A stretch of DNA of 64,000 nucleotides from Candidatus Hydrogenedentota bacterium (GTDB lineage: Bacteria > Hydrogenedentota > Hydrogenedentia > Hydrogenedentales > SLHB01), in contig BTWA01000003.1 of NCBI GenBank assembly GCA_045863295.1, positions 115,158 through 179,157 of the forward strand. The letters run 5' to 3'. The notes below the pieces were generated by a model. It had not been told where the DNA came from. It saw only the letters and a program-made list of their open reading frames with translations, and did not search any database. Shown here one piece after another: positions 1 through 64,000 of the stretch. How positions within the stretch are numbered: the first letter of the stretch is position 1; each line of letters opens with the position of its first letter. The position numbers and the translations under genes are program-made.

Positions 1-302
1 GCGTCAAAAAAACGTCGAGCAGGCCGGCTTGCTTCAGGGACAGCAATGGCACGCCCGGAAATTCCCCTTCGCACCGGATGGACAAACGCACGCCCATTTC
101 CTCGGCGTCTCGTAGCAGACCGTTCATTCGGTCGATGGTGTGTACATTGACCAGCACATCGACTTTCTCCGCATTGAACACGATACGATTGAGGCGCAGC
201 CAGCGCTTCACATCGATCGCGGAAAAAGCCGATCCTCGGTGGTTTTGCAGGACGACTAACCCGCGCACAGGGGCAATTCGCTGTTCGTCGACTATCAGGG
301 AC
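1..302 (-). CDS. Partial CDS (5' part; gene runs off the window start), hypothetical protein
   Basis: The minus-strand frame is open from an in-frame stop at 342-344 down to position 1. It is absent from the ORF track because there is no stop inside the window. A GTG start is possible at 302. GC3 is about 68%, typical of local genes. The translation ...VRGLVVLQNHRGSAFSAIDVKRWLRLNRIVFNAEKVDVLVNVHTIDRMNGLLRDAEEMGVRLSIRCEGEF... is not low-complexity. Confidence 0.3.
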
Positions 303-517
303 ACGATATCGTAATCCGATCCGGCAGTTTTTGTTTTGAGAGCTCACGCGCACGAGGCGCAGCCAGTCGGGCAATGATAGTCGCACCGGGGAAAAGTGTC
401 AAAAGTTTACCTGTTCTATGGTAGAGTTTTCGCGTTGAACGGCATGTACAGGGGTCTTAGACTTGAAGTTACACAATGCGTGCGCGTTCTTCTCGCGATT
501 GATGGGGTTGAAAGCCG

Positions 518-1147
518 ATGAAGCTTGCGGTTGCCTTATCCATATTGTTCATGGCGTTTGTAGCCGTTGCTTTCGACGCCTCGGCCCACGAGGAACTGGA
601 GCGGTATATCCAGCAACGAGTGATGGCGGAGGTCTCGCGCGAGAACATTGACTTTACGTTGGAGATCTTGTTCACGAGTCCCGCTTCCGTGAGGGAGCGT
701 AAGCGTATCGACGCGAATCATGATGGCGCTTTGGACAAGGCGGAGCGCAAGGCGTATCTGGAAAGCGCGCTGACGAAGTTGGAATCCGATGTTCGTTTTC
801 AAATTGACATGGAGGCCGTGAACATTGTTCCTCTGGGGGAACCAGAACTGGATCTGCTGGATTCAAAGGATATGGAGGCGCACCCGCATGTGTTGCGGTT
901 TCGATTTTTTGCGCGCACGCCGGGGTCGTTTCGGGGGGGCAGCGTGTTGCAGTTGGATTCGCGGTTGTTTGTGGACGAGCCGTGTTTGGTGTCTGTGTCC
1001 GTGCAGGGCAAAGGCGGCATTCAGATGAGCGTATCGCCGACGGAGGGACTCAAACGGGCGGCCGAGGATGAAGAGGGCATTTGCCTTCTCAAGGCGACTT
1101 GCCGGTACATTCGTTTGACAAAAAGCACTTCGGGGGAAGAGCCATGA
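518..1147 (+). CDS. Secreted hypothetical protein with a canonical EF-hand calcium-binding loop (DANHDGALDKAE)
   Basis: N-terminal signal peptide MKLAVALSILFMAFVAVAFDASA. The EF-hand loop matches D-x-N-x-D-G-x-L-x-x-x-E. The stop (1145-1147) overlaps the ATG (1144-1146) of the next gene as ATGA, which suggests translational coupling. Confidence 0.5.
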   Translation: MKLAVALSILFMAFVAVAFDASAHEELERYIQQRVMAEVSRENIDFTLEILFTSPASVRERKRIDANHDGALDKAERKAYLESALTKLESDVRFQIDMEAVNIVPLGEPELDLLDSKDMEAHPHVLRFRFFARTPGSFRGGSVLQLDSRLFVDEPCLVSVSVQGKGGIQMSVSPTEGLKRAAEDEEGICLLKATCRYIRLTKSTSGEEP

Positions 1148-3291
1148 AGCAATTTCTGATCGTGACGTTGTTCGCATTCGCCGTGGCGCACGGCCAGGAA
1201 ATGGAGGCGCTACCGGGCGCTCCGGAGATGGCGGGCGCGCTTGTGAAACAGCATGGGTATCTGTTTGGCGCCCCGGTATCGGCGGAGGCGGATGCCTCGA
1301 ATCGGGATTGGCAAGAAATACAGCAGGCGTCGCGCCGAGCGACCAGCGAAGAACAGAAGGCCGAAGTGGCGACACGGCGGGCCGCCGCGGCGGATGCGCT
1401 CGTGAAGTTGCTGGAGTCGTGTCCGGAAAAGTATGACTTGGCATTCACGGGGATGGAGACGACATTGCCGCCGCTGGCGCCGGCACGGTTTCCGGGCGAC
1501 TCCGCCGCATTCCTGTTTCGCGTGGCAACGGGCGATGGACCCGCTCGGTGTCTTGTGTTGGACTTCGATCTTTCGGAGCATTCCCATCTCCCGCAATTTC
1601 CGGTGGAAGTGGCGCCCGGTTGCACAACGTGGGTACTGGTTTCGTTGCGGCGGTTGCCGCAATTGACGACGCACTGGTCGTTCGAATTTCGCGTTGCGGG
1701 CCTTCCCACGACCTCACTTCCACTAACCCTGAAGGCATCGGATCACGGCACGCTGAAACTGTCGGTACTCTCGGATGACGATGGCAAGGTTTCCCCCGCC
1801 ATGATTCGATTGACCTGGAAGACCGATGGCAGCGATGTGCGTCCGGGCGGGGCATTGGATTTCAGTCCGCAGTTCGACAAACAGGGGAACCATACCGGCG
1901 CGCGGCGCGCGAACCTGCCGGGCAAGCTCGCGGGAGCGTATTGGTGCATACCGGGCGCCATTTCCATGTCGGTCGCGCCGGGCGAATACGACGTAGTGGT
2001 CCTTCGCGGGGTTGAGCACGTGGCGGTATACGACACGGTGACCGTGCCAGAGGGAGGCATGGCCGAGCGGACGTACCGGCCCCGGCGCTGGGTGAATATG
2101 CCGAAGGCGGGGTGGTACTCCGGCGACGACCATGTGCACTCGCAGATCTTGAGCGATGCGGATGCGGACGCGACCATGACCTGGATACAGGCTGAAGATG
2201 TGCATCTGGCCAATGTGGTCAAGATGGGCGATATCAACCGGACGTGGTTCGAGCAGCGGGGCTTCGGCAAGAACTACAGGGTAATCGACGGCGACTATAT
2301 TCTCTCGCCGGGGCAGGAGTGTCCACGCACGCATAACGAATTGGGCCACACGCTGGCGATGAACATCAAGAACATGATCCGGGACACGGATCGCTATTAT
2401 TTGTACGACACGGTTTTCGACGAAGTGCACCGGCAAGGGGGATTATCGGGCTATGCCCATGTGAACGCGGGGCTGTTTCACGTGCATCGCGACATGAGCA
2501 TGAACATTCCCAAGGAAAAGATCGATTTTGTGGAGTTGCTCCAATTCGCGGACATGAGCACGGATCTCTACTACGAGTTCCTGAATACCGGGTTTCCGGT
2601 CACCGCGTCGGCGGGGAGCGATGTGCCGTGGGGCGGGACTGTGGGCGAAGTACGGGTATTTGCCTACGTGGGCAAGAAGCGGTTTACCGCGGATCGCTGG
2701 TTTGAGGCAGTGCGGCGGGGAAATACGTTTGTGACCAACGGCATCATGCTGGATTTTACCGTGGATGGCGCGTTGCCCGGAGACACGCTGAAGGTCGGCA
2801 ATGGGGATTCGGTGCGCGTGAAGGCCCGCGCGTGGGGCGATCCGGAACGGGATGTGCCTTCCAAGCTGGATGTGATGGTGCATGGCGCGGCGGTGAAGAC
2901 GGTCGAATCCAGCGATCCGAGACAGGCTGAACTCGCGATCGAATTCGAATTGCCCGCCGCGAACGGGTTCTGGATTGCAGCGCGCGCGGAAGGCGCGGAC
3001 GGGTCCCGCGCACACACGACGCCGGTATATGTGATCCGGGACGGTCTGCGGTTCTGGAAATATGATGCGCTGGATGAGTTGATCGCCAAGCGCGAAGCGA
3101 GCCTCGCGGAAATAGAGCAGATCGTGGCCGAGGCGACGCAGGGGAACAGTCCGCGGATTCCCATGGGGCCGCGTCCGGCGGAGTTGCTGGCGCAACAAGG
3201 TCCGGCGTTGCTGGAAAGAGTGGAAGCGGCCAAGGCTATCTATGCGGAGCTGCGCGCAGCAAAGGAGGCCGAGGCGGCGTTACGGGAGTGA
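1144..3291 (+). CDS. Secreted PHP-domain (CehA/McbA-like) metallohydrolase family protein with a long coiled-coil C-terminal tail
   Basis: MKQFLIVTLFAFAVAHG signal peptide. GWYSGDDHVHSQ metal-binding motif typical of PHP/CehA-type hydrolases. An N-terminal beta-sandwich-like region precedes it. Paralogous to the 12245-13756 protein (shared GWWCGDLHVH / EY..LNTG..V..SAGS blocks). Confidence 0.6.
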   Translation: MKQFLIVTLFAFAVAHGQEMEALPGAPEMAGALVKQHGYLFGAPVSAEADASNRDWQEIQQASRRATSEEQKAEVATRRAAAADALVKLLESCPEKYDLAFTGMETTLPPLAPARFPGDSAAFLFRVATGDGPARCLVLDFDLSEHSHLPQFPVEVAPGCTTWVLVSLRRLPQLTTHWSFEFRVAGLPTTSLPLTLKASDHGTLKLSVLSDDDGKVSPAMIRLTWKTDGSDVRPGGALDFSPQFDKQGNHTGARRANLPGKLAGAYWCIPGAISMSVAPGEYDVVVLRGVEHVAVYDTVTVPEGGMAERTYRPRRWVNMPKAGWYSGDDHVHSQILSDADADATMTWIQAEDVHLANVVKMGDINRTWFEQRGFGKNYRVIDGDYILSPGQECPRTHNELGHTLAMNIKNMIRDTDRYYLYDTVFDEVHRQGGLSGYAHVNAGLFHVHRDMSMNIPKEKIDFVELLQFADMSTDLYYEFLNTGFPVTASAGSDVPWGGTVGEVRVFAYVGKKRFTADRWFEAVRRGNTFVTNGIMLDFTVDGALPGDTLKVGNGDSVRVKARAWGDPERDVPSKLDVMVHGAAVKTVESSDPRQAELAIEFELPAANGFWIAARAEGADGSRAHTTPVYVIRDGLRFWKYDALDELIAKREASLAEIEQIVAEATQGNSPRIPMGPRPAELLAQQGPALLERVEAAKAIYAELRAAKEAEAALRE

Positions 3292-3330
3292 GGCGGCGGG
3301 AGTGCGGGCCGGAAATCTGTGATGCTTTGG

Positions 3331-3385
3331 TCCACGGGCTTGTGGCCCGTGACTATTCCCATTTTGTCCCCATTCGGGGACATGG
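3331..3385. terminator. Two GC-rich hairpins in a convergent intergenic region (likely bidirectional terminators)
   Basis: cacgggc-ttgtg-gcccgtg (3333-3351) and tgtcccc-attc-ggggaca (3365-3382) lie between the ends of the 1144-3291 (+) and 3441-4772 (-) genes. Confidence 0.35.
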
Positions 3386-3440
3386 CGCGCACTGAATTTC
3401 GGGGCGTACACAACTTCTAGAATGGCATGTTCGCATGGCA

Positions 3441-4772
3441 TTACGACAAGCCCAGTTCCGCGGCGAGATCGAGCACGGTGAATCGATTGCGAATGTAGCG
3501 GGCGCGGGAGAGCGCGTTCTGGTATTCGTTCAATGGCATGGCGGTATCTTCGGGGGTAACGGGACCGCCCGCGTCGCGGATGGCCTGTTCGACGAGGGTG
3601 GAAGACAACAGGTCGCGCGACACGCTTTCACGAATGGCGGCATGGCTTGAAGCAAACCTAGCGATTTCGATTTCGATGTCTTCCGTAGACCGCGCTTTTT
3701 CGCTCCATTGTTTGATGACTTCCTGGCCGACGGCTTCGCCCCAGTCGTCGAACGCCCATTGCTTGACTTGGTCCATGGACGGCTGGCTGGCGGCGAGGGT
3801 CTTGGCGTCGAGCGATGCAGGATCGAGTTCGCAAATGCGCTCCCAGAGCCGCAGGCAATGCAGCGTCGCCACGCCCACCTGCACGCCGTGGAGATCGTGC
3901 GTGGACCCGTAGAGCGCGGACTTCATGTCGATGTAGTGCGAAATGAGGTGTTCGCCGCCTGACGCGGGCGCCGACGAACCGGCCACCAGCATCGACAGGC
4001 CGGAGAGGATAAGCGCCTCGAGCAACACGCCGATGGCCTGCGCGTCGCCTTGGCCGATGGCGGCGGCCGAGTCCAGCGTCTCTTGCAGGATGCCCTCGTA
4101 GAATTGCAGCGCTTTCTCGTCGTAGTACTCGTCGCGCAGCATGTGGGCGGTGCGCCAATCGGCGCCCGCGGAACATTTGGAGAGATAATCGGCGAGTCCG
4201 GAGGCGGCCATGCGGGGCGGCGCTTTGCAAACGATATCCGGATCGGCAAAGACGGCGAGGGCGGGTGTGCAGGGTATGGTGCGCTTGAGGCCGCGCAGCT
4301 TCACGGCGGTGATGCCGGAGGTATAGCCGTTCATGGAGGCGGCGGTGGCAAACAGCACGACCGGCTTTTTGAGGTCGCTGCCGGCCTGTTTGGCGAGATC
4401 GCACACAGTACCGGATCCCACGCCGACGATGGCGTCCACGGAATCGCATGCTTTCGCAAGATCCTTCGCACGTTCCATGGTGGCATCGAGATGGGGGTCG
4501 TCGAAAGAGAATTCCTGTATTTGGACCCCCGCGGCGTTTAATGCAAGCAATACGGGATCCATTGCCGCGAGCCGGGTGTGCGGATCGGATACGGCCATGA
4601 CGCGCGGCAGGCCTTTATCTCGAATGAACTTGCCCATTTCCGGGGCGGCATCGGGGCCGATGTGGCACTTGGCGATGGGAAACAGACCTGAACGATCGTA
4701 GGCGAGTTTCAATAAACTGCCGACTTCATACATGCGGGTGGCTCCGGTAGTCAGGTTTGCGAGAACGCCCAA
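3441..4772 (-). CDS. Iron-containing alcohol dehydrogenase superfamily protein, glycerol-1-phosphate dehydrogenase (G1PDH/AraM)-like
   Basis: GVGSGTVCDLAKQAG nucleotide-binding glycine motif of the DHQS-like/Fe-ADH fold. Length 443 aa. Exact specificity cannot be assigned from sequence. Confidence 0.6.
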   Translation of the reverse strand: MGVLANLTTGATRMYEVGSLLKLAYDRSGLFPIAKCHIGPDAAPEMGKFIRDKGLPRVMAVSDPHTRLAAMDPVLLALNAAGVQIQEFSFDDPHLDATMERAKDLAKACDSVDAIVGVGSGTVCDLAKQAGSDLKKPVVLFATAASMNGYTSGITAVKLRGLKRTIPCTPALAVFADPDIVCKAPPRMAASGLADYLSKCSAGADWRTAHMLRDEYYDEKALQFYEGILQETLDSAAAIGQGDAQAIGVLLEALILSGLSMLVAGSSAPASGGEHLISHYIDMKSALYGSTHDLHGVQVGVATLHCLRLWERICELDPASLDAKTLAASQPSMDQVKQWAFDDWGEAVGQEVIKQWSEKARSTEDIEIEIARFASSHAAIRESVSRDLLSSTLVEQAIRDAGGPVTPEDTAMPLNEYQNALSRARYIRNRFTVLDLAAELGLS

Positions 4773-4908
4773 TGGCGGACCATCCTAAGCCAGCAGGGGC
4801 GCGGGGAACAAAATCCGGTTTGCCGTGTCCTTGCGGCGTTGTGTTGCGCCCGGTACCATAGTGTCTTGGCGGCTGCAACGTGACGTAGAAAAATCAAAGG
4901 ATGAGTCC

Positions 4909-5703
4909 ATGCCCATTACCCAACTTTCCAGCGAACAGTTGGCGCAATACCAGCGCGACGGTTACCTCTTGATCGAGGGGCATTTCGATCGCGACGAGAC
5001 CGAATTGTTGCTCAACATTGCCAAGGCCGACAAGGCCTTGATCGACGGCGCGACGGGCAAGAAGGACACGTCGGGCAACATCACGAAATTGACGTTGCGC
5101 AACGCCCTTTTTGACGACACGTACAGCGCTATAGTGCGGTCGGAGCGTGTTGTGAACATCATGGAACAGCTACTCGGCGGCGAAGTCTATCATTATCACC
5201 ATAAGATGATGCTGAAGGAGCCGCGTGTGGGCGGGGCGTGGGAATGGCATCAGGATTACGGGTATTGGTACGACAACGGATGCCTGTTTCCGTACATGGC
5301 GAGTTGCATGATCGCGGTGGATCGGGCCAACAAGGAGAACGGTTGCCTGCAAGTAATTCGCGGGTCGCACCAGATGGGACGCGTGAATCACATGCGCATC
5401 GCAGAGCAGACCGGCGCGGATCCCGAGCGCGTGGAGCAGGCGCTCAAACGGATGGAACTTGTTTATTGCGAGATGGAGCCGGGCACAGCGCTTTTCTTTG
5501 ACGGCAATTTGCTGCACCGTTCCGACATGAATGCGAGCGAGCATTCGCGCTGGTCGTTGATCTGTTGTTACAACGCGGCACGGAACGACCCATACAAGAA
5601 GCACCACCACCCCAATTATTCCTACTTGGAGAAGTGGCCGGATAGCCGCGTGAAGGAAAAGGCGCTGCAGGAGTGGTCGGCCATGCAGGCCGCGACGGCC
5701 TGA
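4909..5703 (+). CDS. Phytanoyl-CoA dioxygenase (PhyH) family Fe(II)/2-oxoglutarate oxygenase
   Basis: [10 protein letters not shown]...[13 protein letters not shown] pattern of the PhyH family (HxD...H facial triad). The internal ATG at 4909 is preceded by aagga. The ORF is in the track as 4825-5703. Confidence 0.7.
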
Positions 5704-5706
5704 CGT

Positions 5707-6630
5707 ATGGCGAGGACGCCGTATGGAATTGGCGTAGACTTGGGCGGCAGCCGGATCAAAGCAGCCGCGGTGGACGAGGACGGGCGCGTCGTCGAGCAGC
5801 GAATTGTTCCCACGTTCGAAAGGTATGCCTCCAGTAGCGATTCGGTTCCGGTTTGGGCAGGGGGAACCGCCGATCTGGTGAGTACGCTGGAGTCGGCCGT
5901 AGGGTACCGTGCGTCACGCATCGGGCTGGCTGCGCCGGGCCTGGCCGCGGCGGACGGGCGATCGGTCGCGTTTCTTCCCGGACGGTTGGAGGGGCTGGAG
6001 GGATTCGACTGGACAGCCTTTCTGGGCCGCGACGCCGTCACGCCGGTGATGAACGATGCGCAGGCGGCGCTGTTGGGAGAGATGTGGATTGGCGCGGGCC
6101 GGGGCCTTCAAGACGCGATTCTGCTGACTCTGGGCACAGGGGTGGGTGGAGCGATTATGTCGGGCGGCCGGGTTTTGCATGGTGCGATTGGGCGCGCGGG
6201 TCATCTGGGTCATATCTGCCTCGATGTTCATGGCGCGCCCGGTATTACCAACATCCCGGGGAGTTTGGAAGAAGCCATTGGCGAGTGTTCGATATTGCGG
6301 CGAAGCAAGGGCCGTTTTGAGTCCACCCGATTGCTTGTCGATGCGGCGCGGGGTGGCGACGCGGAGGCGGCGCGCTGGTGGTCCGAGTCGGTTCGGTCGC
6401 TTGCCTGCGCGATTGCGTCGTACATCAACATACTCGATCCTCAAACCGTTATACTGGGCGGAGGCAACGCGCAACTTGGGGCGGCGTTGTTCGATCCGTT
6501 GTCACTTGAGTTGGATTCCATGGAATGGCGGCCCGGTGGGCATTGCACGCCGGTGATTCCGGCGGCGCTTGGGGAATTGGCCGGCGCGATCGGCGCGGCC
6601 CGGAACGCCATGTTGCATGGACTGCATTGA
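5707..6630 (+). CDS. ROK family sugar kinase (no N-terminal HTH, so a kinase rather than a repressor)
   Basis: N-terminus GIGVDLGGSRIKAAAVDEDG (ATPase phosphate-1 motif). GHLGH motif of ROK proteins. The cysteine-rich Zn motif is atypical. Confidence 0.7.
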   Translation: MARTPYGIGVDLGGSRIKAAAVDEDGRVVEQRIVPTFERYASSSDSVPVWAGGTADLVSTLESAVGYRASRIGLAAPGLAAADGRSVAFLPGRLEGLEGFDWTAFLGRDAVTPVMNDAQAALLGEMWIGAGRGLQDAILLTLGTGVGGAIMSGGRVLHGAIGRAGHLGHICLDVHGAPGITNIPGSLEEAIGECSILRRSKGRFESTRLLVDAARGGDAEAARWWSESVRSLACAIASYINILDPQTVILGGGNAQLGAALFDPLSLELDSMEWRPGGHCTPVIPAALGELAGAIGAARNAMLHGLH

Positions 6631-6650
6631 TTTCATGGAGAGGCCGTTGC

Positions 6651-7730
6651 ATGTCGAAAACGTGGCGTATCGCCGGGATCAATTTTGACCACTCGCACAT
6701 GGGCGACAATTTGCGCATGGCGCATGAGCATCCGCAGGCGGAGATAGTGGGTGTCTGTCATTCGGAGCCGGGTGCGATGGAGCCCACGATCGCAGCGCTT
6801 TCCATTGCGCGGGATCGCGTGTTTACGGACTATCGGGAATGCATCGAGAAGACCAAGCCCGACATCGTGGTGTTGTGCCCGGCGACCGCCTACCACGCGG
6901 AATGGGTTGAGAACGTTGCACCTTTCGGCACGGCCATTCTGCTGGAGAAGCCGTTTGCGTCGACGCTTGGGGAAGCGGACCGGATTCTGGCGGTAACTGA
7001 GTCGAACGGAAATGTATTGGCCATCAACTGGCCGTTGCGCTGGTATCCGAGCCATGTCACGGCGAAACGCCTGGTGGACGAAGGGACTGTCGGCGACGTG
7101 ACCGAGGTTCACTACTACGACGGCAACCGAGGACCGCTTTGGCATGTTGCCGACAAGATTACAACCGATTCGGCCTACGTGGCGCGGGAGAAGTCGAAGA
7201 GTTGGTTTTATCAGCGGTCCGCGGGCGGCGGATCGCTGCTGGACTATCTTGGGTATGGCACGACTTTGGGCACCTGGTATCACGGAGGCAAAGCGCCGTT
7301 GGAAGTGACGACTGTGGTCGATGAGCCCGCGGATTTGGAGGTGGATGAACACAGCATCACGGTGGCGCGGTACTCGTGCGGGCTCTCCAAATTTGAAACG
7401 CGCTGGGGCACGTTCAGCGATCCCTGGACGCATCAGCCGCAGCCCAAGTGCGGTTTCGTGATCAAGGGGACTTTGGGTACGATCAGCAGCTACGACTACG
7501 AGCCCAGTATCCGTGTACAGACCGCGGATCGGCCGGAAGGTTTTGATTTGCCGGTGGACCCGTTGCGTCCGCCGTATCAGAACCCGGTGCAGTACTTGAT
7601 TCAATGCCTGGGTGCGGGGAGCCCCGTGGAGGGTCCACTTTCGCCCGCGATGTGCCGCGTAGGTCAACAAATTGTGGACACCGCAGTGCTGAGCGCGCGA
7701 GAAAAGCGAACCGTGGCGTTGTTGCCCTAG
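6651..7730 (+). CDS. Gfo/Idh/MocA family NAD(P)-dependent oxidoreductase
   Basis: N-terminal Rossmann block WRIAGINFDHSHMG...EIVGVCH and EKP motif. Start chosen at the ATG at 6651, preceded by ggagagg. Confidence 0.75.
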   Translation: MSKTWRIAGINFDHSHMGDNLRMAHEHPQAEIVGVCHSEPGAMEPTIAALSIARDRVFTDYRECIEKTKPDIVVLCPATAYHAEWVENVAPFGTAILLEKPFASTLGEADRILAVTESNGNVLAINWPLRWYPSHVTAKRLVDEGTVGDVTEVHYYDGNRGPLWHVADKITTDSAYVAREKSKSWFYQRSAGGGSLLDYLGYGTTLGTWYHGGKAPLEVTTVVDEPADLEVDEHSITVARYSCGLSKFETRWGTFSDPWTHQPQPKCGFVIKGTLGTISSYDYEPSIRVQTADRPEGFDLPVDPLRPPYQNPVQYLIQCLGAGSPVEGPLSPAMCRVGQQIVDTAVLSAREKRTVALLP

Positions 7731-7939
7731 CCCGGATATTTCACGACTTTGTCCAATTAACTGTGTACCAACAATTCAATCGGCTTGTTACCAAAACTGG
7801 CGCACCTACAGTGTGCAAGTGAAACATCCTCAGCGTTTCAAGCTCTAGGAATTCTGTGTGAGCAATTTGCACCACGGAGACTGTACTTCAGTCTTCCACG
7901 CACGAATCAAGCGTGGTGCATAATGCGGGTTAGCGCCTC

Positions 7940-9208
7940 TTACTTGGCGACGGGTTCGAGCACGTCGGAATCCGCTGGCACGATTGCCTCGCCACCGCCC
8001 ACGACGACAACGCCGTTTGGCGTCACGTGATACCGTTTGCGATCTTCGTCGAGGTCGTAGCCGATGACGGCATTTGCGGGGATTTCCACGTTCTTCTCGA
8101 TGATGGCCCGTCGAATACGGGCGTGTCTTCCAACCGTTGCGCCGGGAAACAGGATGGATTCGCGCACGCTGGAATAGCTGTTGACGCGCACGTCGGGACC
8201 GAGCACGGACCGCTTCACGATGCCGCCGCTGATGATGCAGCCGGCGCTGACGATTGAGTCCACGGCCGCGCCGTACCGCACCCCCTCCTGGGCGAAGACA
8301 AACTTTGCTGGAGGCGAGGCCGGTATAAGCGTATGAATGGGCCAATTGCGATCATAGAGATTAAACATGGGATCGACCTGGACCAGATCCATGTTTGCTT
8401 CCCAGTATGAATCGAGCGTGCCGACGTCGCGCCAGTATTGGGCTTCCTTTCTGTTCTCATCCTGAAACATGTAGGCGAATACGCGATTCTTTCCAATCAT
8501 GCCAGGGATGACGTCGCGGCCAAAATCGTGCGTGCTGCGGCGCTCGTGATCTTCCCGGCAGGCTTTCTTGAGCACCTCGGTACTGAATACGTAAATGCCC
8601 ATGGAGGCGAGGGCACTGTCCGGACGGCCTGGCGCGGGCGTGGGGTGCGAAGGTTTTTCCTCGAAGCCGGTCACCTGACCCGTAAAGTCCACTTCCAACA
8701 CGCCGAACCGGTGCGCGTCGCGCAGCGGCATTTGAATGGTGGCCACCGTGACGTCGGCCTTGTTTCGCCGGTGGTGTTCGACCATACGGGCGTAATCCAT
8801 TTTATAAATGTGATCGCCCGCGAGTATGAGCACTTCGCGCGGCTGTACGGGGTCGATCGAGTAGAGATTCTGGTAAATGGCATCCGCGGTGCCTTGATAC
8901 CAGTCATCGCCGACACGTTTTTGCGCGGAGATGACCTCAATAAACTCACCCAACGCGGGGTGGAGCATGTTCCAGCCTTGCCGAATGTGGCGGCTCAGAC
9001 TTAAATGTTTGTATTGAACAAGCACGAGAATGCGCCGGCATTGGGAATTGATGCAGTTGGACAGCGTGAAATCGATAAGCCTGTAGATGCCGCCAAAGGG
9101 GACGGCGGGTTTCGCCCGGTTGAGCGTGAGCGGATAAAGCCGTTCACCGACGCCGCCGGCCAACACCACGGCAAGGACATCTTTCATTGTGGCGTGGAGG
9201 CTAAGCAT
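7940..9208 (-). CDS. glgC: Glucose-1-phosphate adenylyltransferase
   Basis: LAVVLAGGVGERLYPLTLNRAKPAVPFGG N-terminal signature and full-length similarity to GlgC. C-terminal left-handed beta-helix region present. Confidence 0.85.
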   Translation of the reverse strand: MLSLHATMKDVLAVVLAGGVGERLYPLTLNRAKPAVPFGGIYRLIDFTLSNCINSQCRRILVLVQYKHLSLSRHIRQGWNMLHPALGEFIEVISAQKRVGDDWYQGTADAIYQNLYSIDPVQPREVLILAGDHIYKMDYARMVEHHRRNKADVTVATIQMPLRDAHRFGVLEVDFTGQVTGFEEKPSHPTPAPGRPDSALASMGIYVFSTEVLKKACREDHERRSTHDFGRDVIPGMIGKNRVFAYMFQDENRKEAQYWRDVGTLDSYWEANMDLVQVDPMFNLYDRNWPIHTLIPASPPAKFVFAQEGVRYGAAVDSIVSAGCIISGGIVKRSVLGPDVRVNSYSSVRESILFPGATVGRHARIRRAIIEKNVEIPANAVIGYDLDEDRKRYHVTPNGVVVVGGGEAIVPADSDVLEPVAK

Positions 9209-9836
9209 GTAAGTCCTCCCAGCCGATAAAGGCGCGGCATGGAGCGCCATCCGCCCCCTCAAGGGGCAGAGGCAACACGGTGAACCAGCAGTCACCCGCC
9301 GGCACGCCCATGAGACGCAGCCCTTCCACTATCAATACGTTGTTCTGCAAGAGGATGTGATGCGTTGGCTGGCCGGGCTGTTTGTAGGGGGCGACGGACA
9401 ACGCATCCACACCCACAAGGCGAACGCCCTCGTCCACCATACGCTGTGCGGCATCCGGATCCAACGCAACATAATCGGTCCGGAAAGGGTCTGAAGGAAA
9501 CGAGGAATTATCTGTTTTGATTAGAATTCGGGGCGGCAGATTCGCCTTGCCCAAGTCTTCCGCGGTGACGATCACTTTTCCTGTGCAGTCGATGACTGCC
9601 GCTTCTCCGAAGAACAGGTTTTTCGGTACCTGGTCAAGACGCGCGCCGTCATTTTCAAAATGCCAGGGTGCATCCACGTGGGAACCACAGTGGGTGCTCA
9701 ACGTGATGGCGGAAACGTTAGTTGACGCGCCATTGTCGATACGGGAACTGGGTGCGATAGAATACGGCACGTCGCCGGGCCATACGGTCATCCCTTCGCG
9801 AATTGGAATGCTGACATCGTGCCAAACGAGGCCCAT
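9201..9836 (-). CDS. Cyclase family protein (kynurenine formamidase-like metal-dependent hydrolase)
   Basis: HCGSHVDAPWHF motif characteristic of putative cyclases/arylformamidases. Start at MGLVWHD inside the track ORF 9201-9911. Confidence 0.7.
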   Translation of the reverse strand: MGLVWHDVSIPIREGMTVWPGDVPYSIAPSSRIDNGASTNVSAITLSTHCGSHVDAPWHFENDGARLDQVPKNLFFGEAAVIDCTGKVIVTAEDLGKANLPPRILIKTDNSSFPSDPFRTDYVALDPDAAQRMVDEGVRLVGVDALSVAPYKQPGQPTHHILLQNNVLIVEGLRLMGVPAGDCWFTVLPLPLEGADGAPCRAFIGWEDLHA

Positions 9837-10067
9837 AGAAGGCCGCCCCCCTTTCGAATGCGGGCAAGTTGCGCCGAGGTTGCCATACCAGGGGTATCTT
9901 GCAGGAAACACGATCCGAGCGACGTGACCGAATAAGGGCCGCGCCTGTCAAATCCCATATAACCCAGATGAATTATGCCACACGATTGTGATTTTGTCAG
10001 TAGGAATTCACCGCAAATGACCATACGATTTATTGGTATGCCTGTTCGAGGAGTTCGCCCTGCGGCA

Positions 10068-10454
10068 TCAAGGACCGCTTTTCCGCTTTTCCAGGGCGTC
10101 GACAGACTTGGCTAAGAGCGCCACCTCCTGAGCCAATGTGCGGTTTCGTTCTGACAGGCGCGATATTACTACGGTAAAGCTCAGCACGATACCGAGTGTG
10201 AAGATGAAATACATTGCGAACAAGAGCGTCAGATACTGGAAGTGCAGCCAGTTGGACACCGCCACGATGATATTCGGAAAGACTCCAACCACAAGCCCTG
10301 CCCCAGACGTAACCAGCCACAACAAGGCGTAGCGTTCCTTGAGGTAGCCGCGCCTGACCAGTTCCAGTACCGCTGCCAGTAATGCCAGGCTCAACAGCAG
10401 CAAGCCGATTCGGTGTGCGGGATGGATACCCATGAGTTGGTATTCAGGTGGCAT
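10068..10454 (-). CDS. DUF2304 family small membrane protein (common partner of polyprenol-phosphate GT2)
   Basis: LLSLALLAAVLELVRRGYLKERYALLWL matches the DUF2304 pattern. A GGAGA SD lies 5 nt upstream of the ATG at 10454. It is the last gene of the glycan operon. Confidence 0.6.
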   Translation of the reverse strand: MPPEYQLMGIHPAHRIGLLLLSLALLAAVLELVRRGYLKERYALLWLVTSGAGLVVGVFPNIIVAVSNWLHFQYLTLLFAMYFIFTLGIVLSFTVVISRLSERNRTLAQEVALLAKSVDALEKRKSGP

Positions 10455-11172
10455 CGGTATCTCCGGGTCGTGCCGTGTATTTCCGGAACACATCGATGAA
10501 GATGGCCAATCCGACTTTGACCATATAGTACACGGCCCGCAGAGGCGTAATGGACGTGCGGCCGCCTTGGCGCGGGTTCATATCCACCGGTACTTCGACA
10601 GCGCGCAGGCCGTGTTTGTGCAGAATAACCAGCGCCTCCGCCTCGGGGTAGTCGTCGGGATAATGGTGGGCGAAGACTTTTAGCGCCTTCCGGTTGGCGG
10701 CGCGGAACCCGCTTGTGGTGTCGGTGATGCCTCCACCGACTACGGTATCTACCAGCCGGGACAGCATCGATTTGCCGATGCGCCGGAACACCGAAGGGGT
10801 GTATTCGGAATCGGCGACGAATCGCGAGCCAATCACCAGATCACAGTCTCCCTGTTCCAGCCGCGACAGTAGTCGCGGAATCTGATGCGCTGGGTGTTGA
10901 CCGTCGGCGTCGCATTGTATGGCGACGTCGAATCCCTCACGGACGGCATATTTGAATCCGGTTTGCACCGCGCTGCCAATCCCCATGTTGAACGGCAGTC
11001 GAATCAAGTTGACGCCATCCATGCTCCGCACAATGGCCGCAGTCGCGTCCGCCGATCCGTCATCTATTACAAGGATAGCGCCATTGGGGACGTGCGCTTT
11101 CAGTGAAGCTACAACATCTGCAATGGTATCTGCTTCGTTGTACGCGGGAATAATAATTAGAATCCGCATCAT
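10444..11172 (-). CDS. GT2 family polyprenol-phosphate glycosyltransferase (DPM1/GtrB/ArnC-like)
   Basis: ILIIIPAYNEADTI...VIDDGSAD...DAD signature DxD motifs. About 240 aa, soluble-type GT2. Its ATG overlaps the TGA of the upstream gene (ATGA at 11169-11172). Confidence 0.8.
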   Translation of the reverse strand: MMRILIIIPAYNEADTIADVVASLKAHVPNGAILVIDDGSADATAAIVRSMDGVNLIRLPFNMGIGSAVQTGFKYAVREGFDVAIQCDADGQHPAHQIPRLLSRLEQGDCDLVIGSRFVADSEYTPSVFRRIGKSMLSRLVDTVVGGGITDTTSGFRAANRKALKVFAHHYPDDYPEAEALVILHKHGLRAVEVPVDMNPRQGGRTSITPLRAVYYMVKVGLAIFIDVFRKYTARPGDTDAT

Positions 11173-12236
11173 GATCGGCGTTCCCGAACAAACGTCCCAT
11201 AGTAGGCCAGGCCGGCAATCAGGCCGAGTCCGCGCGCAACATCGCGGAAGAAGTATAGCGGCCACGCCCAAAAAGTACCGAGGTACTTATACTCGTTCTG
11301 GGCATTATGCATCATGACGTTTCTCTGCAATCGATATCGCACGCGAGAAAAAAAGATAGAAACCGGAAGCATCACCACGATACACGCAAGCACCGCGAGT
11401 TTGCCAAAGGCACCAATTGGAGATTCCAGATCGAACGCTCTCCCGGCTATCTCAACACTGACAGACACTATAACGAGCAAATAGAAGAATAGCTCTAAAA
11501 TGGCCGCGGGCGGCGCCCACAATTCGGCCTTGCCCGCGTATTGATCGCCGCTGCGCCGGTTCGGGTGATTCACGTAAATCTTCACCCGCCAGAAACCGTG
11601 CCGCGCCTGAGTGCGCAGGTAGTTCCACATTTTGTCGGGGTGATGATGGGCCACACGAGCCTCTTTTATAAACCGCAAGATACCGCCGTTGTCCTGCAAC
11701 CGGTAGGCGAGATCATTATCCTCGCCGGAAGCCTTTTTGAATGTTTCGTCGAAACCTCCGGCGAGATCATACGCGGACTTGAGATAGGCCACGTTGAATG
11801 AACCCAGGAAGTCGACCTCCGTTTCGAACAGAGCATGCCTATACTCTATTTCGGCCTGTATCAGGCCCGCGAGCACGCTTTCCGGATTGGCAATGGTATA
11901 GGTGCCACCGACTCCGACGACGCCCTCGCCAAATCCGCTGACCAAATGCTCAATCCAATCAGTTTCCGGTATGCAGTCGCTGTCGGTAAACGCGATGATG
12001 TCGCTATCCGCGATTCTGGATCCGTGATTGCGCGCGGCAGCCGGCCCTCCATTTTCCTGATAGATGTACGTTACCGGAAAGCTCTTGGATACGTCTGCTG
12101 TATCGTCGGTGGATCCGTCGTCAACGACGATGACATCGTCGATGGGATAGGACTGGTTCAAACAAGCGTCGATACACGCCGCTATCGTACTTCCGGCATT
12201 ATATGCGGGGATTATAATCGCTACGGTTGGCTGCAC
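11169..12236 (-). CDS. GT2 family glycosyltransferase with a C-terminal transmembrane region
   Basis: VAIIIPAYNAGSTI...VVDDGSTDDT...TDSD motifs. Hydrophobic C-terminal segments. Confidence 0.8.
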   Translation of the reverse strand: MQPTVAIIIPAYNAGSTIAACIDACLNQSYPIDDVIVVDDGSTDDTADVSKSFPVTYIYQENGGPAAARNHGSRIADSDIIAFTDSDCIPETDWIEHLVSGFGEGVVGVGGTYTIANPESVLAGLIQAEIEYRHALFETEVDFLGSFNVAYLKSAYDLAGGFDETFKKASGEDNDLAYRLQDNGGILRFIKEARVAHHHPDKMWNYLRTQARHGFWRVKIYVNHPNRRSGDQYAGKAELWAPPAAILELFFYLLVIVSVSVEIAGRAFDLESPIGAFGKLAVLACIVVMLPVSIFFSRVRYRLQRNVMMHNAQNEYKYLGTFWAWPLYFFRDVARGLGLIAGLAYYGTFVRERRS

Positions 12237-12244
12237 GCCTTCCC

Positions 12245-13756
12245 CTACTTTGCGTTTGCGTCGTCAACGCGCTGGCTCCAGAATGCTTCGGCCTTGTTGT
12301 GATACGCGATTACCTCGGCAAGTTTTTCCGGATCGTCGTGCTTTACTCTTTCCCGGCGCTCGCGAGTCCAATCGAGAAAGAATTGCGCGGATTCGCGGCT
12401 GACACGACGGGGATTCTCGCCGATCTCCACATAAAAGGGTGCCGAGGAGGCGAAACGAAATGTATGTTGAACATCCGCGATAACCCGCACAAGAAACCAA
12501 CCGCTGTCTTCAAATGCGACAGACGCCAAAAATCCATCAGCGGCGACATCCTCCCTCGCGACGGTATGGGTTACTCGCCCGTTTTTTACAATTTCTATCG
12601 TGGTGTACGGGTCTCGCGCGATAATTTCCGCGGACACATCCACACTCAGGGGGGAGGCGGACTTAAACACATGTCCCGGCAATTCGCCGCTGGCGGCTGC
12701 CAACAGCAAGGGTCCGTTCGTGACGAAACTTCTCCCGGCAAGCAGCCCCTTCCACCACTTCTCATAAGTCAACTCGCCATCCAATTGCACATAAACGCGG
12801 TTGTATCCCACGGGATTGGGCAGCACACCGGACGCACTTCCGGCGGAGGGCGGTACGCGCAATCCGGTGTTGAGCAGGTGGTAGTAGATTTCCTGCGTCC
12901 ATGTGCCGTTGCCTCGAGGCGCTGGCAGGCGAACGGCATCGCGCGGTTTACCCCACGCTTCGCTTTCGTACATGCCGCCGCGGCACATATGGTTATTTGC
13001 AAGCCCTATGGAATCGCCGTGGCCCATGGCCAGCGCGGTCGGCACATCCCACCAGAATGGCTTTTCGATATCGATGTAAGTCTCCCGCTCATCGGCCACG
13101 CGTTCGAGAAAGGACATAGGTGAGGGCCATTCCCGGTCGGCTTTGGAAATCTCAAGAGGTTCTGTCCGGTTGAAGTAGAGAAAGGCGCCGCCTTCCCGCT
13201 CGTCTTCACCTCCCATTATGTGGTAGTAGCGATTGCCGGCGAGCTTCCGGAGTAGGGGTTCTTGAGGCGCGGTATCGCCCCACAGATTTTTTGCATTCCA
13301 CCAGGTAATGAATGGGGCTATGTACAGGTCTTCTGATTGCATTAGCAATTCGGCATGTTCGATGGGCCTGTGAACGTGGAGATCGCCGCACCACCACCCG
13401 CGAGAGGCCATGTTCGCCATCCGGTTCAGCGAAGCGACCACATCCTGTTTGCCTCCTCCGGCGAGTTCAAACGTGCCGGACACGGCACGATACTCCGGTC
13501 CCCGGTCTATTTCGTACGAATACGATCCGGGCGGCACATCGAGCGCGGCGGTGCCGTCGCACGAAAAATGATCGTGCCACCAAGGATAGCTTTCTACTTT
13601 GACCGGCTTGTGCTCCGCATCCCAGAGGTGAATGCGACACGGGATGGCTTGGTCATTTTCCGTGACCCGAAAAGTTACTATTTCCGCAAAGAGACACGCG
13701 GGCCCGGCCATTAGCGCTGCCGCCATGCAAAGAGCGATTCTTTCCATCATTGACAT
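12245..13756 (-). CDS. Secreted PHP-domain (CehA/McbA-like) metallohydrolase family protein embedded in the glycan operon
   Basis: Signal peptide. VPPGSYSYEIDRGPEY beta-sandwich followed by GWWCGDLHVHRP metal-binding motif. Paralog of 1144-3291. 9 nt from the downstream GT2. Confidence 0.6.
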   Translation of the reverse strand: MSMMERIALCMAAALMAGPACLFAEIVTFRVTENDQAIPCRIHLWDAEHKPVKVESYPWWHDHFSCDGTAALDVPPGSYSYEIDRGPEYRAVSGTFELAGGGKQDVVASLNRMANMASRGWWCGDLHVHRPIEHAELLMQSEDLYIAPFITWWNAKNLWGDTAPQEPLLRKLAGNRYYHIMGGEDEREGGAFLYFNRTEPLEISKADREWPSPMSFLERVADERETYIDIEKPFWWDVPTALAMGHGDSIGLANNHMCRGGMYESEAWGKPRDAVRLPAPRGNGTWTQEIYYHLLNTGLRVPPSAGSASGVLPNPVGYNRVYVQLDGELTYEKWWKGLLAGRSFVTNGPLLLAAASGELPGHVFKSASPLSVDVSAEIIARDPYTTIEIVKNGRVTHTVAREDVAADGFLASVAFEDSGWFLVRVIADVQHTFRFASSAPFYVEIGENPRRVSRESAQFFLDWTRERRERVKHDDPEKLAEVIAYHNKAEAFWSQRVDDANAK

Positions 13757-13842
13757 ACCCCTCGCACCGCTACCCTGGACATTCCCATAACAATATCATA
13801 CGCCGTTTAACCGAGCCGTGCTAAACCGATGGCCGAAGTATA

Positions 13843-14337
13843 CTAACGCGAACGCGCAAGGTTCATGGCCACTTGTGCCACCGCGGACTGTATGGAGCGC
13901 ACCAGGGGAACAGTGGCCGGCTCGTAGTCTGTTTTAGCCGGAAGGGGGTTGGCGAGCGCTTCCGCCAAATCATCCATGTGTACAATCATTCGGCCCCAGC
14001 CACGCCGCGCCACGGCTTGCGCCAAATCCAACTGATGATCGTCCATATGCTCATTGTGTTTTTTCAGGCGCGGCACCACAATAAGGGGACGCGAGGCCTG
14101 CATGGCCTCAATGACACATCCGATGCCCGCATGAGCGACAATGACCCGGGCTTCCCGCTGCAGCGCTACAATTTCTTGTCTGGGTTTGAACCGGAAATGT
14201 TCGCAGTGAACGGGCACGGTTTCCCCCATGCCGATCTGGCAAATGATTCGTTCGCCCGTGGATTGGGCGATGTCGTCCATCTTGCGAATGAGCCGCGCGA
14301 AATCGAGAAACATGGTGCCGACGGTGACATAGATCAT
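13843..14337 (-). CDS. Alg13-like glycosyltransferase subunit (GT28 C-terminal domain, PssE/Cps14G-like)
   Basis: MIYVTVGTMFLDF...VIVAHAGIGCVIEA...PLIVVPR pattern of Alg13/EpsF-type subunits. ATG overlaps the Alg14 stop (ATGA at 14334-14337). Confidence 0.7.
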   Translation of the reverse strand: MIYVTVGTMFLDFARLIRKMDDIAQSTGERIICQIGMGETVPVHCEHFRFKPRQEIVALQREARVIVAHAGIGCVIEAMQASRPLIVVPRLKKHNEHMDDHQLDLAQAVARRGWGRMIVHMDDLAEALANPLPAKTDYEPATVPLVRSIQSAVAQVAMNLARSR

Positions 14338-14825
14338 GGATTTGATCCCCGCCATTCGTCCACCAGACTGCCTTTGAATAACGCTTTGGGCCCGTACACG
14401 GGCTGCAATTCCGGCCATTGCACGTAGAACCAGTCGGCCAGGTGATACATAATGCGGCCGGTAAACGAGGGTCTTGTCACTTGGGCGCCGCATTCGACGT
14501 AGATAACCGGCGTGCGAAAGAACAGTTTTCCAATCACGACGGCGGGAATAGCAATTTCCGCACCGGTTGAGACAATCAAATTGGGCTTTTCCTTACGAAA
14601 TATTCGCCACACGCGCACGAGGTTTTTCGCCATTTCGATGGGATTGCGCGCCATGTTTGGAATCCGGTAGGCGGGATCCAAATGGCGGGTTGTGTCTGCG
14701 TCGTAACAGAAGTAAAACGTCCGATGCCCGTCGAAGGCCCCGAGCAATTGCAGCATTTCGGTGAGATGGCCGCCATGCGAGCATACAAGACAAATGGAAA
14801 GACGAGGCAGCGCCGAGTCCGTCAT
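14334..14825 (-). CDS. Alg14-like glycosyltransferase membrane-anchoring subunit (PssD/Cps14F-like)
   Basis: ICLVCSHGGHLTEMLQL...LIVSTGAEIAIPAV pattern of Alg14. Forms the bipartite UDP-sugar transferase with the adjacent Alg13-like gene. Confidence 0.7.
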   Translation of the reverse strand: MTDSALPRLSICLVCSHGGHLTEMLQLLGAFDGHRTFYFCYDADTTRHLDPAYRIPNMARNPIEMAKNLVRVWRIFRKEKPNLIVSTGAEIAIPAVVIGKLFFRTPVIYVECGAQVTRPSFTGRIMYHLADWFYVQWPELQPVYGPKALFKGSLVDEWRGSNP

Positions 14826-15811
14826 GGCGTCGCGCCGTCCCCGCGAAAGGGTTGCGGATTGGGGGTTGGCCGCGCATTACCGGGGATAGGGGTAAGCAAT
14901 CCTTTTAAAATGCCCCACGAGTAGGGCCATATAATAATCCATCGGGCAATCCACCGGGGAGCGGCCTTGGAAATACTGTTGAACTGAACCGTCAAGTAGG
15001 CGAACGTGGCGATCAGGGGCAATGCAGCGGTCGCGAGTCCTATCAACGGATTCAAAAATGCGAGAGCGATACCGGAAAGAAAGGTGGCCGCAAGAATAGG
15101 AATGACGAGGGTATACCACCACAAGCCTTCATACCACCCGGCCGCGCGCAACATGACGACGATATCTTTCCCCATCATCACGGCTTTGCGCCAGAGTCCC
15201 TTTAACCGTGTTTCGTAGTGGTGGTGCACCGCGGCATCCGCTTCAAACCAGATTTTCCACCCGGCCTTTCTCAGTGCCATGGACACATAGACATCTTCGG
15301 CTGCGCTGTGACCCGGCAGGCGGAGCCACCCCCCCACCTCGGCCAGTGCTGCCATTCGAAATGCGCTGTTACCCCCTATGACGCCGTCGGTCTCGCCCGT
15401 ATCCCGGGTCTCCACAAGAAACCACATGTGATGGAGCCACGCCGCAAGATTGCGGGGCCCGATCGGAGGGTGGCGGCCGGTAACTGCCGCGACGTCCGCC
15501 CGGGAGTCCAGGACCTGTTTCATTCGTTCGACCCATACTGGCGCGAGCACGCAGTCGGCGTCGGTGAACGCGAGGTATTCGGTGCGGCATTCCGCGAGAA
15601 CCGCATTGCGCGCTTCGTACAACCCGGTGGCGTCGCTTGCGATTACCCGTGCACCGAAGGAACTTGCCACGGCAGCGGTTGGGTCGCTCAGGTTGTCGAC
15701 CGCGACAATGATTGCCTCGGGCGGGACCGTTTGCTCGGCGATGCTACGCAGGCAATTACCGATGATGCTTTCGGCGTTGCGCGCACAAATGGCCAGGGTC
15801 AAGGAAGGCAT
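14822..15811 (-). CDS. GT2 family glycosyltransferase with a C-terminal membrane domain (first gene of the operon)
   Basis: LTLAICARNAESII...VDNLSDPT...TDADC motifs. Multiple C-terminal TM segments. Stop overlaps the Alg14 ATG (ATGA). Confidence 0.75.
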   Translation of the reverse strand: MPSLTLAICARNAESIIGNCLRSIAEQTVPPEAIIVAVDNLSDPTAAVASSFGARVIASDATGLYEARNAVLAECRTEYLAFTDADCVLAPVWVERMKQVLDSRADVAAVTGRHPPIGPRNLAAWLHHMWFLVETRDTGETDGVIGGNSAFRMAALAEVGGWLRLPGHSAAEDVYVSMALRKAGWKIWFEADAAVHHHYETRLKGLWRKAVMMGKDIVVMLRAAGWYEGLWWYTLVIPILAATFLSGIALAFLNPLIGLATAALPLIATFAYLTVQFNSISKAAPRWIARWIIIWPYSWGILKGLLTPIPGNARPTPNPQPFRGDGATP

Positions 15812-15954
15812 GCGATTCCTTTCAGGACATAGTTCCCACACGACTGCGCATTGAGCGTAGCATACGGCGTGGCAACGGGTGCGGCAACCGGCCTTGACTG
15901 GCTGAGCGCAAATTGTCTACTTTGGCCGCCTTGGGTCTGTTCTGTGCACTGTGG

Positions 15955-16026
15955 GCCCCGGTAGTTCAATGGATAGAACGAGTCCCTCCTAAGGACTAAA
16001 TCTGGGTTCGATTCCCGGCCGGGGCA
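15955..16026 (+). tRNA. tRNA-Arg (anticodon CCT)
   Basis: Manual cloverleaf. Acceptor GCCCCGG/CCGGGGC, D-arm GTTC-AATGGATA-GAAC, anticodon arm AGTCC-CTCCTAA-GGACT (anticodon CCT), T-arm CTGGG-TTCGATT-CCCGG, discriminator A. No encoded CCA. Confidence 0.8.
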
Positions 16027-16092
16027 TATAGCATAAGTTATTTTAACTAAATAGCTTGCCTCGAAAGTGCCTGAGTTTTTCGCAATCGATTC

Positions 16093-16122
16093 TTGACAGA
16101 AAAACTCGAAAAAGCCATAATC
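16093..16122 (+). promoter_or_regulatory. Sigma70-like promoter candidate in the AT-rich spacer after the tRNA
   Basis: TTGACA (16093-16098), 18-nt spacer, ATAATC (16117-16122). The local region is distinctly AT-rich relative to the window. Confidence 0.3.
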
Positions 16123-16173
16123 TAATGTAGAGAAATAGGACTGCGAACTGATTGCCCAGCGCGAAAGGGCGCT

Positions 16174-16824
16174 GTGTGTCGTGAGTGCATTGTCTTGGTC
16201 ACCATGCGTGGCAAGGTATGTACGCGCGGTATGGGAAGTGGTGTCATGGGCGTTCGAATCGGCGATAGCGCACAACGCTTGGAAGCGTTTCGATTCGCGT
16301 CGTTCAATACGGCGGGAGCGGCCGCACCGCGCGCTTCGGAAGCAGCCATTCCAACGGTTGGGTTTGGTTCCAGGTCCAACGAATCCGGTGCGGCGTCCAC
16401 GCTTTTTCCTGAGGAGCGCCCGGAACCGCAGCGCGTTGGATTTGGCACGGGAACCGTGTCAGCGCCGGCAGCGGCATTGCGCACGCTGGATCGGAATCTT
16501 GCGGAAGCGGAGAAAATCGTCCCCACCTTTGAAGAACTTCAGCAGGAAGTCCGGGACCGGATTACTCGCGAGCAGGAACGTTTGGCGCGGGAAAATCCGC
16601 CCACGAGTTCTCCGGCAACGTTTGACTTGCGCGAGGCCACGACCAGAGCTTCGGATACAGCGCGCGGATTTGTAAACGGTTTGAACGATGCGGCCGGCAC
16701 TGCGCGGGCGCGATTGCAAGGCGAGACACCGCCGGAAACCAATCGCATCGATGTACGCGTGGGCAGCGAGCAGGTTGCGCTGACGCGATCGACACAAACC
16801 CCCGCTTTTGAATTTTTTGCCTGA
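16174..16824 (+). CDS. Hypothetical protein (Ala/Glu/Arg-rich, no recognisable domain)
   Basis: Longest ORF in the region with moderate GC3. Several overlapping ORFs on both strands compete, so the call is weak. Confidence 0.3.
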   Translation: MCRECIVLVTMRGKVCTRGMGSGVMGVRIGDSAQRLEAFRFASFNTAGAAAPRASEAAIPTVGFGSRSNESGAASTLFPEERPEPQRVGFGTGTVSAPAAALRTLDRNLAEAEKIVPTFEELQQEVRDRITREQERLARENPPTSSPATFDLREATTRASDTARGFVNGLNDAAGTARARLQGETPPETNRIDVRVGSEQVALTRSTQTPAFEFFA

Positions 16825-16944
16825 CATCCCCTTTTCGTTTCACTTCTTCGATTGCAGTACACTTGTGGAATGTCCCACGTGTGAATTCTATTCTGCTAGA
16901 CTCCAAGAATCGAGGGATACCGGGTGGTCGTTTTGAAGACTTCG

Positions 16945-17340
16945 ATGCGCTATCTGATGGCCGTGTTGTTCGTTGCGGCAGGCGCAAATCATTTCATCAA
17001 TCCCGATTTCTATATCCAGATCATGCCGACGTACCTGCCGTTCCCTCGCGCACTGGTATTGTTGAGCGGCCTCACAGAGATTGCGGGCGGCGTTATGCTG
17101 TGCTTTCGCAAGACGGCTGTGGTTGGAGCATGGAGCATAGTGGCGATGTTGGTTGTGTTTTTTCTGGTGCACATCGACATGATCATTCACGCGGATCGGT
17201 ATCCGAGCATGCCCATGTGGGGCCTTGTACTGCGGTTGTTGTTGCAGTTTCTTTTGATTGCGTGGGCATGTTGGTTTACCCGGCCCGTATCCAATGCCGC
17301 TGCGACAATTTTCGATCGGCAAGCAAAGCAGGAGCAGTAA
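16945..17340 (+). CDS. DoxX family membrane protein
   Basis: MRYLMAVLFVAAGANHF...LLSGLTEIAGGVMLCF has three to four TM helices in the DoxX/SURF4 pattern. Confidence 0.6.
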   Translation: MRYLMAVLFVAAGANHFINPDFYIQIMPTYLPFPRALVLLSGLTEIAGGVMLCFRKTAVVGAWSIVAMLVVFFLVHIDMIIHADRYPSMPMWGLVLRLLLQFLLIAWACWFTRPVSNAAATIFDRQAKQEQ

Positions 17341-17345
17341 GAGAC

Positions 17346-17729
17346 ATGAGTCGAAATGGGTTTCTGGCGGTGTCGGGGGTATTGGGCGCACTGGCGGTCG
17401 GTCTGGGGGCGTTTGGGGCGCACGGACTCAAGGATCGCTTGTCCACGGAAATGCTGGCCGTTTGGCACACGGCCGTGCAGTATCATTTTTACCATGCAAT
17501 TGCGATGCTGGCCGTGGCTGCGGGCGTGGCTGGATTGTGGAAACAACCCTTGACCGGTTGGGCGTGCTGGGCGTGGACCTTGGGCATCGTCGTTTTCTCC
17601 GGCAGTCTGTATGCCCTTGCGCTGACTGGAATCAAGATACTAGGCGCGATTACCCCGTTTGGCGGCGTGGCCTTTATTGCGGGATGGGTATTGATTGCCA
17701 TTGCCGGCTGGAAAGCTTCTCTGGAGTAG
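17346..17729 (+). CDS. DUF423 family membrane protein
   Basis: LAVSGVLGALAVGLGAFGAHGL...YHFYHAIAML pattern typical of DUF423 (YgdD-like). Starts 6 nt after the DoxX stop. Confidence 0.65.
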   Translation: MSRNGFLAVSGVLGALAVGLGAFGAHGLKDRLSTEMLAVWHTAVQYHFYHAIAMLAVAAGVAGLWKQPLTGWACWAWTLGIVVFSGSLYALALTGIKILGAITPFGGVAFIAGWVLIAIAGWKASLE

Positions 17730-17819
17730 AGTCGACAGCGGGCTGTGGTATAGTGGTGTGTAGAATGTTATTCGGTCGAGCGTAAGTGGATTGAACCCGG
17801 TTTTACGCAAGGAGGCGTT

Positions 17820-17975
17820 ATGGCGGGAAGTAGTCCAAGCCCAGGCACCGTTGCCATCTTCTGGGGAGTCTTTCAGACCCTGATTCTCGTGGCGCAATTG
17901 GTTCAAGGGGTCGAGATCAATTGCGAATGCAATGACGAAGACGAGCAGAAAACAGAGGCGGCGCCGGCGAGTTAG
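17820..17975 (+). CDS. Small 51-aa membrane protein candidate (one TM helix plus acidic Cys-containing tail). Not in the ORF track.
   Basis: Perfect SD AAGGAGG 5 nt upstream of the ATG. TAGAAT -10-like hexamer at 17763-17768. Translation MAGSSPSPGTVAIFWGVFQTLILVAQLVQGVEINCECNDEDEQKTEAAPAS. The stop overlaps the convergent arfB stop. Confidence 0.4.
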   Translation: MAGSSPSPGTVAIFWGVFQTLILVAQLVQGVEINCECNDEDEQKTEAAPAS

Positions 17976-18295
17976 TCATCCGAGATTTTACCCCTGGCCG
18001 ATTTCACGCTCGATCGGCGCTTTTTTGAATCGAGCCGCCTTTCCACCGACCCTTTGGTCGGTCTGGTTGCACGCCGTCTCTTTCGCTTGCGATTTAGTGC
18101 CGCAAGCCGCTTCTCCAATTCGGCGATGGCCTCTTCACGATTGCGCGTTTGCGATCGCTCACCTTTGGCCACCACGGTAATCCCCGTGGGAATGTGATGA
18201 ACGCGAACAGCCGTTTCCGTCACATTGCGGTGCTGTCCGCCGGGGCCGCCGCTGCGGAAGAAGGTCACTTCGATATCGTTTGGGTCGATTGCCAT
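17972..18295 (-). CDS. arfB: Peptidyl-tRNA hydrolase ArfB (alternative ribosome-rescue factor)
   Basis: GGQ motif in RSGGPGGQHRNVTETAVRVHH and a basic C-terminal tail. About 107 aa from MAIDPND. Confidence 0.75.
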   Translation of the reverse strand: MAIDPNDIEVTFFRSGGPGGQHRNVTETAVRVHHIPTGITVVAKGERSQTRNREEAIAELEKRLAALNRKRKRRRATRPTKGSVERRLDSKKRRSSVKSARGKISDD

Positions 18296-18402
18296 AACCG
18301 AATCGTACCATTGCGCGAAGCGGGTTGCCAAAAATGACGGGCCGTGTGGTACAGTGTGGCGCACTTGGGGTCAAGGCAACCCGCATTGGAGACGAATGTG
18401 TT

Positions 18403-19269
18403 ATGAAGGGCATTATTCTGGCTGGCGGATCGGGCACTCGGTTGCATCCGATTACCCTGGGCATCAGCAAACAACTGATGCCTATCTACGACAAGCCGAT
18501 GATCTATTACCCGTTGTCGACGCTGATGTTTGCGGGCATTCGGGATATCCTCATCATTTCGACTCCCCACGATTTGCCTTTCTTTAGGCGACTCCTGGGG
18601 GATGGCAAGCCGCTGGGGTGTACGTTTTCGTACGCGGAGCAGGCCGTGCCGAATGGACTGGCGCAGGCGTTTGTGATCGGCGAGGAATTTGTGGGTGACG
18701 ACAAAGTGGCGCTGATCCTGGGCGACAATATTTTTTACGGCATGGGTTTGGGAAAGCATATGCGGTCGTACTCGGATCCCGATGGCGGCGTGGTGTTCGC
18801 GTATCACGTGTCGGATCCGGAGCGGTATGGCGTGGTGGATTTCGATGCGACGGGCAAGGTGCTGTCGATCGAGGAGAAACCGGCGAAACCGAAATCGAAC
18901 TATGCAGTCCCAGGGCTTTATTTCTACGACAACAGTGTGGTCGAGATTGCAAAGAATTTGAAGCCGTCCGCTCGAGGCGAATACGAAATCACGGATGTGA
19001 ATAAACATTATCTTGCCATGGGCAAGTTGAAGGTGGGTATTCTCGAACGGGGTACGGCGTGGTTGGATACGGGCACGTTTGAGTCATTGATGCAGGCGGC
19101 GCAGTTTGTGCAGGTGATTGAAGACCGGCAGGCCCTGAAGATCGGCTGCATCGAAGAGGCGGCGTATCGAATGGGGTTCATTGATGCGGCGCAAATGAAA
19201 GCGTTGGCGGAACCGCTGCGGAAGTCGGGGTATGGGGACTATTTGCTGAAGTGTTTGGATCATAAGTAA
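18403..19269 (+). CDS. rfbA: Glucose-1-phosphate thymidylyltransferase
   Basis: [39 protein letters not shown] is the RmlA signature. Full-length 288 aa. Confidence 0.85.
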
Positions 19270-19289
19270 TAGTTGCGGGGTGGTTGGCT

Positions 19290-19525
19290 TTGAGTCGCAC
19301 CCCCAAACGAGTTTGGGGGTGGCACATGAGTCCCGGAGGGACGGCCGAAAATAGCCCAGCACTTCGCGTGCTGGGTAATTAACGGATAAAAATCTTCGAG
19401 TCCCGGAGGGACGATAGAAATGGCGTTGCGTTCTGTCGTCCCTCCGGGACTCGCTTCTTCTTGTACTCTGAACCCAGCCTTGGAAAGGCTGGGCTATTTT
19501 CTATTGTCCCTGCCGGGACTCAATT
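19290..19525. repeat. Nested inverted-repeat element with four copies of a 16-nt motif GAGTCCCGGAGGGACG (two direct, two inverted) and flanking hairpins
   Basis: Direct copies at 19328-19343 and 19398-19413. Inverted copies at 19437-19452 and 19505-19522 (2 mismatches). Outer inverted pair aaaatagcccag (19349-19360) / ctgggctatttt (19489-19500). Additional hairpins cacccccaaac-gag-gtttgggggtg and cccagcac-ttcg-gtgctggg. Confidence 0.55.
19472..19502 (+). terminator. Rho-independent terminator-like hairpin with T-tract (within the repeat element)
   Basis: agcccagcc-ttggaaa-ggctgggct followed by atttt. Located about 200 nt downstream of rfbA. Confidence 0.45.
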
Positions 19526-19954
19526 CGCTGAGGGTCCTCCGAAGCGCTCTTCGTGGACGTCGCCATTGCGGCCGAAGTAGAGCACGCGCGCGCCGGAGAT
19601 GAATACAGTGTAGCCAATGCAACCTGCCTCCATCGTACGTTGAAGAAACTCCTGGTAGTAGATCTCCCCGCGTTGGATTGCGCGCACGGCGGATTCGACG
19701 CCAACGGCGTTGAAGGTTTCCGCAACGGTGGCATCAGGGTGGGCCAACGTTAACGTCGTGGCCGCGCCGCTGGGGAGATAGTACGTGCCCACATGGCACG
19801 AGTAGTCGATGTGGTACCGTTCGAGGCCGATGGCCTGCAGTGATTGCACAACTTCGGGGAATGTGGTCTCTCCGCGCAAGGATTGATTCGCGCAGTTTAC
19901 AATTACGGCCAATTGTTCTGTGTTCATTGGGGGATTCCTGTAGTTGGTGCTCAT
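19520..19954 (-). CDS. DUF1398-like conserved hypothetical protein co-transcribed with MarR
   Basis: 144-aa ORF. Its ATG overlaps the MarR stop (ATGA at 19951-19954). Family assignment is from memory of the YSCHVGTYY-type pattern and is uncertain. Confidence 0.5.
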   Translation of the reverse strand: MSTNYRNPPMNTEQLAVIVNCANQSLRGETTFPEVVQSLQAIGLERYHIDYSCHVGTYYLPSGAATTLTLAHPDATVAETFNAVGVESAVRAIQRGEIYYQEFLQRTMEAGCIGYTVFISGARVLYFGRNGDVHEERFGGPSAN

Positions 19955-20409
19955 GTTGTAGGCACGTCTTTCCAGCCGTGAAGTCGTACGAGGTCCGTTA
20001 ACAGTTCTTTCAACTCGGCACGTTGCGCCTTGGAAAGATGGCCAAAAAACTCTTCTTCATTCGCATCAGCCAAGGCCGCGAGCCGCGGCACGAGGCGTTT
20101 GCCCGCGGCCGTAAGCGCAACGGTGTGAAAACGCTGATCACTCCGCACCTCACCGCGCGCGACAAGGCCTTTGACGATTAAGCGGTCCGTCAGCTTCGAA
20201 ATGGCGCCCCGCGTCATGCCCAATACGTCGGCGATGGCGCTGGGATTGGTCTTGCCGTGCCGCAACAGTTCGCGAAGCACTACCCACTCCGCGACCGTCA
20301 CTCCGCAGGCCTCGACCTTCAGCTTGAAGGCATGCGAGACGTGGTTGGACACGAACCGGAGCCAGTATCCAAGGTGATCGTCGAGTTGGCTGATGGGTTT
20401 TGTTTTCAT
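19951..20409 (-). CDS. MarR family transcriptional regulator
   Basis: Winged-helix block LRELLRHGKTNPSAIADVLGMTRGAISKLTDRLIVKGLVAR. About 150 aa from the ATG at 20409. A GTG at 20529 would add 40 aa, so the start is uncertain. Confidence 0.7.
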   Translation of the reverse strand: MKTKPISQLDDHLGYWLRFVSNHVSHAFKLKVEACGVTVAEWVVLRELLRHGKTNPSAIADVLGMTRGAISKLTDRLIVKGLVARGEVRSDQRFHTVALTAAGKRLVPRLAALADANEEEFFGHLSKAQRAELKELLTDLVRLHGWKDVPTT

Positions 20410-20509
20410 GGCGGCCCATATAGTTTCCAAGGCAACTATATCATGGTAATCGAACAAAGTAAAGACACGATCTGGCCGGGGTTGGAGACCTGCGGTCGCG
20501 CCGGTATCG

Positions 20510-20530
20510 GGGTCAGTAGATCGCGACACA
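20510..20530. repeat. Left copy of a ~21-nt direct repeat (GATCGCGACACAACTGCGGGG) flanking the hicAB cassette
   Basis: 19/21 identical to 21145-21165 (GACCGCGACACAGCTGCGGGG). Confidence 0.45.
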
Positions 20531-20630
20531 ACTGCGGGGCAATAAGGAAGGGTATGAGTAGTACCAATAACGATGGTGGTAAGTGTCGCATGTGGATAAT
20601 CGGACCACCGCTGGCACCTCTTTTGAACTA

Positions 20631-20848
20631 GAGAATATCTATGAACTCATCGATGGTAATACCCGCTGAGCGGAGAATGCCATGCAAGGTACCCCGGTCG
20701 AGCTCTTTGTGGTTTGGGACGGCGACTTACGTTTTGGGTGACTGCCTTACGAGAATGATGTGGCTTCTCGCTGACGGGCAATTCCGAATTCGACCTTCTT
20801 CAGAGCTGTGATGCATTTTTTGCCGGAGACGACCGGCAAAGCGGTCAT
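20631..20848 (-). pseudogene. hicA: hicA toxin pseudogene (HicA/YcfA mRNA interferase disrupted by a 1-nt frameshift and an in-frame TAA)
   Basis: Three-frame reading gives MTALPVVSGKKCITALKKVEFGIARQ / (frameshift) RSHIILVRQSPKT * VAVPNHKELDRGTLHGILRSAGITIDEFIDIL. This matches the HicA consensus GF..RQ.GSH...P....VP.H.KEL..GTL..IL.QAGI. The ATG overlaps the hicB stop. Confidence 0.6.
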
Positions 20849-21045
20849 ACGCTGGTCACCTCAAGATGGTCTTCAGGCACCGGTTCCCCGCGCTCGTTCA
20901 GCACTTCGATGTAGAGGTCAATTACTTCACGAATGTTGACCAATGCTTGGTCTCGTGTTTCGCCCTGGCGGATGCAGCCGGGCAGGCTTGGGCATTCGAC
21001 GACCCAGTAGCCGTCTTCGCCGGGGTATAGATTTACTTTACGCAT
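20845..21045 (-). CDS. hicB: HicB family antitoxin (single N-terminal RNase-H-like domain, no DNA-binding domain)
   Basis: MRKVNLYPGEDGYWVVECPSLPGCIRQGETRDQALVNIREVIDLYIEVLNERGEPVPED matches the UPF0150/HicB core. 66 aa from the internal ATG. Confidence 0.7.
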   Translation of the reverse strand: MRKVNLYPGEDGYWVVECPSLPGCIRQGETRDQALVNIREVIDLYIEVLNERGEPVPEDHLEVTSV

Positions 21046-21142
21046 GCTGGCGCTCCTGCCGTAGTCCCTGCATACACCTCCGCAACGGAGATGGAGACCT
21101 TCGGTCGGGCGCATAGCAGGGTCGGGAGACCCTGCCACAACA

Positions 21143-21206
21143 ACTTTTGGGGAGACCGCGACACAGCTGCGGGGACCGCGACACGACCACGAAGACCGCG
21201 ATACGA
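21143..21206. repeat. Three tandem ~20-nt units with core GACCGCGA(C/T)AC immediately upstream of hicB
   Basis: Units start at 21145, 21164 and 21184. The first unit matches the single left copy at 20510-20530. Confidence 0.45.
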
Positions 21207-21233
21207 CTGCATGGATATATGCTGCCGCGATGC

Positions 21234-22712
21234 TTACGCAAGCAACTGCGGCACGAGTTTGCCGGCAACATCGGTGAGGCGGAAGTCGCGGCCTTGGTAG
21301 CGGTAGGTGAGTTGCTCGTGGTTGATGCCGAACAGGTGCAAGAGCGTGGCGTGGAGATCGTTGACGTGGACGGGGTCTTTGACGATGTTCCAGCCGATTT
21401 CATCCGTTTCGCCGATGATTTGGCCGCCTTTTATGCCGCCGCCGGCCATCCACATGCTGAAGGCGAAGGGGTGGTGATCGCGGCCCGTGTTGGGCGCGCG
21501 GCCGACACGGTTTTCGCCCAATGGCGTGCGGCCGAATTCGGCGCCAAACACCACGAGTGTTTCGTCGAGCAGGCCGCGTTGCTTGAGATCTTTCAACAAG
21601 GCCGCGATGGGTTGATCGCACATCATGCAATTGAACGCAAGGCGATCATCGATGTCTTCGTGGTGATCCCATGTAGCGTGGTAGATATTGATGAAGCGCA
21701 CGCCGCGTTCCACGAGGCGCCGCGCAAGAAGGCAGTTCGAGGCAAATGAATTGAATTCGTCGGGGCCGCCGTTGCGGAATTTTTTCCAATGATCGCCTTC
21801 GGTGCGGTTCACACCGTACATTTCGAGCGTGGCGTCGCTTTCATCGGACAGATCGATCAGATCAGGCGCTTCCAACTGCATTCGGCCCGCGAGTTCGTAG
21901 GACGCGATCTTGGCCATGATCTCGGGGTCGTGCGTTTGGTTGTATCGCATCTGATTTAAATCGCGAATCGCGTCAAGCCCCGCGCGCTGGCAATCGTGCG
22001 GCAAATCGGCGGGGTTGCTGAGGTAGAGCACCGGGTCGCCCTGGTTGCGGAAGAGCACGCCTTCGTAGTTCGACGGCAGAAATCCGCTCGTCCAGTTCGA
22101 TGCGCCGCCGCTCGTGCCGCGGCCTGAATTCAACACAACGTAGCCCGGCAGGTTTTCGGATTCGCAACCCAGGCCGTAGTTGATCCAGGATCCCATCGTG
22201 GGCCGGCCGAAGGTGGGCACGCCAGTGTTCATCATCAATTGGCCGGGGTGATGGTTGAACGCTTCCGTGTGCATGGATCGCACCAGCGCAATGTCGTCGG
22301 CGCACGTGGCGGTATGCGGCAGAAGGTCCGACAAATCCATGCCGCATTGCCCGTGCTTCTTGAACACGCGGTTGCAGCCCTTGAGCACGGCCGTTTCTTT
22401 TTGAATGAACGCGAAGCGTACCTTTTCCACCATGGAGTCCGGCAACGGCTGGCCGTCCAACTCGTTCAATTTGGGTTTGGGATCGAAGAGATCGATTTGG
22501 CTGGGCGCGCCTTCCATGAAGAAAAAGATGCAGGCTTTGGCCTTCGCGGGGAAGTGAGGCGTTTTGGGTGCGAGTGGATTCACGGCGTCCGCGTGTGCCA
22601 ACAAGCCGTCGCTCATGAGTAGATTGGCCAGTGCGATTCCGCCAATGCCGCTCGCGGCAGAGGTCAGAAAGTGACGCCGGGATTGAAGCCTTTGTTCTTC
22701 GAATGGATGCAT
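21234..22712 (-). CDS. DUF1501 domain protein (sulfatase-like fold) with Tat signal
   Basis: N-terminal RRHFLTSAASGIGGIALANLL twin-arginine signal. DUF1501 body. Pairs with the upstream PSD1 protein as is typical in Planctomycetota. Confidence 0.8.
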   Translation of the reverse strand: MHPFEEQRLQSRRHFLTSAASGIGGIALANLLMSDGLLAHADAVNPLAPKTPHFPAKAKACIFFFMEGAPSQIDLFDPKPKLNELDGQPLPDSMVEKVRFAFIQKETAVLKGCNRVFKKHGQCGMDLSDLLPHTATCADDIALVRSMHTEAFNHHPGQLMMNTGVPTFGRPTMGSWINYGLGCESENLPGYVVLNSGRGTSGGASNWTSGFLPSNYEGVLFRNQGDPVLYLSNPADLPHDCQRAGLDAIRDLNQMRYNQTHDPEIMAKIASYELAGRMQLEAPDLIDLSDESDATLEMYGVNRTEGDHWKKFRNGGPDEFNSFASNCLLARRLVERGVRFINIYHATWDHHEDIDDRLAFNCMMCDQPIAALLKDLKQRGLLDETLVVFGAEFGRTPLGENRVGRAPNTGRDHHPFAFSMWMAGGGIKGGQIIGETDEIGWNIVKDPVHVNDLHATLLHLFGINHEQLTYRYQGRDFRLTDVAGKLVPQLLA

Positions 22713-22727
22713 CGATGCGGTACCTCG

Positions 22728-25700
22728 CTATTCCCGCGTTACAAATTCGTTCAGATTCATAATAACCCGCGCCAGCGCCACGTGGGCGGCGGTGTCGCAC
22801 GCGTTGGGATCGTCCGGTTTCAACCCGCCGGCAAATTGCGCCACCATTTCGCCGCCGCTGGCGAATGCCTGGCGTTGCTCGTTCAGAAAATCCACCAGCC
22901 GTTGAATCTCTTCCTCGGCGGGTTTCCGGCCCAAACAGGCGCGAAAAGCGTATTCAACGCGATCGCGGTCGTTGGGCTGGCCCGTCGCCAAGGTCTTTTT
23001 TCCGAGGGCCTGGGCGCACTCGAACAACACGGGATCGTTTAAGCGGTTCAACGCCTGAAGCGGCGTGTTTGATCGGTTCCGCGCGATCGCGGTCGTGTTC
23101 GAATTTGGGCAATCGAAATTCATGAGCATGGGATAGGGCACGGTGCGTTGAAAGAAGATGTACAGGCCGCGCCGGTATTTTTCCGGTCCGTTGTCCACCG
23201 CCCACTTTACCGAGTTGGCATAGCCCAGATCGGCAATCCCCTCGGGCATGTACGGCCTTACACTTGGACCCCCGACTTCAAGATTGATCAAACCGCTCGC
23301 GGCGAGATTAATGTCTCGAATGACTTCCGCCTCCACGCGGAACGTGTTTTGCCGGGCGAGGAGTTTATTTTCGGCATCCGACTCGGCCAGTTCAGTCCGG
23401 TAGTGCGACGACTGCCGGTACGTGGCAGACGAAGTGATCAAGCGAATGGCATTTTTCACGCTCCAACCCTGCGCCATGAATTCGGTGGCGAGCCAATCCA
23501 ACAATTCGGGGTGGGTGGGCTTTTCGCCCCGCACGCCAAAGTCCTCGGGGGTGCGCACCAGTCCTTCGCCGAACAGCACGCTCCACATGCGATTCACCTG
23601 CACGCGCGCGGTGAGCGGGTTTGCCGGGTCGATAATCCAGCGTGCAAGGTCAAGACGATCGGGCCGTTCGCCGCGCGCCTTAAACGGGTGTAATACGGCC
23701 ATAGTGCCGGCCTGCACTTCTTCGCCGGGCGAAAGGAAATCGCCTCGCTGATGGATGAATGTCTTGGGCGGTTCAGGGTTTTCCGCCAATGCCTGCGCCT
23801 TTGTGTCGGGCTCTTTGGGGAGCGCTGCGCGCAAAGCGTCCAACGTGGCAATGAGCCTTTTGATGTTCGGCTCGTTACGGCCGAAGTATTCAAGCACGGC
23901 CTTCTGCTGCACCTCAGTTCTTTGATCGGAAGGTGTACGCAGCGCCACATGTACATCATCCGGATACGGGAGCGCGGATGGCGGCGTCTTTGAATAGGAC
24001 AACCGAAAACGGCCGATATTGTGCTCGCGACCGTAATTGAAATCCATGACGAACGTCAGGACGGTGCCGTCGGTCTGGCCCACGTCCTTGTTTACGGCAA
24101 AGGTCGCAGTACGATTCTCGTTCATGTTTTCAGCGCGATAGATTGCCCAGCCCGTGTTGAGATCGCCATCAATGGCATTGGCTGCACGCAAATCGTTTTG
24201 TTCAAAATCCGCCACTGGCTCGGACAGTTCATACTTCGTCTGTTTCGCCGGGTTGGGAATGGGCGATGCGTAGACCGCAAACTCACTCAGCACGAAATTT
24301 CCATTGTGGGCGCGGCCCGGGCCATTTCCCGGCAGGCTGGGATCCGTGAGGGCTTCAATGCGGAAGCCTTTGATGCCGGTCTCTTGCGTCCGCACCACGA
24401 CGGTATATTTATCGCGTCCCGATGCCGGGCCGGTGACCAGGATAGACTTGTCTTCCTGCACGGCAAAGCTCGACCCCGATGCGGACAGAAAGCCCGAAGG
24501 TTCGAGTGCGGTCCAGCCCTGATCGGGCACCTCGAGAGATGCTTCCCATTCCGCGAGCTTTCCGGCGAGGGCTTCTCGCTGCTCCAGAATCTGCTTCTCG
24601 ACCGACGCGATTTCCTTTTCGATTTGCGCTTTTGCCTGCACGTAGGTGGCCATTTCCCCATCGCGCAATGCGGGGATGTCTTGTTCCATGGCCGTATTGA
24701 AAAACGAGTACATCTGGTAGTACTCGCGTTGGGTGATGGGATCGTATTTGTGCGTATGGCACTCAGCACAGGCCATGGTCAGGCCCATTAAGGCGGATGC
24801 CGTTGTATTGATGCGATCTTTGGCTTGCGCCACTCGAAACTCTTCTTGATCGACACCGCCTTCGCGATTTGTCAGGGTGTTCCGGTGAAATCCCGTTGCC
24901 ATGCGTTGCTCGGTGGTTGCATTAGGGAGCAAATCGCCTGCCAGTTGTTCAACGATGAATTGGTCGTAGGGCATGTCGCGGTTGATGGAATCGATTACCC
25001 AGTCCCGGTACCGGTATGCGAATGGTCGTGGCGAGTCCTTTTCGTAGCCATCGCTGTCCGCATAGCGCGCCAAGTCCAGCCAATGCCTCCCCCACCGTTC
25101 GCCGAAGTGCTCAGAGGCCAACAGGCGGTTGATCAGGCTTTCGTAGGCATACGGGTTGGTGTCGTTCACAAAGGCGTCGACGTCTTCAGGGGTCGGCAAC
25201 AGGCCAAGCAGATCAAGATACAGGCGCCGGATCAATGTGGGACGATCCGCCTCGGGGGCGGGTGAGATCCCCGCAGCCTCAAGCCGTGCAAGGACGAAGT
25301 TGTCAATGGGGTTCCGTGTCCAGTCCGGGCGGCTCACGCCGGGGACAGTCGGATGTGCAATAGGTTGATACGCCCAATGGTCACTGACAACCCGGGCATC
25401 GCCTTCGTCCTCGGGCCAAAGGGCGCCCTGGTCGATCCAGGACTTGACGAGCGCGACCTGATCAGCGCTGAGCGGTTCGCCCTTGGGGGGCATGATGTCT
25501 TCGGGCCTCGCCCCACTTATCCTTTGGAACAGATCGCTATTTGCGCTGTCGGATGCTACCAGCACGGGTCCGGAATCTCCTCCGCGCATGGCATCGGCCT
25601 TGTGGTCGAGACGCAGCCCGGACTGCTGCTTTTCAGGACCGTGGCACGAGATGCATTTGGCGGCGAAGATTGGGGCGATGTCTCGTTGAAAGTCGACCAT

Positions 25701-25811
25701 ACCGGTGGGCGCGGCTGTTGCGTTTTCCGGAGGAGTATCGCCGCTCGACCAACTGGCTAGTGTGAAAGCGGTTAGACACCAAATACTTGCAGGCCACATG
25801 ACGCTCTTCAT
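22728..25811 (-). CDS. PSD1/PSCyt1 planctomycete cytochrome c domain protein with DUF1549 and DUF1553
   Basis: CISCHGPEKQQSGLRL...IMPP heme-binding motif of PSCyt1. 1027 aa. Signal peptide. Confidence 0.8.
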   Translation of the reverse strand: MKSVMWPASIWCLTAFTLASWSSGDTPPENATAAPTGMVDFQRDIAPIFAAKCISCHGPEKQQSGLRLDHKADAMRGGDSGPVLVASDSANSDLFQRISGARPEDIMPPKGEPLSADQVALVKSWIDQGALWPEDEGDARVVSDHWAYQPIAHPTVPGVSRPDWTRNPIDNFVLARLEAAGISPAPEADRPTLIRRLYLDLLGLLPTPEDVDAFVNDTNPYAYESLINRLLASEHFGERWGRHWLDLARYADSDGYEKDSPRPFAYRYRDWVIDSINRDMPYDQFIVEQLAGDLLPNATTEQRMATGFHRNTLTNREGGVDQEEFRVAQAKDRINTTASALMGLTMACAECHTHKYDPITQREYYQMYSFFNTAMEQDIPALRDGEMATYVQAKAQIEKEIASVEKQILEQREALAGKLAEWEASLEVPDQGWTALEPSGFLSASGSSFAVQEDKSILVTGPASGRDKYTVVVRTQETGIKGFRIEALTDPSLPGNGPGRAHNGNFVLSEFAVYASPIPNPAKQTKYELSEPVADFEQNDLRAANAIDGDLNTGWAIYRAENMNENRTATFAVNKDVGQTDGTVLTFVMDFNYGREHNIGRFRLSYSKTPPSALPYPDDVHVALRTPSDQRTEVQQKAVLEYFGRNEPNIKRLIATLDALRAALPKEPDTKAQALAENPEPPKTFIHQRGDFLSPGEEVQAGTMAVLHPFKARGERPDRLDLARWIIDPANPLTARVQVNRMWSVLFGEGLVRTPEDFGVRGEKPTHPELLDWLATEFMAQGWSVKNAIRLITSSATYRQSSHYRTELAESDAENKLLARQNTFRVEAEVIRDINLAASGLINLEVGGPSVRPYMPEGIADLGYANSVKWAVDNGPEKYRRGLYIFFQRTVPYPMLMNFDCPNSNTTAIARNRSNTPLQALNRLNDPVLFECAQALGKKTLATGQPNDRDRVEYAFRACLGRKPAEEEIQRLVDFLNEQRQAFASGGEMVAQFAGGLKPDDPNACDTAAHVALARVIMNLNEFVTRE

Positions 25812-25951
25812 GGACGCCCTCTACTTTCAATCGCATGAAGCAACACAGCACCGGACACGACTGGCCATTTTAGCATACGGGGCAAAATCCGGCAAAGCGA
25901 TGGAAGCAATGGGCGCCATGGCCTGTTACACAATTCACACTGTTGAAGAAC

Positions 25952-27541
25952 TCAAATCTCTGCCAAGCTTGTGCCGAGTGGCGATAGCGAAATGGTCCTT
26001 TCGGCTTCCCGGTAGCGCAGTGTCACGGCCTCAGCTTGTTCCGACAGATTCCATAGCAGCACGCGTTGGGCAGTGGGGTACCAGGCGCACACCACCGGTT
26101 TGTGGTCCATAACGACGGGAACATCGTGCAATTGGGGCAACGTGCGGTCTTTTAGAGCGTATACCCGGTCCAATTCCTCTGGCAAGGATTCCAACTCGGG
26201 TACAGAGGACGAGATGCGAGAGATGAGTTGAGTTCCTGGCGATTTGATGGCGCCACGTTGCACCGCCCGGGCGTCGGCATCTCCCAGAAAGGTCCAGCCA
26301 TCGGCAGCCAGTTCGCCAGTCACTTCGAAGGGAATCCCCGAGGCGAGAAACAGACTGTAGGGCTTGTCCTCACCTACATACCGCTCGGCTTCACCATGAA
26401 AATGCTTGAAAGGACCGTGCGGTGCGTGCCCGGCGACTTTTTCGTGTACCCTCTTTTGTTCTGCTATGGCGGGTGCCAGCACTGGCCAATACGATTCCGG
26501 AATCGGGGGCAGACCGGACATGAACAGGGTGTGCCGGACATCGGCAATTGTGGATACGGCGAGTTTGGCCGCCATATTTTTCGCGGATAGACTGTTCTCC
26601 GGGAAAATAGTCGTCTCGCTGAAAGCATCTTCCGGTTCAACATGCCTGCGATGAAACAGTGCGCTGAAGAGTTCGTCCGTCTTGCCCTTTACCGGCGAAA
26701 AGCCTGCATCGTTGAACATGAGTTCGCCCACGCGAAAATGGGTATCGGCGTAGTCCTTGAGACGAATGCCGGCTTTTTCCGATCCGAGGTACATTACCAT
26801 AATCGATACCGTCATCGGAGCCGCCGCGGCTTGCTGCGTTCGAAACGAGGCGGTCAATTCATCGCAGGTGAATTCCACCCACGCGCGAACTATCGGCGAA
26901 AGATCACGCGCGCGCACGTCGGCGAGGAGTGCATGCCATTGTGAATCCGAATAGCCGTGTAGATTCAAGAAGCGTTGTTTATGGTCACCGCAAAAGCAGC
27001 CGCCAATGACTCCGGGCCCTACCGCCAATCGAAAGTCATCGTCGAGAAAAGCCTCGCGAAAGCCCTGTGCCCGAAGCAACTTCAGGGCATCCGCATTTTC
27101 CGCCGTGGCCGGTTCGTGGAGAGATGTTCCGCTGAACTGTTTCCCGTCCGGCTTGGATGCCATCTGCCAGTGGGCAGGCGGGGTCAGGGGTACGGTCTGC
27201 TCCCCGGTGGAACCCAGGGAGTCGCCGGGATGTCCCAACGGCACCGTGGCGACTTCGGCTTGCAGGCCCGCCGCGAGGATCTTTTTGCGCCACTCGCCCA
27301 GTGCTTCGGGTAACCAGGGCCAGTGGCCGTAGAAATAACCGGCAATCCAGACCGTACCGATCCCTGCGTCGCGGTAGACCTGCAGGAGATGGGGATGCCG
27401 GGTAAGGGTGTCAATGTTGGAGCAGATATGAAAGTCGCGACCGCCTTGTGTCGAAGATGAATTGGCGTTTAACGCGGAAGGCAACAGCCATGGAATTGTG
27501 CCCGAAAGGTGCAAAAAGTCTCGACGAGACAGGCGGCGCAT
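25952..27541 (-). CDS. Tat-signal secreted hypothetical protein (529 aa)
   Basis: MRRLSRRDFLHLSG twin-arginine motif. No confidently recognisable catalytic domain. Confidence 0.6.
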   Translation of the reverse strand: MRRLSRRDFLHLSGTIPWLLPSALNANSSSTQGGRDFHICSNIDTLTRHPHLLQVYRDAGIGTVWIAGYFYGHWPWLPEALGEWRKKILAAGLQAEVATVPLGHPGDSLGSTGEQTVPLTPPAHWQMASKPDGKQFSGTSLHEPATAENADALKLLRAQGFREAFLDDDFRLAVGPGVIGGCFCGDHKQRFLNLHGYSDSQWHALLADVRARDLSPIVRAWVEFTCDELTASFRTQQAAAAPMTVSIMVMYLGSEKAGIRLKDYADTHFRVGELMFNDAGFSPVKGKTDELFSALFHRRHVEPEDAFSETTIFPENSLSAKNMAAKLAVSTIADVRHTLFMSGLPPIPESYWPVLAPAIAEQKRVHEKVAGHAPHGPFKHFHGEAERYVGEDKPYSLFLASGIPFEVTGELAADGWTFLGDADARAVQRGAIKSPGTQLISRISSSVPELESLPEELDRVYALKDRTLPQLHDVPVVMDHKPVVCAWYPTAQRVLLWNLSEQAEAVTLRYREAERTISLSPLGTSLAEI

Positions 27542-27630
27542 AAGGAATCTCCCAGGGGGGCAGGCTGACTTACCTCAGCATCACACAACACATTGCCGGT
27601 TCAGGTCAAATTCGAAGGTGTGGCGTTCAC

Positions 27631-27667
27631 AAACGAAAAGTGGCCTCCCCCGCGAGCGGGGGAGGCC
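27631..27667 (-). terminator. Rho-independent terminator downstream of the BON gene
   Basis: Perfect 10-bp GC stem ggcctccccc-gcgagc-gggggaggcc (27642-27667) followed on the minus strand by cttttcgttt. Confidence 0.6.
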
Positions 27668-27709
27668 TATGTCAAAAGCACGCTCCAAACGGACTTAAGT
27701 TAGAGTCCA

Positions 27710-28531
27710 TCAAGCGCCCTCAAGAACCAATTCATTGGTCACTGCCGAGATCCCGTCCGTCACTTTCGCGATGGATTCCGCGAGGTCTTTCTGATGTACG
27801 GTGGCCACTTTTCCGGTCAACACGCAGACTCCGTGGTCCACTTCGACGTCGATGTCGTAGATGCTAAGGTCTTTGCTCCACATAATGGAACTCTCCACCA
27901 TCTTCTCTGCGAACTCATCCGAAATTTCAGTAGTTACGGTCTCCGTGACCGTATCGGCCTCTGCGGCCACTTGCGTTTTTCCTACGGTGAGTTGCGAGTC
28001 TACTGCACCCACTCCTGAAGTATCGGAGACTATCTTCTCAACGGTTTCCTTCTTTTCCGGACTCTCCACGTCCCCTTTCAGGGTCACTTCTCCCGCGTTC
28101 ACATCGATATTCAACAGGGCGTCGTCAATGCCGCTGTGATAAGCGAGGCGGCGCCGGATTCGCGAGTTTAGTGCGGCGTCTTCGACGCTCTGGCGCCATT
28201 CCGCGTTTGTCGTGTTGATCTCCACGGAGCGATCGACGTTCAGGTTGTTCACGACAGATTTCACGTCCTTTACGGTCAACGCCAGACGCTCGGCAAGATC
28301 CTTGTCTGCTTCTTCTTGCACCGTGCCTGTGAGGGAGACTACACCTTCGTTTGTGGTGGTATTGATCTTAAAAGGATTCAGATCTCCATTCAGCAGGAAC
28401 ATGGTCTCGATGCGCGCGGTGATGACCGTATCCTTCAGGGGTTGATCGCTGTTCGGTGTCTGCGCACCGGCACTTGCAACGCATAGGCTGAGGACCAGCA
28501 CGGCAATTGCCGCGATTGGCAAGGTCTTCAT
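27710..28531 (-). CDS. BON domain-containing periplasmic protein (OsmY-like, three BON repeats)
   Basis: Signal peptide. Repeated ...V.V.V..GVV.LTG.V....DK..AE..A..V.GV..V.N.L.V blocks. Confidence 0.7.
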   Translation of the reverse strand: MKTLPIAAIAVLVLSLCVASAGAQTPNSDQPLKDTVITARIETMFLLNGDLNPFKINTTTNEGVVSLTGTVQEEADKDLAERLALTVKDVKSVVNNLNVDRSVEINTTNAEWRQSVEDAALNSRIRRRLAYHSGIDDALLNIDVNAGEVTLKGDVESPEKKETVEKIVSDTSGVGAVDSQLTVGKTQVAAEADTVTETVTTEISDEFAEKMVESSIMWSKDLSIYDIDVEVDHGVCVLTGKVATVHQKDLAESIAKVTDGISAVTNELVLEGA

Positions 28532-28706
28532 GGCAGTACTCCCAAGTTTTGTGAATGGCCTGCATTGATCCGAACGTCTGAGGTCTCATCCGGACCGCTT
28601 GGTTAGACTATAGAACCTGGGACACTTTCCGGGCATCGGAGAAAGGACTGTTCGTGTGTAGGATGAGGGCTATACCCAATCATTTGGGCGAAAATTCAGG
28701 CAGGAT

Positions 28707-30368
28707 TCATTCGCCGGACACGATGAGATCGAATTTCATCCGGTTGTACTGCCGCCGGTAAAACGTGTTTGTCACCAGACCCAGCAAAGTAAGGCCTGTA
28801 ATGCAACCTGCGGACACCCACGCATTTGGAACGGCAACGGCGCCGACGGCCAACGCAAATGCCATAACCGTGGACAGCACCAGGGCAAAGGTGTGTAACC
28901 GGAATCGCTGAGTATCATTCGTGCCGGACGATACACAGAAAATAAACACAATCGGTTGTGCTGCCGCCGCGACGAGCTGGATTTTGACCGGCATCCACGC
29001 CGCACCGTCCGGCACTTTGGCTGAATAGAGTGAGAGAATGAATCCGGTTGCGGCGGCCACAGGCAGTGCCAACAGACACCGGTATAGATTGTATTTCATG
29101 AACACGGATCGAAACTGGTCATAGCCAATCGGAAGGTGCGCATAGGCCGGCACCTTTACCCCGAAATTCTGTATCGCATTTGTTCCTGGCCAGCTTCCAC
29201 CCAGCCAAGGCAGTAATGAAAACCCGCCGGCCACAAACAACATGGAACCAACCCAGATAAGCCAGTTGATATTGGAAAGAACCAATGGGAAACCCGCGGC
29301 AATACATACGACACCCACGGTGAGTTTTCTCGATATTTCCGGCTTGCCGCACAACATGAACTCCACCACGACCCTTTCTTCCTCGGTCATCCATCGGCCC
29401 ACAACGCGGTCGAGAAAGGGGAGATCGTGCCAATTCATGGATACGCTGAGCGTGTTTTCCCGGATTTCGTCTTCTAATCCGTTCCGTATTTCATCCGGTT
29501 GATACGGATAATCCAAGACTTCGTCTTGTTCTTCGTTAATGTCTTCTCCCGCGAAGAAGTCCCAAACCGGTGACACGTACGTTGCTTGCATTCTTCTCCA
29601 CATTTGCACCGCAGCGGCTAGCAACAGAGCAATGGGTAGGGCAAAGTACATGCCTGTTGCATCGCCTTCGATAAGACTCTTCTGAATCAGGGTGTCGACC
29701 CAACCGTTGGGCAGAATGCGCGAGGTCCAGGGGTATGCCCGTTCAAGGTAGTGGTTTAGATCGGATGCGAGCGTGCCGCGGGCTACGATGAGCGATATGC
29801 CCAGGGCAACTACCGAAAGTGACACATAGAAAGCAACGCGAAGCAATTGAAGAAACACCAGCGCAATGGAAAGTGCGGTGACAATCGCTGCATGCAGCGC
29901 GAGGATAAATGGAAAAGCGAGCCAATACGTGTCGGGCGCGCTGGTGGAAACCCCAAATGCGATGAGCGGCGCCGCGACAAAAGCGAACATCAGTGTAGCC
30001 TGCCGAATGCCTACTTTCATTTGGCGTTTATACACTTCTCTGTCTGGGATGGGCAGGAGACTTAGGGCCGCAAGATCGTAAGACTGGTAGATCTGGTTCC
30101 AAAACAAACCGCCTTGGATCCATGCAATCAAAATGCCGTACAGCGCCAGCGCGGTTGACGCAGGCAATCCTGCTTCGATGCGAGTGGCAAAGATGCTGTA
30201 AATAACCATGAATACGCAGCAGAGAAAGAAGGCGATCGACGCCAAAATCTTCGCCTTTTCCGAGCGGCCGGAATTCATACGGGCGCGTTCCGCGCGCAGT
30301 CCGGGATCGGCATTGACGCGTTCGCGCACGAGGCGGCGCAGGGCCCGCTCGATCGATCGTTCTGTCAC
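28707..30368 (-). CDS. Polytopic membrane protein (553 aa), putative permease partner of the upstream ABC ATPase
   Basis: At least 10 predicted TM segments. Its ATG overlaps the ATPase stop (ATGA at 30365-30368). No family assignment. Confidence 0.55.
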   Translation of the reverse strand: MTERSIERALRRLVRERVNADPGLRAERARMNSGRSEKAKILASIAFFLCCVFMVIYSIFATRIEAGLPASTALALYGILIAWIQGGLFWNQIYQSYDLAALSLLPIPDREVYKRQMKVGIRQATLMFAFVAAPLIAFGVSTSAPDTYWLAFPFILALHAAIVTALSIALVFLQLLRVAFYVSLSVVALGISLIVARGTLASDLNHYLERAYPWTSRILPNGWVDTLIQKSLIEGDATGMYFALPIALLLAAAVQMWRRMQATYVSPVWDFFAGEDINEEQDEVLDYPYQPDEIRNGLEDEIRENTLSVSMNWHDLPFLDRVVGRWMTEEERVVVEFMLCGKPEISRKLTVGVVCIAAGFPLVLSNINWLIWVGSMLFVAGGFSLLPWLGGSWPGTNAIQNFGVKVPAYAHLPIGYDQFRSVFMKYNLYRCLLALPVAAATGFILSLYSAKVPDGAAWMPVKIQLVAAAAQPIVFIFCVSSGTNDTQRFRLHTFALVLSTVMAFALAVGAVAVPNAWVSAGCITGLTLLGLVTNTFYRRQYNRMKFDLIVSGE

Positions 30369-31102
30369 GGCGGGTCTTCCTCGCTCAATTGTTGAAAGAT
30401 ATCCGCGAGCGATCCGGTTCCGCCTGTTTCACGATCTCGAAGCCGATCGATGGAATCGAAGGCGTAAACCTGTCCTTTGTGCAATACACAAATACGGTCG
30501 GAGAAGGTCTCCACGATTTCCAGTATCTGTGTGGTGTAGAGAATTGTGCTGCCACGATTGGCGGCCGCCTGCGCGTGCCGACGGAAGGCCGCGATTCCCG
30601 CTGGATCCATGCCCGAGGCGAAAGGCTCGTCGAGTAGCCACAGTTCAGGATCGACGGCAAGCAACGCCACGAGAGCCGCCTTGTAGCGTTGGCCGCGGGA
30701 CAGTTTGTTGAATGGCACTTCGGCCAGGGGAAGCAGGTCGAATTCGGCCAGCAAGTCGGCCACCCGGCTACCCGAGCCTGCATCATCACGCCGGTACAGC
30801 CGAAGGGTAAGGGCGATTTGGCGAAGTATGGGCCACTCTTCGATGACGACGGGGAAATCGGGAAGCACATTCAGCCGCCGCCGGAGATCCATGCGGTCAC
30901 GCGTGAACAAGTCCCCATCCAGCATCACTTGTCCGCGGTCGGGGGCGAGTATGCCGGAGAGGCAACGCAAGAGCGTGGTCTTACCCGCCCCGTTGTTGCC
31001 GAGAACGGCTACGATCTGGCCGGGAGCGATTTCCAGGTTGACGTTGTCGAGCGCATAGATCTTTCTAAATCGCTTGGTAACGCCGAGGAACTCGATCTTC
31101 AT
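30365..31102 (-). CDS. ABC transporter ATP-binding protein
   Basis: Walker A GNNGAGKTTLL, signature LSRGQRYKAAL, Walker B LWLLDEP. Confidence 0.8.
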   Translation of the reverse strand: MKIEFLGVTKRFRKIYALDNVNLEIAPGQIVAVLGNNGAGKTTLLRCLSGILAPDRGQVMLDGDLFTRDRMDLRRRLNVLPDFPVVIEEWPILRQIALTLRLYRRDDAGSGSRVADLLAEFDLLPLAEVPFNKLSRGQRYKAALVALLAVDPELWLLDEPFASGMDPAGIAAFRRHAQAAANRGSTILYTTQILEIVETFSDRICVLHKGQVYAFDSIDRLRDRETGGTGSLADIFQQLSEEDPP

Positions 31103-31135
31103 GCGCGCAGTCCGCTCCCTGGATGAGCGCTTTTA

Positions 31136-32866
31136 TCATGCCTTGTCACGGGGGCTTTTGCCGGCATCGGTTTTGGACTCTGCCTTGCCGTCTCCGTCGG
31201 ACTTCACATCGTCGTTAACAGGCTTCATCTTCACGAGATAATCCGGCATTTCCACGCCGGCGATGTCGCGCATGACGTCGAGCATAGGCGGCAGGCTGCG
31301 CGCGAAGTTCTGCAGGAAGTTGGAGGTAGCACTGTGTCCGTTCTGGCTGCCGCCTTCCCAAACCACGACCTTGTCAAACTTGATGTTGGAGATGGCTTTC
31401 GCGGAGGCTTGCGCCAGCCCGTCGAGGTGTTCGAGCATCAGCATCTGGAATGCCTCGTTCGATCCGCCGCATGCGTCGATGATCTTTCGCAAACCTTCGC
31501 CCTTTTTGGCCAGCTTTTCGTATTCGCCCTTGGCTTCGGCTTCCAATTTGGCAAAAATGGCGCGGGCTTCGCCTTCTGCTTCAATGCGGCGCTTCTCGGC
31601 TTCGGCTTCCGCATTTACGATGGTTTGCGCTTTTTCAGCCTTGGCCGGCGCTTCCAATTCAGCGCGGCGCTCGGCTTCGATACGCTCGGCTTCGGCAAGC
31701 GCGGCCTTGGCCATGGCGCGGTTTTGCGCTTCGAGCACGGCGGCTTCCGCCTCGCGCTTTTTCGATTCGCCGGTTTGATAGGCCTCGGCCTGTTTCACTT
31801 GGAGTTCGGCATTGGACGCCGCGACGAGAGCGCGGGATTTGTTTTCGCCTTCGATGGCGGCCGCGTCGGCTTGCGCGATGGCGATACGTTTCTCGCGGTC
31901 GGCCGATTTTTCGCCGGTGACCGCCGTGGCGTCGGCTTCCGCGACCGAGATACGCATTTGCCGCTCGGCATCTTTTTCGCCTTTGACCGCATGGGCATTG
32001 GCCTCGGCGACGGAAATACGCATGGCGCGTTCGGCTTCTTTTACCTGTGTCTCGCGTTCGTAGGCCGCGCGTTGTTCGCCGATGGCCTGTTCTTTCTGCA
32101 ATTCGGCGATGCGAACGGCTTGTTCCCGTTGCGCTTCCCGTATACCGACTTCTTTCAACTTGGTCGCATCGGCCACTTTGACATATTTCTCGCGTTCCGC
32201 ATCGGCCACGCGCACTTCGCCGAGTTTCTCCTGTTCGGCGACGTCGCCGCGGGCCTGTTGCACAGCCTGGGAAGCGGCCTTTTGCCCGATCGCTTCGATG
32301 TATCCAGCGGTATCGGTGATATCGGTGATGTTGACGTTAATCAGCACAAGGCCAATTTTCCGCAATTCCGGTTCCATGGACTCCTGAATACTGTGCAGGA
32401 ACTTCTCGCGGTCGCGGTTGATTTCCTGAATGCTCATGGATGCAATTACCTGGCGCAATTGGCCGAGAATGATGTCTTCCGCCTGCTTCTTGACTTCCAT
32501 GCCGTTCAGACCCAACAAACGGATCGCCGCGTTTTGCATGGCTTCTGGTTCCGTGCCAATCGCGACGGTAAACACACTGGGCACATTGACGCGGATATTT
32601 TCGATCGATAGGGCATCTTTCAGCGGTACTTCAATCTGAATGGGTTCGAGACTGAGCCAACCATAGTCTTGTATGAGCGGGATTATGAACGCCGCGCCGC
32701 CGTGCACGCAACGGGCCGCCTGGCCGGTGCGTACCTGGCCATAAATGACCAGCACCTGGTTGCTGGGGCAACGTTTGTAACGGGTGGCGAGCATGAGCAC
32801 AAAGCCCACAAACAGCACCACAAGTGCAAGCACAATGGCGGCGACCCAAATGTTGTCGAACGGCAT
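31136..32866 (-). CDS. Flotillin family (SPFH/band-7) protein with internal 24-aa tandem repeats
   Basis: N-terminal TM, then SPFH domain, then a long Ala/Glu-rich coiled coil with MRISVAEA.A.AV.GEK repeats. Confidence 0.8.
   Translation of the reverse strand: MPFDNIWVAAIVLALVVLFVGFVLMLATRYKRCPSNQVLVIYGQVRTGQAARCVHGGAAFIIPLIQDYGWLSLEPIQIEVPLKDALSIENIRVNVPSVFTVAIGTEPEAMQNAAIRLLGLNGMEVKKQAEDIILGQLRQVIASMSIQEINRDREKFLHSIQESMEPELRKIGLVLINVNITDITDTAGYIEAIGQKAASQAVQQARGDVAEQEKLGEVRVADAEREKYVKVADATKLKEVGIREAQREQAVRIAELQKEQAIGEQRAAYERETQVKEAERAMRISVAEANAHAVKGEKDAERQMRISVAEADATAVTGEKSADREKRIAIAQADAAAIEGENKSRALVAASNAELQVKQAEAYQTGESKKREAEAAVLEAQNRAMAKAALAEAERIEAERRAELEAPAKAEKAQTIVNAEAEAEKRRIEAEGEARAIFAKLEAEAKGEYEKLAKKGEGLRKIIDACGGSNEAFQMLMLEHLDGLAQASAKAISNIKFDKVVVWEGGSQNGHSATSNFLQNFARSLPPMLDVMRDIAGVEMPDYLVKMKPVNDDVKSDGDGKAESKTDAGKSPRDKA
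31849..32059. repeat. Coding tandem repeat (about 3 x 72 nt) inside the flotillin gene
   Basis: Visible as a 24-aa periodicity in both the real frame and the antisense-strand frames. Confidence 0.5.
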
Positions 32867-32915
32867 GACAGGCTACCTCTGGTTGATTGGTGATCGGACT
32901 GCGATTGCCCTGCAA

Positions 32916-33479
32916 TTAAAGGTACGCCAGATCCCGGTCATTCGAGGACTCGACCAGGAGCGTATCGGGCCCCGCGACCCCCACGATCTCCACCATTGAG
33001 CCGGTGGGCAAATCGGTTTCCCCTTCCGTTACTGCGGTGTATTCGAGCGTGCGGTCTTGCACGGTGACCGTCACTTTACCTTTGCCTTTTTGAGATCCGG
33101 GCACGCTGAGGTATACCACCGCAGTACGGCCGATGGCGTTCTCAATGCGGGCGGTGCCTTCGGACTGCAGCGACATCAGCAGGCGCATGATCCACGCGAC
33201 CAGTACCATGGCGAATGCGCCGCCGGTGAGCCCGGTCAAGATGGAAAAGCCGGTGCCCAAACCGGTTTCCGAGGCCGCAAGCCCTCCCAGTCCGAAGAAT
33301 GTAACGGCCGCGACAAGGGCTTTGAAGCTAAGTACGCCAAAAAACCAAGATGAATCGTGGCTGAGATCGTGGCCATCGCCAATATCGTGGTCGCCGCCCA
33401 AACCGGCCACCATGAGAAGGAGTTGCACGACCAGTATCGCACCGCCGCCCAGACCGCAAATCAAGAACAACGTCGTCAT
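32916..33479 (-). CDS. NfeD family membrane protein (flotillin-associated, YqiJ/YuaF-like)
   Basis: N-terminal multi-TM region and C-terminal OB-fold beta domain. Immediately upstream of the flotillin gene in the canonical order. Confidence 0.7.
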   Translation of the reverse strand: MTTLFLICGLGGGAILVVQLLLMVAGLGGDHDIGDGHDLSHDSSWFFGVLSFKALVAAVTFFGLGGLAASETGLGTGFSILTGLTGGAFAMVLVAWIMRLLMSLQSEGTARIENAIGRTAVVYLSVPGSQKGKGKVTVTVQDRTLEYTAVTEGETDLPTGSMVEIVGVAGPDTLLVESSNDRDLAYL

Positions 33480-33648
33480 TGCGTTAACCCCCCAAGTCCG
33501 CAGGTTACGCCATCAAGCATAACAATAGGACAGGAAATCCGCGAATTCAAGGGTTCCCGGCACACACTATCGTCCATCATCTCACGGGTTTATGCGCACC
33601 GGCGAGCATCGATACGCCGCACCCGTCGAATCCCATTCGACTGCAACC

Positions 33649-35385
33649 CTAACGTCCCCAACGCTGTATCAAGGGGTGTCGAATCTCGGTGCTCGCGTTA
33701 TCGATGGCTTGGTAGCGCTTCTTTCCTTTGTCGAGGTAGAACGGAATAAAGGCCATCTTTTCAAGGTAGGTGGACCCCGGCTCCACCTGGATAAGGGGAC
33801 CTCGCTGATAGTCGCTAAACGGATAGACAAGGCCGCGGGTGAAGTAGGTGAGGGGGATTTGCCAGAAGTGATGGTAGTACAAATAGAATGCGCGGCGGTG
33901 AAGGGTCGCCTCGCCCCGCTCCACACTGAACGCTTGCGACGATTCGATGGCCGTGCCTACACCGTATCCCTTGGCTTCGTTCGTTAGTGCCAGCCATGGC
34001 ACGTCGTGCTCCACGCGGGTTGCCCATTCATCCTGCCAGTTCGGGCCGTGCATGGTGCGATTGATACGAAGTTTGCCGGTGCGTTCACGCCAGACGAAGT
34101 GGTCCACCAGGTGCGAGTCCAGCACAATTTCACCGTTGCGTATGGCGGAGGCATTCAGCCAGTCCCGTACTTCCAGCACGGTGGTTGTATCAACATACGG
34201 AACGCCCGCATAAAACGTATAGGTGACCGAGGCATACACCTGGGGGGTCCATTCGGGCATGCGCCCGCGATTGGTTACGCGGAACATGAGCGGGCCGCGC
34301 GTGCTGACGGTGGTCTGTTCGGGCGGATCCCAGGCGAATGTGTGCCCCCACTTCCCGTTGTCGGAGAAGGAATCCGGATTCCAATGGACCGCGGCACTCA
34401 TCGAGTTGGTAAGCAGCGGCGCATCCACCTCGTCGCGGCCTTTCAATTGAAACGACGCGATTTGCCCTGACTTGTCGTCGAGATCGACAATGAAGTATTC
34501 GTTCTCCACGACGGCGCCCAGCGATTCTCCCGTCACTTTCATATCGGCCTCGGCCGGCTTCAGGGTCTCTGCGTCTGGATTGTCATAGAGAAACACGTAG
34601 GTCTCTGATTCTTTCGCGTCCACTTTCGCGAAAAAAACCGTATCAACCGACTTGGATGGATGCTTCAAGTAGTCCGTATTGGCGGTACCGGTGGGGGTGC
34701 CTTCAAATTCCTTTGGATTGAACACTTGAAACGGGACGGGAATCAACGCGCCGCTTTCCTTGTCCACACGCACAATGCGAAGCTCCCTGGCAAGATCCGC
34801 ACAATCTTCCGCGCGCACGGCAATAGTACATTCGACCGGCTCATTTTCGCGTGCCAGCCCGGCCTCTTCATGCAATACGACAGATTGATACCGTTTCCAG
34901 CCGGTTGTGACGCCGCCCGTTTCCGGTGCGCGCGCCGCAAACGTCTTCAATACGGTCTGCGATCCGGCTTCATTGGTGTAAGTGATTTGAACGTGGATCT
35001 GTACTTCCTCACCGCTGTGCCAGGCCGAGCGCGTAACCAGGACGACATTTTTTGCTGTGGCGCTATCACGCGTTATCCAACCGGATTGGACGTGAGAGAA
35101 GCCGTCTCTAAAGAGGTAAAATGAATCTGACGCAGTACGGTTTACATGTACGGAGGCAACCGTTGCCGAAGTCCCCTCCGTCCAGTCGCCCAACGGAACG
35201 ACGATTTCGTAGTACGGATACTCCGAGGTTGGCGCGACAAACGTAATCTCATCAACATCTTTTGGGTCGTATGGCGTGTTGTACAGCACATTGCCATCGC
35301 CCACATCGCGGCCCACTTCGACGGAGGCCGGCTTCGCCCACGCGACTGCCGAAATCAGCAACATACTCAGGATTATGCGATGCAT
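33649..35385 (-). CDS. Large secreted protein of unknown function, paralog A
   Basis: Signal peptide MHRIILSMLLISAVAWA. Shares LHE.AGL.RE.EPV, VHWNPD, PW.AL.N..KG.G and LVYPF blocks with the adjacent 35440-37635 protein. Confidence 0.55.
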   Translation of the reverse strand: MHRIILSMLLISAVAWAKPASVEVGRDVGDGNVLYNTPYDPKDVDEITFVAPTSEYPYYEIVVPLGDWTEGTSATVASVHVNRTASDSFYLFRDGFSHVQSGWITRDSATAKNVVLVTRSAWHSGEEVQIHVQITYTNEAGSQTVLKTFAARAPETGGVTTGWKRYQSVVLHEEAGLARENEPVECTIAVRAEDCADLARELRIVRVDKESGALIPVPFQVFNPKEFEGTPTGTANTDYLKHPSKSVDTVFFAKVDAKESETYVFLYDNPDAETLKPAEADMKVTGESLGAVVENEYFIVDLDDKSGQIASFQLKGRDEVDAPLLTNSMSAAVHWNPDSFSDNGKWGHTFAWDPPEQTTVSTRGPLMFRVTNRGRMPEWTPQVYASVTYTFYAGVPYVDTTTVLEVRDWLNASAIRNGEIVLDSHLVDHFVWRERTGKLRINRTMHGPNWQDEWATRVEHDVPWLALTNEAKGYGVGTAIESSQAFSVERGEATLHRRAFYLYYHHFWQIPLTYFTRGLVYPFSDYQRGPLIQVEPGSTYLEKMAFIPFYLDKGKKRYQAIDNASTEIRHPLIQRWGR

Positions 35386-35439
35386 ACATAAACCTCTCAT
35401 AGGGTTGACAGTCATTGTACGGCCACAGCTTCGCGACGA

Positions 35440-37635
35440 TTACTCTTTGTGTTCACTGCCATCTGTTCGGACGCCCACGCCTTCGTCGAACGGCATTGTG
35501 AGAATGGGCATAACCCAAACCGCGGGTGTGCGAGCATCAGTTCCCATCCACTCCGTAATGTCCAGTGGATTGTTCAGCTTGGTGCATAGCACTTTGATAT
35601 CCGCAAAGGGATCATCGCCATTGGCGAAACGGAATGGTACCCATGCCATTCTTTCATAATAAAAGCTGCCCTTACGCACTGGCATCATGCGTGTAAAGTT
35701 CATCCCGCCAAACGGATAAACGAGTGGGCGTGACCAATAGATCCAAGGTCCATTCTGGACGTAGTAGTAGGGTTGAGTGAGGCTGGGTTCCTTGGCATAC
35801 CTATTGCCGCATTCGAAAGCGAGTGAGATTTGCGCAAATCCGACGCCTTTCTCCCGGTTAATCAGTGCCATCCAAGGCGTGTCGGCCGGAATCTCGAGCG
35901 CGTGAATCGGGTGCTTCCGGGACGTCTCAACATCCAGGGTGCCGACATGGCCAAGCGGATCTTGCCAAACAAATTCATTTAACACGGCGTGGTTGAATAC
36001 AAGTTCGCCATTGCGCACCGCCTGAACAAACTGTTCCGCTTGCACTTCCATCAAAGAAGTCATGACAGTGTAAGGCTGTTGAGCATAGAATTCATAGGAA
36101 ACGGCCGCGTGAACATTGTCAATGAATGGCATGGCCGCGTGACGTTCGGTGCGATGCATAATTGGGCCGGTCTTCTGGTCCATTGCGGGCTTTTCCCAAT
36201 CGCTTATGTGGACCCAGGGCTTGGGCGGCGGGTAAAAATCCGGATTCCAGTGTACGGCACCGTTGGTTTCCAGTTTGTGCTCCAATAACACCGGATCCCC
36301 GTTACCCAAAACCGTTACCTGCTCGACAGAGCCGCTGTTCACCGAGAGAAAATACCGGAACCACTTGTTTTCCACCGTCTGGCTCAGACCCTCGCCGCCG
36401 GTGATTTTCAGATCGCTATCATATGCCGGCGCTTCGGCCTTGGGATTTCCATACACGACGTAGTAGATCCGCTCTTCATACGGAAGCACATCCGCCAGAA
36501 ACACTAACTCAACCGTGGTCGTTGCATCGTACCGGTGCAGCCGCTCCTTGGTCTCCGGGTCAATTTCGACAATGGCCAGTACTTTCTCGTCTCGCCAGGT
36601 CTCTACGTTCTTCACCTGCACTGGCGCCATCACGTAGCCGTCGGAGCCAGCCTTTGGATTGGTGGGATCGTAGGTGACTATGCGAATTTCCTTTGCCGGA
36701 TCGGTGATGTCATCGGCAAATAGTCCCAGCGCAAGGTGGACCGGCTCGCCCTCGCGCCGGAGCCCGGCGGTCTCATGCAGCTTAATGGACACAAAATGCG
36801 GCCAGTCGGCATTCCAATAGCCGCCGCTGGCCGGCGCCGTGCCCTCAGCCTCGTACGTCGACTCCGCACCCGACTTGTCTTTCCAAGTGACTTTAACTGC
36901 GTGCTTCGACCCGTTGGTCCAGGTCACCGGGGCCACCACACGAAAATTGCGGTTGCCCCCGATGTGGCCGGTATAGCTTTCTCCTTCGGGAATCTCGGAT
37001 GCGGCCTTTTTCTCCGGGTGCTCCATACCTTCATTAAAGTAGCGCGCATCGCGGTTCCACACGCCGTCCACCTCCACGCGCGTGACCTCGCCGGGCTGTA
37101 CAATTTCCTTGGGCACGTTGAATGTAACATGATGATACGGGAATTCCGGCGAGGGTCCGCCGAATCCTACCGAAGTGGCTCCGTAGGACTCGGGCGCGGC
37201 TGCATTTACCGCGAAGTGCACGGGCGTGCCCTTCTCGCTTGTGCCGTCCACAGCGACTTCGTACGGTTTGCCCGGTTGCCATTGGCTGTAGGCATAGATG
37301 GCGAACGGCTCGGTGCCATGCACGACGCGATGCTTATTCATGATTCCCAGGTTCAGGACAATGAAGCGCTCGGCGGGACTGCCGTTGATGGTGACTTTGT
37401 CCACCTTGAAGGGATCGGTTTTGGGCATGGCGAACTCAGCAACCAGATCGTACGGCATGCGGTCCAGTTGGTTGACGCCTTGAAACTGCAGCGAGTCGGG
37501 TTTGGCGGGTGCGCCGTCTTCCCCGTATCCCGACGGCCGGGGATGCAATACCGGATTAGCCGCGACGGCGGCGGCGCACAGGCAGAAAAACATCGTTGCA
37601 ATGAGCGCATCTCTTAGAATACGCACCTTCCGCAT
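35440..37635 (-). CDS. Large secreted protein of unknown function, paralog B
   Basis: Signal peptide. Conserved C-terminal about 350 aa shared with paralog A. Unique N-terminal about 250 aa. Confidence 0.55.
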   Translation of the reverse strand: MRKVRILRDALIATMFFCLCAAAVAANPVLHPRPSGYGEDGAPAKPDSLQFQGVNQLDRMPYDLVAEFAMPKTDPFKVDKVTINGSPAERFIVLNLGIMNKHRVVHGTEPFAIYAYSQWQPGKPYEVAVDGTSEKGTPVHFAVNAAAPESYGATSVGFGGPSPEFPYHHVTFNVPKEIVQPGEVTRVEVDGVWNRDARYFNEGMEHPEKKAASEIPEGESYTGHIGGNRNFRVVAPVTWTNGSKHAVKVTWKDKSGAESTYEAEGTAPASGGYWNADWPHFVSIKLHETAGLRREGEPVHLALGLFADDITDPAKEIRIVTYDPTNPKAGSDGYVMAPVQVKNVETWRDEKVLAIVEIDPETKERLHRYDATTTVELVFLADVLPYEERIYYVVYGNPKAEAPAYDSDLKITGGEGLSQTVENKWFRYFLSVNSGSVEQVTVLGNGDPVLLEHKLETNGAVHWNPDFYPPPKPWVHISDWEKPAMDQKTGPIMHRTERHAAMPFIDNVHAAVSYEFYAQQPYTVMTSLMEVQAEQFVQAVRNGELVFNHAVLNEFVWQDPLGHVGTLDVETSRKHPIHALEIPADTPWMALINREKGVGFAQISLAFECGNRYAKEPSLTQPYYYVQNGPWIYWSRPLVYPFGGMNFTRMMPVRKGSFYYERMAWVPFRFANGDDPFADIKVLCTKLNNPLDITEWMGTDARTPAVWVMPILTMPFDEGVGVRTDGSEHKE

Positions 37636-37892
37636 GGTGGTTCCTCCCAAGTCGATCGGTCAGTTAAGTGGGTTCGATGCACGCGAACCGCTTCTTGCGC
37701 ACGCATAACCATAGCGCGATGCAAACGCACTGTCAAAGCCCAAACTTGACAGGGGGACCACGGAGAAGCGATACTGTTTTTATTGCGTGGGCGAGTATGG
37801 GCACGCATGCCCGGATAGATTCGATCCGGGTTCTGGTCCGCAGGACCTGCCTTCATTTCATACGGGACCAAACTCCTGCAAGGAGAGTAGTT

Positions 37893-38795
37893 ATGTCTCG
37901 TCCCCTGATTTCAGTGTGTCTCAATACCTATCGGCGGCCGATGGTGTACGATTGTTTGCAGTCTATACAAAGCCAAGTCTTGCCGCCGGAGGTCAGCCTC
38001 GAAATTGTGATTTCCGACAATGATGCGGACGGATCCGGCCGCGAACATGTGGATCGCTTTCGATCGGAAGGCGGGCTGCCCGTTTCGTACGCCGTAGTGC
38101 CGGAGAAAAACATTGCGGTCGCGCGCAATGATGCATTACGGCGCGCGCAAGGAGATTGGATTGCATTCATTGACGACGATGAAACGGCCGATTCAAATTG
38201 GTTGAACACGCTTTACACCTACGCCTTGGAAACCGGCGCGGATGTGGTGCTGGGATCTGTGAAAGCTCATTATCACGCGGGTGCACCCTCCTGGTTTGTT
38301 CGCGCGGATCCTATGTCGAAATGTTGGGGGCCCAAAGGCACCCGGATGTTCACGGGTTCGACCTGCAACGCCTTTGTGCGGCGCGCGGCGTTGGATCGGC
38401 TGGACGGCTATTTCGATCCCACGCTGGGAATTGTCGGAGGCGATGACGCCGATTTGTTCGCACGTCTTGCCCGTACCGGTGCTGTCATCCTGATGTGCCC
38501 GGATGCGAGAGTGTTCGAAGACACCCCCCCTGCCCGCACGACACTGGACTATCAGCGGCGCCGGGCATTGCGCGTGGGTCAGACCTATGCGCGCATCATG
38601 TTAAAAAGTCGCACTCCGGCAGCGGCCGCCTGGTTCTATGCCAATGCTTGGATTCGATGGGTGGTGCTGGCCGTTTCAACGCCCGTCATCCGGCCGTTTC
38701 GCCGCGACGTGGGACTGCGTCTGCAAATAATCTCCTGGCGGAACGCCGGCAAGATTCGTGAATTGCTTGGCCGGGAAATTGTACAGATGTACTGA
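37893..38795 (+). CDS. GT2 family glycosyltransferase
   Basis: ISVCLNTYRRP...VISDNDADGS...IDDDE motifs. AAGGAG SD 7 nt upstream of the ATG at 37893. Confidence 0.75.
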   Translation: MSRPLISVCLNTYRRPMVYDCLQSIQSQVLPPEVSLEIVISDNDADGSGREHVDRFRSEGGLPVSYAVVPEKNIAVARNDALRRAQGDWIAFIDDDETADSNWLNTLYTYALETGADVVLGSVKAHYHAGAPSWFVRADPMSKCWGPKGTRMFTGSTCNAFVRRAALDRLDGYFDPTLGIVGGDDADLFARLARTGAVILMCPDARVFEDTPPARTTLDYQRRRALRVGQTYARIMLKSRTPAAAAWFYANAWIRWVVLAVSTPVIRPFRRDVGLRLQIISWRNAGKIRELLGREIVQMY

Positions 38796-38859
38796 TTCCG
38801 TGGTGGTCCCGTTGATACACTAGGTTTGGCTGCCAATACGTATACCGGGAACCTCCGTC

Positions 38860-40311
38860 ATGTCCGATCCAATTCCGTCTGTTGCCGCCATTCTGATGGC
38901 GGAAGGCGACCCTGACAGAATCCTCCTCGTCCGAAGAAATCTTGTGCTCCGGTTTATGGGGGGATTCCACGTCTTCCCGGGAGGGCGCATCGAAGCTCAG
39001 GAAAGTACGCTGAATGTCGACGCGGCAGACCATGCCGGACACGCGGCCGCGATCCATGCCGTAGCGCGAGAAGTATTCGAGGAGACTGGTATTCTTTGCA
39101 CGCGCGGCCCGAGGCCGCCGGCAGAAGAACTTCACGATATGCGGGTAAAACTATTGGCAGAGGCCATTACGTTTGACGATGTTCTCCTTCGCTCCTCTCT
39201 TCGAATACACGCGGCGGATTTCAGACCTGCGGGCCGCTGGGTTACGCCACCGTTCATGCCTATTCGTTTCGACACACAATACTTTTTGTATAGCTGCGAG
39301 ACGCCGGCCGATGTGCAAATCATTGAAGGCGAAATCATCGACTTTGGTTGGTACTCTCCAGAGGAGGCGCGCACATTGTGGCAGAAGGGAAGCATAAAAC
39401 TGCCGCACCCGGTGGCTTTCGCATTGCGCCAATTGTCGCTTCGCGACCGGCCGGATCTCTTGGACCGGCTCTGTGAGACCTCCGTGAGCAAAGATTCAAG
39501 TATCGGACGCATTGAAACACGCAGAGGAATTCACGTATTACCGCTGGAAACATCGGGCTTGCCCCCGGCCACGCATACGAATTGCGTCCTTGTGGGCGAA
39601 GATGATCTGTTTGTAATCGATCCGGGACCGGGTCCGGGATCTGGGCGTATAGGTTTGCTTGATCAGCTTGACCAACTGTGCCGCAACGGCGCCCGAATAC
39701 ATGCCGTACTGCTCACCCACGGCCACCCCGATCATGTGGGATCAGCGGAATGGGTAAAGGCTCACTGCGGGGCTCCTATATGGGCACACCGGAACACGAG
39801 GCTCAGTTTCGCGCCTGATCGATACCTCGAAGACGGCGACGTGATTCCATTGGCCGGAGATCCGGGATGGCGGCTACGCTGCCTTCACACACCGGGTCAT
39901 GATCCGGGTCATCTCTGCTTTTTCGAAGAGTCCACTCGAACGGTCATTGCGGGGGATTTGGTTTCCGGTCACGGATCCGTGGTCATTGCGCCGGACAACG
40001 GAGGTGAGATGACGGCCTATCTGGCAAGTCTTCGACGCGTACAGGCAATCGCGGCCAAACTGATCATTCCCGCGCACGGATTCCCCATAGGCAAGCCCGA
40101 TGAATTTATCCTGAATACCCTAGACCATCGGCTCACTCGGGAAGCGAGGATAAAGGCCGCCCTGGACGGCGGTCTCGAAACGGAAGAGGCCCTGTTGGCA
40201 GAGGCATACAAGGATGTTCACGAATCGTTGTGGCCGCTGGCGCGACAGAGTCTTCGCGCCCACCTTGCACGTCTGCGGGCGAACACGGTTGAACAAAAAA
40301 GCCCGGATTGA
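38860..40311 (+). CDS. NUDIX hydrolase fused to an MBL-fold metallo-hydrolase
   Basis: NUDIX box GGRIEAQES...REVFEETGI in the N-terminal half. HGHPDHVGS plus downstream His/Asp residues of the metallo-beta-lactamase fold in the C-terminal half. Confidence 0.7.
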   Translation: MSDPIPSVAAILMAEGDPDRILLVRRNLVLRFMGGFHVFPGGRIEAQESTLNVDAADHAGHAAAIHAVAREVFEETGILCTRGPRPPAEELHDMRVKLLAEAITFDDVLLRSSLRIHAADFRPAGRWVTPPFMPIRFDTQYFLYSCETPADVQIIEGEIIDFGWYSPEEARTLWQKGSIKLPHPVAFALRQLSLRDRPDLLDRLCETSVSKDSSIGRIETRRGIHVLPLETSGLPPATHTNCVLVGEDDLFVIDPGPGPGSGRIGLLDQLDQLCRNGARIHAVLLTHGHPDHVGSAEWVKAHCGAPIWAHRNTRLSFAPDRYLEDGDVIPLAGDPGWRLRCLHTPGHDPGHLCFFEESTRTVIAGDLVSGHGSVVIAPDNGGEMTAYLASLRRVQAIAAKLIIPAHGFPIGKPDEFILNTLDHRLTREARIKAALDGGLETEEALLAEAYKDVHESLWPLARQSLRAHLARLRANTVEQKSPD

Positions 40312-40353
40312 TCGTCAATCCGGGCTTGTCCTGGCCAACGACTTGTTCTTACC

Positions 40354-42495
40354 TCACGACGGCGCCGGCACGGGTTCCGCAGCCGGCAACTCGGGCGCGG
40401 GCGCCGAGCTTTCATCCAATACCGGTGTCAAGGGGCGGCTGCCGCGGCGGCCTTGGAACATGAGCAAATCGCCATCGATTGCGAGTTCGAACTGCTGCCC
40501 GCCGATGTCCATTTTTACTTTGCCATCGATAACCTCGTATTTACCTTTCGGGCCGCGATTGAAGATCACGACGCCGTCTTCCTTGAAGTCAAGGCGCATT
40601 CGGTCACCGCGGCGCCATGTCGTACCAACAATGGTTTGTGCATCCAACATGATACCGGTATGAATGATAGGCTCATCCGGCTGTTGGCGGCGTTCGCGGG
40701 GCGGGTTCTGAGCGACTATTGGCGAGTCCGGATCGAAGGTGTACATCATGTAGCCGATAAACATTTCCTCGTACGTCTGTTCGCCAAAGTACACCGTCGC
40801 CGAGGGATCGGGATTTTGCGGGTTGCGCGGGGAGTTGTCAAACGCTCCGGTCGCAATGATGCGCGTGCCACCCGGCAAATGCTTTGGCTCTTTTAGTTGG
40901 TATAACGTTTGCCAATTGAAATCGTAGTTGGGCACGGACAGCAACACTTCCGACGTACCGTCGGGATACTGCGCCTCATACTGAAAGCGCTTGCCACGGT
41001 AGTGCATGTGCGGCGACATTGCCCACAAGACCGAATCACGTTCTATCAGGTGGCCGGCCTCAGTGGGGGCATCGTGACTTCCCGCAGGAATTTCAAAACG
41101 GGTATTGGATGCGGCACGCGTGGCCAGCACGCGATCCGGCACGCCTTCGTGAAAATAAAGGGCCATTTGCGGCCGATCGATTTCTTCTTTGCCGGTAGCG
41201 GTGTAGTGCAGTTGGAAATAGAACTTGGTGCCGGCCGGCAGGTATTTGCCCGAATTCTCGGGGAATGCGTGTGGCTCCATACCGGGCACGTATCCCGCGA
41301 AGAAACCGTTCAAGCCGCTGTCCGGATCGGTCTGCTGGTCTTGCTTTTCCGGTGGAAACAGCTCAAACACCAGTATATGGTGCGCGACTTCACGGTTGCT
41401 CGGCCGCACTTCGACCGCACGAACCCACTTGTCTTCCTCTAAGCCCGAAGGCACTTCAATGTAACGGTAGTCAAAGACGCCGGTGGACGATACCTGCTGG
41501 TCTTCCGGTAGTGATATCACCATATCCGGCTCGCCCAATTTCCATTCCGTCACGGGCATATCGGCCACGGATTCCAGCGGATCGATTTCTCCGTCGGCCG
41601 GCGAGCCCGCATCGATCCAGGCGACAAACTTCCGCAATTCGGCCGGAGTCAGAGCGCGATCATTTCCGAATTCGCCATGCTTGGGATCGGCGTGCCAAGG
41701 CGGCATCCGTTTGGACATCACCGCCTCCTTGATGGTGGGACCCCACGTTTTTACGCGCTGATGGCTTGAGAATGAAAATGGACCCACGTTGCCGGGGCTG
41801 TGACACGCAACACACTTGCCCTGCACAATGGGCACGATATCCTGCGTGTACGATACGTCTTTCACCGCCGCCGCAAAGAAGATTTTGCAGCCCTTCACCG
41901 GCGTTGACTTGACCTTGATCTCCTCGCCCTTCAGCAGCGCCTGGATTGCATCGTCCAGCCAGGTTTCGGTGGGCTCGGGTTTACGGGCCGTATAGTCGAT
42001 GCTGTCGTCGATCGCCCCGCGGTAGAGAATTGCCCAATCCTTTGGATTGATTAGGATGGCTTCGCAGGTCCGCTCGACGCCAAGCGACTTCACCACCAAT
42101 TGCGCTTCATCAAGCAGGATGGGGATATCTATGCCGAATTCCTTCGCTTCGCTCGCCACGTCTTCCCGTGTGTCGAGCGGGTTGCCGTTCAACATAAGGA
42201 AAACGACGCCCTCGGGGGCATATTTGTCACGCAGGGCTTTCAAAGCCGGCACGCTTTTTTGCGCAATCGGGCAGCCATTACCCGTGGTATACAGCACAAT
42301 GGCTTTTGAATCCGCTCCGTACCGGTGCAACTCATGCGACTGACCGAGATGATCCATGAGCCGGAAATTCTCGGCCTTCGCGGGTTTGGCGGTTTCGGCG
42401 GGCGTTTCGCTGTCGTGCTGCGCCCATGCGTACGAAACCATCACTCCAATGGCCAGAAAGGTTCCGGCAACTCCGAAAACAACTGCGCGAATCAT
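40354..42495 (-). CDS. Redoxin-like / planctomycete cytochrome c (CxxCH) / type-II copper monooxygenase (PHM/DBH-like) three-domain secreted protein, paralog 1
   Basis: Signal peptide. Thioredoxin-fold block (no CxxC). CVACHSPGNVGPF...RMPPWHAD...FVAWIDAG PSCyt-like haem domain. Cu sites HHILVF...QLHY (H-H...H) and PHMHYRG...EEMFIGYMMY (H-x-H...M). Confidence 0.7.
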   Translation of the reverse strand: MIRAVVFGVAGTFLAIGVMVSYAWAQHDSETPAETAKPAKAENFRLMDHLGQSHELHRYGADSKAIVLYTTGNGCPIAQKSVPALKALRDKYAPEGVVFLMLNGNPLDTREDVASEAKEFGIDIPILLDEAQLVVKSLGVERTCEAILINPKDWAILYRGAIDDSIDYTARKPEPTETWLDDAIQALLKGEEIKVKSTPVKGCKIFFAAAVKDVSYTQDIVPIVQGKCVACHSPGNVGPFSFSSHQRVKTWGPTIKEAVMSKRMPPWHADPKHGEFGNDRALTPAELRKFVAWIDAGSPADGEIDPLESVADMPVTEWKLGEPDMVISLPEDQQVSSTGVFDYRYIEVPSGLEEDKWVRAVEVRPSNREVAHHILVFELFPPEKQDQQTDPDSGLNGFFAGYVPGMEPHAFPENSGKYLPAGTKFYFQLHYTATGKEEIDRPQMALYFHEGVPDRVLATRAASNTRFEIPAGSHDAPTEAGHLIERDSVLWAMSPHMHYRGKRFQYEAQYPDGTSEVLLSVPNYDFNWQTLYQLKEPKHLPGGTRIIATGAFDNSPRNPQNPDPSATVYFGEQTYEEMFIGYMMYTFDPDSPIVAQNPPRERRQQPDEPIIHTGIMLDAQTIVGTTWRRGDRMRLDFKEDGVVIFNRGPKGKYEVIDGKVKMDIGGQQFELAIDGDLLMFQGRRGSRPLTPVLDESSAPAPELPAAEPVPAPS

Positions 42496-42531
42496 GGCCC
42501 ACTCCCTGGTTACGCTTGTGGCATCCAACGC

Positions 42532-44547
42532 CTATTGGATACGCGGTACTGGCTCGCCGTCATCATACGTCAACTGATCGCCGTTGATTAAAAGGTCGTA
42601 TTCATTCCCCAACACTTTCATTACAACACGCTGTCCGTCAAACCACCAGCGGCCGCGGATGCCTTTGTTCACCTGAAGCTTGCCTTCCGCGTTGAATGTG
42701 AATTTGTAGCGGCCGCTTTGCCAGACCGTGCCGACAATATTTTCCTCGGTGATGGGAATTCCCGTGCGGATGGATTCAATTACTTCCTTCTCTTTATCCA
42801 CCTTTACCGGTGCGTCGGGATCAAACGAGTAGTCCAGATACCCAATGAACATCTCGTCGAACGTCTGGTCGCCAAAATACACCGTTGTCGTCGGATCCGG
42901 GTTGTTTGGATTGCGCACTGAATTGTCGAATCCGCCGGAGGCATGAATTACCGTGCCGGCCGGTAGCTTCTTCGGTTTCTGCAATTCGTAGATGTGCTGC
43001 CAATTGAAGTCATAGGCAGGCACCGACAACAACAGCTCGCGCTTGCCGTTGGGGTACTCGGCTTCGTACTTGAACCACTTGCCGCGAAGGTGCATGTGGG
43101 GAATCAGTTTGTGCAACGTGGCGTCGCGGTCGACCGTAAACTCCGCCGTGGTCGTGCTGTTGTAGTCGCCCGGCAGAATCTCAAAATCGATATTGTTCGC
43201 CGCGCGGGTCACAAACTCCCTCGCAGGCGGCGTATCGTGAAAATATAGCGCCATTTGAGTACGTTCATGCTCTTCCTTGCCAGTCGCGGTGTAGTGATTC
43301 TGAAAAACAAAACGGGATCCGGCAGGCAAGAACTTGCCGGAATCCTTGGGATATACCTGGGGATGGAACCCCGGTACATAGCCCGCGAAGAATCCCTCCA
43401 ATCCGCCGTCGTTATCGTCGTCTTCGTCATCGTCCTCATTTTCGCGCCGGTTGGGTTCGCTGAGAAATACCAGCACGTGGTGAGTTACTTGCCGGTTGTT
43501 CGTGCGCACTTCGACCGCGCGCACCCACTTGTCTTCCGTAAGTCCGGAAGGCACGCCAAAGTAGCGATAGTCGAATACACCCGACGCGGGTATCACTTGA
43601 TCCTCGGGCAATTCGACCAGCAAGTCCGGTTCACCAAGCGACCACGCCGGCATTTCCATGTCTTCCACCGCTTCGAGCGGATCGACATCGCCATCCTTGG
43701 GCGCGCCCGCATCAAGCCATGCAAGCACGGTGCGGGTTTCCTTCGCAGACAAATCCCGCGCATTCGAAAATGCCCCAACCTCTTCGTCCGCGTGCCACGG
43801 CGGCATACGTTGAGTCATCAGGACTTCTTCGATCATCGGGCCCCAGGTTTGTACGCGGCGATGGCTGGAGAAACTGAATGGGCCAATATTGCCCGGACTG
43901 TGGCAACTTACACACTTGTTCTCGATGATCGGAACAATGTCGTTGACATACGAAACCTCTTGAGGCAACGGCTGGTACTTGATGGCCGTACCGTTGCTGG
44001 CTTCGCCTGACGTCACTTCTTTCCCTGCGATTACGGCCTCCAAAGCCGCCTTTAGCCCTGCTGCGGCACCACGATAGACAATTCCGCACTCTTTAGGTTC
44101 CACCACCAGGGCCTCTCCATTGCGCTCGAAGCCAAGACGGCGGGAGACCATTTGCGATTCGTCCATCAGAATTGGCAATGCCACACCCGCATCCGCAACG
44201 ATGTCGGCCACGTGACCGCGCTTTTCCCGCTTGTTCGCGTCCAGAAAAAGGAAGACTACGCCTTGTTGGCCCAGTTCCTGGTGAAGGGCATTCAAGTTGG
44301 GCAGGTCAGCGCGAGACGTGTCGCACTTGGTCGAGAAGGAGTAGATAACAATGGCTTTCGCATCGGCGCAGTAGCGTGAAAGTTGATGCGCCTCGCCGTT
44401 CTGATCAATTAATAGGAAATCAGGGGCTTTGTTTGGCTTTACGCCGGGGTCGGCCTGTTCAACGTTTTGCCCCGCGGCAGTCAGAGCCAGCACCATCGTC
44501 AGCAGCACGTTCGTCACCCAAATCTTTCCAGCAAACCTTGACCGCAT
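42532..44547 (-). CDS. Redoxin-like / cytochrome c / PHM-like copper monooxygenase three-domain protein, paralog 2
   Basis: Same architecture. CVSCHSPGNIGPF...RMPPWHAD. THHVLVF...QNHY and PHMHLRG...DEMFIGYLDY. AAGAGG SD 9 nt upstream of the chosen ATG (44547). Confidence 0.7.
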   Translation of the reverse strand: MRSRFAGKIWVTNVLLTMVLALTAAGQNVEQADPGVKPNKAPDFLLIDQNGEAHQLSRYCADAKAIVIYSFSTKCDTSRADLPNLNALHQELGQQGVVFLFLDANKREKRGHVADIVADAGVALPILMDESQMVSRRLGFERNGEALVVEPKECGIVYRGAAAGLKAALEAVIAGKEVTSGEASNGTAIKYQPLPQEVSYVNDIVPIIENKCVSCHSPGNIGPFSFSSHRRVQTWGPMIEEVLMTQRMPPWHADEEVGAFSNARDLSAKETRTVLAWLDAGAPKDGDVDPLEAVEDMEMPAWSLGEPDLLVELPEDQVIPASGVFDYRYFGVPSGLTEDKWVRAVEVRTNNRQVTHHVLVFLSEPNRRENEDDDEDDDNDGGLEGFFAGYVPGFHPQVYPKDSGKFLPAGSRFVFQNHYTATGKEEHERTQMALYFHDTPPAREFVTRAANNIDFEILPGDYNSTTTAEFTVDRDATLHKLIPHMHLRGKWFKYEAEYPNGKRELLLSVPAYDFNWQHIYELQKPKKLPAGTVIHASGGFDNSVRNPNNPDPTTTVYFGDQTFDEMFIGYLDYSFDPDAPVKVDKEKEVIESIRTGIPITEENIVGTVWQSGRYKFTFNAEGKLQVNKGIRGRWWFDGQRVVMKVLGNEYDLLINGDQLTYDDGEPVPRIQ

Positions 44548-44949
44548 GATAGCCATCCTCTTGTCATTACCTACCGGTGGGTACGAATTCGCTTGACAGG
44601 CTCCCTTCGAAGGAACCCCTGTCGACCGGATTGGCACAACCTCGCACAAATTCGAATTGCATGGATATTCGGCAATCGGCACATCGCGCAGAAATGCCGC
44701 AAATTACTGATACGAATACCTTTACGGAATAAGCTCCGTTCACCATGAGAGCGGGGGCGACCATGCCACTACGAGGCCGGTCCCCGCCAAGCTACGACGA
44801 TTCCACAGCTAGACGATACACGATACTGGTCTTTTTGACAAGGTACAAGAAACAGTCCTGCCCTTCACTTCCATGCATTCATTGGACGCAGGAAACCAAG
44901 TAAAGGTTTGGAAAATTTTGGAGTGATTGCCACAAACACGTGTGGATAG

Positions 44950-45825
44950 TCAGTCGCCGATGCCAACAAGCGTGAGCGCTCTGGATATGGCTTCAAACCG
45001 GGCCGGCAGATATCCGGCCGGGTCCCCGTCCACCTGCATGGGGACGGGGCTGTTCGATGCGCTGCTCAGTTCGACCACCGCGCCCTTTATGTAAGTTATC
45101 GACCGCAATGATGTGAAACCGGGGAAAAACGCGCGAAGCGCGAGCCAGGCGAGTCGCAGCGGTCGCGGCTCACGAATGATGCAAACATCCAGCAGGCCGT
45201 CATCAGTAACGGCCGCGGGCGTGAACGGGATGATTCCGGCCGTGTACCTGCAGTTGCCGATGATGACATAGCCCGCATTTGATTCAATCTCCATTCCATC
45301 CACGACAACACGAATAGGAGCGGGCTCGAATGTGAATGCCGTCTTCAGCGTGGGCAGAATCCATGCGAGCAGTCCGAGTTTCTTGCCCCGGTGTGCATGA
45401 ATTACATTCACCACGGCGGCATCGAATCCAGCGCCGGCTCCCATCAAGAAGCGATGTCCGTTGGCGGATCCCAAATCCAGAACGCGGCGCTTTCCGGACA
45501 CAATCCTCTCCGCCAGGACAGCGGGATCGCGCGAAAGCCCATACTCCCGTGCAACGACGTTCGCGGTACCCAATGGCAGTATGGCGAGCGGCACGGCGGT
45601 CCCCGTGAAGCCGTTTACGACTTCGTTGGCCGTGCCGTCTCCGCCAACGGATGCCACGCAGTCGTAGCCATGGGCGGCAGCCGCGGACCGCGCATCGCCC
45701 TGGGCTCGGGTAATCACCGTGTGCGTATCCGCACCGCGACTCCGAAGCTCGCGAGCAAGCTGGTTTGCCGTGAATTCGCCTTTGCCGCCGCCGGCGATGG
45801 GATTGGCAATAATCAGTACGTTCAC
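44950..45825 (-). CDS. Diacylglycerol kinase catalytic-domain family lipid kinase (YegS/DagK-like)
   Basis: NPIAGGGKG...VGGDGTANEV...LPLGTANVVA motifs. Confidence 0.75.
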   Translation of the reverse strand: MNVLIIANPIAGGGKGEFTANQLARELRSRGADTHTVITRAQGDARSAAAAHGYDCVASVGGDGTANEVVNGFTGTAVPLAILPLGTANVVAREYGLSRDPAVLAERIVSGKRRVLDLGSANGHRFLMGAGAGFDAAVVNVIHAHRGKKLGLLAWILPTLKTAFTFEPAPIRVVVDGMEIESNAGYVIIGNCRYTAGIIPFTPAAVTDDGLLDVCIIREPRPLRLAWLALRAFFPGFTSLRSITYIKGAVVELSSASNSPVPMQVDGDPAGYLPARFEAISRALTLVGIGD

Positions 45826-45952
45826 GTCAGCGAATTGCCCCTGTTCGCCAGGTGTGGCGGACTGCCGCTTTGCCAGCCGGATCGTTCATGGCCACATGGA
45901 ACTTTACTCACAGGCAAGTCCCCAACGGCCGTGCCAATCTTCATTCTCATCT

Positions 45953-46777
45953 CTAACGATCCAGCTTGGCCAATTCCTGAAAGAACCAATCCTGTGCTGG
46001 AAATCTCGTATTCATTTTCAAGTAAGCGGTGTGGCCGTCCAGATACACTACATGGATGCCTGTTGAATGATTCCCCGGCCGCTCTATCAACACGGGGATT
46101 TCCGCAGGCGTGGAATCACCCTCGGGCTCCAACCGCAATCGGCGCACGGTTGCGCTGCCGCCCCGCGCGCCAAACTGCGATATCAGGTCGCCGTGAAACG
46201 ACTCGCCCACGGATATCTGTTTTCGGTACGCCTGAAAAAAGGCGCGCGCCTGTTGCGGATTGGCAATTTCATACCCAAAGTAAAAATACGACCGATCATG
46301 ACATTGGACAGGAGGTATGCGTTGGCCGTCCCGGTGCGGTTCGTTCGGACAGGAAAACACCGTCCTGTTGCCATCAAGGCCGGACATCTCCACGGCGGGG
46401 TCGAGTGTAAAATCACCGGCAAAAGACGAAACCGGGGGCAATAGGCCGCCGTTTGCATCCGCCCACTGGGTACAGGCAAGGGCGATGAGAATCATGTTGT
46501 TTTGGCAGGTCGATCGCCGAGCAGGCTCAAGATTAGAGGAAAAGGACGACGTTAAGAGCACCGTGCCAATGATCATGCCCAGGATAATGAAACCCGCGGA
46601 ATAAACAAACGCTTGGCGATCGGCCCATGCGGATTGACCGTTCACGGATTCCGCCGGCGCCGGGCGCCTTGCAATGCGACCTTCTCGCGGTGTTTGACGG
46701 TTCAAGCCACGTTCGCTCGCTTTTCGGAACCCGCACAAACGGTTCGGTACGCCACATACCCCAGTTGGCCGAAACAA
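45953..46777 (-). CDS. DUF1559 (H-X9-DG) domain protein with a degenerate prepilin-like N-terminus
   Basis: C-terminal HSTGIHVVYLDGHTAYL H-X9-DG motif and C.NN...ALA...Y block. The N-terminal hydrophobic helix lacks the GFxxxE prepilin signature. True start uncertain. Confidence 0.6.
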   Translation of the reverse strand: MFRPTGVCGVPNRLCGFRKASERGLNRQTPREGRIARRPAPAESVNGQSAWADRQAFVYSAGFIILGMIIGTVLLTSSFSSNLEPARRSTCQNNMILIALACTQWADANGGLLPPVSSFAGDFTLDPAVEMSGLDGNRTVFSCPNEPHRDGQRIPPVQCHDRSYFYFGYEIANPQQARAFFQAYRKQISVGESFHGDLISQFGARGGSATVRRLRLEPEGDSTPAEIPVLIERPGNHSTGIHVVYLDGHTAYLKMNTRFPAQDWFFQELAKLDR

Positions 46778-46782
46778 CGCGT

Positions 46783-47166
46783 TTAATTCAATGCGTGGGG
46801 AAACAACAACTCGAACGCGCCAATATCCACCTCAAATTCCGCGCCATCGTCCCGGCGCATTGTATACGCACCTTCCATGGTGCCATACGATGTATGGAGC
46901 GGACAGGCGCTCATGTACTCGAAGTGGCGGCCGGGCTCGATGTAGGGCTGTTCTCCAACAACACCTTCGCCTTTGACTTCCTTTTCTTCGCCCAGGGCGT
47001 CCGTGATCACCCAATGGCGTCGCACAAGCTTTGCCGGTTCGTCACCCTCGTTGATTATCTGTATCCGATAGGCAAAAAAGAACCGGTGCTCCGAGGGATT
47101 GGACCGGTCTGGAACGTAGAAGCTCTCAGTGATAACCCGAATGCTTTGTGTGACTGTATCTGACAT
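46783..47166 (-). CDS. apaG: ApaG (DUF525) protein
   Basis: FFFAYRIQIINEGDEPAKLVRRHWVITDALGEEKEVKGEGVVGEQP matches the ApaG family. Confidence 0.7.
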   Translation of the reverse strand: MSDTVTQSIRVITESFYVPDRSNPSEHRFFFAYRIQIINEGDEPAKLVRRHWVITDALGEEKEVKGEGVVGEQPYIEPGRHFEYMSACPLHTSYGTMEGAYTMRRDDGAEFEVDIGAFELLFPHALN

Positions 47167-47249
47167 TTCTTGCCTGCAACCCAATGGAGTATGTCTCTAC
47201 ACCATATTCTATCAGAAGGGGTTGGGGGAGGCACAAGCGGAAGGGCGGG

Positions 47250-47837
47250 TCAGATCGTGCCGCGCCGCCGGAAACCGGGATCGCGGTAGGCGGCCCGTAA
47301 CGCGTTGGAAACGCTTTCAATCTGTGCTTCCAGGTCGGTTACGTCCTTGGATTCAGGATCCACTTTGCGGGCGGCCTCGGCCTGTTCCTTGCACTTTTGC
47401 ACTAATGCTTCAATGAGCGTGAACGGATTGAGCCCTGACGGTGCGCCGTTGTCGAGTATGAACAACAACTGACGCAGATGAACTTTCGCAATGTCGATGT
47501 GGCAAATGAGTTCAAAGTATTGGCTGGAAAACCGGGGTATAGGGCTGGGGCCGCCCGTTCGCTTATAAATCGCCAGCGCGGTCTCAAGCTCGCCTTGAGC
47601 CACCATCAGCCAGCGGTTGTCCGAAGAACTCAAGTAACACCAGCCAAGGTAATAGTGGCCCCCAGCGTGGTGAGGCTGTTCCAGGAGTAGTTGTTTCAGA
47701 ATTGGGATGGCTTCGTCGAAACGTGTTTCAAGGCACAGGTATTCCGCTTCAGCCAGCAGATCCCGTTTCGGTTGTGACTGACAAGCGGCGGCCCCAATCG
47801 CTATCAGGACCGCCGCCGTAACTCTCTTAATTGCCAT
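47250..47837 (-). CDS. TPR-like lipoprotein
   Basis: Lipobox IGAAAC. HYYLGWCYL TPR-like helix pair. Confidence 0.5.
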   Translation of the reverse strand: MAIKRVTAAVLIAIGAAACQSQPKRDLLAEAEYLCLETRFDEAIPILKQLLLEQPHHAGGHYYLGWCYLSSSDNRWLMVAQGELETALAIYKRTGGPSPIPRFSSQYFELICHIDIAKVHLRQLLFILDNGAPSGLNPFTLIEALVQKCKEQAEAARKVDPESKDVTDLEAQIESVSNALRAAYRDPGFRRRGTI

Positions 47838-49215
47838 TGTTCCAACGAGGCTGGATACGGAAGAATCCGGTGCGTGGCCCAAACCGGCAGAATACCGTGA
47901 TCTCCGTGGGCTTCGCTTCGGTCACTTTCGCGAGCGCTGCCTCGAACTCTTCAATCGTGGTAACCGGATGCCCCCCGAAATTCATGATAATCATGCCCGC
48001 GCGCAATCCGGCAAGCTGGCCATAACTGCCGGACTCAACCCGCCGGATAATGACGCCTTGAACATCGTTGCTCAAATTGAGCATGAGCCTGACATCCGTC
48101 GTCAGTTCCCGCACAGTCAGCCCAAATACTGTGTCTTCGAATTCCACGGCGTCTCGCGAGGACTTGGGCCGTTCGGTTAACGTCACCGACACGTCCATCG
48201 GCGCACCTTCGCGAAGCAGCTTCACGGGAACAGCTTTGCCGATTCCCGCGTCGCGTATTACCTTGGTAAAGGCCAGGATCTCCCGATCCAGTTTTGCACG
48301 TACAGGAATCTCATTAAATGTCGTGATAACGTCGCCTGCCTGAAGCCCGGCCACGGCGGCCGGCGAGTCGGCAATGACGGTGCTGACCACCACGCCTCCT
48401 TCTTTGGGCAGGTTCCAGTATTCAGCCATGTCATCCGTTAAAGGCTGTGTAAACACGCCGAGAAACGCGTCGTCTTCCTGCGCATCCAGTGTTTCCTTGC
48501 CGGGAGGATTGTCGATGTAGTGTTGAAACAAAGCCGACTGATAGACAAGGGGATGGCCGCTGCGGATGTACAAATCGCCGCCCTCGTTCGTGGAAAGGTC
48601 AAACCCAACCACGCCGACAACATTGCCGGATGCGTTCACCACAGGCCCCCCGACGTAACCGAACACAATCCGTTCGTCGAGGCAATAGGTGCGGCGCGGC
48701 TTTTCAAGCACGGCCGTCACCCGGCGTTCGACAATCGAAGTGGTGTAATCAAGGCTTTCGCCCATCAAACCGATGATCAAGAGCGGTTCGCCCAGATCGA
48801 GGCCGCCCGGCGCAAATCGAACATGCGGCAGATTCAAGGCTTCGTTGGAAACAATCCGAAGAAAGCAGACGTTAATATCCTCCGGTTTCCGAAGCGCCTC
48901 TGCGTCGTATTCGCGCTCGCTTTCCCCTTGCCCTACAACTACCTTGATATTGAACGGCTGGGAATTCTCGAGTTGCATGTGGCCATGCGCCATGACCAGC
49001 CCATCCGCGCTCACGATGAGTCCCGCGGCTCGCGTGTTGCGCTTGCTGACCTGGCCCGACGCCGGATTCGTCACTTCCGACGAATACGTGATCATGCACA
49101 CAGACGGCGCAACTTTGTCGTAACTCGACGCAACAAACTCCTGGGAAAACACTTGCGCACCGCTCACTGCCGCGAGGGCAAGGCATAGGGTCAGTCCGAC
49201 GATGCTACTTCTCAT
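47827..49215 (-). CDS. HtrA/DegP-like trypsin-fold serine protease with two PDZ domains
   Basis: Signal peptide, trypsin-like core and two PDZ-like C-terminal domains (GLQAGDVI, GLRAGMII). Confidence 0.7.
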   Translation of the reverse strand: MRSSIVGLTLCLALAAVSGAQVFSQEFVASSYDKVAPSVCMITYSSEVTNPASGQVSKRNTRAAGLIVSADGLVMAHGHMQLENSQPFNIKVVVGQGESEREYDAEALRKPEDINVCFLRIVSNEALNLPHVRFAPGGLDLGEPLLIIGLMGESLDYTTSIVERRVTAVLEKPRRTYCLDERIVFGYVGGPVVNASGNVVGVVGFDLSTNEGGDLYIRSGHPLVYQSALFQHYIDNPPGKETLDAQEDDAFLGVFTQPLTDDMAEYWNLPKEGGVVVSTVIADSPAAVAGLQAGDVITTFNEIPVRAKLDREILAFTKVIRDAGIGKAVPVKLLREGAPMDVSVTLTERPKSSRDAVEFEDTVFGLTVRELTTDVRLMLNLSNDVQGVIIRRVESGSYGQLAGLRAGMIIMNFGGHPVTTIEEFEAALAKVTEAKPTEITVFCRFGPRTGFFRIQPRWNNGN

Positions 49216-50605
49216 TCAATTGATCTCCCGGCACAGTCGCTGGCACTTCCGCTTGATCCGCGGCGTCCGCCTCGGCTTCTTCTTCGCCTTCTGCCACCTG
49301 CTTCACGAGCACAAATCGAATCAGCGATCCGCGCTTGACCGTCAGCATTGTCAGTTTTGTCTTCTGTTCGACCCGTTGGGTATACATCTCTTTGAAACCG
49401 CTGAGCGAGGGTACTTCCACCCCGTCTACCGTGAGAATGATGTCGCCTTCGCGTAGACCGGCATTGGCCGCCAGCCCGCCCACCTGCACGCCGGACACAT
49501 AAACGCCCTGTCGTGTCGGCAACTGTGCACGCCGCACCATTTCCGGTGTAAGCTCCGCAAGTGTAAACGCCCACTCGCCCAACTCTTCTTCATCGCCACG
49601 CATGTCGCTGCGTTCGATGGTCGTCGCGGGGATATCCACTTCTTCGCCGGCGCGCCGGACTCGAACTTGAGCTTCCGCGCCTACCGGCAAATCCGCGATG
49701 GCCTTTTCAACCGCCGGCAACGCTTCCTCAAATCGGGCGTGTACGGGTGCCCCGTTTAACGCGACAAGGATGTCGCCCGGGCGAATACCCGCATCGGCCG
49801 CCGGCGATAGCGGATCGACGTCGGCAATCACCACACCCTGCACTTTGGGATCGTCCGTAACGCTGGTCATTGGCTGCAACATCAAGCCCAGCCAACTCCG
49901 TATCACCCGCCCGTCCGCGATGATCTCTTCCACCACTTCGCGTGCGATATCCACGGGAATGGCAAACCCAATGTTGTCCGCGCCGCCCAGTTTGCGTGTA
50001 TTGACGCCAACCACCTCGCCGCGCAAGTTGACCAGCGGCCCTCCACTATTGCCCTGGTTGATGGCCGCGTCGGTCTGAATCCACGTGTTGTACGGGGAAA
50101 TCGTCTCCCCGCTTTCGCCCAGATACCGATCGGTCACACTCACAATGCCGCTCGACACGGACCGCGCAAGACCATGGGGACTACCCAGCGCCAGCACTGT
50201 CTGGCCCGTTTGAAGTGACGACGATTTGCCAAACGGCACGGTCGGGAGGTTATTCCGCTCCGACTCGATCTTGAGCACGGCTATATCCGTATAGCGATCG
50301 GTGCCGACAACTTGTGCGTCCACTTCTTCCCGGTTGGACAACACGCATCGGACAAGGTTGCTATCACCGGCAACGTGCTCGTTGGTAACCACGTAACCGT
50401 CACTCGAAATGATAAATCCGCTGCCAAGCACAACCATGCCCTCGCGGCGCCCGCCGGAAAACACTTCCTTCACCGGACGAATATGTACGATGGCTGGAAG
50501 AACGTTATCTTTTGCGCGAATGACCGCGCGTTCCGACGACGACCCCACGGTGGCGCATCCTGCGCCTAGCACGCATAGGGCGAGTACGACCGCTGTTTGT
50601 TTCAA
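49205..50605 (-). CDS. HtrA/DegP family serine protease lipoprotein with two PDZ domains
   Basis: Catalytic triad context TNEHV, DIAVLKI, GNSGGPL. Lipobox LGAGC. Probable TTG start at 50605 with an AAGGAG SD 7 nt upstream. Confidence 0.75.
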   Translation of the reverse strand: MKQTAVVLALCVLGAGCATVGSSSERAVIRAKDNVLPAIVHIRPVKEVFSGGRREGMVVLGSGFIISSDGYVVTNEHVAGDSNLVRCVLSNREEVDAQVVGTDRYTDIAVLKIESERNNLPTVPFGKSSSLQTGQTVLALGSPHGLARSVSSGIVSVTDRYLGESGETISPYNTWIQTDAAINQGNSGGPLVNLRGEVVGVNTRKLGGADNIGFAIPVDIAREVVEEIIADGRVIRSWLGLMLQPMTSVTDDPKVQGVVIADVDPLSPAADAGIRPGDILVALNGAPVHARFEEALPAVEKAIADLPVGAEAQVRVRRAGEEVDIPATTIERSDMRGDEEELGEWAFTLAELTPEMVRRAQLPTRQGVYVSGVQVGGLAANAGLREGDIILTVDGVEVPSLSGFKEMYTQRVEQKTKLTMLTVKRGSLIRFVLVKQVAEGEEEAEADAADQAEVPATVPGDQLNEK

Positions 50606-50844
50606 ACCAATGCTCCTTGCCGTGTGGCGACCGGTTGGCCCCACGCACTCCTGACCAGGCGAAACCATGACCGTCATGGAAGACGCGCCATTATACAGAC
50701 GCGCCCGCACCGGACAAACCATGCCGGGCGGGGTGCTATTCCATTCGTCCAAGCGCTAAAATCATGTCACGGCGAGGCCGGGTCACGCGCGACCCCTGCC
50801 CCGGCCGCAAACCGCCACAGGATACCTTACAACCGGAGCGCACA

Positions 50845-51426
50845 ATGCCTAAGTCCAGCCCAAAACCTGTTTCACGGTGCGAATGGCCGAAGTCCGAGCT
50901 TGATATTCTGTATCACGACACCGAATGGGGCGTCCCCGTGCACGACGACACTCGCCTTTTCGAGGCCTTCACACTCGGTGGCGCGCAGGCAGGCTTGAGT
51001 TGGTCCACCATTCTCAAGCGGCGGGAAGGATATCGCGAAGCGTTCCATCGGTTCGACATCGCCAAAGTCGCCCGCATGGGGCCAAAAGACGTCGAACGCC
51101 TCATGCTCGACACACGAATCATACGAAACCGGTTAAAAATTGAATCCACCTTGACCAACGCCCGTGCGGCCATCAAGGTTATCGAGTCTCACGGATCGCT
51201 CGATCAATATCTGTGGTCGTTTGTCGAAGGGCGACCCATTGTGAACCAATGGAAGTCCTTGAGCGAATTGCCGCCGACTTCGCCCGCCTCCGATGCCATG
51301 AGCAAAGACATGAAAGCGAAGGGGTTTCGGTTTGTGGGGTCCACCATTTGCTACGCGACCATGCAAGGAATCGGCATGATCAACGATCATGTAACGTCGT
51401 GCTTCCGGTACAAAGAACTCCGATGA
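50845..51426 (+). CDS. tag: DNA-3-methyladenine glycosylase I
   Basis: CEWPKSELDILYHDTEWGVPVHDD and the C-terminal Zn-site Cys/His pattern of Tag. Confidence 0.8.
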   Translation: MPKSSPKPVSRCEWPKSELDILYHDTEWGVPVHDDTRLFEAFTLGGAQAGLSWSTILKRREGYREAFHRFDIAKVARMGPKDVERLMLDTRIIRNRLKIESTLTNARAAIKVIESHGSLDQYLWSFVEGRPIVNQWKSLSELPPTSPASDAMSKDMKAKGFRFVGSTICYATMQGIGMINDHVTSCFRYKELR

Positions 51427-52169
51427 ACACGGGTTTTCTGAATCAAGCGGATCATCGCCCATGGCCCATGCCGGATCACCGGTGGGTAATGCGAATGCGC
51501 TGGCACCATCTCCTGTTTATGCATTGGCCTCTTGAGCCCGCGGCTATCCGCGAACGAGTGCCGGCCTGCCTTGAAGTCGATTGTTTCGAAGGGCACGCAT
51601 GGATCGGCGTCGTGCCGTTTGGCATGAGCGACGTGGCATTGCGAAGTCTGCCGCCTTTCCCGGGAGCGGGGACATTTCCCGAAATCAACGTGCGAACCTA
51701 TGTCAAAGTGAACGGAAAACCCGGCGTATACTTCTTTAGCTTGGACGCCGCATCATGGCTTGCAGTGAAGATGGCCCGAGTCACATTCAGACTGCCCTAT
51801 TTTCACGCATCCATCGATCAGCGGAACGAAGCAGGGTCCGTCCGGTACCGGTCGCGCCGATGGAATCCACGAAATCCCAAGGCGAGTTTCGATGCACGGT
51901 ATGGTCCCTCCGGCCCCGTTTACCGAAGCCGGCCTGGTAACCTGGACTACTGGCTGACAGAACGGTATTGCCTCTACACCGTAGACAAGGCAGGACGGGC
52001 TTTTCGGGGCGACATCCATCACATTCCCTGGCCCATTCAGACGGCGCATGCCACGGTGAAGGACAATACCATGCTTGCCCCCCTCGGCCTGCGGGTACCG
52101 GACCTCCCACCCTTGTTGCATTACGCGCACCAACTGGATGTGGTCGCATGGGCCATTCGTCCAGCGTAA
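51423..52169 (+). CDS. DUF2071 (YqjF-like) family protein
   Basis: WHHLLFMHWP...GHAWIGVVPF block. The ATG overlaps the tag stop (ATGA). Confidence 0.65.
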   Translation: MNTGFLNQADHRPWPMPDHRWVMRMRWHHLLFMHWPLEPAAIRERVPACLEVDCFEGHAWIGVVPFGMSDVALRSLPPFPGAGTFPEINVRTYVKVNGKPGVYFFSLDAASWLAVKMARVTFRLPYFHASIDQRNEAGSVRYRSRRWNPRNPKASFDARYGPSGPVYRSRPGNLDYWLTERYCLYTVDKAGRAFRGDIHHIPWPIQTAHATVKDNTMLAPLGLRVPDLPPLLHYAHQLDVVAWAIRPA

Positions 52170-52257
52170 ACCAAAACCTTGCACCGCGCACGGCGCTTCT
52201 CTAGGATAAGCAAACAGTTCGAACGCACGGCGCGTGCGTGACTTGGGAGTCTATACC

Positions 52258-53247
52258 ATGCAGTCGATGAGAACCGGGGCTTTTCTTGCGTTGACATGTG
52301 CCTCCATCGTGCTTTCCTCGTGCAGTGATCCCAACAAAAACAAACTGTATTTCCGGCCCGCAAAGGGCGATTCACGCACGGTGGTCACCGAGTCGAAGAT
52401 GAACATGAAAATGAATCTCATGGGCCAGAGCATGAACGTAACTCACGACCAGTCGCAGCGGCTGGTATTTGACGTCGAAGACGTCTCTCCGGAAGGAATG
52501 GTTACCATCAAGGCCACTTTCGAACGTGGCAAGGTCGCTACGACCAACTCTCTGATGAGCCAGTTGGGGGCGATGACCGGAGGCATGCTTCCCGTGGACG
52601 GCGGCACGGCGGAAGCCAACAAGCTGATTCAGAAGCTGGAAGGCAAGAGCTTTACGGTCAAAGTCGGCCGTGACGGTAAAATGTCCGAAATTTCGGGGCT
52701 GGAGGCGTTAAGCACTGAAATGTTGGCGGGTATGGACACCGCCAGCCCTGCCCAAGCACAGGCCGTGGGATTGGCAAGCGGCATGGTAGATCGCGATACG
52801 TTGCAGCTCGTGCTCCAGAATCTCTTTATCCAGGCACCCGATCTGCCGCTCAAAAACGGAGACACGTTTACCGTCACCGGCTCAAGAGAAGTCGCCGCGA
52901 TGCGAGTCCCGGTGCAATATACCGAGAACTACACTGTCACGGGCTGGGACGACCAGAAGGCGGCCATGTCGGTTACAACCGATACCTCCATCGCCATCTC
53001 CGGCGCCGATGTGGCCAATGCCATGGGGATGGGCGACTCGCCCGCGGGGGGCATGCTGAACATGAGCATGAACCTGAAAGGTACTGCAACGGGCACGCTG
53101 ACAGCGGACCGCGCCACCGGATGGATGACCGTGCGCGACGAGAAAATGAAACTCACCGGCTCGATGGACATCGCCGTGGGCGGACAGAAGATGAATTTGC
53201 CCGTGGACACTGATGTAAACGTACGCGTGGAGACGTTTTCGAAATAG
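52258..53247 (+). CDS. Met-rich lipoprotein of unknown function
   Basis: Lipobox LSSC after signal peptide MQSMRTGAFLALTCASIV. Repeated M-rich segments. Confidence 0.55.
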   Translation: MQSMRTGAFLALTCASIVLSSCSDPNKNKLYFRPAKGDSRTVVTESKMNMKMNLMGQSMNVTHDQSQRLVFDVEDVSPEGMVTIKATFERGKVATTNSLMSQLGAMTGGMLPVDGGTAEANKLIQKLEGKSFTVKVGRDGKMSEISGLEALSTEMLAGMDTASPAQAQAVGLASGMVDRDTLQLVLQNLFIQAPDLPLKNGDTFTVTGSREVAAMRVPVQYTENYTVTGWDDQKAAMSVTTDTSIAISGADVANAMGMGDSPAGGMLNMSMNLKGTATGTLTADRATGWMTVRDEKMKLTGSMDIAVGGQKMNLPVDTDVNVRVETFSK

Positions 53248-53250
53248 CCG

Positions 53251-54291
53251 TTACTTGTCAGGCGACGCCAACATGCCCACGAACACGCGAAAGATGTTCT
53301 GATCGATTTCGTGGCTCATTTCGTCGCGCATAATCGTGAGCGCCTTGTACGTCTGCATGGCCTCTTTATAGGATCGTTTCGTCGTCAGGGCGTCGAACAC
53401 GTCGCAAATCGTGGAAATGCGCACCCATTCCGATATCTTCTTGCCCTGAAGTCCGTCCGGGTATCCATTGCCGTTCAGTTTTTCGTGATGATGCCGCACC
53501 ACATCCAGTGCCATCGGCCCCAATTTCTTTTCGTGCATCAGGATGTCGTATCCATGCACAGGATGCAATCGCATATGCTTCCATTGATCGTCCGTCAGAC
53601 GGCCCTTCGAATTCACGATTTCAGGATCGATACGGCTTTTGCCGATGTCATGCAACAACAACCCTTCGCCAAATTCTCGTAGGAGGGCAGGATCCGTAAG
53701 GCCCATCTTTTGAGCAAGACAGACGCTGTACACATACACGTTTACGCTGTGCGTATACGTGTAATAATCATAGGAAACCAATCCCATCAAATGATGAAAA
53801 GCCCGATTCTCGCTGGCCAAAAACTTGGTCATCTTACCGGCCAATTCCTGGCTCCGTGTCACCAATTCACCCGACCCCGGATTCTCGAATATCCGGCGCA
53901 TTAATCCGGTTGCCGACGAATACAAGACCTTTGATTTGGCCGTAATCGGTACACCTGAATCGCCGAGAATGCTTTCCAGATGCTTTTCGACGTACTGCTG
54001 GTAGACGTCGTGTTCGTCGTCTCGCACCCACATGTGGGAATGGTTCAGCTCCGCCAAACGACCCAATACATCCTGGGTAAAAGGCAGGTGCTTTTCGCGA
54101 AACAATACCGGGGGCAAATCTTCCTGGGTGCGAAGATACAGATCGAAGTTTGTCACCGAATCGACGCGCAGACTCGATATCGGTATTTCGATGTATTTGC
54201 CGCCGGAAATGTGCACTACCCGTGCCACTTCTCCCGTCGGCGCCACTATCACTCGGTCACCCATCGAACTTCCTTCTGCAAAAAGTGACAA
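53251..54291 (-). CDS. HD-GYP domain c-di-GMP phosphodiesterase-like protein
   Basis: HHLMGLV...LLHDIGK...HHEKLNGNGYP motifs of HD-GYP. Confidence 0.75.
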   Translation of the reverse strand: MSLFAEGSSMGDRVIVAPTGEVARVVHISGGKYIEIPISSLRVDSVTNFDLYLRTQEDLPPVLFREKHLPFTQDVLGRLAELNHSHMWVRDDEHDVYQQYVEKHLESILGDSGVPITAKSKVLYSSATGLMRRIFENPGSGELVTRSQELAGKMTKFLASENRAFHHLMGLVSYDYYTYTHSVNVYVYSVCLAQKMGLTDPALLREFGEGLLLHDIGKSRIDPEIVNSKGRLTDDQWKHMRLHPVHGYDILMHEKKLGPMALDVVRHHHEKLNGNGYPDGLQGKKISEWVRISTICDVFDALTTKRSYKEAMQTYKALTIMRDEMSHEIDQNIFRVFVGMLASPDK

Positions 54292-54365
54292 TGCTTTGGG
54301 GGCAGAATTCGTTTCCAGATCCAGGGAGACCCCTGTTCTTGCACCCGCGCATTAGAATACTGTCT

Positions 54366-55475
54366 TTATGTCGGTTTGGCAACCTTGTCAAAGACCGTCG
54401 ACAAGATCGCTTCCACGATCAGATCGGCGGCGTTTGGGTGGGCGATTTGCCGGGCGCAATGCCCCATCAAATGCAGCGACTCCTGATTTCCAAGCAGTCG
54501 GCGGATGGCTGTCTGCAATGCCTCCGCGCTGCATTCGCTTTCCAGCATCAGCATCGCGGCTCCCGCGCGTTCCAACGCGCGCGCATTGTGCTCCTGATGA
54601 TTGTCCGTCGCATGCGGGTAGGGAATAAGGATGGATGGTTTACCCAAACACGCCAATTCCGCCGTGCCTGACGCACCGGAACGGCATACCACCAAATCCG
54701 CTGCCGAGCATGCAACGGCCATGGTATCGATAAAGGCAAAGACATGCACCGGCACAGGCGCGGAATCGGCCGCCTGTCGCGCTACGGCGGCATCCTGCGT
54801 GCCTGTGCCCCATACTATCTGCAACTCATCCCTTTTGAATCGAGGCAGGCATTCCATGATGACACGGTTGATCGACCCCGCACCCTGGCTGCCACCATAC
54901 ACGAGCAGTACCGGCACGTCTTGCCGCAAACCCAGCGCGTCACGAGCCTCTGCCATCGAGGGAGGGGATATAAAATCGGACCGGACCGGATTACCCGTCA
55001 CTTCGGAACGCTCTGCGGGAAATTGGCCCATGGTGTTTGTAAAGCTTAAGAAAATGCGGCTTGCCCGTCGCGCGAGCAATTGATTAGCTACACCCAAACG
55101 CAAGTTCTGTTCGTGCAGAAACGTCGGAAGGCCCATTCGCTGCGCGGCATACACCACCGGCAGCGAAACATAGCCGCCTACACCTAGTACCGCATCCGGT
55201 TGAAAAGTACGAATGTACAAAATGGCTTTACACAGTGACCAGGCCATTTTCACCGTTACCCACAGCTTGCGCAATCCCATGCGGCGGGGCCATCCCTCCA
55301 CCGGCAACGAACGGAACGCAATCGATCGCGCTTTGCAGATGCGCTCCTCGATCGCACCCGCGCGGCCCACCCACTGCACCGACAGACGTGGATCGCGCCG
55401 CTGTAGTTCTTCTATGACCGCCACCGCGGGAAAGGCATGTCCCCCGGTGCCGCCGCCCGTCACCATAATTCGCAT
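54366..55475 (-). CDS. murG: Undecaprenyldiphospho-muramoylpentapeptide beta-N-acetylglucosaminyltransferase
   Basis: MRIMVTGGGTGGHAFPAVAV N-terminus and GT28 architecture. Last gene of the dcw cluster. Confidence 0.85.
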   Translation of the reverse strand: MRIMVTGGGTGGHAFPAVAVIEELQRRDPRLSVQWVGRAGAIEERICKARSIAFRSLPVEGWPRRMGLRKLWVTVKMAWSLCKAILYIRTFQPDAVLGVGGYVSLPVVYAAQRMGLPTFLHEQNLRLGVANQLLARRASRIFLSFTNTMGQFPAERSEVTGNPVRSDFISPPSMAEARDALGLRQDVPVLLVYGGSQGAGSINRVIMECLPRFKRDELQIVWGTGTQDAAVARQAADSAPVPVHVFAFIDTMAVACSAADLVVCRSGASGTAELACLGKPSILIPYPHATDNHQEHNARALERAGAAMLMLESECSAEALQTAIRRLLGNQESLHLMGHCARQIAHPNAADLIVEAILSTVFDKVAKPT

Positions 55476-55492
55476 GGCTGGTTTGCTTTGTG

Positions 55493-56626
55493 TTATGCGG
55501 CAACCGGGCGCCGCGCACTCTCATGCACTTCGCACTGAACCGCAATATTAAACAGTACGCCAACAGACAACATATTGGCTAGCAAGGAAGACCCGCCCTC
55601 GCTGATGAACGGCAGGGCCAAACCCTTGGTGGGAAGTAAACCGGTGACCACCCCCATGTTCAATCCGGCCTGAAGAGTGACCAAAAATACAATACCCGCC
55701 GCCAGCAGAGTGCCGAATGTATCCGGCGCACTCAGTGCAATTCTGCGACCCACCACAAGCAGCGTGACAAATAAAAATACCAGAATGATCGAACCGGCCA
55801 ACCCCATTTCCTCCCCCCAGACCGAAAAAATGAAGTCTGAATGCGCATCCGGAAGAAAATTGAGTTTCTGTTCGCCAGCCCCAAGCCCTTTGCCCCACAT
55901 TGATCCCCGCGCAAACCCGGAGATGGACTCAATCAGTTGCATACCCCCCTCGGACGAACGATATGCCCACGGATCGAACAGAGCTCGCACGCGTTCCAGG
56001 CGATACGGTTCTTGAATAATGGCTGCAATAAATCCCACGATGCCAGGCGTCACTATTAGGCCCAATTGCCAAAGAGGCGCGCCGGCCACAAACAACAGTA
56101 TCATCATGCACGCACCCATAACCACGGGGGTTCCAAGGTCTTGTTGCATGAACACGAGTCCCCCAAACAGTGCGGTCCACAGCACGGCCGGAATAAACAT
56201 CGTAAAGAACCGCACCCCCTTTTCCGAGGAATGCGCCAGCTTGGCCGATAACACGATAATCAATACCAGCTTGGCGAGTTCGGACGCCTGCAACGTGAAC
56301 CCGCCCAAATTGATCCATCTGCGCCCGCCGCGGATTTCTTCGGAAATGAACAGCGTCAATACTAGAAGTCCGATGATCCCGATCACGAGCATGCCTCGAA
56401 CGCCCAAGCGCAAATAATTGTGATAGTCGAACCTCGCGGCAAGTATCATCACGGCGAATCCAACCACCACCTTGATGAGTTGCTCGATCAAGTAGTGCGG
56501 CGACACCGTGCCGTCGAATTCCTTGTTGTCGTACACGTTTACGGAATTCGCGCTGTATACCATCAATGTGCCCAGCAGGATCAAAATGAGCACGACGTTG
56601 AGCAGGATCGTCGTTTCCCGGTTCAT
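55493..56626 (-). CDS. ftsW: FtsW/RodA (SEDS) family peptidoglycan glycosyltransferase
   Basis: Ten-TM SEDS pattern. The ATG at 56626 overlaps the murD stop (ATGA). Confidence 0.8.
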   Translation of the reverse strand: MNRETTILLNVVLILILLGTLMVYSANSVNVYDNKEFDGTVSPHYLIEQLIKVVVGFAVMILAARFDYHNYLRLGVRGMLVIGIIGLLVLTLFISEEIRGGRRWINLGGFTLQASELAKLVLIIVLSAKLAHSSEKGVRFFTMFIPAVLWTALFGGLVFMQQDLGTPVVMGACMMILLFVAGAPLWQLGLIVTPGIVGFIAAIIQEPYRLERVRALFDPWAYRSSEGGMQLIESISGFARGSMWGKGLGAGEQKLNFLPDAHSDFIFSVWGEEMGLAGSIILVFLFVTLLVVGRRIALSAPDTFGTLLAAGIVFLVTLQAGLNMGVVTGLLPTKGLALPFISEGGSSLLANMLSVGVLFNIAVQCEVHESARRPVAA

Positions 56627-57981
56627 GATGCCACCCCTAGACGTTGCATCCGTGCCACGCACTCCTTGAAGACGCGGCCGCGATGTTCAAAATTCTCAAA
56701 CATGTCAAAACTCGCACAAGCGGGCGACAACAACACGGAGTCTCCCGCGGACGCGGCGGCGGCCGCCTTACGCACGGCCTCGTCCATGGACCCCGCATGG
56801 GTCAACGAAACCGCCGCGCCAAACGCCTTTTCCATCTGGAACGCATCGGCACCAATCAGTACAAGGTGCTTGACACGCTCCCGCACGAGATCGGTCAAAA
56901 CGCCGTAATCGGCGCCTTTGCCTTCGCCGCCCGCAATCAGCACGACCGGTTCTTCGAAACTCTCCAATGCCACGCGCAGGCTGTCAATGTTGGTCGATTT
57001 CGAATCGTTGTAGTACTTCACGCCATCCAACACCGCGACATACTCAATGCGATGTTCGACACCGCGAAACGAACGTAACCCCTTGAGCACATCGTCCCAG
57101 GCGAATCCGCCCGCATACATGCACGTTAGCGCGGCCAGCACATTGGACAAATTGTGACGGCCCTTCAGTTGAGTGTCCGTGTGATGGGCCATCGGCTCGT
57201 CGCCAAAAAATATCGTGCCCGCCTTGCTTACCCAGAATCCCGCGTGCAACCGGTTATTGATGCTGAACGACCACTTTATCGACCGGGTTCGGCAGGCCAT
57301 CGCGGCCACGCGCGGATCGTCATAGTTGAACACGGCCGAATCTCCGCTGTGCTGTTTCTCGAAAATGCGCGCCTTGACCGCCGCGTAGGCATCAACGCTG
57401 CCGTGCCGCGCGAGATGGTCGGGAGTCACGTTCAAGACGGAGGCAATCCACGGCCTGAAGGTTTGAACCAATTCCAATTGGTAACTGCTGACCTCCAACA
57501 CCACCATCTCGGGAGCCGGATCCAGCAGCACGGCATCGGAAAACGGCATCTCATTGTTGCCGGCCAATGCAACACGGTATCCGCATGCGGCTACCAGCGA
57601 TCGCAGTAACTCAGTCGTGGTTGTTTTTCCATTCGTGCCCGTAACGGCAATGATCTTCGGACGGCAAAATGGAAACGCCAACTCCAACTCGCTCAGCACA
57701 AGAGCCCCCGACTGCTTCGCCTGTGCAATCAAAGGCAACGCGGGTGGAACACCTGGGCTGGGTATCACGGCAAAGGCATTCTCCGTCGCGCGCGGCGTGT
57801 GCCCGCCGCATTCAAATGCCACCCCGGTTGCGCGCAACGCCTCTTTGAAAGGCTGTAACTTAGCGTCATCCCGGCTTTCCGTGACAAAGGGTTCCGCACC
57901 CTCTCGCAACAAAAGACGTACGGCGGCAAGGGCAGTCCTGCCCAAGCCGACAACGGTCACTCTTTTGCCGCGCAAATTCAT
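56623..57981 (-). CDS. murD: UDP-N-acetylmuramoylalanine--D-glutamate ligase
   Basis: VTVVGLGRTALAAVRLL and GTNGKTTT P-loop. GAGGT SD upstream of the ATG at 57981. Confidence 0.85.
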   Translation of the reverse strand: MNLRGKRVTVVGLGRTALAAVRLLLREGAEPFVTESRDDAKLQPFKEALRATGVAFECGGHTPRATENAFAVIPSPGVPPALPLIAQAKQSGALVLSELELAFPFCRPKIIAVTGTNGKTTTTELLRSLVAACGYRVALAGNNEMPFSDAVLLDPAPEMVVLEVSSYQLELVQTFRPWIASVLNVTPDHLARHGSVDAYAAVKARIFEKQHSGDSAVFNYDDPRVAAMACRTRSIKWSFSINNRLHAGFWVSKAGTIFFGDEPMAHHTDTQLKGRHNLSNVLAALTCMYAGGFAWDDVLKGLRSFRGVEHRIEYVAVLDGVKYYNDSKSTNIDSLRVALESFEEPVVLIAGGEGKGADYGVLTDLVRERVKHLVLIGADAFQMEKAFGAAVSLTHAGSMDEAVRKAAAAASAGDSVLLSPACASFDMFENFEHRGRVFKECVARMQRLGVAS

Positions 57982-57983
57982 GC

Positions 57984-59513
57984 CTACCTCAATTTCAATG
58001 TCGCAAGACTCATCAACGCAAACAATACCGCCAGAATCCAGAAGCGGATGGTCACTTTGGTTTCGGACCAACCCAAAAGTTCAAAATGGTGATGAAGAGG
58101 CGCCATACGGAAAATCCGTTTCTTGCGCAATTTGTACGATGCCACCTGCAGTATCACGCTCCCAGCTTCCATCACAAACAACCCACCCACGACAATCAGC
58201 AGCAACTCCTGCTTCGTCAAAATCGCCATCGTGCCGATGGCGCCGCCCAGCGCCAGCGAACCCGTATCGCCCATGAACACTTCCGCCGGGTGTGAATTGA
58301 ACCAGAGAAAACCCAGCCCGGCGCCCAGCAGCGCCGCGCCAAACACGGTGAGTTCGGTGGCTTCGGGCACATGGATCAAAAACAAATAGGAGGACCAATC
58401 CGCGCGGCTGACGACATAGGCAATGGCCGTGTATGCCATGATGGATACCAGAGACGCCCCAATGGCCAGCCCATCCAAGCCGTCCGTCAAATTCACGGCA
58501 TTCGATGACCCCACCACAATCACCATGACAAACAGGGCGTAGCCAATGCTCAACGGAATCAAAACCATCTTAAGGCCCGGAATCTCCAGCTTCGTGTGCA
58601 GACCCGGATCGAATGGCAGGATTATCGACGGAAACACGTCTTCCATCAGAATGCGATTGATCTGAACCCGCCGCCAGGCCGGCAAATCATCGCCTCCAGC
58701 CACCAACTCGGACACGGCTTGGGCATCGGTCGTGATGCCCGACCATGACTCTTCGCTGTAAAACGCGGGGGAACTCAATGCGTTGTTCACTGCACGCAAC
58801 ACGTCTTCACGATTGGTATTGTATTCTTCCGCGACGGCGGCCGCGGTATGAACCGTTGACGCTCCCGAGTCCGAATTGGGTTCAAGCGCCGGCTCCGCCC
58901 CTTGTGAGGGTCTCACGTAGTTGTCATGAACCAATGCAGCGATGTGCGATTGAGCGCCGTTCGAGGGCTGCGACAGGGCCTCGGTAAATTCGCGCCAATC
59001 CGAGACATCCCTGAGTGAAAGGTGACCCTGGCCATTGGTTATCGGCTCGGAAAAGGTAAGGTACAATCCGAGCGCGAGGCCAATTACGATCTGTCCGGCG
59101 AACTTGCCTTTGGCGGTCAACCCCAAATTCCGTTTCTTCCGCAAGGCCAGATAGTCGTCCAAGAACCCAATCAACCCCAGGGCGCTCAGCATCAACACGG
59201 ATATGATGAGCAACCGGTTGGAAAAGCGGCCCCACAAAAACAGCGCAAATACCGTCGATGTTATAATCAGCGCGCCGCCCATGGTGGGTGTACCGGCCTT
59301 GCCCTTGTGCAATGCATGCAAGTCGGCCACGTGTTCCTGACGGATAAATTGTCCGAATTTTACCGCACGCAGCCACCGGATCATCGCGGGTCCGGCCAAA
59401 AGCGAAATCAAAAAAGCCGTCACAGCCGCCCCGCCGGATCGCACGGTCAAATACGTAAACAAATTGAGTATCGCAAGATCAGGGGTCAGCCATTCCGACA
59501 AATAATAAAACAT
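57984..59513 (-). CDS. mraY: Phospho-N-acetylmuramoyl-pentapeptide transferase carrying a ~140-aa periplasmic-loop insertion
   Basis: KAGTPTMGG, DDYLALRK, NAVNLTDGLDGLA, GDTGSL and HHHFEL motifs are all present. The protein is 509 aa versus about 360 typical. The extra segment lies between the TM after DDxxxK and the TM before NAVNLTDG. Confidence 0.85.
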   Translation of the reverse strand: MFYYLSEWLTPDLAILNLFTYLTVRSGGAAVTAFLISLLAGPAMIRWLRAVKFGQFIRQEHVADLHALHKGKAGTPTMGGALIITSTVFALFLWGRFSNRLLIISVLMLSALGLIGFLDDYLALRKKRNLGLTAKGKFAGQIVIGLALGLYLTFSEPITNGQGHLSLRDVSDWREFTEALSQPSNGAQSHIAALVHDNYVRPSQGAEPALEPNSDSGASTVHTAAAVAEEYNTNREDVLRAVNNALSSPAFYSEESWSGITTDAQAVSELVAGGDDLPAWRRVQINRILMEDVFPSIILPFDPGLHTKLEIPGLKMVLIPLSIGYALFVMVIVVGSSNAVNLTDGLDGLAIGASLVSIMAYTAIAYVVSRADWSSYLFLIHVPEATELTVFGAALLGAGLGFLWFNSHPAEVFMGDTGSLALGGAIGTMAILTKQELLLIVVGGLFVMEAGSVILQVASYKLRKKRIFRMAPLHHHFELLGWSETKVTIRFWILAVLFALMSLATLKLR

Positions 59514-59539
59514 GGTCTCTCAAATTGGGTTGAGTGCGA

Positions 59540-60889
59540 TTATGTCCGTGAAATCCGGGCGCGCAATGCCTCGATAACGCGCTCCATTCGCATCCCTCGC
59601 GACCCTTTTACCAGCAGTCGGTCGCCAGGTTTCAAAACATCATGAAGGGCATCGGCCAGGGCTTCGTGAGTGTCGAAGGTTTGAGCGTGGGGACATCCCG
59701 CCACACGGGCACCCTCGATCGTAGCATACGCAAACGGACCATACGCAAATAGACACATCACGCCGGAACGGCCCGCTTTTTCGCCGATTTGGCGGTGCAT
59801 GGCCTCCGCGTCGGGTCCCAGTTCGAGCATATCTCCAAGCGCCGCCAGCCGCTGGCCACCACCTGGACGCGCCGCCAATCCATCCAGCGCCGCCGCCACG
59901 CTCAGCGGGCTCGCGTTGTAAGTGTCGTCGATGACTTCTATACCGCCGATATCGAGCCGCTTGAATCGCGCGGGATCGCTTGTGGCTTTCTCCAGTGCCT
60001 CCTGGAACTCGGTCACGCCATGCCGCAACCCCACCGCGACTGCAAGCAGTACGTTGGAGATATGCGAAGGGCTCGGTAGCATCAACTCCAATTCGCCGAT
60101 AGGGTCGACCGTCAGTCGAAGTGCCCCCGCGTCCGTGTATTCCCACGATGTCGCGTTGACCGCGCCCCCCGGTCCAAATCCTATCTTCTCTCCCGAGAAC
60201 CGTTCAGCGATTTGCACACACCAAGGGTCGCCTGTGTTCACGTAGAACACGCCGTCTGGAGGCAACGCCTCGGCTATTTCCCCTTTGGTGCGGGCAATGT
60301 TTTCGATGGAACCAAACCCGGCGAGATGCACGGGAGCCACCAACGTGACGGCGGACTCCGTGGGCCTCGAAAGCGCGCATAGCTCCGCGATATTTCCCGT
60401 ATTGGCGGCGCCCATCTCAATGATCGCCGCATCGGTCGCGGCGTCAATTTGCAGTAACGATAATGGACACCCCACTTCGTTATTCAGATTGCCCTGAGTT
60501 TTGACAACCGTCAGGCGAGTACCCAACACCGCGGAAACCAAATCCTTGGATGTCGTTTTTCCGCACGATCCGGTCAGGCCAAACACGAGAGGGTGATGGC
60601 GCATCCGGTGACAGTGAGCAAATCGCTGCAAGGCGGCCTGAGCATTGTCTACAATCACGCACGGACCGCCGCTGAGCCTGGAACTCGCCACCACGGCAAC
60701 GGCACCCTTGGAGAACGCCTCCGCGGCAAAGGCTTCGCCGTCGAAGTTCGGGCCCCGCAACGCAAAGAATACTTGCCCGGACTGCAACTTTCGGGTATCT
60801 GTGGAAACAGACGAAAAAGTCGCAATGGATCCGGTGGAAACTCCTCCCGCCATCGCGGCCAATTCATCGACTGTATACGACCAACCCAA
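59540..60889 (-). CDS. murF: UDP-N-acetylmuramoyl-tripeptide--D-alanyl-D-alanine ligase
   Basis: GLTGSCGKTTSKD P-loop. Mur ligase three-domain length. Confidence 0.8.
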   Translation of the reverse strand: MGWSYTVDELAAMAGGVSTGSIATFSSVSTDTRKLQSGQVFFALRGPNFDGEAFAAEAFSKGAVAVVASSRLSGGPCVIVDNAQAALQRFAHCHRMRHHPLVFGLTGSCGKTTSKDLVSAVLGTRLTVVKTQGNLNNEVGCPLSLLQIDAATDAAIIEMGAANTGNIAELCALSRPTESAVTLVAPVHLAGFGSIENIARTKGEIAEALPPDGVFYVNTGDPWCVQIAERFSGEKIGFGPGGAVNATSWEYTDAGALRLTVDPIGELELMLPSPSHISNVLLAVAVGLRHGVTEFQEALEKATSDPARFKRLDIGGIEVIDDTYNASPLSVAAALDGLAARPGGGQRLAALGDMLELGPDAEAMHRQIGEKAGRSGVMCLFAYGPFAYATIEGARVAGCPHAQTFDTHEALADALHDVLKPGDRLLVKGSRGMRMERVIEALRARISRT

Positions 60890-60891
60890 TG

Positions 60892-62358
60892 TCAGTGTCC
60901 CTGTATCACCGCGATCGCTTCCTCGCGATCGTCGAAGTGCAACTTGGTAGAACCCAAAATCTGGTAATTCTCATGACCTTTGCCCGCAATCAAAACGAGA
61001 TCGCCCGGCCGCGCGCGCGCAATCGCCTCGCGAATCGCTTCGCGCCGATCCACGATCGTCAGGTACTCCTGGTATTTGCTCTTGCCGCTTTGCTGCATGC
61101 CCACTTCTATATCGAGTACGATGGTTTCCGGATCCTCGGTGCGCGGATTGTCCGAAGTGATGATGGCAAAATCGGAAAGCTCACCGGCGACCTTGCCCAT
61201 CTTGGGGCGCTTGCCCTTGTCCCGGTCACCCCCGCAGCCAAACACAACAATGACCCGGCCGCGACACACGCCGCGGGCCGCAAGCAAAACGTTGCGAAGT
61301 CCGTCGTCGGTATGGGCGTAGTCCACCACAATCTTGAACGGCTGACCGGCATTCACCGCGTCAAATCGGCCAGGCACCCGATCAAATGTTCGAATGCCGT
61401 TCTCCACCTGCTCCAAGCCAACACCTTGACCCAGACTGAGCGCAATAGCGCACAAAGCGTTGGATACGTTATGTTGACCAAGCAATCGAAGCTCGATTGA
61501 GGCCTGACCCCAAGGCGACTCCAGCATAAAACGGGTGGCATCTTCGCCATATTTCACATTGACAGCCCGGCAATCGCCGCCCGCCCCGTACGTGTAACAG
61601 GGCACGCGCGACGCGCGAATAAACACATCGGCGCTGGGGTCTTCGCGGTTCACCACCGTAAACCGGTCCCCGCCTTCCATTCCTTCAAATAGAAGTAGTT
61701 TGGCCTTCAAATACGCTTCCATGTTGCCATGATAGTCAAGGTGATCCTGGGTCAGATTGGTAAAAGCAGCGGCGGAAAAATGAATACCCGCCACGCGATG
61801 TTGCTCCAAAGCGATCGAACTCACTTCCATCACCGCATGCGTGACGCCAGCCGCTCGGGCTTCCGCGAAAAATGCCGCCAGGTCCTCGCCCATGGGCGTC
61901 GTGAGCAGAGCCTCCCGGCGTTCCCCCGCGATCTCCTGCCAGACGGTTCCGGCGAACGCCGTCGAGTAACCCGCCGCACCCAGCACATGCTGTGCCATGA
62001 GCGCGGTGCTGGTCTTCCCGTTGGTGCCCGTGATGCCCGAAACCCGAACAGCCTGCGTAGGATGAGAAACGATCGCGTGCGCCAACAAGCCCAGCGCCTG
62101 CCGGGGATGCGGGTGAAAGAAATAGGGAAGGCCACAAAACTCGGCCAACCCCGATCGCGCGCCCAGGATTGCCACCGCGCCACGTTGAGCGGCGTCCGCC
62201 GCAAATTCGTGCCCATCCACCCGGGTTCCTTGCGCCGCGACAAACACCGTACCCGGACGGACACGGTCCGACCGCTCCGTCACGCCGGTTACTTCGGCGT
62301 CGGATCCACAAACGCCTTCACAGCGTAGAAGCAGGGGCAACTGGCGCAGGGTTATCAT
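60892..62358 (-). CDS. murE: UDP-N-acetylmuramoyl-L-alanyl-D-glutamate--2,6-diaminopimelate ligase
   Basis: GITGTNGKTSTA P-loop and DNPR motif near the C-terminus (SDNPRTEDP). Confidence 0.85.
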   Translation of the reverse strand: MITLRQLPLLLRCEGVCGSDAEVTGVTERSDRVRPGTVFVAAQGTRVDGHEFAADAAQRGAVAILGARSGLAEFCGLPYFFHPHPRQALGLLAHAIVSHPTQAVRVSGITGTNGKTSTALMAQHVLGAAGYSTAFAGTVWQEIAGERREALLTTPMGEDLAAFFAEARAAGVTHAVMEVSSIALEQHRVAGIHFSAAAFTNLTQDHLDYHGNMEAYLKAKLLLFEGMEGGDRFTVVNREDPSADVFIRASRVPCYTYGAGGDCRAVNVKYGEDATRFMLESPWGQASIELRLLGQHNVSNALCAIALSLGQGVGLEQVENGIRTFDRVPGRFDAVNAGQPFKIVVDYAHTDDGLRNVLLAARGVCRGRVIVVFGCGGDRDKGKRPKMGKVAGELSDFAIITSDNPRTEDPETIVLDIEVGMQQSGKSKYQEYLTIVDRREAIREAIARARPGDLVLIAGKGHENYQILGSTKLHFDDREEAIAVIQGH

Positions 62359-64000
62359 GATGTTCCGTACGCTTGCTCGAAAATATCAACCGGCACAGGC
62401 GCACATCCTTCAACGGCGCTCCGGCGGGGGGATCCTGGGCAATAAGCCAACCCGTTCCTTGCACATCCCAGCGCAGGCCGGTGGGCACAAGCCGTTCCCA
62501 CACCTGCTGCTTGGTCAGGCCGCGCAGATCCGGCATCACGCCCACCTCTGCGCGCTGCAACTCTTCGGCCACTTCGGGGGAAAGGAATGCCAGACTGTCG
62601 TTTAACGTCGATTCCAGCAACTCCTCCTCCATCCGGGCAACCATCGCATCCGGATCCTCGATCGCGGGTTCGGCGGGCACTTGCACCTCTGCAGGCACGG
62701 TCGGCGCATTGGGAAGTGAAGCCAACTGCACAGGCGCGGGCGCTTCCTTTTCCTGAAATTCTTCTTCCATCGGATCTTCAGGCACCGCCAACCGGATAAG
62801 TGCCTCGCGGACAACCTCTTTAAATATCGGCCCGCAAACATAACCGCCGTAATGGCTCTTACCTTGCGGATTGTGCACCACGATGACGGTCGCAATTCGA
62901 GGCGACGTCACCGGAGCGAAGCCGGCAAACACCGAGTTATACCGGTCGCGGTAATAGCCGCCCGTTTCCAGGTTCGCTATCTGCGCCGTACCCGTCTTGC
63001 CGCCTACGCGGTATTCCGGAATCCGCGCGTATTTGCCCGTGCCGTGAGTAACCACCTGATAACACAATTCCCGCATGGTGTCGGAAGTTTCCTGCGACAT
63101 GATCCGGGTAAATTCTTTCGACTCGCGTTGAAATGTAATCTGGCCGTCCTTGTTCACCGCGCGCGTCACCAGATGCGGCTCGACCAGATATCCGCCGTTG
63201 GCAATCGCGCTGAACGCGCGTCCCAGTTGGAGCATTGTCACCGCTATCTCCTGCCCTATCGGTAACGAAATCGGAGACAGTTTGGACCATTGTTTCTTTG
63301 GCCGGTAAATACCAGGGCTTTCCGCCGGAAGATCTTTACAGGTGCGCTGGCCGAAGCCAAACCGCTGGATCCACTCATTCAACACTTCCGGACCCAGGCG
63401 ATCAGCCACTTTGATAATGCCAATGTTGCTGGATTCCGCAAAGCATTCGGCAAACGTGACCACATTCATCTTGTGTACGTCTTTAATCAACCGGCGGCCG
63501 GCAAACACATATTGGCCGCCTTCGCAGTTTACCGTGGAGTCCAGGGTTACCGCGCCGGTTTCCAAAGCTGCCGCCGCCGTCACGATCTTGAACGCCGATC
63601 CCGGCTCAAATACATCCGTGATCGCGCGGTTTTTTCGTAACTCCGGTGTATATTCGTTAAACACATTTGGGTCGAAGGCGGGAAGACTGGCCAACGCCAG
63701 AATTGCTCCGGTGTGGACATCCATGATGATGCCCATGGCACGCGTCGCTTCGTTCTCTTCCATGGCCTTCTCAAGGGATCGCTCCAGCCCATGCTGAATC
63801 GCCTTGTCCAGCGTCAAATGAATGTCGTCGCCGCCTTCGGGCGCCACGTATTCGAGTGTTTGTGAATTCAAAAGATTGCGATCGCGATCAACCCGCGCTT
63901 TGTGGCGTCCGTCCACGCTGTGGAGGTATTTGTGATAAACCGCCTCCACGCCTTCCACGCCCACCTGTTCCCGGTTCACATAGCCAAGCACATGCGAAGC
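62318..64000 (-). CDS. ftsI: Penicillin-binding protein transpeptidase (FtsI-like) with a C-terminal PASTA domain. Partial: the 5' end lies beyond the window.
   Basis: SxxK-region context, SxN and KTG motifs (GGKTGTA). C-terminal PASTA-like segment. The ORF is open to the window edge. Confidence 0.8.
   Translation of the reverse strand, partial: ASHVLGYVNREQVGVEGVEAVYHKYLHSVDGRHKARVDRDRNLLNSQTLEYVAPEGGDDIHLTLDKAIQHGLERSLEKAMEENEATRAMGIIMDVHTGAILALASLPAFDPNVFNEYTPELRKNRAITDVFEPGSAFKIVTAAAALETGAVTLDSTVNCEGGQYVFAGRRLIKDVHKMNVVTFAECFAESSNIGIIKVADRLGPEVLNEWIQRFGFGQRTCKDLPAESPGIYRPKKQWSKLSPISLPIGQEIAVTMLQLGRAFSAIANGGYLVEPHLVTRAVNKDGQITFQRESKEFTRIMSQETSDTMRELCYQVVTHGTGKYARIPEYRVGGKTGTAQIANLETGGYYRDRYNSVFAGFAPVTSPRIATVIVVHNPQGKSHYGGYVCGPIFKEVVREALIRLAVPEDPMEEEFQEKEAPAPVQLASLPNAPTVPAEVQVPAEPAIEDPDAMVARMEEELLESTLNDSLAFLSPEVAEELQRAEVGVMPDLRGLTKQQVWERLVPTGLRWDVQGTGWLIAQDPPAGAPLKDVRLCRLIFSSKRTEHHDNPAPVAPASTL

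Follow-up and report, generated by a model that had tools for sequence, protein, structure and literature searches.

An exported PHP-fold protein gene at the seam of a putative two-module glycan cluster in Candidatus Hydrogenedentota looks like a local gene relocation

The analysed stretch of DNA (64 kb, hereafter the window) originates from Candidatus Hydrogenedentota bacterium AMXMBFR84 and not from a member of the Planctomycetota, the phylum in which the initial annotation had proposed to check the gene neighbourhood. Its minus strand carries seven co-directional ORFs between positions 10068 and 15811. The ORFs and their Pfam and NCBIfam family assignments bore out the proposed gene order GT2-Alg14-Alg13-hydrolase-GT2-GT2-DUF2304; the three family-2 glycosyltransferases are termed here GT2a, GT2b and GT2c. 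The upstream edge of the cluster is marked by a tRNA-Arg(CCT) gene on the plus strand (15955-16026), which was detected by ARAGORN and by Rfam (RF00005, 67.6 bits); besides tRNA, the Rfam scan revealed no element. Three junctions (GT2a/Alg14, Alg14/Alg13 and GT2b/GT2c) are ATGA overlaps, one fewer than originally counted, and GT2c overlaps DUF2304 by 11 nt. The hydrolase gene is the sole unchained gene of the cluster, with a gap of 86 nt on its 5' side after Alg13 and of 8 nt on its 3' side before GT2b, so that the suggested translational coupling to its flanking genes through an ATGA chain does not apply. ATGA overlaps are an ordinary feature of compact bacterial operons, and the copies of the six-gene cluster in relatives also show gene overlaps, partly at other junctions. 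The 86-nt spacer (13757-13842, minus strand) lies at the module boundary described below. It contains a single weak promoter-like match (TTAGCA-18-TATGAT, 13824-13795, 9/12 positions matching), which was no better than matches in shuffled sequences, and the scan for promoters and terminators gave nothing above the level of the shuffles.

The first three genes constitute module 1. GT2a (14822-15811, minus strand, ATG start at 15811) encodes a family-2 glycosyltransferase with hydrophobic C-terminal segments (PF00535, E=2e-22), which shares 67% identity with the product of the opening gene of a related cluster in the genome AMXMBFR82 (locus L087). The following gene, which has ATGA overlaps at both ends, encodes an Alg14/PssD-like subunit of a split glycosyltransferase (14334-14825, minus strand; PF08660, E=3e-16) and exceeds the cutoff of the PssD model NF041549 (134.4 bits, cutoff 110). 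The module is closed by an Alg13/PssE-like catalytic subunit (13843-14337, minus strand; PF04101, Glyco_tran_28_C, E=1e-15), which is 62% identical to its L087 ortholog and stays slightly under the cutoff of the PssE model NF041548 (105.2 bits vs 120). A glycosyltransferase divided into a membrane-associated Alg14-like subunit and a catalytic GT28-C subunit is likewise found in PssD/PssE of Rhizobium, Cps14F/Cps14G of pneumococcus and the eukaryotic Alg14/Alg13; as in the PssD/PssE-type systems, the two subunit genes in the window are adjacent and overlapping. Unlike those systems, the window cluster contains no gene for a priming phosphoglycosyltransferase. Judged by its families, module 1 (GT2a together with the PssD/PssE-type Alg14/Alg13 pair) would extend a lipid-linked sugar at the cytoplasmic face of the membrane.

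Within module 2, GT2b (11169-12236, minus strand) comes first; its product is a family-2 glycosyltransferase (PF00535, E=1e-33) whose C-terminus contains a membrane region. GT2b starts with GTG 8 nt past the hydrolase stop codon, and a Shine-Dalgarno-like GGGAAGG stands in front of this start. The gene is followed by GT2c (10444-11172, minus strand; PF00535, E=3e-28), which resembles the GacI/PpgS type of polyprenyl-phosphate-sugar synthase, and by DUF2304 (10068-10454, minus strand; PF10066, E=8e-21), a small GacJ/Rv3632-like membrane protein and the presumable partner of GT2c. The DUF2304 start at 10454 was set by alignment to four orthologs and by the gene call on the Logan contig described below. 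In GacI/GacJ from Streptococcus pyogenes and PpgS/Rv3632 from Mycobacterium tuberculosis, a GT2 polyprenyl-phosphate-HexNAc synthase is likewise followed by a DUF2304 protein, a small three-helix membrane protein that binds and stimulates the synthase (bioRxiv 10.1101/180810). The window shares this architecture, with GT2c leading directly into DUF2304, and the pair recurs in relatives. However, the best NCBIfam matches of GT2c were PpgS, AglJ and the dolichyl-P-hexose transferase family, and it remained far under the PpgS cutoff (NF058614, 116 vs 370 bits), so that no equivalog-level match fixes its sugar specificity. By family, GT2c and DUF2304 would make a polyprenyl-monophosphate sugar that a GT-C enzyme encoded elsewhere may use as donor at the outer face; no GT-C transferase and no flippase were seen in the window cluster. 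Two further minus-strand genes lie downstream. The first encodes a cyclase/arylformamidase-like protein (9201-9836; PF04199, E=9e-23; TIGR03035, 168.6 bits, under the cutoff of 223), which occupies the same position in L087 and in a second sister cluster (L091). The second encodes a GlgC-like sugar-1-phosphate nucleotidylyltransferase (7940-9208), identified as an ORF whose syntenic L087 and L091 genes match PF00483 (NTP_transferase); it is 71% identical to its L087 counterpart and probably provides the activated sugar. The PssD/PssE-scoring Alg14/Alg13 pair and the GacI/GacJ-like architecture of GT2c/DUF2304 support the earlier proposal of lipid-linked glycan assembly. We read the region as a conserved gene cluster for an envelope glycan or glycolipid, in which two modules can be separated.

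The gene between the modules (12245-13756, minus strand) encodes a CehA/McbA-family protein of 503 aa, or of 501 aa from an alternative start at 13750. Its N-terminus resembles a signal peptide, and the protein is predicted to be exported via a Sec-type signal; one of its orthologs carries a Tat-like RRDFL motif. It passed the cutoff of NF038032 (95.4 bits, cutoff 80), yet only profile positions 156-315, the C-terminal half, were matched. This was its sole NCBIfam match, and no Pfam family was matched. The annotation as a PHP/CehA-like hydrolase held in part: the CehA/McbA model was matched both by this protein and by a 715-aa paralog encoded at 1144-3291 on the plus strand, but the Pfam PHP family PF02811 was matched by neither, even at E<=10. 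Searches of PDB sequences with the 503-aa protein, its family profile and the paralog returned no matching chain. Nevertheless, the protein has a PHP-like barrel fold, and its domains comprise an N-terminal transthyretin-like sandwich, the PHP-like domain, a beta-sandwich and a C-terminal helical hairpin. Profile-profile alignment to the paralog family showed that the 503-aa family retains the HxH motif (H127 and H129) and E184. In contrast, H439 and D493 of the paralog, which do not vary within its more complete family, are replaced by an invariant N254 and an invariant A308, respectively, and H402 of the paralog has no counterpart. The 503-aa family thus lacks the full set of presumed metal-binding His/Asp/Glu residues, and the metal site of the PHP-like fold is remodelled in the protein. 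The roles of these ligands were deduced from PHP enzymes and from mutagenesis of CehA and McbA; both enzymes require histidines in the PHP-like domain, and McbA is periplasmic (PMC8292978).

Like the CehA/McbA hydrolases of the carbamates carbaryl, carbofuran and oxamyl, the 503-aa protein carries a beta-sandwich after its PHP-like catalytic domain, keeps the HxH motif and appears to be exported. It differs from them in its altered ligand residues and its match to the C-terminal half of NF038032 only, and neither xenobiotic catabolic genes nor mobile elements are associated with its gene. The structural-genomics PHP-like proteins 3E38 (a two-domain PHP-like phosphoesterase) and 2ANU (TM0559) are 11-12% identical to it, and it carries in addition the N-terminal transthyretin-like sandwich and the C-terminal helical hairpin. 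CpsB/Wzh, the PHP-family phosphotyrosine phosphatase of capsule operons, offers a precedent for a PHP-superfamily enzyme gene within a polysaccharide operon. However, CpsB is small and cytoplasmic and has a regulatory role together with a tyrosine kinase, whereas the window protein has 503 aa, a signal peptide and extra domains, and no kinase gene was recognised by Pfam or NCBIfam among the window cluster genes. The 503-aa family has over 3,000 homologs, which share about 55-60% identity over four phyla, without a Pfam model or a solved structure, and a literature search on the NCBIfam family name gave no results.

Conservation of the gene neighbourhood had been named beforehand as the observation on which the proposed link between hydrolase and glycan cluster would stand or fall. 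Using tblastn with the window proteins, we surveyed 80 species-representative ortholog loci from Hydrogenedentota, Verrucomicrobiota, Planctomycetota and Acidobacteriota, in which the hydrolase orthologs were 49-61% identical to the 503-aa protein and none was closer than 61%. Alg14, Alg13 and DUF2304 were absent within 10 kb of the hydrolase ortholog in all loci (0/80); GT2a was detected in a single locus, and weak matches to GT2b and GT2c occurred in 5/80 and 3/80 loci, respectively. All-against-all clustering of the flanking ORFs yielded no neighbour family present in more than 10 of the 80 loci, the commonest being DUF1501 (10), protein kinase (9), Gfo/Idh/MocA (8), PSD1 (6) and sulfatase (6). 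Conversely, when GT2b homologs served as anchors for 84 loci, the hydrolase was found in none of them (0/84). GT2c and DUF2304 follow GT2b in most of these, and DUF2304 was present in 41/84, many of the loci being truncated; homologs of the cyclase-like and GlgC-like proteins occurred in 7/84 and 11/84, respectively. The sister clusters L087 and L091 have the order GT2-Alg14-Alg13-GT2-GT2-DUF2304-cyclase-NTP_transferase (GlgC), without the hydrolase, and Alg13 directly adjoins GT2b; in L087 these two genes overlap by 4 nt and the 86-nt spacer is absent. The window and L087 cluster genes share 62-71% identity except for GT2b (48%). The neighbourhood is therefore not conserved, and neither is the insertion of the hydrolase gene.

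The seam between Alg13 and GT2b is itself a variable slot. Alg13 lies upstream of GT2b in 26 of the 84 loci and is adjacent to it, with at most 260 nt between tblastn hits, in 21 of these 26. The remaining five contain inserts of 0.6-3.8 kb, which hold DinB_2 and, in two loci, also opposite-strand genes for an SBBP protein and a sigma-factor fusion. Moreover, many of the 84 loci hold module 2 without module 1, which indicates that the modules are separable. Because the two surveys gave 0/80 and 0/84, the sister clusters lack the hydrolase gene and the slot is variable, we interpret this gene as a lineage-specific insertion at the module boundary. The reading we prefer, with a probability of about 0.75, is that of a conserved two-module glycan cluster at whose seam the gene for an exported PHP-fold protein landed in one lineage, its product having a role independent of the pathway. 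The seven-gene arrangement thus points to a local relocation of the hydrolase gene rather than to a new glycan-processing step. The periplasmic hydrolase step put forward earlier is not supported: the neighbourhood is not shared by relatives, which had been named as the refuting result, and Alg13 is in direct contact with GT2b in L087 and L091. Elsewhere the 503-aa family is encoded by a stand-alone gene; here the gene would have moved to the seam and, judging from the 8-nt spacing to GT2b, is now very probably co-transcribed with module 2. The protein itself may be regarded as a putative hydrolase acting apart from the glycan pathway.

A lineage-specific recruitment, in which the hydrolase was co-opted for a periplasmic glycan-processing step such as removal of a phosphate, pyrophosphate or ester-linked group, appears rather unlikely. 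The co-directional gene close to GT2b with the intervening GGGAAGG, the signal-peptide-like N-terminus and the RRDFL motif of one ortholog are consistent with it, and the stronger divergence of the adjoining GT2b, compared with the other cluster genes, could reflect co-adaptation. However, conservation is lacking in either direction, unrelated genes occupy the same slot elsewhere, and the family keeps its identity of about 55-60% over four phyla although its gene contexts there are unrelated. This conservation speaks for a single, preserved role apart from the glycan cluster. We consider it distinctly unlikely that in this lineage an exported PHP-fold enzyme that lost about half of its canonical metal ligands was recruited to process glycans or lipid carriers in the periplasm as part of a polyprenyl-phosphate-sugar pathway; if true, this would offer a first clue to the function of a large uncharacterised family. 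A link in trans, by which the 503-aa proteins would in all cases act on what the GT2b-GT2c-DUF2304 pathway produces but are normally encoded elsewhere, the partners being merely joined here, is very unlikely: AMXMBFR82 does hold both the cluster (L087) and an ortholog (L001) on separate contigs, but co-localisation was found in 0/164 surveyed loci. Finally, although the source is a metagenome-assembled genome, misassembly or misbinning of the hydrolase gene into the cluster is extremely improbable, because a 9,016-bp contig from the independent Logan assembly (L174) of run DRR491770 is 100% identical to window positions 8580-17595 and so covers the entire arrangement, GC content is continuous, and both hydrolase junctions lie in unique, repeat-free sequence.

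The preferred relocation reading is also in agreement with the position of the protein among its relatives. In a neighbour-joining tree the window hydrolase groups with its Hydrogenedentota orthologs, and the GC content across its gene is unremarkable; both fit relocation within the lineage better than a recent foreign import. Orthologs from Hydrogenedentota lie in an alternative "home" locus (L001/L006, L008, L009, L012, L089 and L090), where genes for URO-D, TauE, an amino-acid permease and a 758-aa protein stand beside the hydrolase ortholog; none of these home-locus genes was found within the 64-kb window. The amino-acid permease was considered as a family-wide functional clue and rejected, as it is limited to three Hydrogenedentota loci. 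The surroundings of the hydrolase gene gave no sign of a mobile element, with neither meaningful flanking repeats nor a GC anomaly; the lone flanking repeat, an inverted repeat of 26 nt with 73% complementarity, is probably due to chance. Two observations speak against the insertion view: lying co-directionally so close to GT2b, the gene is very probably transcribed with module 2, so that a functional tie is possible in this lineage, and an exported enzyme would share its compartment with decoration dependent on polyprenyl-phosphate sugars.

The arrangement as found matters little; it illustrates how an apparently orderly operon with one unexpected gene may reflect a single relocation, and how the conservation test proposed beforehand settled the question here. 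As by-products, the analysis resolved the cluster into two separable modules and a variable slot, with GT2b-GT2c-DUF2304 as a widely conserved core, and drew attention to the 503-aa family, which, being highly conserved, widespread and exported, with a remodelled active site, is a reasonable biochemical target independent of this locus.

The claim of a larger paralog in the window was confirmed. The 715-aa protein matched the full NF038032 profile (192.3 bits), was linked to the 503-aa family with an hhalign probability of 99.9, and has a fuller PHP-type ligand set; members of its own family share 50-70% identity and have a length of about 720 aa. Its gene has an ATGA overlap with that of a 209-aa exported partner protein (518-1147, plus strand), as had been stated, but the description of the partner as an EF-hand protein was upheld only as far as a single EF-hand-like loop, the EF-hand_5 match being below the cutoff (E=0.044, 13.7 bits vs 25.9). 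Homologous partner genes overlap paralog homologs by 4 nt in two further loci (L172 and L173), and the ligand-like positions 1, 3, 5 and 12 of the 12-residue loop are retained in three homologs.

The region from 15811 to 10068 (minus strand) contained seven ORFs, all co-directional, bounded upstream by a tRNA-Arg(CCT) gene (15955-16026, plus strand) and followed downstream by a cyclase-like gene and then by a GlgC-like nucleotidyltransferase gene. Pfam and NCBIfam matches bore out the seven-gene cluster and the families assigned in the initial annotation. These were a glycosyltransferase GT2a (14822-15811); an Alg14-like protein scoring above the PssD equivalog cutoff (134 bits vs. 110); an Alg13/GT28-C protein slightly below the PssE cutoff (105 bits vs. 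120); the hydrolase, a 503-aa protein (12245-13756) with a signal-peptide-like N-terminus; GT2b (11169-12236, GTG start); GT2c, whose top matches were polyprenyl-/dolichyl-phosphate-sugar synthases (PpgS, AglJ), all below cutoff; and a DUF2304 protein. Four ATGA junctions had been claimed, but direct reading of the sequence showed three (GT2a/Alg14, Alg14/Alg13 and GT2b/GT2c). An 11-nt overlap joins GT2c to DUF2304, whose start at 10454 was set by alignment to four orthologs and an independent gene call. The hydrolase gene, which had been placed within the ATGA chain, was the sole unchained gene, separated by 86 nt from Alg13 upstream and by 8 nt from the GTG of GT2b downstream. A promoter/terminator scan of the 86-nt spacer revealed no terminator and one weak promoter-like match, not exceeding the level of shuffled sequence. 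A 26-nt imperfect inverted repeat (12268-12293 and 13831-13856, 73% complementary) flanks the hydrolase gene on both sides and is probably due to chance.

The PHP-type assignment of the 503-aa protein held in part: the NCBIfam model NF038032 (CehA/McbA family metallohydrolase) matched at 95.4 bits (cutoff 80), covering only the C-terminal half of the profile, and neither the Pfam PHP model nor any other Pfam domain was found in the protein. The AlphaFold2 model generated from a 30-sequence alignment (mean pLDDT 87; mean column identity of the family 61%) predicted four parts. Two beta-sandwiches, the N-terminal one at residues about 25-110 and the other at about 350-445, flank a central alpha/beta core (about 120-345) in which loops 255-261 and 308-316 were modelled with low confidence, and a helical hairpin forms the C-terminus. 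Profile-profile comparison related this family to that of the 715-aa paralog encoded at 1144-3291 (probability 99.9, E=3e-34). The presumed metal ligands of the paralog, all invariant in its own family, were compared with the corresponding residues. The HxH pair H330 and H332 (H127 and H129 in the 503-aa family) and E392 (E184) are kept, whereas H439 and D493 are replaced by invariant N254 and A308, respectively, and H402 is without counterpart. CehA and McbA, the latter a periplasmic enzyme, both require histidines in the PHP-like domain (PMC8292978). By the curated model the 503-aa protein thus belongs to the CehA/McbA family and has a PHP fold, but its active site is remodelled, and the label “metal-dependent phosphoesterase” should not be assumed. 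Between residues 120 and 320 the family has an unusual set of invariant motifs, namely WWN..N.W, GEDER.GGA, D.EKPFWWD.P, ANNH..R, EAWG..RD, GNG.W.QE.Y and SAG.ASGVL.NP.GY.R. Model confidence was lowest exactly at ANNHMCR and ASGVLPNPV, which probably represent active-site loops. Since nearly all orthologs have hydrophobic N-termini and one carries a Tat-like RRDFL motif, the protein is predicted to be exported.

The 503-aa family is large and strongly conserved: a search gave more than 3,000 homologs, the best of which (55-61% identical) are from Hydrogenedentota, Verrucomicrobiota and Planctomycetota. Eighty species-representative hydrolase loci, with flanks of up to 10 kb per side where the contig was long enough, were queried with the proteins of the window. 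Neither Alg14 nor Alg13 nor DUF2304 was found within these flanks at any of the 80 loci; GT2a matched in one, and GT2b and GT2c gave weak generic GT2 matches in five and three, respectively. Clustering of all flanking ORFs revealed no neighbour family shared by more than 10 of the 80 loci. A recurrent “home” order unlike that of the window was found for the hydrolase orthologs of other Hydrogenedentota (loci L001/L006, L008, L009, L012, L089 and L090): GT2 (228 aa)-URO-D-TauE-amino-acid permease-(aldo-keto reductase)-hydrolase-758-aa protein. The 758-aa protein gene is convergent with the hydrolase gene and its product lacks Pfam domains; the URO-D gene is URO-D-like. At locus L003 a 4-nt overlap joins the hydrolase ortholog to the permease gene that follows it.

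The same result was obtained from the cluster side. In the sister genome AMXMBFR82 (L087) and in L091 the order is GT2-Alg14-Alg13-GT2-GT2-DUF2304-cyclase-NTP_transferase, the hydrolase is absent and, in L087, Alg13 runs 4 nt into GT2b. Between the sister cluster and the window, conservation of GT2b was far weaker (48% identity) than that of the seven remaining syntenic genes (62-71%). Many GT2b homologs align at 59-66% over the N-terminal two-thirds only, indicating that variation is concentrated in the C-terminal membrane region. Among 84 GT2b-anchored loci (80 from a metagenome scan), neither the hydrolase nor its paralog was found. GT2c lies downstream of GT2b in most of them, a DUF2304 homolog is present in 41, and many contain GT2b-GT2c-DUF2304 without any Alg14/Alg13. 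Alg13 lies upstream of GT2b on the same strand in 26 loci; it abuts GT2b in 21 of these (at most 260 nt between match edges), and in the remaining five the gap of 0.6-3.8 kb is occupied by DinB_2 genes, in two cases together with opposite-strand genes (an SBBP beta-propeller protein and a sigma-70 fusion). The position directly upstream of GT2b was most often taken by DinB_2-family genes, present as one or two copies (9/84 loci: L086, L088, L092, L094, L095, L096, L099, L107 and L115).

The Alg13/GT2b adjacency, the varying contents of this position and the loci containing the second half alone demonstrate that the “seven-gene operon” consists of two separable modules, GT2a-Alg14-Alg13 (module 1) and GT2b-GT2c-DUF2304 (module 2), and a variable slot which in the window is occupied by the hydrolase gene. 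Since GT2b starts 8 nt past the hydrolase stop, the hydrolase gene is probably co-transcribed with module 2 in this genome. With their 9 of 84 loci, DinB_2 genes are more plausible than the hydrolase as genuine accessories of that module. A neighbourhood that is not conserved in relatives had been named beforehand as refuting the proposed periplasmic hydrolase step in glycan processing. Neither set showed conservation, so that this step is not supported, and the comparative evidence offers no reason to assign the hydrolase a role in the pathway. The initial annotation was largely correct and wrong at exactly the point that looked special: the cluster itself is conserved and ordinary, and the hydrolase is a guest gene seen once here, belonging to a known family that has yet to be characterised.

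The 503-aa protein, GT2b and the paralog each match proteins of Candidatus Hydrogenedentota bacterium AMXMBFR84 at 100% identity, which places the window in that phylum and not in Planctomycetota. A binning artefact is excluded by an independent 9,016-bp Logan contig (run DRR491770), 100% identical to positions 8580-17595 with unchanged gene order. In a neighbour-joining tree the hydrolase of the window was sister to the Hydrogenedentota orthologs, on a long branch, GC content of the region was unremarkable and no signs of mobile elements were present around the gene, which together fit intragenomic relocation. Run DRR491770 contains the AMXMBFR84-type cluster carrying the hydrolase (L174) as well as the AMXMBFR82-type “home” locus of the ortholog (L002), so that two related populations differing in where the gene is placed coexist in one sample.

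The paralog (1144-3291, plus strand) and the upstream 209-aa ORF (518-1147, plus strand) form a conserved two-gene module. The pair, with a 4-nt start/stop overlap, occurs in at least three genomes including that of the window (L172, 3384-6151; L173, 3354-6205). The overlap of the paralog with its partner gene was confirmed; the EF-hand identity of the partner was not, as neither an EF-hand nor any other Pfam model exceeded threshold. The partner proteins (about 210 aa), predicted from sequence to be exported, are homologous and have one EF-hand-like loop in common (D-A-[ND]-x-[DN]-[GD]-x-[LI]-x-x-x-E). No glycan genes surround the paralog module, and the paralog therefore lends no support to a glycan role of the family.

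The family identities support assembly of a lipid-linked glycan by the cluster, and suggest the following layout for both modules. GT2a and the PssD/PssE-like split transferase of module 1, together with GT2b, would add sugars onto a lipid-linked acceptor at the inner membrane face. GT2c with its DUF2304 partner may form a polyprenyl-monophosphate sugar, resembling GacI/GacJ and PpgS/Rv3632, in which a small protein binds the polyprenyl-phosphate-sugar synthase and strongly stimulates it (bioRxiv 10.1101/180810). This sugar would serve as donor for a GT-C transferase whose gene lies outside the cluster; the ORFs inspected, covering about 16-30 kb of the window, included none. Nucleotide sugar is probably supplied by the GlgC-like enzyme conserved downstream. 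The window also contains a separate sugar-1-phosphate nucleotidylyltransferase (NTP_transferase) gene (18325-19269, plus strand), 2.5 kb upstream of the cluster. Further upstream, an adjacent DUF1501 and PSCyt1/PSCyt2/PSD1 gene pair (21234-25811, minus strand) shows a pairing typical of Planctomycetota-like genomes.

Follow-up and report, generated by a model that had tools for sequence, protein, structure and literature searches.

How a small toxin-antitoxin module came to lie between two host genes, and what the direct repeats on both sides of it represent, is the question raised by the hicB-hicA pair described here, in which the antitoxin gene is intact and the toxin gene is disrupted. Little is understood of how chromosomal toxin-antitoxin modules pass between genomes when no plasmid, phage or transposon carries them. 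We analysed the locus within a 64-kb stretch of DNA (the window) and compared it with related hicBA loci. The features needed for the argument are the following.

19951..20409, minus strand: MarR-family regulator gene, 152 aa (PF12802, E 3e-13; PF01047)
20418-20441, minus strand: palindrome ATATAGTTTCC/GGCAACTATAT (inverted-repeat search); promoter and palindrome together occupy 20418..20463
20463..20435, minus strand: MarR promoter-like site TTTACT-17-TGnTATAGT, in host DNA (promoter scan)
20477..20539, no strand: left copy of the putative target duplication, 63 nt, transcriptionally downstream of hicA (direct-repeat search)
20540..20627, minus strand: cassette 3' trailer, 88 nt, 47% G+C, from the hicA stop to the left copy (junction analysis, composition)
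20628..20848, minus strand: hicA pseudogene, original stop codon TAG at 20630..20628 (three-frame translation)
20845..21045, minus strand: hicB, intact, short form of 66 aa (PF15919)
21046..21085, minus strand: cassette 5' leader, 40 nt, with an AGGAG ribosome-binding site (junction analysis)
21086..21174, no strand: right copy of the putative target duplication, 89 nt, upstream of hicB (direct-repeat search, gapped alignment)
21154..21214, no strand: three tandem 20-nt units c, d and e of the GACCGCGACAC type (20-nt spacing)
21234..22712, minus strand: DUF1501 gene, 492 aa (PF07394, E 1.6e-153)

The cassette and its genomic setting

The cassette (20540-21085) measures 546 nt; its entire content is hicB plus the hicA pseudogene, with no mobility gene. 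Its G+C content, 0.533 against 0.572 for the window, falls in the 7th percentile, and the nearest HicA and HicB homologues, 67-80% identical, come from unrelated phyla, whereas the closest relative of the MarR protein reaches 72%. These values favour a foreign origin of the cassette. Upstream of the insertion the host gene is the DUF1501 gene, which runs in the same direction as hicBA, and downstream it is the MarR gene (product identical to NCBI protein AMXMBFR84_06410), the first of a conserved MarR-DUF1398 pair that is kept in two relatives. PSD1 and a nucleotidyl transferase complete the list of neighbours. The MarR promoter-like site, with its -35 element at 20463-20458 and a -10 element that ends at 20435, is separated from the left repeat copy by 14 nt, and so does not overlap it as the sequence-only reading had proposed. 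The palindrome at 20418-20441 is likely the MarR operator, and a similar palindrome was found upstream of a MarR homologue at one related locus (L003).

The sequence-only reading had called hicB intact, and the 66-aa open reading frame (21045..20845) indeed matches PF15919 above the cut-off in a Pfam profile search (E 4e-9, 37 bits, cut-off 27 bits). The match covers residues 8-58 of 66 and consists entirely of the N-terminal HicB-like domain, with no further Pfam domain; a C-terminal DNA-binding domain (RHH or HTH) is lacking, and 66 aa leaves no room for one. The closest HicB homologues are also 66 aa long and 68-80% identical, and all 27 columns invariant among the homologues are kept. The hicB stop codon overlaps the hicA start (ATGA), an overlapping arrangement that recurs in about 65 relatives. 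Carriers of this HicB clade among plasmids and phages are rare, with 7 plasmid records (at most 66% identity) and a single phage record. The promoter scan detected no sigma-70-like promoter on the minus strand of the window's cassette 5' leader (21046..21085). The relatives' cassettes carry a sigma-70-like promoter of their own inside the insert, in the leader, and the idea of a retro-copied mRNA with variable duplication was rejected on account of this internal promoter.

Inactivation of hicA

HicA is a small, ribosome-independent toxin that cleaves mRNA and has its catalytic His in a GSH motif; short HicB proteins bind HicA directly and thereby neutralise it, and the ATGA overlap couples translation of the two genes. 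That the toxin has been inactivated here while the antitoxin was kept, as had been read from the sequence, is confirmed by frame translation, which located both of the lesions that had been proposed. The first is a 1-nt deletion in the Gly28 codon (plus strand 20766-20767), which changes QRGSH to QRE.. and puts Ser29-His30 of the GSH motif and everything downstream out of frame, and the second is an in-frame TAA at codon 41 (20727-20729). By tblastn hicA appears as two segments plus a stop, and two reading frames suffice for the full HicA, one fewer than had been thought. The repaired protein, 73 aa long, matches all 58 positions (1-58) of PF07927 (E 1.8e-15, 57 bits, cut-off 27) and is 60-68% identical to intact homologues of 73-74 aa; every column invariant among 12 intact homologues is retained. 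A single CAA to TAA change is a plausible origin of the stop codon, since the nearest cassettes carry Q at that position.

The source is a metagenome-assembled genome, and assemblies are known to contain erroneous single-base indels, so that hicA could in principle be intact with both lesions being sequencing or assembly errors. We regard this as extremely improbable: the lesions are independent and of different kinds, and neither lies within a long homopolymer. The Logan assembly of run DRR491770, which may share reads with the metagenome-assembled genome, is 100% identical over 9421 nt and has the same truncated hicA of 33 aa, so that the lesions cannot be put down to a single assembler. Among metagenomic loci that had been chosen for an intact hicB, about 10 relatives likewise have a disrupted hicA beside it, which for one relative is present in two separate assemblies. 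Gene calls had suggested that hicA was lost repeatedly in the closest relatives, but this proved to be an artefact; there hicA is intact, and its non-ATG start codon, which is translated as V or L, overlaps the stop of hicB. A toxin pseudogene is by itself ordinary.

Direct repeats around the cassette in the window

The flanking direct repeat of about 20 nt that had been noted is real, and is the core of a longer duplication. The 21-mer GAYCGCGACACARCTGCGGGG occurs at 20519-20539 in the left copy and at 21154-21174 in the right copy (19/21 identical), some 9 nt away from the positions first proposed (20510-20530 and from 21145), and a search of the 64 kb found exactly these two matches, against 0.00 expected. 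The duplication consists of 63 nt on the left and 89 nt on the right, where an extra 26-nt unit b (21128-21153) is present; with this unit removed the copies are identical at 50 of 63 positions (79%), and the ungapped comparison gives 73% identity over 56 nt. The similarity is collinear over the 63 nt, and this includes a non-repetitive part of 42 nt. The three tandem units of about 20 nt upstream of hicB were likewise confirmed, at 21154-21214 instead of 21145-21206. Unit c lies within the duplication; the other two, d and e, belong to the host DNA beyond it and end 20 nt past the DUF1501 stop. An 11-mer of these units was found 9 times, where 2.4 matches are expected, and three of the 9 are in register.

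A control in which the same geometry was slid over 1649 other window positions gave no score as high as that of the cassette flanks (18.5; 0/1649, maximum 15.0). The window repeats are nevertheless among the weakest of the positive loci described below, are non-coding, and include a tandem-repeat family that could expand or contract by itself.

Related hicBA loci carry locus-specific flanking repeats

Related cassettes show an excess of locus-specific flanking direct repeats. Usable flanks were available for 63 related hicBA loci. Of these, 19 have direct repeats between the upstream and downstream flanks at a score of at least 17.5, which we took as positive, and about 16 of these are independent once duplicates and a generic repeat are subtracted. 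Cross-locus controls gave a mean score of 9.3 (99th percentile 14.7) and same-locus inverted controls a mean of 10.1, and pseudo-cassettes placed elsewhere on the same contigs reached a score of 17 in 10 of 480 cases (2%), half of them in one repeat-rich locus. The repeats are 33-330 nt long and 73-96% identical, and their sequence is different at each locus. Spacing from copy to copy is mostly 560-690 nt, compared with 609/635 in the window.

The upstream copy consists of the 3' end of a long host open reading frame at six loci (L027, L020, L042, L044, L051 and L012); it reaches the stop codon in L020, L044 and L051, ends 5-7 nt before it in L027 and L042, and ends 75 nt before it in L012, a structure that was found again in three independent assemblies. 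L012 comes from JGI 3300056884 and involves a GH38 gene. In L094 it is the downstream copy that constitutes the 3' end of a gene, namely of the convergent downstream gene. About 10 strong relatives combine a matching geometry with a repeat made of unique coding DNA, and the short flank repeats of some others resemble generic hairpin repeats (L073) or repeat-rich DNA (L092). The junction analysis found neither conserved cassette termini nor terminal inverted repeats among the related cassettes. A four-way comparison of the copies of L020 and L027 gave mixed signals as to whether one or two insertions are involved.

Origin of the repeats

The repeats had been proposed to mark the acquisition of a discrete cassette, and this is borne out. 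They are most likely target DNA that was duplicated at the insertion, as opposed to operators, attachment sites or a dispersed repeat. The last of these would mean that the cassette landed by chance between native repeat copies already in place, with nothing duplicated at insertion, the GACCGCGACAC-type units and a GGAGACC-hairpin segment being members of a dispersed or locally amplified family of the REP or MITE kind. Four tandem family units on the right side indicate that this sequence amplifies locally, a class of "chance insertions between repeated sequences" is recognised by Furuta et al., and the generic or repeat-rich flank repeats of L073 and L092 point in the same direction. Yet the remaining 63 kb of the window contain no extra copy of the 21-mer or of either flank, and a search for the 21-mer in 185,579 representative genomes, the source genome not among them, returned just 4 chance-level hits, in actinobacteria. 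The collinear similarity, which extends through the non-repetitive 42 nt, and a geometry that fits the strong relatives with unique coding repeats also argue against such a chance insertion, which we hold to be unlikely.

Direct repeats around a discrete insert are also the classic signature of attachment sites, and toxin-antitoxin cassettes are common in chromosomal integrons, so the repeats might be attL and attR, with the recombinase supplied in trans, be it a tyrosine or serine integrase or one from an integron that acts on attC-like sites. We rate this as very unlikely. No recombinase gene was called within about 4-6 kb on either side of the cassette and no integrase in its 9.4-kb neighbourhood; the cassette ends are not conserved, and repeat lengths range over an order of magnitude at the related loci. 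Attachment-like repeats carried by the element, as had been suggested, are contradicted by the approximately 16 related loci, where the repeats differ from one another and are local host DNA, often gene 3' ends: a repeat that is specific to its locus, and in many cases host coding sequence, is not carried by the element. The left-repeat region is no more stably folded than its shuffled versions (z = 0.12) and so lacks an attC-like fold, and the integron/attC idea was dropped given that there is no palindrome and no integrase and that the repeats of relatives are coding. The other earlier suggestion, an operator array, here taken as operators or iterons of a regulator that would control both hicBA and the marR operon, draws on the 20-nt spacing, close to two helical turns, and on the presence of one copy just upstream of each transcription unit. 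It is hardly probable, as HicB has no DNA-binding domain and the tandem units are 109-169 nt away from the hicB ATG on its upstream side, beyond the cassette boundary and in host-derived DNA, while MarR has its likely operator in a separate, conserved palindrome. Relatives have no such motif, showing locus-specific duplications instead. The right intergenic region forms local hairpins and is more stably folded than shuffles (z = -3.0), but folding of both regions found no RNA structure common to the two repeat copies, and an Rfam search of 19800-21800 gave no match.

A model for the insertion

We consider it probable that hicBA was inserted with a long target duplication, that hicA was inactivated later and that hicB was kept. 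The 546-nt cassette would have been acquired horizontally and would have entered the intergenic region between DUF1501 and the MarR promoter by an illegitimate "insertion with long target duplication", leaving about 63 nt of target (one GACCGCGACAC-type unit and the adjacent ~42 nt) on both sides of the insert. The repeats would thus have arisen at the insertion itself, with staggered breaks, or template switching and fill-in, as possible mechanisms, and the two copies would later have diverged to their present 79% identity, with the right copy gaining or keeping the 26-nt unit. On this model the window gives a clean reconstruction of the DUF1501-marR intergenic region before the insertion. 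Of the features by which Furuta et al. (2010) recognise long target duplications, two are present: the direct repeats exceed 30 bp, and the insert is shorter than 20 kb and has no mobility genes. A third is a repeat with no other copy in the genome; the search covered the 64 kb of the window, where no further copy lies, and the representative genomes gave chance hits only. A fourth is a related genome with an empty site and a single repeat copy; none was found through MarR orthologues, the best non-self match being 72% identical with flanks that are not syntenic.

The module would at first have been a working type II toxin-antitoxin pair, and hicA would later have been lost through the frameshift just before the catalytic His codon and the nonsense codon; an intact hicB after the loss of hicA is the only viable order of loss. 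Post-segregational killing may shield repeat-flanked inserts from recombinational excision, and such protection would explain why repeats of this kind appear for addiction modules. A point against the model is the contrast between the copies, which at only 79% identity would make the insertion old, and hicA, which carries no more than two lesions; the toxin would have had to be maintained for a long time and to decay recently.

Comparison with known systems

Insertion with long target duplication was described for restriction-modification (RM) systems, where the duplications measure 46-423 bp, overlap gene 3' ends and occur without mobility genes (PMC2853133), and is also ascribed to Nobusato et al. 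(2000, Gene 259:99), as cited in PMC2853133. The hicBA loci share with these a small addiction-type gene pair without a mobility gene, repeats above 30 bp and of variable length (33-330 nt for hicBA), and repeats that appear to copy a unique local target, often overlapping the 3' end of the neighbouring gene. They differ in their cargo, a type II toxin-antitoxin pair; its toxin cleaves RNA, and DNA cleavage by the cargo therefore cannot belong to the mechanism. The evidence also differs, being a comparison of flanks for hicBA, whereas the RM cases could draw on sister genomes that have the empty sites (Furuta, Abe & Kobayashi 2010, PMC2853133). A 2014 review of the parallels between RM and toxin-antitoxin systems attributes long target duplication to RM systems only (PMC3874152), and our literature search for it in connection with toxin-antitoxin systems returned only RM papers and reviews citing them, and none for type II modules.

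The locus resembles HicAB systems in having both domains, adjacent overlapping genes and, in the repaired HicA, the GSH motif with its His, as well as in a distribution across phyla that points to horizontal transfer. It departs from the studied HicAB systems in its gene order, hicB then hicA, in its 66-aa HicB without a C-terminal DNA-binding domain and in the hicA pseudogene. Decay of chromosomal toxin-antitoxin modules has been reported for ccdO157 in E. coli and for the hok-sok copies of K-12 (PMC2654758); there too a chromosomal module is losing addiction, with the toxin hit first and the antitoxin frame surviving, but the locus described here belongs to another family and phylum and is known from a single genome. 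Toxin-antitoxin cassettes of integrons are likewise small and bounded by direct repeats, whereas the present cassette has no attC structure or array and no integrase in its 9.4-kb neighbourhood, and its repeats are locus-specific and appear target-derived.

Implications for the movement of hicBA modules

The general pattern of flank duplication across hicBA loci is of moderate interest. Locus-specific duplications at about one quarter of the sampled hicBA loci, against 2% of controls, provide a countable insertion footprint, and the window shows an early stage of toxin-first decay. We see about even chances that short hicB-hicA cassettes are self-contained mobile units, which would insert without a transposase or integrase, with a target duplication of variable length and a preference for host gene 3' ends, by a general route mediated by the host whose products persist only for addiction modules that penalise excision. 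If this is true, a mode of insertion so far credited only to RM systems would reach hicBA, and the duplication would be independent of DNA cleavage by the cargo, since HicA cuts RNA. The extension to an RNA-targeting pair would argue against a cargo nuclease making the staggered cuts, and it suggests the testable idea that addiction protects repeat-flanked inserts from being recombined out.

Structure of the hicBA locus

The cassette is a 546-nt hicB-hicA insert between the DUF1501 gene and marR. Besides hicB and the hicA pseudogene it comprises a 40-nt leader on the hicB side and an 88-nt trailer on the hicA side, and two copies of a repeated segment flank it. The gene order on the minus strand is DUF1501, hicB, hicA, marR and DUF1398.

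Features of the hicBA locus (window coordinates)
22712..21234, minus strand, DUF1501 gene
21234-21236, DUF1501 stop codon
188 nt, minus strand, spacer between the DUF1501 gene and hicB
21175-21214, two further tandem units
21086-21174, right copy
20540-21085, cassette (546 nt)
21045..20845, minus strand, hicB, intact ORF of 66 codons
20848..20628, minus strand, hicA, start codon overlapping the stop codon of hicB (ATGA)
218 nt, minus strand, spacer between hicA and marR
20477-20539, left copy
20458-20463, marR -35 hexamer
20409..19951, minus strand, marR, with the DUF1398 gene next

The sequence-only reading had described a repeat of about 20 nt beyond the end of hicA and again upstream of hicB. 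It is indeed present twice, as the 21-mer GAYCGCGACACARCTGCGGGG at 20519-20539 and 21154-21174 (19/21 identical), although the positions first assigned to it were about 9 nt off. Only these two copies occur within the 64-kb window (0.00 expected), and the second opens, as had been claimed, a run of three tandem 20-nt units (21154-21214). The repeat is not confined to some 20 nt, however: 20477-20532 and 21086-21141 are 73% identical over 56 nt, and without a 26-nt unit on the right side (21128-21153), itself a degenerate version of the tandem unit, the left and right copies align gap-free with 50/63 positions identical. When the same geometry was slid over 1649 other window positions the maximum was 15.0, compared with 18.5 for the observed flanks. 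The repeats on either side of the cassette are genuine, and a long target duplication explains them best; this bears out the earlier suggestion of acquisition as a discrete cassette.

The marR promoter-like site adjoins the left copy and does not overlap it, contrary to that reading. The palindrome ATATAGTTTCC..GGCAACTATAT (20418-20441) overlaps the -10 of this site and is probably a conserved, putative MarR autoregulatory operator; in a related metagenomic locus, ATAGTTTCCTAGGAAACTAT (L003 5968-5990) lies directly upstream of the start of a MarR homologue (68% identity). marR is followed by a DUF1398 gene in the window (19520-20409) and in two distant relatives (including L003 6001-6912), in differing gene surroundings, and the pair looks like a conserved two-gene operon. 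Since the nearest non-self MarR homologue is only 72% identical and the surroundings of the MarR-DUF1398 pair are not kept, the intergenic DNA is not comparable with that of relatives.

hicB is intact, as previously claimed, and its match to the HicB-like antitoxin domain scores 37 bits (Pfam cut-off 27 bits). Its expression is uncertain, because the promoter scan detected no promoter for it and it may rely on read-through from DUF1501. The DUF1501-hicB spacer contains on the minus strand (21086-21130) a strong local hairpin, CAGGGTC-TCCC-GACCCTG, with small hairpins beside it (fold z = -3.0); a canonical terminator was ruled out, as a T-run is absent 3' of the hairpin. Elsewhere in the window, Tandem Repeats Finder reports a tandem repeat at 31863-32042 (66-nt period, ~2.4 copies, 74-77% matches).

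Decay of hicA

Translation in the three frames located both lesions that had been proposed, a base lost from the Gly28 codon (GGA to GA, + strand 20766-20767) and an in-frame TAA (20727-20729). Frame 1 reads MTALPVVSGKKCITALKKVEFGIARQRE before the register is lost, and the second frame carries on as ..SHIILVRQSPKT, a stop, VAVPNHKELDRGTLHGILRSAGITIDEFIDIL and another stop; two frames, rather than the three previously invoked, suffice for the whole protein. The repaired HicA (73 aa) covers the HicA profile from 1 to 58 of 58 (E 1.8e-15) and keeps all columns invariant among 12 intact homologues. The TAA likely arose by a single CAA to TAA change, as several homologues, the five nearest cassettes among them, have Q at that position. 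Because the frameshift sits directly 5' of the Ser-His codons in the conserved GSH motif, the window's hicA can yield no active toxin. Logan, an independent assembly of sequencing run DRR491770, shows no difference over 9421 nt and has the same 33-aa hicA stub; with two independent lesions in two assemblies, although the reads are possibly the same, sequencing error is most improbable. Few conserved positions of the surviving frames depart from the homologue consensus (e.g. R56H), and we infer that the decay is recent.

Gene calls had hicA missing or truncated in the closest relatives, but tblastn shows it intact. There hicA has a non-ATG start (aligned by tblastn as V or L) that overlaps the hicB stop; such starts lead to false orphan-hicB annotations, and gene callers missed or truncated hicA at L008 932-1153, L012 3198-3419, L013 and L014. 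True disruption, that is, a frameshifted, truncated or stop-containing hicA beside an intact hicB, was found in ~10/65 independent relatives (L019/L024, L031, L041, L043, L045, L052, L057, L068, L081, L086), a sample selected for intact hicB, so that the count covers toxin-first losses only. L019 and L024, from two assemblies, share one frameshift. Intact orthologues exist for L057 (L028) and for L068 (L048/L058). Loss of the toxin before the antitoxin is the order to be expected and is seen repeatedly in the hicBA clade; the toxin-antitoxin pseudogene is in itself ordinary.

Flanking repeats at related hicBA loci

From metagenomes we collected 80 loci that carry HicB relatives; 63 had usable flanks, and at each of these the 400 nt 5' of hicB were aligned to the 400 nt 3' of hicA. 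The direct-orientation score was at least 17.5 in 19/63 loci (top score 175); the cross-locus control averaged 9.3 (99th percentile 14.7) and the same-locus inverted control 10.1. Pseudo-cassettes set at other points of these contigs scored as high as 17 at 10/480 positions, half of them in one repeat-rich locus, L092, whose flanking repeat we discounted since many control positions there score high; its region ~1000-3400 is packed with a ~90-nt repeat bearing CTGGATCCCCAATCAAGTTGGGGATGACA-like hairpins. With duplicate and orthologous loci removed, the independent cases are ~10 strong (50-330 nt) and ~5 short among ~53 loci.

These repeats are 73-96% identical and specific in sequence to each locus, which rules out a repeat family common to the cassettes. 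In most loci 38-127 nt separate the end of the upstream copy from the hicB ATG (up to 353 nt in a few), and the downstream copy begins 7-95 nt past hicA (elsewhere up to 354 nt); the spacing from copy to copy is mostly 560-690 nt (609/635 in the window). In L012, with L013 and L014 (three independent assemblies), a ~100-nt direct repeat unrelated in sequence to that of the window brackets the cassette, with the upstream copy inside the 3'-terminal part of a GH38 gene. The upstream copy likewise corresponds to the 3'-terminal part of a long host ORF in L027, L020, L042, L044 and L051; it reaches the stop codon in L020, L044 and L051, halts 5-7 nt before it in L027 and L042, and halts 75 nt before it in L012, where the ORF extends into the cassette. 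The downstream copy in co-directional cases starts 10-81 nt past hicA and is therefore only a host-gene 3' fragment, and in L094 it is the 3' end of a convergent downstream gene. The cassette ends of the related loci have neither a motif in common nor terminal inverted repeats. In L020, L094 and L018 the stretch from the upstream copy to hicB contains a sigma-70-like promoter, so what was inserted is DNA that brings a promoter of its own.

The orthologous loci L020 (1055-1154 and 1701-1800) and L027 (2246-2405 and 2936-3095), of 86% nt identity, have the same host gene end duplicated, over 100 and 160 nt, respectively. Some sites of the copies group by position and others by genome, which could reflect gene conversion or independent insertions.

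Origin of the cassette and of its repeats

HicB and HicA homologues at 67-80% identity sit in unrelated phyla, and the G+C of the cassette is slightly low (0.533 vs 0.572, 7th percentile); both fit horizontal acquisition. A scan for the 21-mer in 185,579 representative genomes, without the source genome (locus tags AMXMBFR84_06410 and AMXMBFR84_06420; an NCBI MAG labelled Candidatus Hydrogenedentota bacterium), gave four chance-level matches, all in actinobacteria.

Judged from sequence comparison, the flanking repeats are probably target DNA duplicated when the cassette was inserted. The main rival, a dispersed native repeat, is unlikely, given that the 21-mer occurs only twice, within the searchable 64 kb of the source genome. 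The attachment-site-like repeats of the earlier proposal, as site-specific att sites, are very unlikely, as the related loci each have a different repeat, often a host gene 3' end, and no conserved cassette ends. A repeated operator array, also proposed earlier, is contradicted by the same comparison and by a 66-aa HicB without a DNA-binding domain, which makes a regulatory role highly doubtful.

The term "insertion with long target duplication" comes from Kobayashi's group, for restriction-modification (RM) gene complexes flanked by genome-unique 46-423 bp repeats, often over gene 3' ends and without a mobility gene (PMC2853133). The hicBA flanking repeats show the same signature. A 2014 review of RM/toxin-antitoxin parallels attributes this insertion mode solely to RM systems (PMC3874152), and our literature search, of limited coverage that leaves absence unproven, did not find it for type II toxin-antitoxin modules. 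The window shows three of the five features of the class, the other two being genome-wide uniqueness of the repeat, which holds across the 64 kb searched, and an empty site. It ranks among the weaker examples and those that look older: its copies are 79% identical, lie in non-coding DNA and include a family of tandem repeats.

If the repeats are a target duplication, the ancestral spacer would have held the DUF1501 stop codon, tandem GACCGCGACAC-type units, a GGAGACC-hairpin-rich segment and the marR promoter. The cassette would have inserted 14 nt 5' of the marR -35 hexamer, with the last tandem unit and the next ~42 nt copied to both sides, thereby leaving the marR promoter its native upstream sequence; hicBA may then have been kept as an addiction-type module until the recent decay of hicA. 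HicA is an RNase, which excludes a role for DNA cleavage by the inserted genes. The 33-330 nt duplications may stem from widely staggered breaks that were then filled in, or from a template switch in the course of replication.

The recurrence of long target duplication across the hicBA clade is what these data add, extending a known but poorly understood insertion mode. We hypothesize that inserts flanked by long direct repeats are quickly lost by recombination unless post-segregational killing penalises the loss; if true, this would explain why the footprint appears for both RM and toxin-antitoxin modules.

Follow-up and report, generated by a model that had tools for sequence, protein, structure and literature searches.

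A tandem pair of exported paralogues with a predicted galactose-mutarotase-like core and unequal conservation of a putative site

The A and B genes

Two adjacent minus-strand genes, here called A and B, lie in the 64-kb window (the whole stretch of DNA that was analysed). The features of this locus are listed below.

33649..35385, minus strand: gene A (AMXMBFR84_06510), 578 aa, the derived paralogue (open reading frame and translation)
35335..35385, minus strand: signal peptide of A, with a putative cleavage site between MHRIILSMLLISAVAWA and K
35386..35439, minus strand: B-A spacer of 54 nt with a Shine-Dalgarno-like AGAGG (sequence and terminator scan)
35440..37635, minus strand: gene B (AMXMBFR84_06520), 731 aa, the canonical family member
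37555..37635, minus strand: signal peptide or N-terminal anchor of B, with a putative cleavage site between MRKVRILRDALIATMFFCLCAAAVA and A
37708..37736, minus strand: sigma-70-like promoter match TTGACA-17-TATGGT, ~73 nt upstream of the B start

The longest open reading frames (ORFs) span 33649..35415 for A and 35440..37650 for B, each on the minus strand. The probable start of A is the ATG at 35385, with AGAGG 8 nt upstream, which gives the deposited length of 578 aa; that of B is the ATG at 37635, with GGAGG 7 nt upstream, which gives 731 aa. The lengths of 579 and 732 aa reported in the first-pass annotation had counted in the stop codon. In addition, A was a 100% match to P0001.

The same annotation had described A and B as a tandem paralogous pair, and this was borne out by BLASTP, which aligned the two adjacent genes' products with 30% identity over 563 alignment columns (E 9e-60). 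The aligned spans were 57-586 of A and 161-701 of B, in the numbering of the 588- and 736-aa ORFs. Thus, the shared region covers ~530-540 residues, and not a conserved C-terminal region of ~350 aa as first thought. Unique N-termini had also been proposed for both proteins; the unshared parts are the first ~160 residues of B, which hold the signal peptide and an extra beta domain, and the ~30-residue C-terminal tail of B. Among the shared motifs, LHE(E/T)AGL.RE.EPV, AVHWNPD and LVYPF were found in both proteins, and (V/T)PW(L/M)AL(T/I)N.EKG.G is approximate, since A reads VPWLALTNEAKGYG and B reads TPWMALINREKGVG.

Both proteins were expected to be secreted, in agreement with our results. Hydrophobicity statistics gave an N-terminal hydrophobic, signal-like segment in A and B, in 84 of the 87 A-type orthologues and in 74 of the 84 B-type orthologues. 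The structure models also begin with a helix, at residues 4-15 in A and at residues 2-24 in B, where a low-pLDDT linker follows. Exported forms occur in members from Hydrogenedentota, KSB1 and Planctomycetes. Such a segment was present in only one of 106 single-copy relatives, so these relatives lack signal peptides and are cytoplasmic.

The terminator scan found no terminator-like site in the 54-nt spacer. Thus, A and B are probably co-transcribed, and judging from sequence they probably form a two-gene operon. The order is kept elsewhere: B is immediately upstream of A on the same strand in 38 of the 44 loci with A-type genes, and the others lie at contig edges (4) or stand alone (2). The gap between B and A in 38 related loci ranges from -17 to +155 nt, overlaps included, with a median of ~11. 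The promoter match sits in a ~258-nt divergent region common to B and a GT2 glycosyltransferase-type gene; it is a weak candidate from a consensus scan alone, which returned 5 sites against 2.8 expected. We also considered an operon that continues into the downstream genes and rejected it, because the 187-aa ORF there is NfeD-like and makes up, with an SPFH gene, a known unit of its own. Neither of these two genes recurs beside A or B elsewhere (~80 related loci).

An unnamed family and its predicted fold

The first-pass annotation found no recognisable domain and could not place the proteins in a family from sequence. This is correct, since the searches of Pfam, NCBIfam and PDB sequences were empty. 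In Pfam and NCBIfam, A and B gave only chance-level matches to Big_4 and FlgC up to E 10, and one phmmer search and two profile searches of all PDB sequences gave no match up to the same E value. A Pfam scan of 71 family members returned only weak matches to MacB_PCD (5 members) and Laman-like_dom (3 members), and ten KSB1-type members scanned singly had no match. Furthermore, we found nothing useful in the literature on a mutarotase-like new GH family, on DUF5107 or on a link between GH174 and mutarotases. A and B thus belong to a previously undescribed protein family that neither Pfam nor NCBIfam covers and that has, by sequence, no relative of known structure. The family is small, with 576 clusters matched among 1.84 billion representatives. 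All named members in three homologue searches are called hypothetical protein. Nearly all come from metagenomes or metagenome-assembled genomes, and nearly always from uncultured lineages, in at least 8 bacterial phyla.

The models of A and B are confident and all-beta apart from the signal helix (AF2 model of A: pLDDT 91.9, pTM 0.90). A beta-helix or alpha-toroid fold, suggested earlier as a test, is ruled out by these all-beta-sandwich models. The predicted beta-supersandwich of the pair superposes on mutarotase-like domains and places it in the galactose-mutarotase-like fold superfamily. In the model, B is composed of a signal peptide, an extra N-terminal beta domain, an Ig-like domain, a beta-sandwich, the mutarotase-like supersandwich and a conserved C-terminal tail. 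A has the same fold and lacks the tail. The mapped domains are as follows.

37198..37494, minus strand: N-terminal beta domain present in B only, aa ~48-146 (BLASTP coverage and secondary structure of the B model)
36445..36798, minus strand: predicted beta-sandwich of B, aa ~280-397, with the family-wide residues E288, R294, E316, R318 and Q340
35536..36423, minus strand: predicted galactose-mutarotase-like supersandwich of B, aa ~405-700, with the full conserved site
34576..34893, minus strand: predicted beta-sandwich of A, aa ~165-270, with E173, R179, E201, R203 and Q220 (model and conservation)
33652..34539, minus strand: predicted mutarotase-like supersandwich of A, aa ~283-578, with about half of the conserved site

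The B-only domain is missing from A and from the single-copy relatives, whose HMM coordinates start at about profile position 150. The family is predicted to share a core of two domains, a beta-sandwich and, after it, a galactose-mutarotase-like beta-supersandwich. This arrangement may resemble that of GH38 alpha-mannosidases (e.g. 2wyh of S. pyogenes), whose C-terminal half consists of a central beta domain and the galactose-mutarotase-like Glyco_hydro_38C; in the models, the beta-sandwich of B (aa ~280-397) would correspond to the GH38 central domain. However, the catalytic N-terminal alpha/beta domain of GH38 (Glyco_hydro_38N, with the metal site) and its helical bundle are absent, since A and B are all-beta, and no Pfam GH38 model matched A, B or the 71 family members.

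Other relatives in fold were also compared. The DUF5107/BDI_1685-like protein (PDB 5cd6) belongs to another sequence family and has a TPR C-terminus; DUF5107 matched neither A, B nor their relatives in Pfam. The aldose 1-epimerase/galactose mutarotase superfamily, the PL4 rhamnogalacturonan lyase (1nkg) and GH186 (OpgG/OpgD) all have a catalytic domain of this fold; in the aldose 1-epimerases the catalytic constellation is His/His/Asp/Glu. In contrast to them, the pair is larger and multi-domain, includes exported forms and shows no sequence-profile relationship. Similarly, the sequences do not fall within the PL26 or PL4 rhamnogalacturonan lyases.

Conserved residues of A and B

In B, the putative site comprises H453, E456, N458, H462-W-N-P, W474, H476, S478, D479, W480 and R498, together with R541, N542, E544, N548, E554, W588, W631, Y633, R636, N646 and R649. 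A retains H334-W-N-P, W346, H348, W352, R416, N417, E419, W464, Y514 and R517. By alignment, A has L325, S328, S330, F350, A351, N372, D423, H429, L512, Q527 and P530 where B has, in the same order, H, E, N, S, D, R, N, E, W, N and R. In B numbering, these changes include H453 to Leu, E456 to Ser and D479 to Ala; some columns are ambiguous, because A has an Arg one residue away from R498 and from R649 of B.

Conservation was also examined by group, which gave one set of residues common to all groups and a second set replaced in the A-type proteins. B-type, secreted single-copy and cytoplasmic proteins all keep the second set at nearly 100%, and A lacks ~10 residues that are conserved in the B-type and single-copy relatives. 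Furthermore, the A-type replacements at these positions are themselves conserved among A orthologues. The A-type proteins form a single clade in the phylogeny, at about the same distance from each of the other groups. This lack of equivalence between the paralogues had escaped the first-pass annotation.

With the fold intact, about half of the site present and replacements that its orthologues share, A is most likely non-catalytic or re-specialised, for instance as a subunit that binds substrate or as one half of a heterodimer. B, in which the site is complete and both near-invariant carboxylates (E456 and D479) are present together with E544, is probably the catalytic subunit.

Neighbouring genes and possible roles

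It had been proposed that A and B form one module with the neighbouring GT2, NUDIX-MBL and Cu-monooxygenase genes and act on an extracellular glycan or glycopeptide. As an accessory role in building or modifying such a polymer, this would fit the physical proximity in this window and the GT2 gene that diverges from the shared intergenic region; the M20 and M24 peptidases and PIG-L found near some distant relatives would also allow a glycopeptide-like substrate. However, phmmer searches of the ORFs within 10 kb on each side of ~80 related loci found the GT2, the NUDIX-MBL fusion and both AhpC/Cu2_monoox homologues at 0 loci each, and the flanking genes vary even between the closest relatives. 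The suggested co-occurrence with the monooxygenase paralogues was therefore not seen, and the module fails. The Cu-monooxygenase label itself is weak, since the Cu2_monoox_C model hits just one neighbour gene of the two, and does so below its cut-off (E 1.2e-4, 22.0 bits; cut-off 23 bits). We consider this explanation very improbable.

The relatives have other recurrent neighbours. These include SBP_bac_1 with two permeases (15-17 loci), Gfo/Idh/MocA (17), URO-D-like (10), FGGY kinase (8), NagB-like (8) and PIG-L deacetylase (7) genes, and an SSF symporter directly adjoins the family genes in Hydrogenedentota (11 loci). The KSB1 and Planctomycete loci contain GH29, GH43, GH20, sulfatase, BNR and heparinase II/III genes. 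In the window itself the pair has no nearby sugar transporter or catabolic gene: SSF, PIG-L, URO-D, FGGY and SBP homologues were not found in its 64 kb, and the one Gfo/Idh/MocA gene (6525-7730) is unrelated. A role on carbohydrates or glycoconjugates is plausible, as the fold is predicted to be galactose-mutarotase-like and distant relatives occur in sugar-uptake and amino-sugar operons. In this respect the earlier proposal is partly supported. In five Anaerolineae and Spirochaete operons (L052, L053, L071, L081 and L086), none of the non-singleton neighbours scanned next to the family member is annotated as a glycosidase, and the family, nameless in databases, recurs where a glycosidase would be expected in sugar-uptake operons.

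A and B might be non-catalytic carbohydrate-binding or scaffold proteins that keep a glycan in place or display it, either in the periplasm or at the cell surface, as free-standing versions of accessory beta domains of GH38, GH2 and PL26, or like the periplasmic domain of YidC. In GH38, the central and mutarotase-like domains are accessory. Catalysis by B is also challenged by the nearest structural matches with several domains, GH38, PL26 and GH2, whose corresponding beta domains are not catalytic. However, many charged and His residues, densely spaced, stay invariant at 22-30% identity, and E456, D479, R498, H476 and E544 are near-invariant even in such members. In addition, the single-copy relatives are cytoplasmic and have no signal peptides, which favours an enzymatic function over binding at the cell surface, and their sugar-catabolic operons already encode a dedicated solute-binding protein and, among the neighbours scanned, show no annotated glycosidase next to them. 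The top single-domain structural match of B is also a catalytic domain, that of the GH174 endo-alpha-1,3-L-fucanases (PDB 8jd7 and 9k1g; identity 9-14%). We therefore regard a binding or scaffold role as rather unlikely.

The match to GH174 is one of structure. The pair differs in carrying extra Ig-like and GH38-central-like domains, the family profile did not match the PDB sequences, GH174 included, even at E 10, and no fucoidan-specific context was seen except one GH29 neighbour. The catalytic residues given for GH174 Fun174A are D119, E120 and E218 (PMC11943901).

A and B might also be enlarged enzymes of the aldose-1-epimerase type, that is, a mutarotase, isomerase or epimerase that acts on a sugar or sugar derivative and cleaves no glycosidic bond. 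However, Aldose_epim (PF01263) matched neither A nor B at E up to 1-10 nor any of the 71 family members at E up to 1. Furthermore, the proteins are 540-730 aa long and carry two to three additional beta domains. Export, as in the Hydrogenedentota, KSB1 and Planctomycete forms, would be unusual for a mutarotase, and the Planctomycete and KSB1 loci are polysaccharide-degradation neighbourhoods. An epimerase-type activity thus appears quite improbable.

We give an even chance to the reading that A and B represent an exported new carbohydrate-active family, with B as the canonical, putatively catalytic member and A as its degenerate partner. By analogy with GH174, PL4, GH186 and aldose epimerases, the mutarotase-like domain would be the working site, with an aromatic-rich pocket and conserved His, Arg, Asn and carboxylates. 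B would act on an oligosaccharide or glycoconjugate, either in the periplasm or outside the cell, which may contain amino sugars. Translational coupling might keep the synthesis of A matched to that of B, and it is the gene order only that suggests a physical interaction between them. If B is an enzyme, the family would be a new CAZy-type family and a further case of catalysis on a beta-sandwich scaffold beside GH174, GH186 and PL4, and it would improve the metabolic reconstruction of metagenomic Hydrogenedentota, Anaerolineae and Spirochaetota genomes. The stakes are moderate, because the fold class is well known and no long-standing open question is addressed.

A more specific proposal is tentative and somewhat doubtful. 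The B-type and single-copy proteins would form a new GH or lyase family that uses E456, D479 and E544 with a His/Arg/Trp pocket on a supersandwich derived from a GH38-type C-terminal module; in Hydrogenedentota, KSB1 and Calditrichota, active B and a catalytically dead, substrate-binding A would make an obligate exported heterocomplex. Such a canonical and degenerate pair offers a test case for the partnership of enzyme and pseudo-enzyme in secreted bacterial proteins.

The B-A pair and its family

ORF calling showed that two ORFs occupy the interval. The likely ATG start of each lies just downstream of a Shine-Dalgarno-like sequence.

37635 to 35440, minus strand: gene B, 731 aa, GGAGG 7 nt 5' of the ATG
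35385 to 33649, minus strand: gene A, 578 aa, AGAGG 8 nt 5' of the ATG

The deposited counterparts, from a metagenome-derived Candidatus Hydrogenedentota genome, are AMXMBFR84_06520 (B) and AMXMBFR84_06510 (A). The two genes are 54 nt apart, and a scan of this spacer found no terminator-like site. In BLASTP, A and B shared 30% identity over 563 alignment columns (E 9e-60), and the match extended over 57-586 of A and 161-701 of B (588- and 736-aa ORF numbering). The first-pass annotation was thus right to call them paralogues, but the shared region is longer than its "about 350 aa". Just three parts of B are its own: the signal peptide, a further beta domain at the N-terminus and, at the C-terminus, a tail of ~30 residues. 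A signal-peptide-like hydrophobic segment lies at the N-terminus of both proteins, and the same holds for 84 of 87 A-type orthologues and 74 of 84 B-type ones.

The family is small. When 1.84 billion cluster representatives were searched exhaustively by profile, 576 proteins matched at E <=1e-3 and 186 at E <=1e-30; all homologues bearing a source name are labelled "hypothetical protein", and none of these has a precomputed Pfam domain. Scanning one genome per species gave 79 loci. Almost all of these lie in metagenome-assembled genomes, and they represent Hydrogenedentota, KSB1, Calditrichota, Planctomycetota, Spirochaetota, Anaerolineae, Actinomycetota and Eubacteriales. When their ORFs were sorted by A-specific and B-specific HMMs, a B-type gene stood directly upstream on the same strand for 38 of the 44 A-type genes (gaps -17 to +155 nt, median ~11); four others were at contig edges and two were alone. 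Beyond Hydrogenedentota, KSB1 and Calditrichota, genomes carry one copy of the family gene, which is B-type by score. Furthermore, A-type proteins were monophyletic in a neighbour-joining tree, ~0.80 distance units from the B-type, secreted single-copy and cytoplasmic proteins, and the latter three groups were mutually nearer (0.51-0.68).

Some public contigs with Hydrogenedentota-type B-A pairs (L012, L016, L017, L019, L020, L021, L027, L032, L035 and L037; 58-66% identical to the window protein) go under the names Bifidobacterium, Bifidobacteriaceae, Nitrospiraceae or Verrucomicrobia in MAG records, probably through mis-binning or mislabelling. Some Planctomycete and Hydrogenedentota loci also carry a very distant third paralogue of ~490 aa (family HMM score ~115-135) within ~5 kb upstream of the main family gene (L007/L008/L080 ~4400-5880; L035 5672-7150; L032 538-2088). 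Several distant homologues (P0344, P0330, P0371, P0370, P0359 and P0374) have PF01883 (FeS_assembly_P/DUF59) fused at either end, and P0371 also bears a T9SS sorting domain. Another homologue, P0241, has a weak Gfo/Idh/MocA N-terminus.

Predicted fold and conserved residues

Neither Pfam nor NCBIfam gave a credible match to A or B, and no PDB sequence was matched by phmmer or two family profiles, even at E 10. This bears out the earlier remark that the proteins have no recognisable domain. AlphaFold2 models built from family alignments were confident and all-beta for both A (pLDDT 91.9, pTM 0.90) and B (pLDDT 89.6, pTM 0.81). The predicted layout is one Ig-like N-terminal domain in A and two in B, then a beta-sandwich and a C-terminal supersandwich of ~290 residues. 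Foldseek agreed with this fold, and the GH38 central beta domain PF21260 matched 3 of 71 family members weakly (best E 1.3e-5). Thus the family core looks like the beta-sandwich plus galactose-mutarotase-like module of GH38 standing alone, with no GH38 catalytic domain.

Group-by-group comparison of A-type, B-type, secreted single-copy and cytoplasmic proteins revealed two sets of conserved residues.

Residues common to all groups (A/B numbering)
E173/288, R179/294, E201/316, R203/318, Q220/340
H334-W-N-P/462-465, W346/474, H348/476, W352/480
R416/541, N417/542, E419/544, W464/588, Y514/633, R517/636

Residues ~100% conserved in the other three groups and systematically swapped in A-type proteins (B residue to A residue)
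H453 to Leu, E456 to Ser, N458 to Ser, S478 to Phe
D479 to Ala, R498 to Asn, N548 to Asp, E554 to His
W631 to Leu, N646 to Gln, R649 to Pro

The conserved C-terminal tail, too, is missing from A. Within the A-type group, conservation of these substitutions is 85-100%, which indicates that purifying selection acts on A in its own right and that the protein is not decaying. E456, D479, R498, H476 and E544 are near-invariant even in members just 22-30% identical to B. Both sets interleave along the sequence, in the same loops and strands, which suggests one site, half remodelled in A.

The best-supported reading is a new carbohydrate-active family with its working site on the mutarotase-like domain, as in GH174, PL4, GH186 and aldose epimerases. 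B would be the canonical exported subunit, probably catalytic, and A a translationally coupled, re-specialised partner, probably non-catalytic. An epimerase or isomerase role is a rival to this reading; at the sequence level, A and B fall outside the aldose-epimerase family, as they do GH38, GH174, PL4 and PL26, and belong with these by fold class only. The fold class is already known, and the family and the paired arrangement are new. The finding overturns nothing in current understanding; for the search for carbohydrate enzymes in uncultured phyla it is a solid lead, and B and A make a neat possible pair of enzyme and pseudo-enzyme.

Gene neighbourhoods of the relatives

Neighbouring ORFs of the relatives were clustered and annotated by Pfam and NCBIfam.

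Recurrent neighbours of family genes
Two ABC permeases: 17 loci each
Gfo/Idh/MocA oxidoreductase: 17 loci
SBP_bac_1 solute-binding protein: 15 loci
SSF sodium:solute symporter: 11 loci, directly adjoining B-A in Hydrogenedentota
URO-D / MtaA-like: 10 loci
FGGY kinase (XylB-like): 8 loci
NagB-like deaminase: 8 loci
PIG-L deacetylase: 7 loci

DUF5107-TPR proteins and M20/M24 peptidases also recur, and GH29, GH43, GH20, sulfatase, BNR and heparinase II/III genes occur at KSB1 and Planctomycete loci. The typical Anaerolineae/Spirochaete operon runs SBP, permease, permease, family gene, PIG-L, NagB-like or Gfo. In the five operons of this type that were listed, none of the clustered neighbours next to the family gene, the ones scanned, is annotated as a glycosidase. 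The recurrent PIG-L, NagB-like and Gfo (UDP-GlcNAc-3-dehydrogenase-like) genes hint at amino-sugar-containing oligosaccharides or glycoconjugates as substrate.

A purely binding or scaffold role is a further rival reading, since in GH38, PL26 and GH2 the corresponding domains serve as accessory ones. However, only 1 of 106 of these single-copy proteins has an N-terminal hydrophobic segment; they carry no signal peptide, and most start ~10 residues ahead of the conserved FPTPEHPYYH motif. Since these proteins appear cytoplasmic and adjoin a dedicated binding protein, an enzyme is more likely than a binding module.

The URO-D / MtaA-CmuA-like protein in sugar operons with family members was seen at L006 18679-19941 and nine other loci.

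Surroundings of the pair in the window

A search of the 64-kb window found no sugar genes of the kinds found beside relatives other than an unrelated Gfo/Idh/MocA gene at 6525-7730, and the B-A pair is a stand-alone cassette here.

31136-33479, minus strand: NfeD-like 187-aa ORF (E 1.1e-3), then SPFH/Band-7 gene
30365-31102: ABC ATPase, after the NfeD-SPFH pair
40354-42528 and 42532-44682, minus strand: tandem AhpC paralogues, ~720 aa each, with an N-terminal AhpC/TSA-Redoxin domain
21234-25811, minus strand: pair of a PSCyt1/PSCyt2/PSD1 protein and a DUF1501 protein

The first-pass annotation had suggested that A and B form one module with the GT2, NUDIX-MBL and Cu-monooxygenase genes, and had proposed checking co-occurrence with the monooxygenase paralogues. 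Synteny contradicts this module. As phmmer queries, the GT2, NUDIX-MBL fusion, both AhpC/"Cu-monooxygenase" paralogues, NfeD-like, SPFH, BON and the 529- and 553-aa unknowns met no homologue among all ORFs of the related loci (0 loci each); flanking genes vary even between close relatives. The monooxygenase name is itself weak: just one of the paralogues has a Cu2_monoox_C match, which at 22.0 bits (E 1.2e-4) falls short of the 23-bit cut-off, and most of each paralogue is without domain assignment.

NfeD and SPFH genes form a classic pair. An operon of B and A with the downstream genes was considered and rejected, as the 187-aa ORF resembles NfeD and, together with the SPFH gene, makes up a well-known unit of its own. 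Beyond this pair there are also a 553-aa protein without Pfam match and a triple-BON protein. In two other genomes, a PSCyt1/PSCyt2/PSD1 and DUF1501 pair directly follows B-A or B-A-SSF (L001 13824-17682; L005 14158-18030); this recurrence may be chance, because both families are abundant in such genomes.
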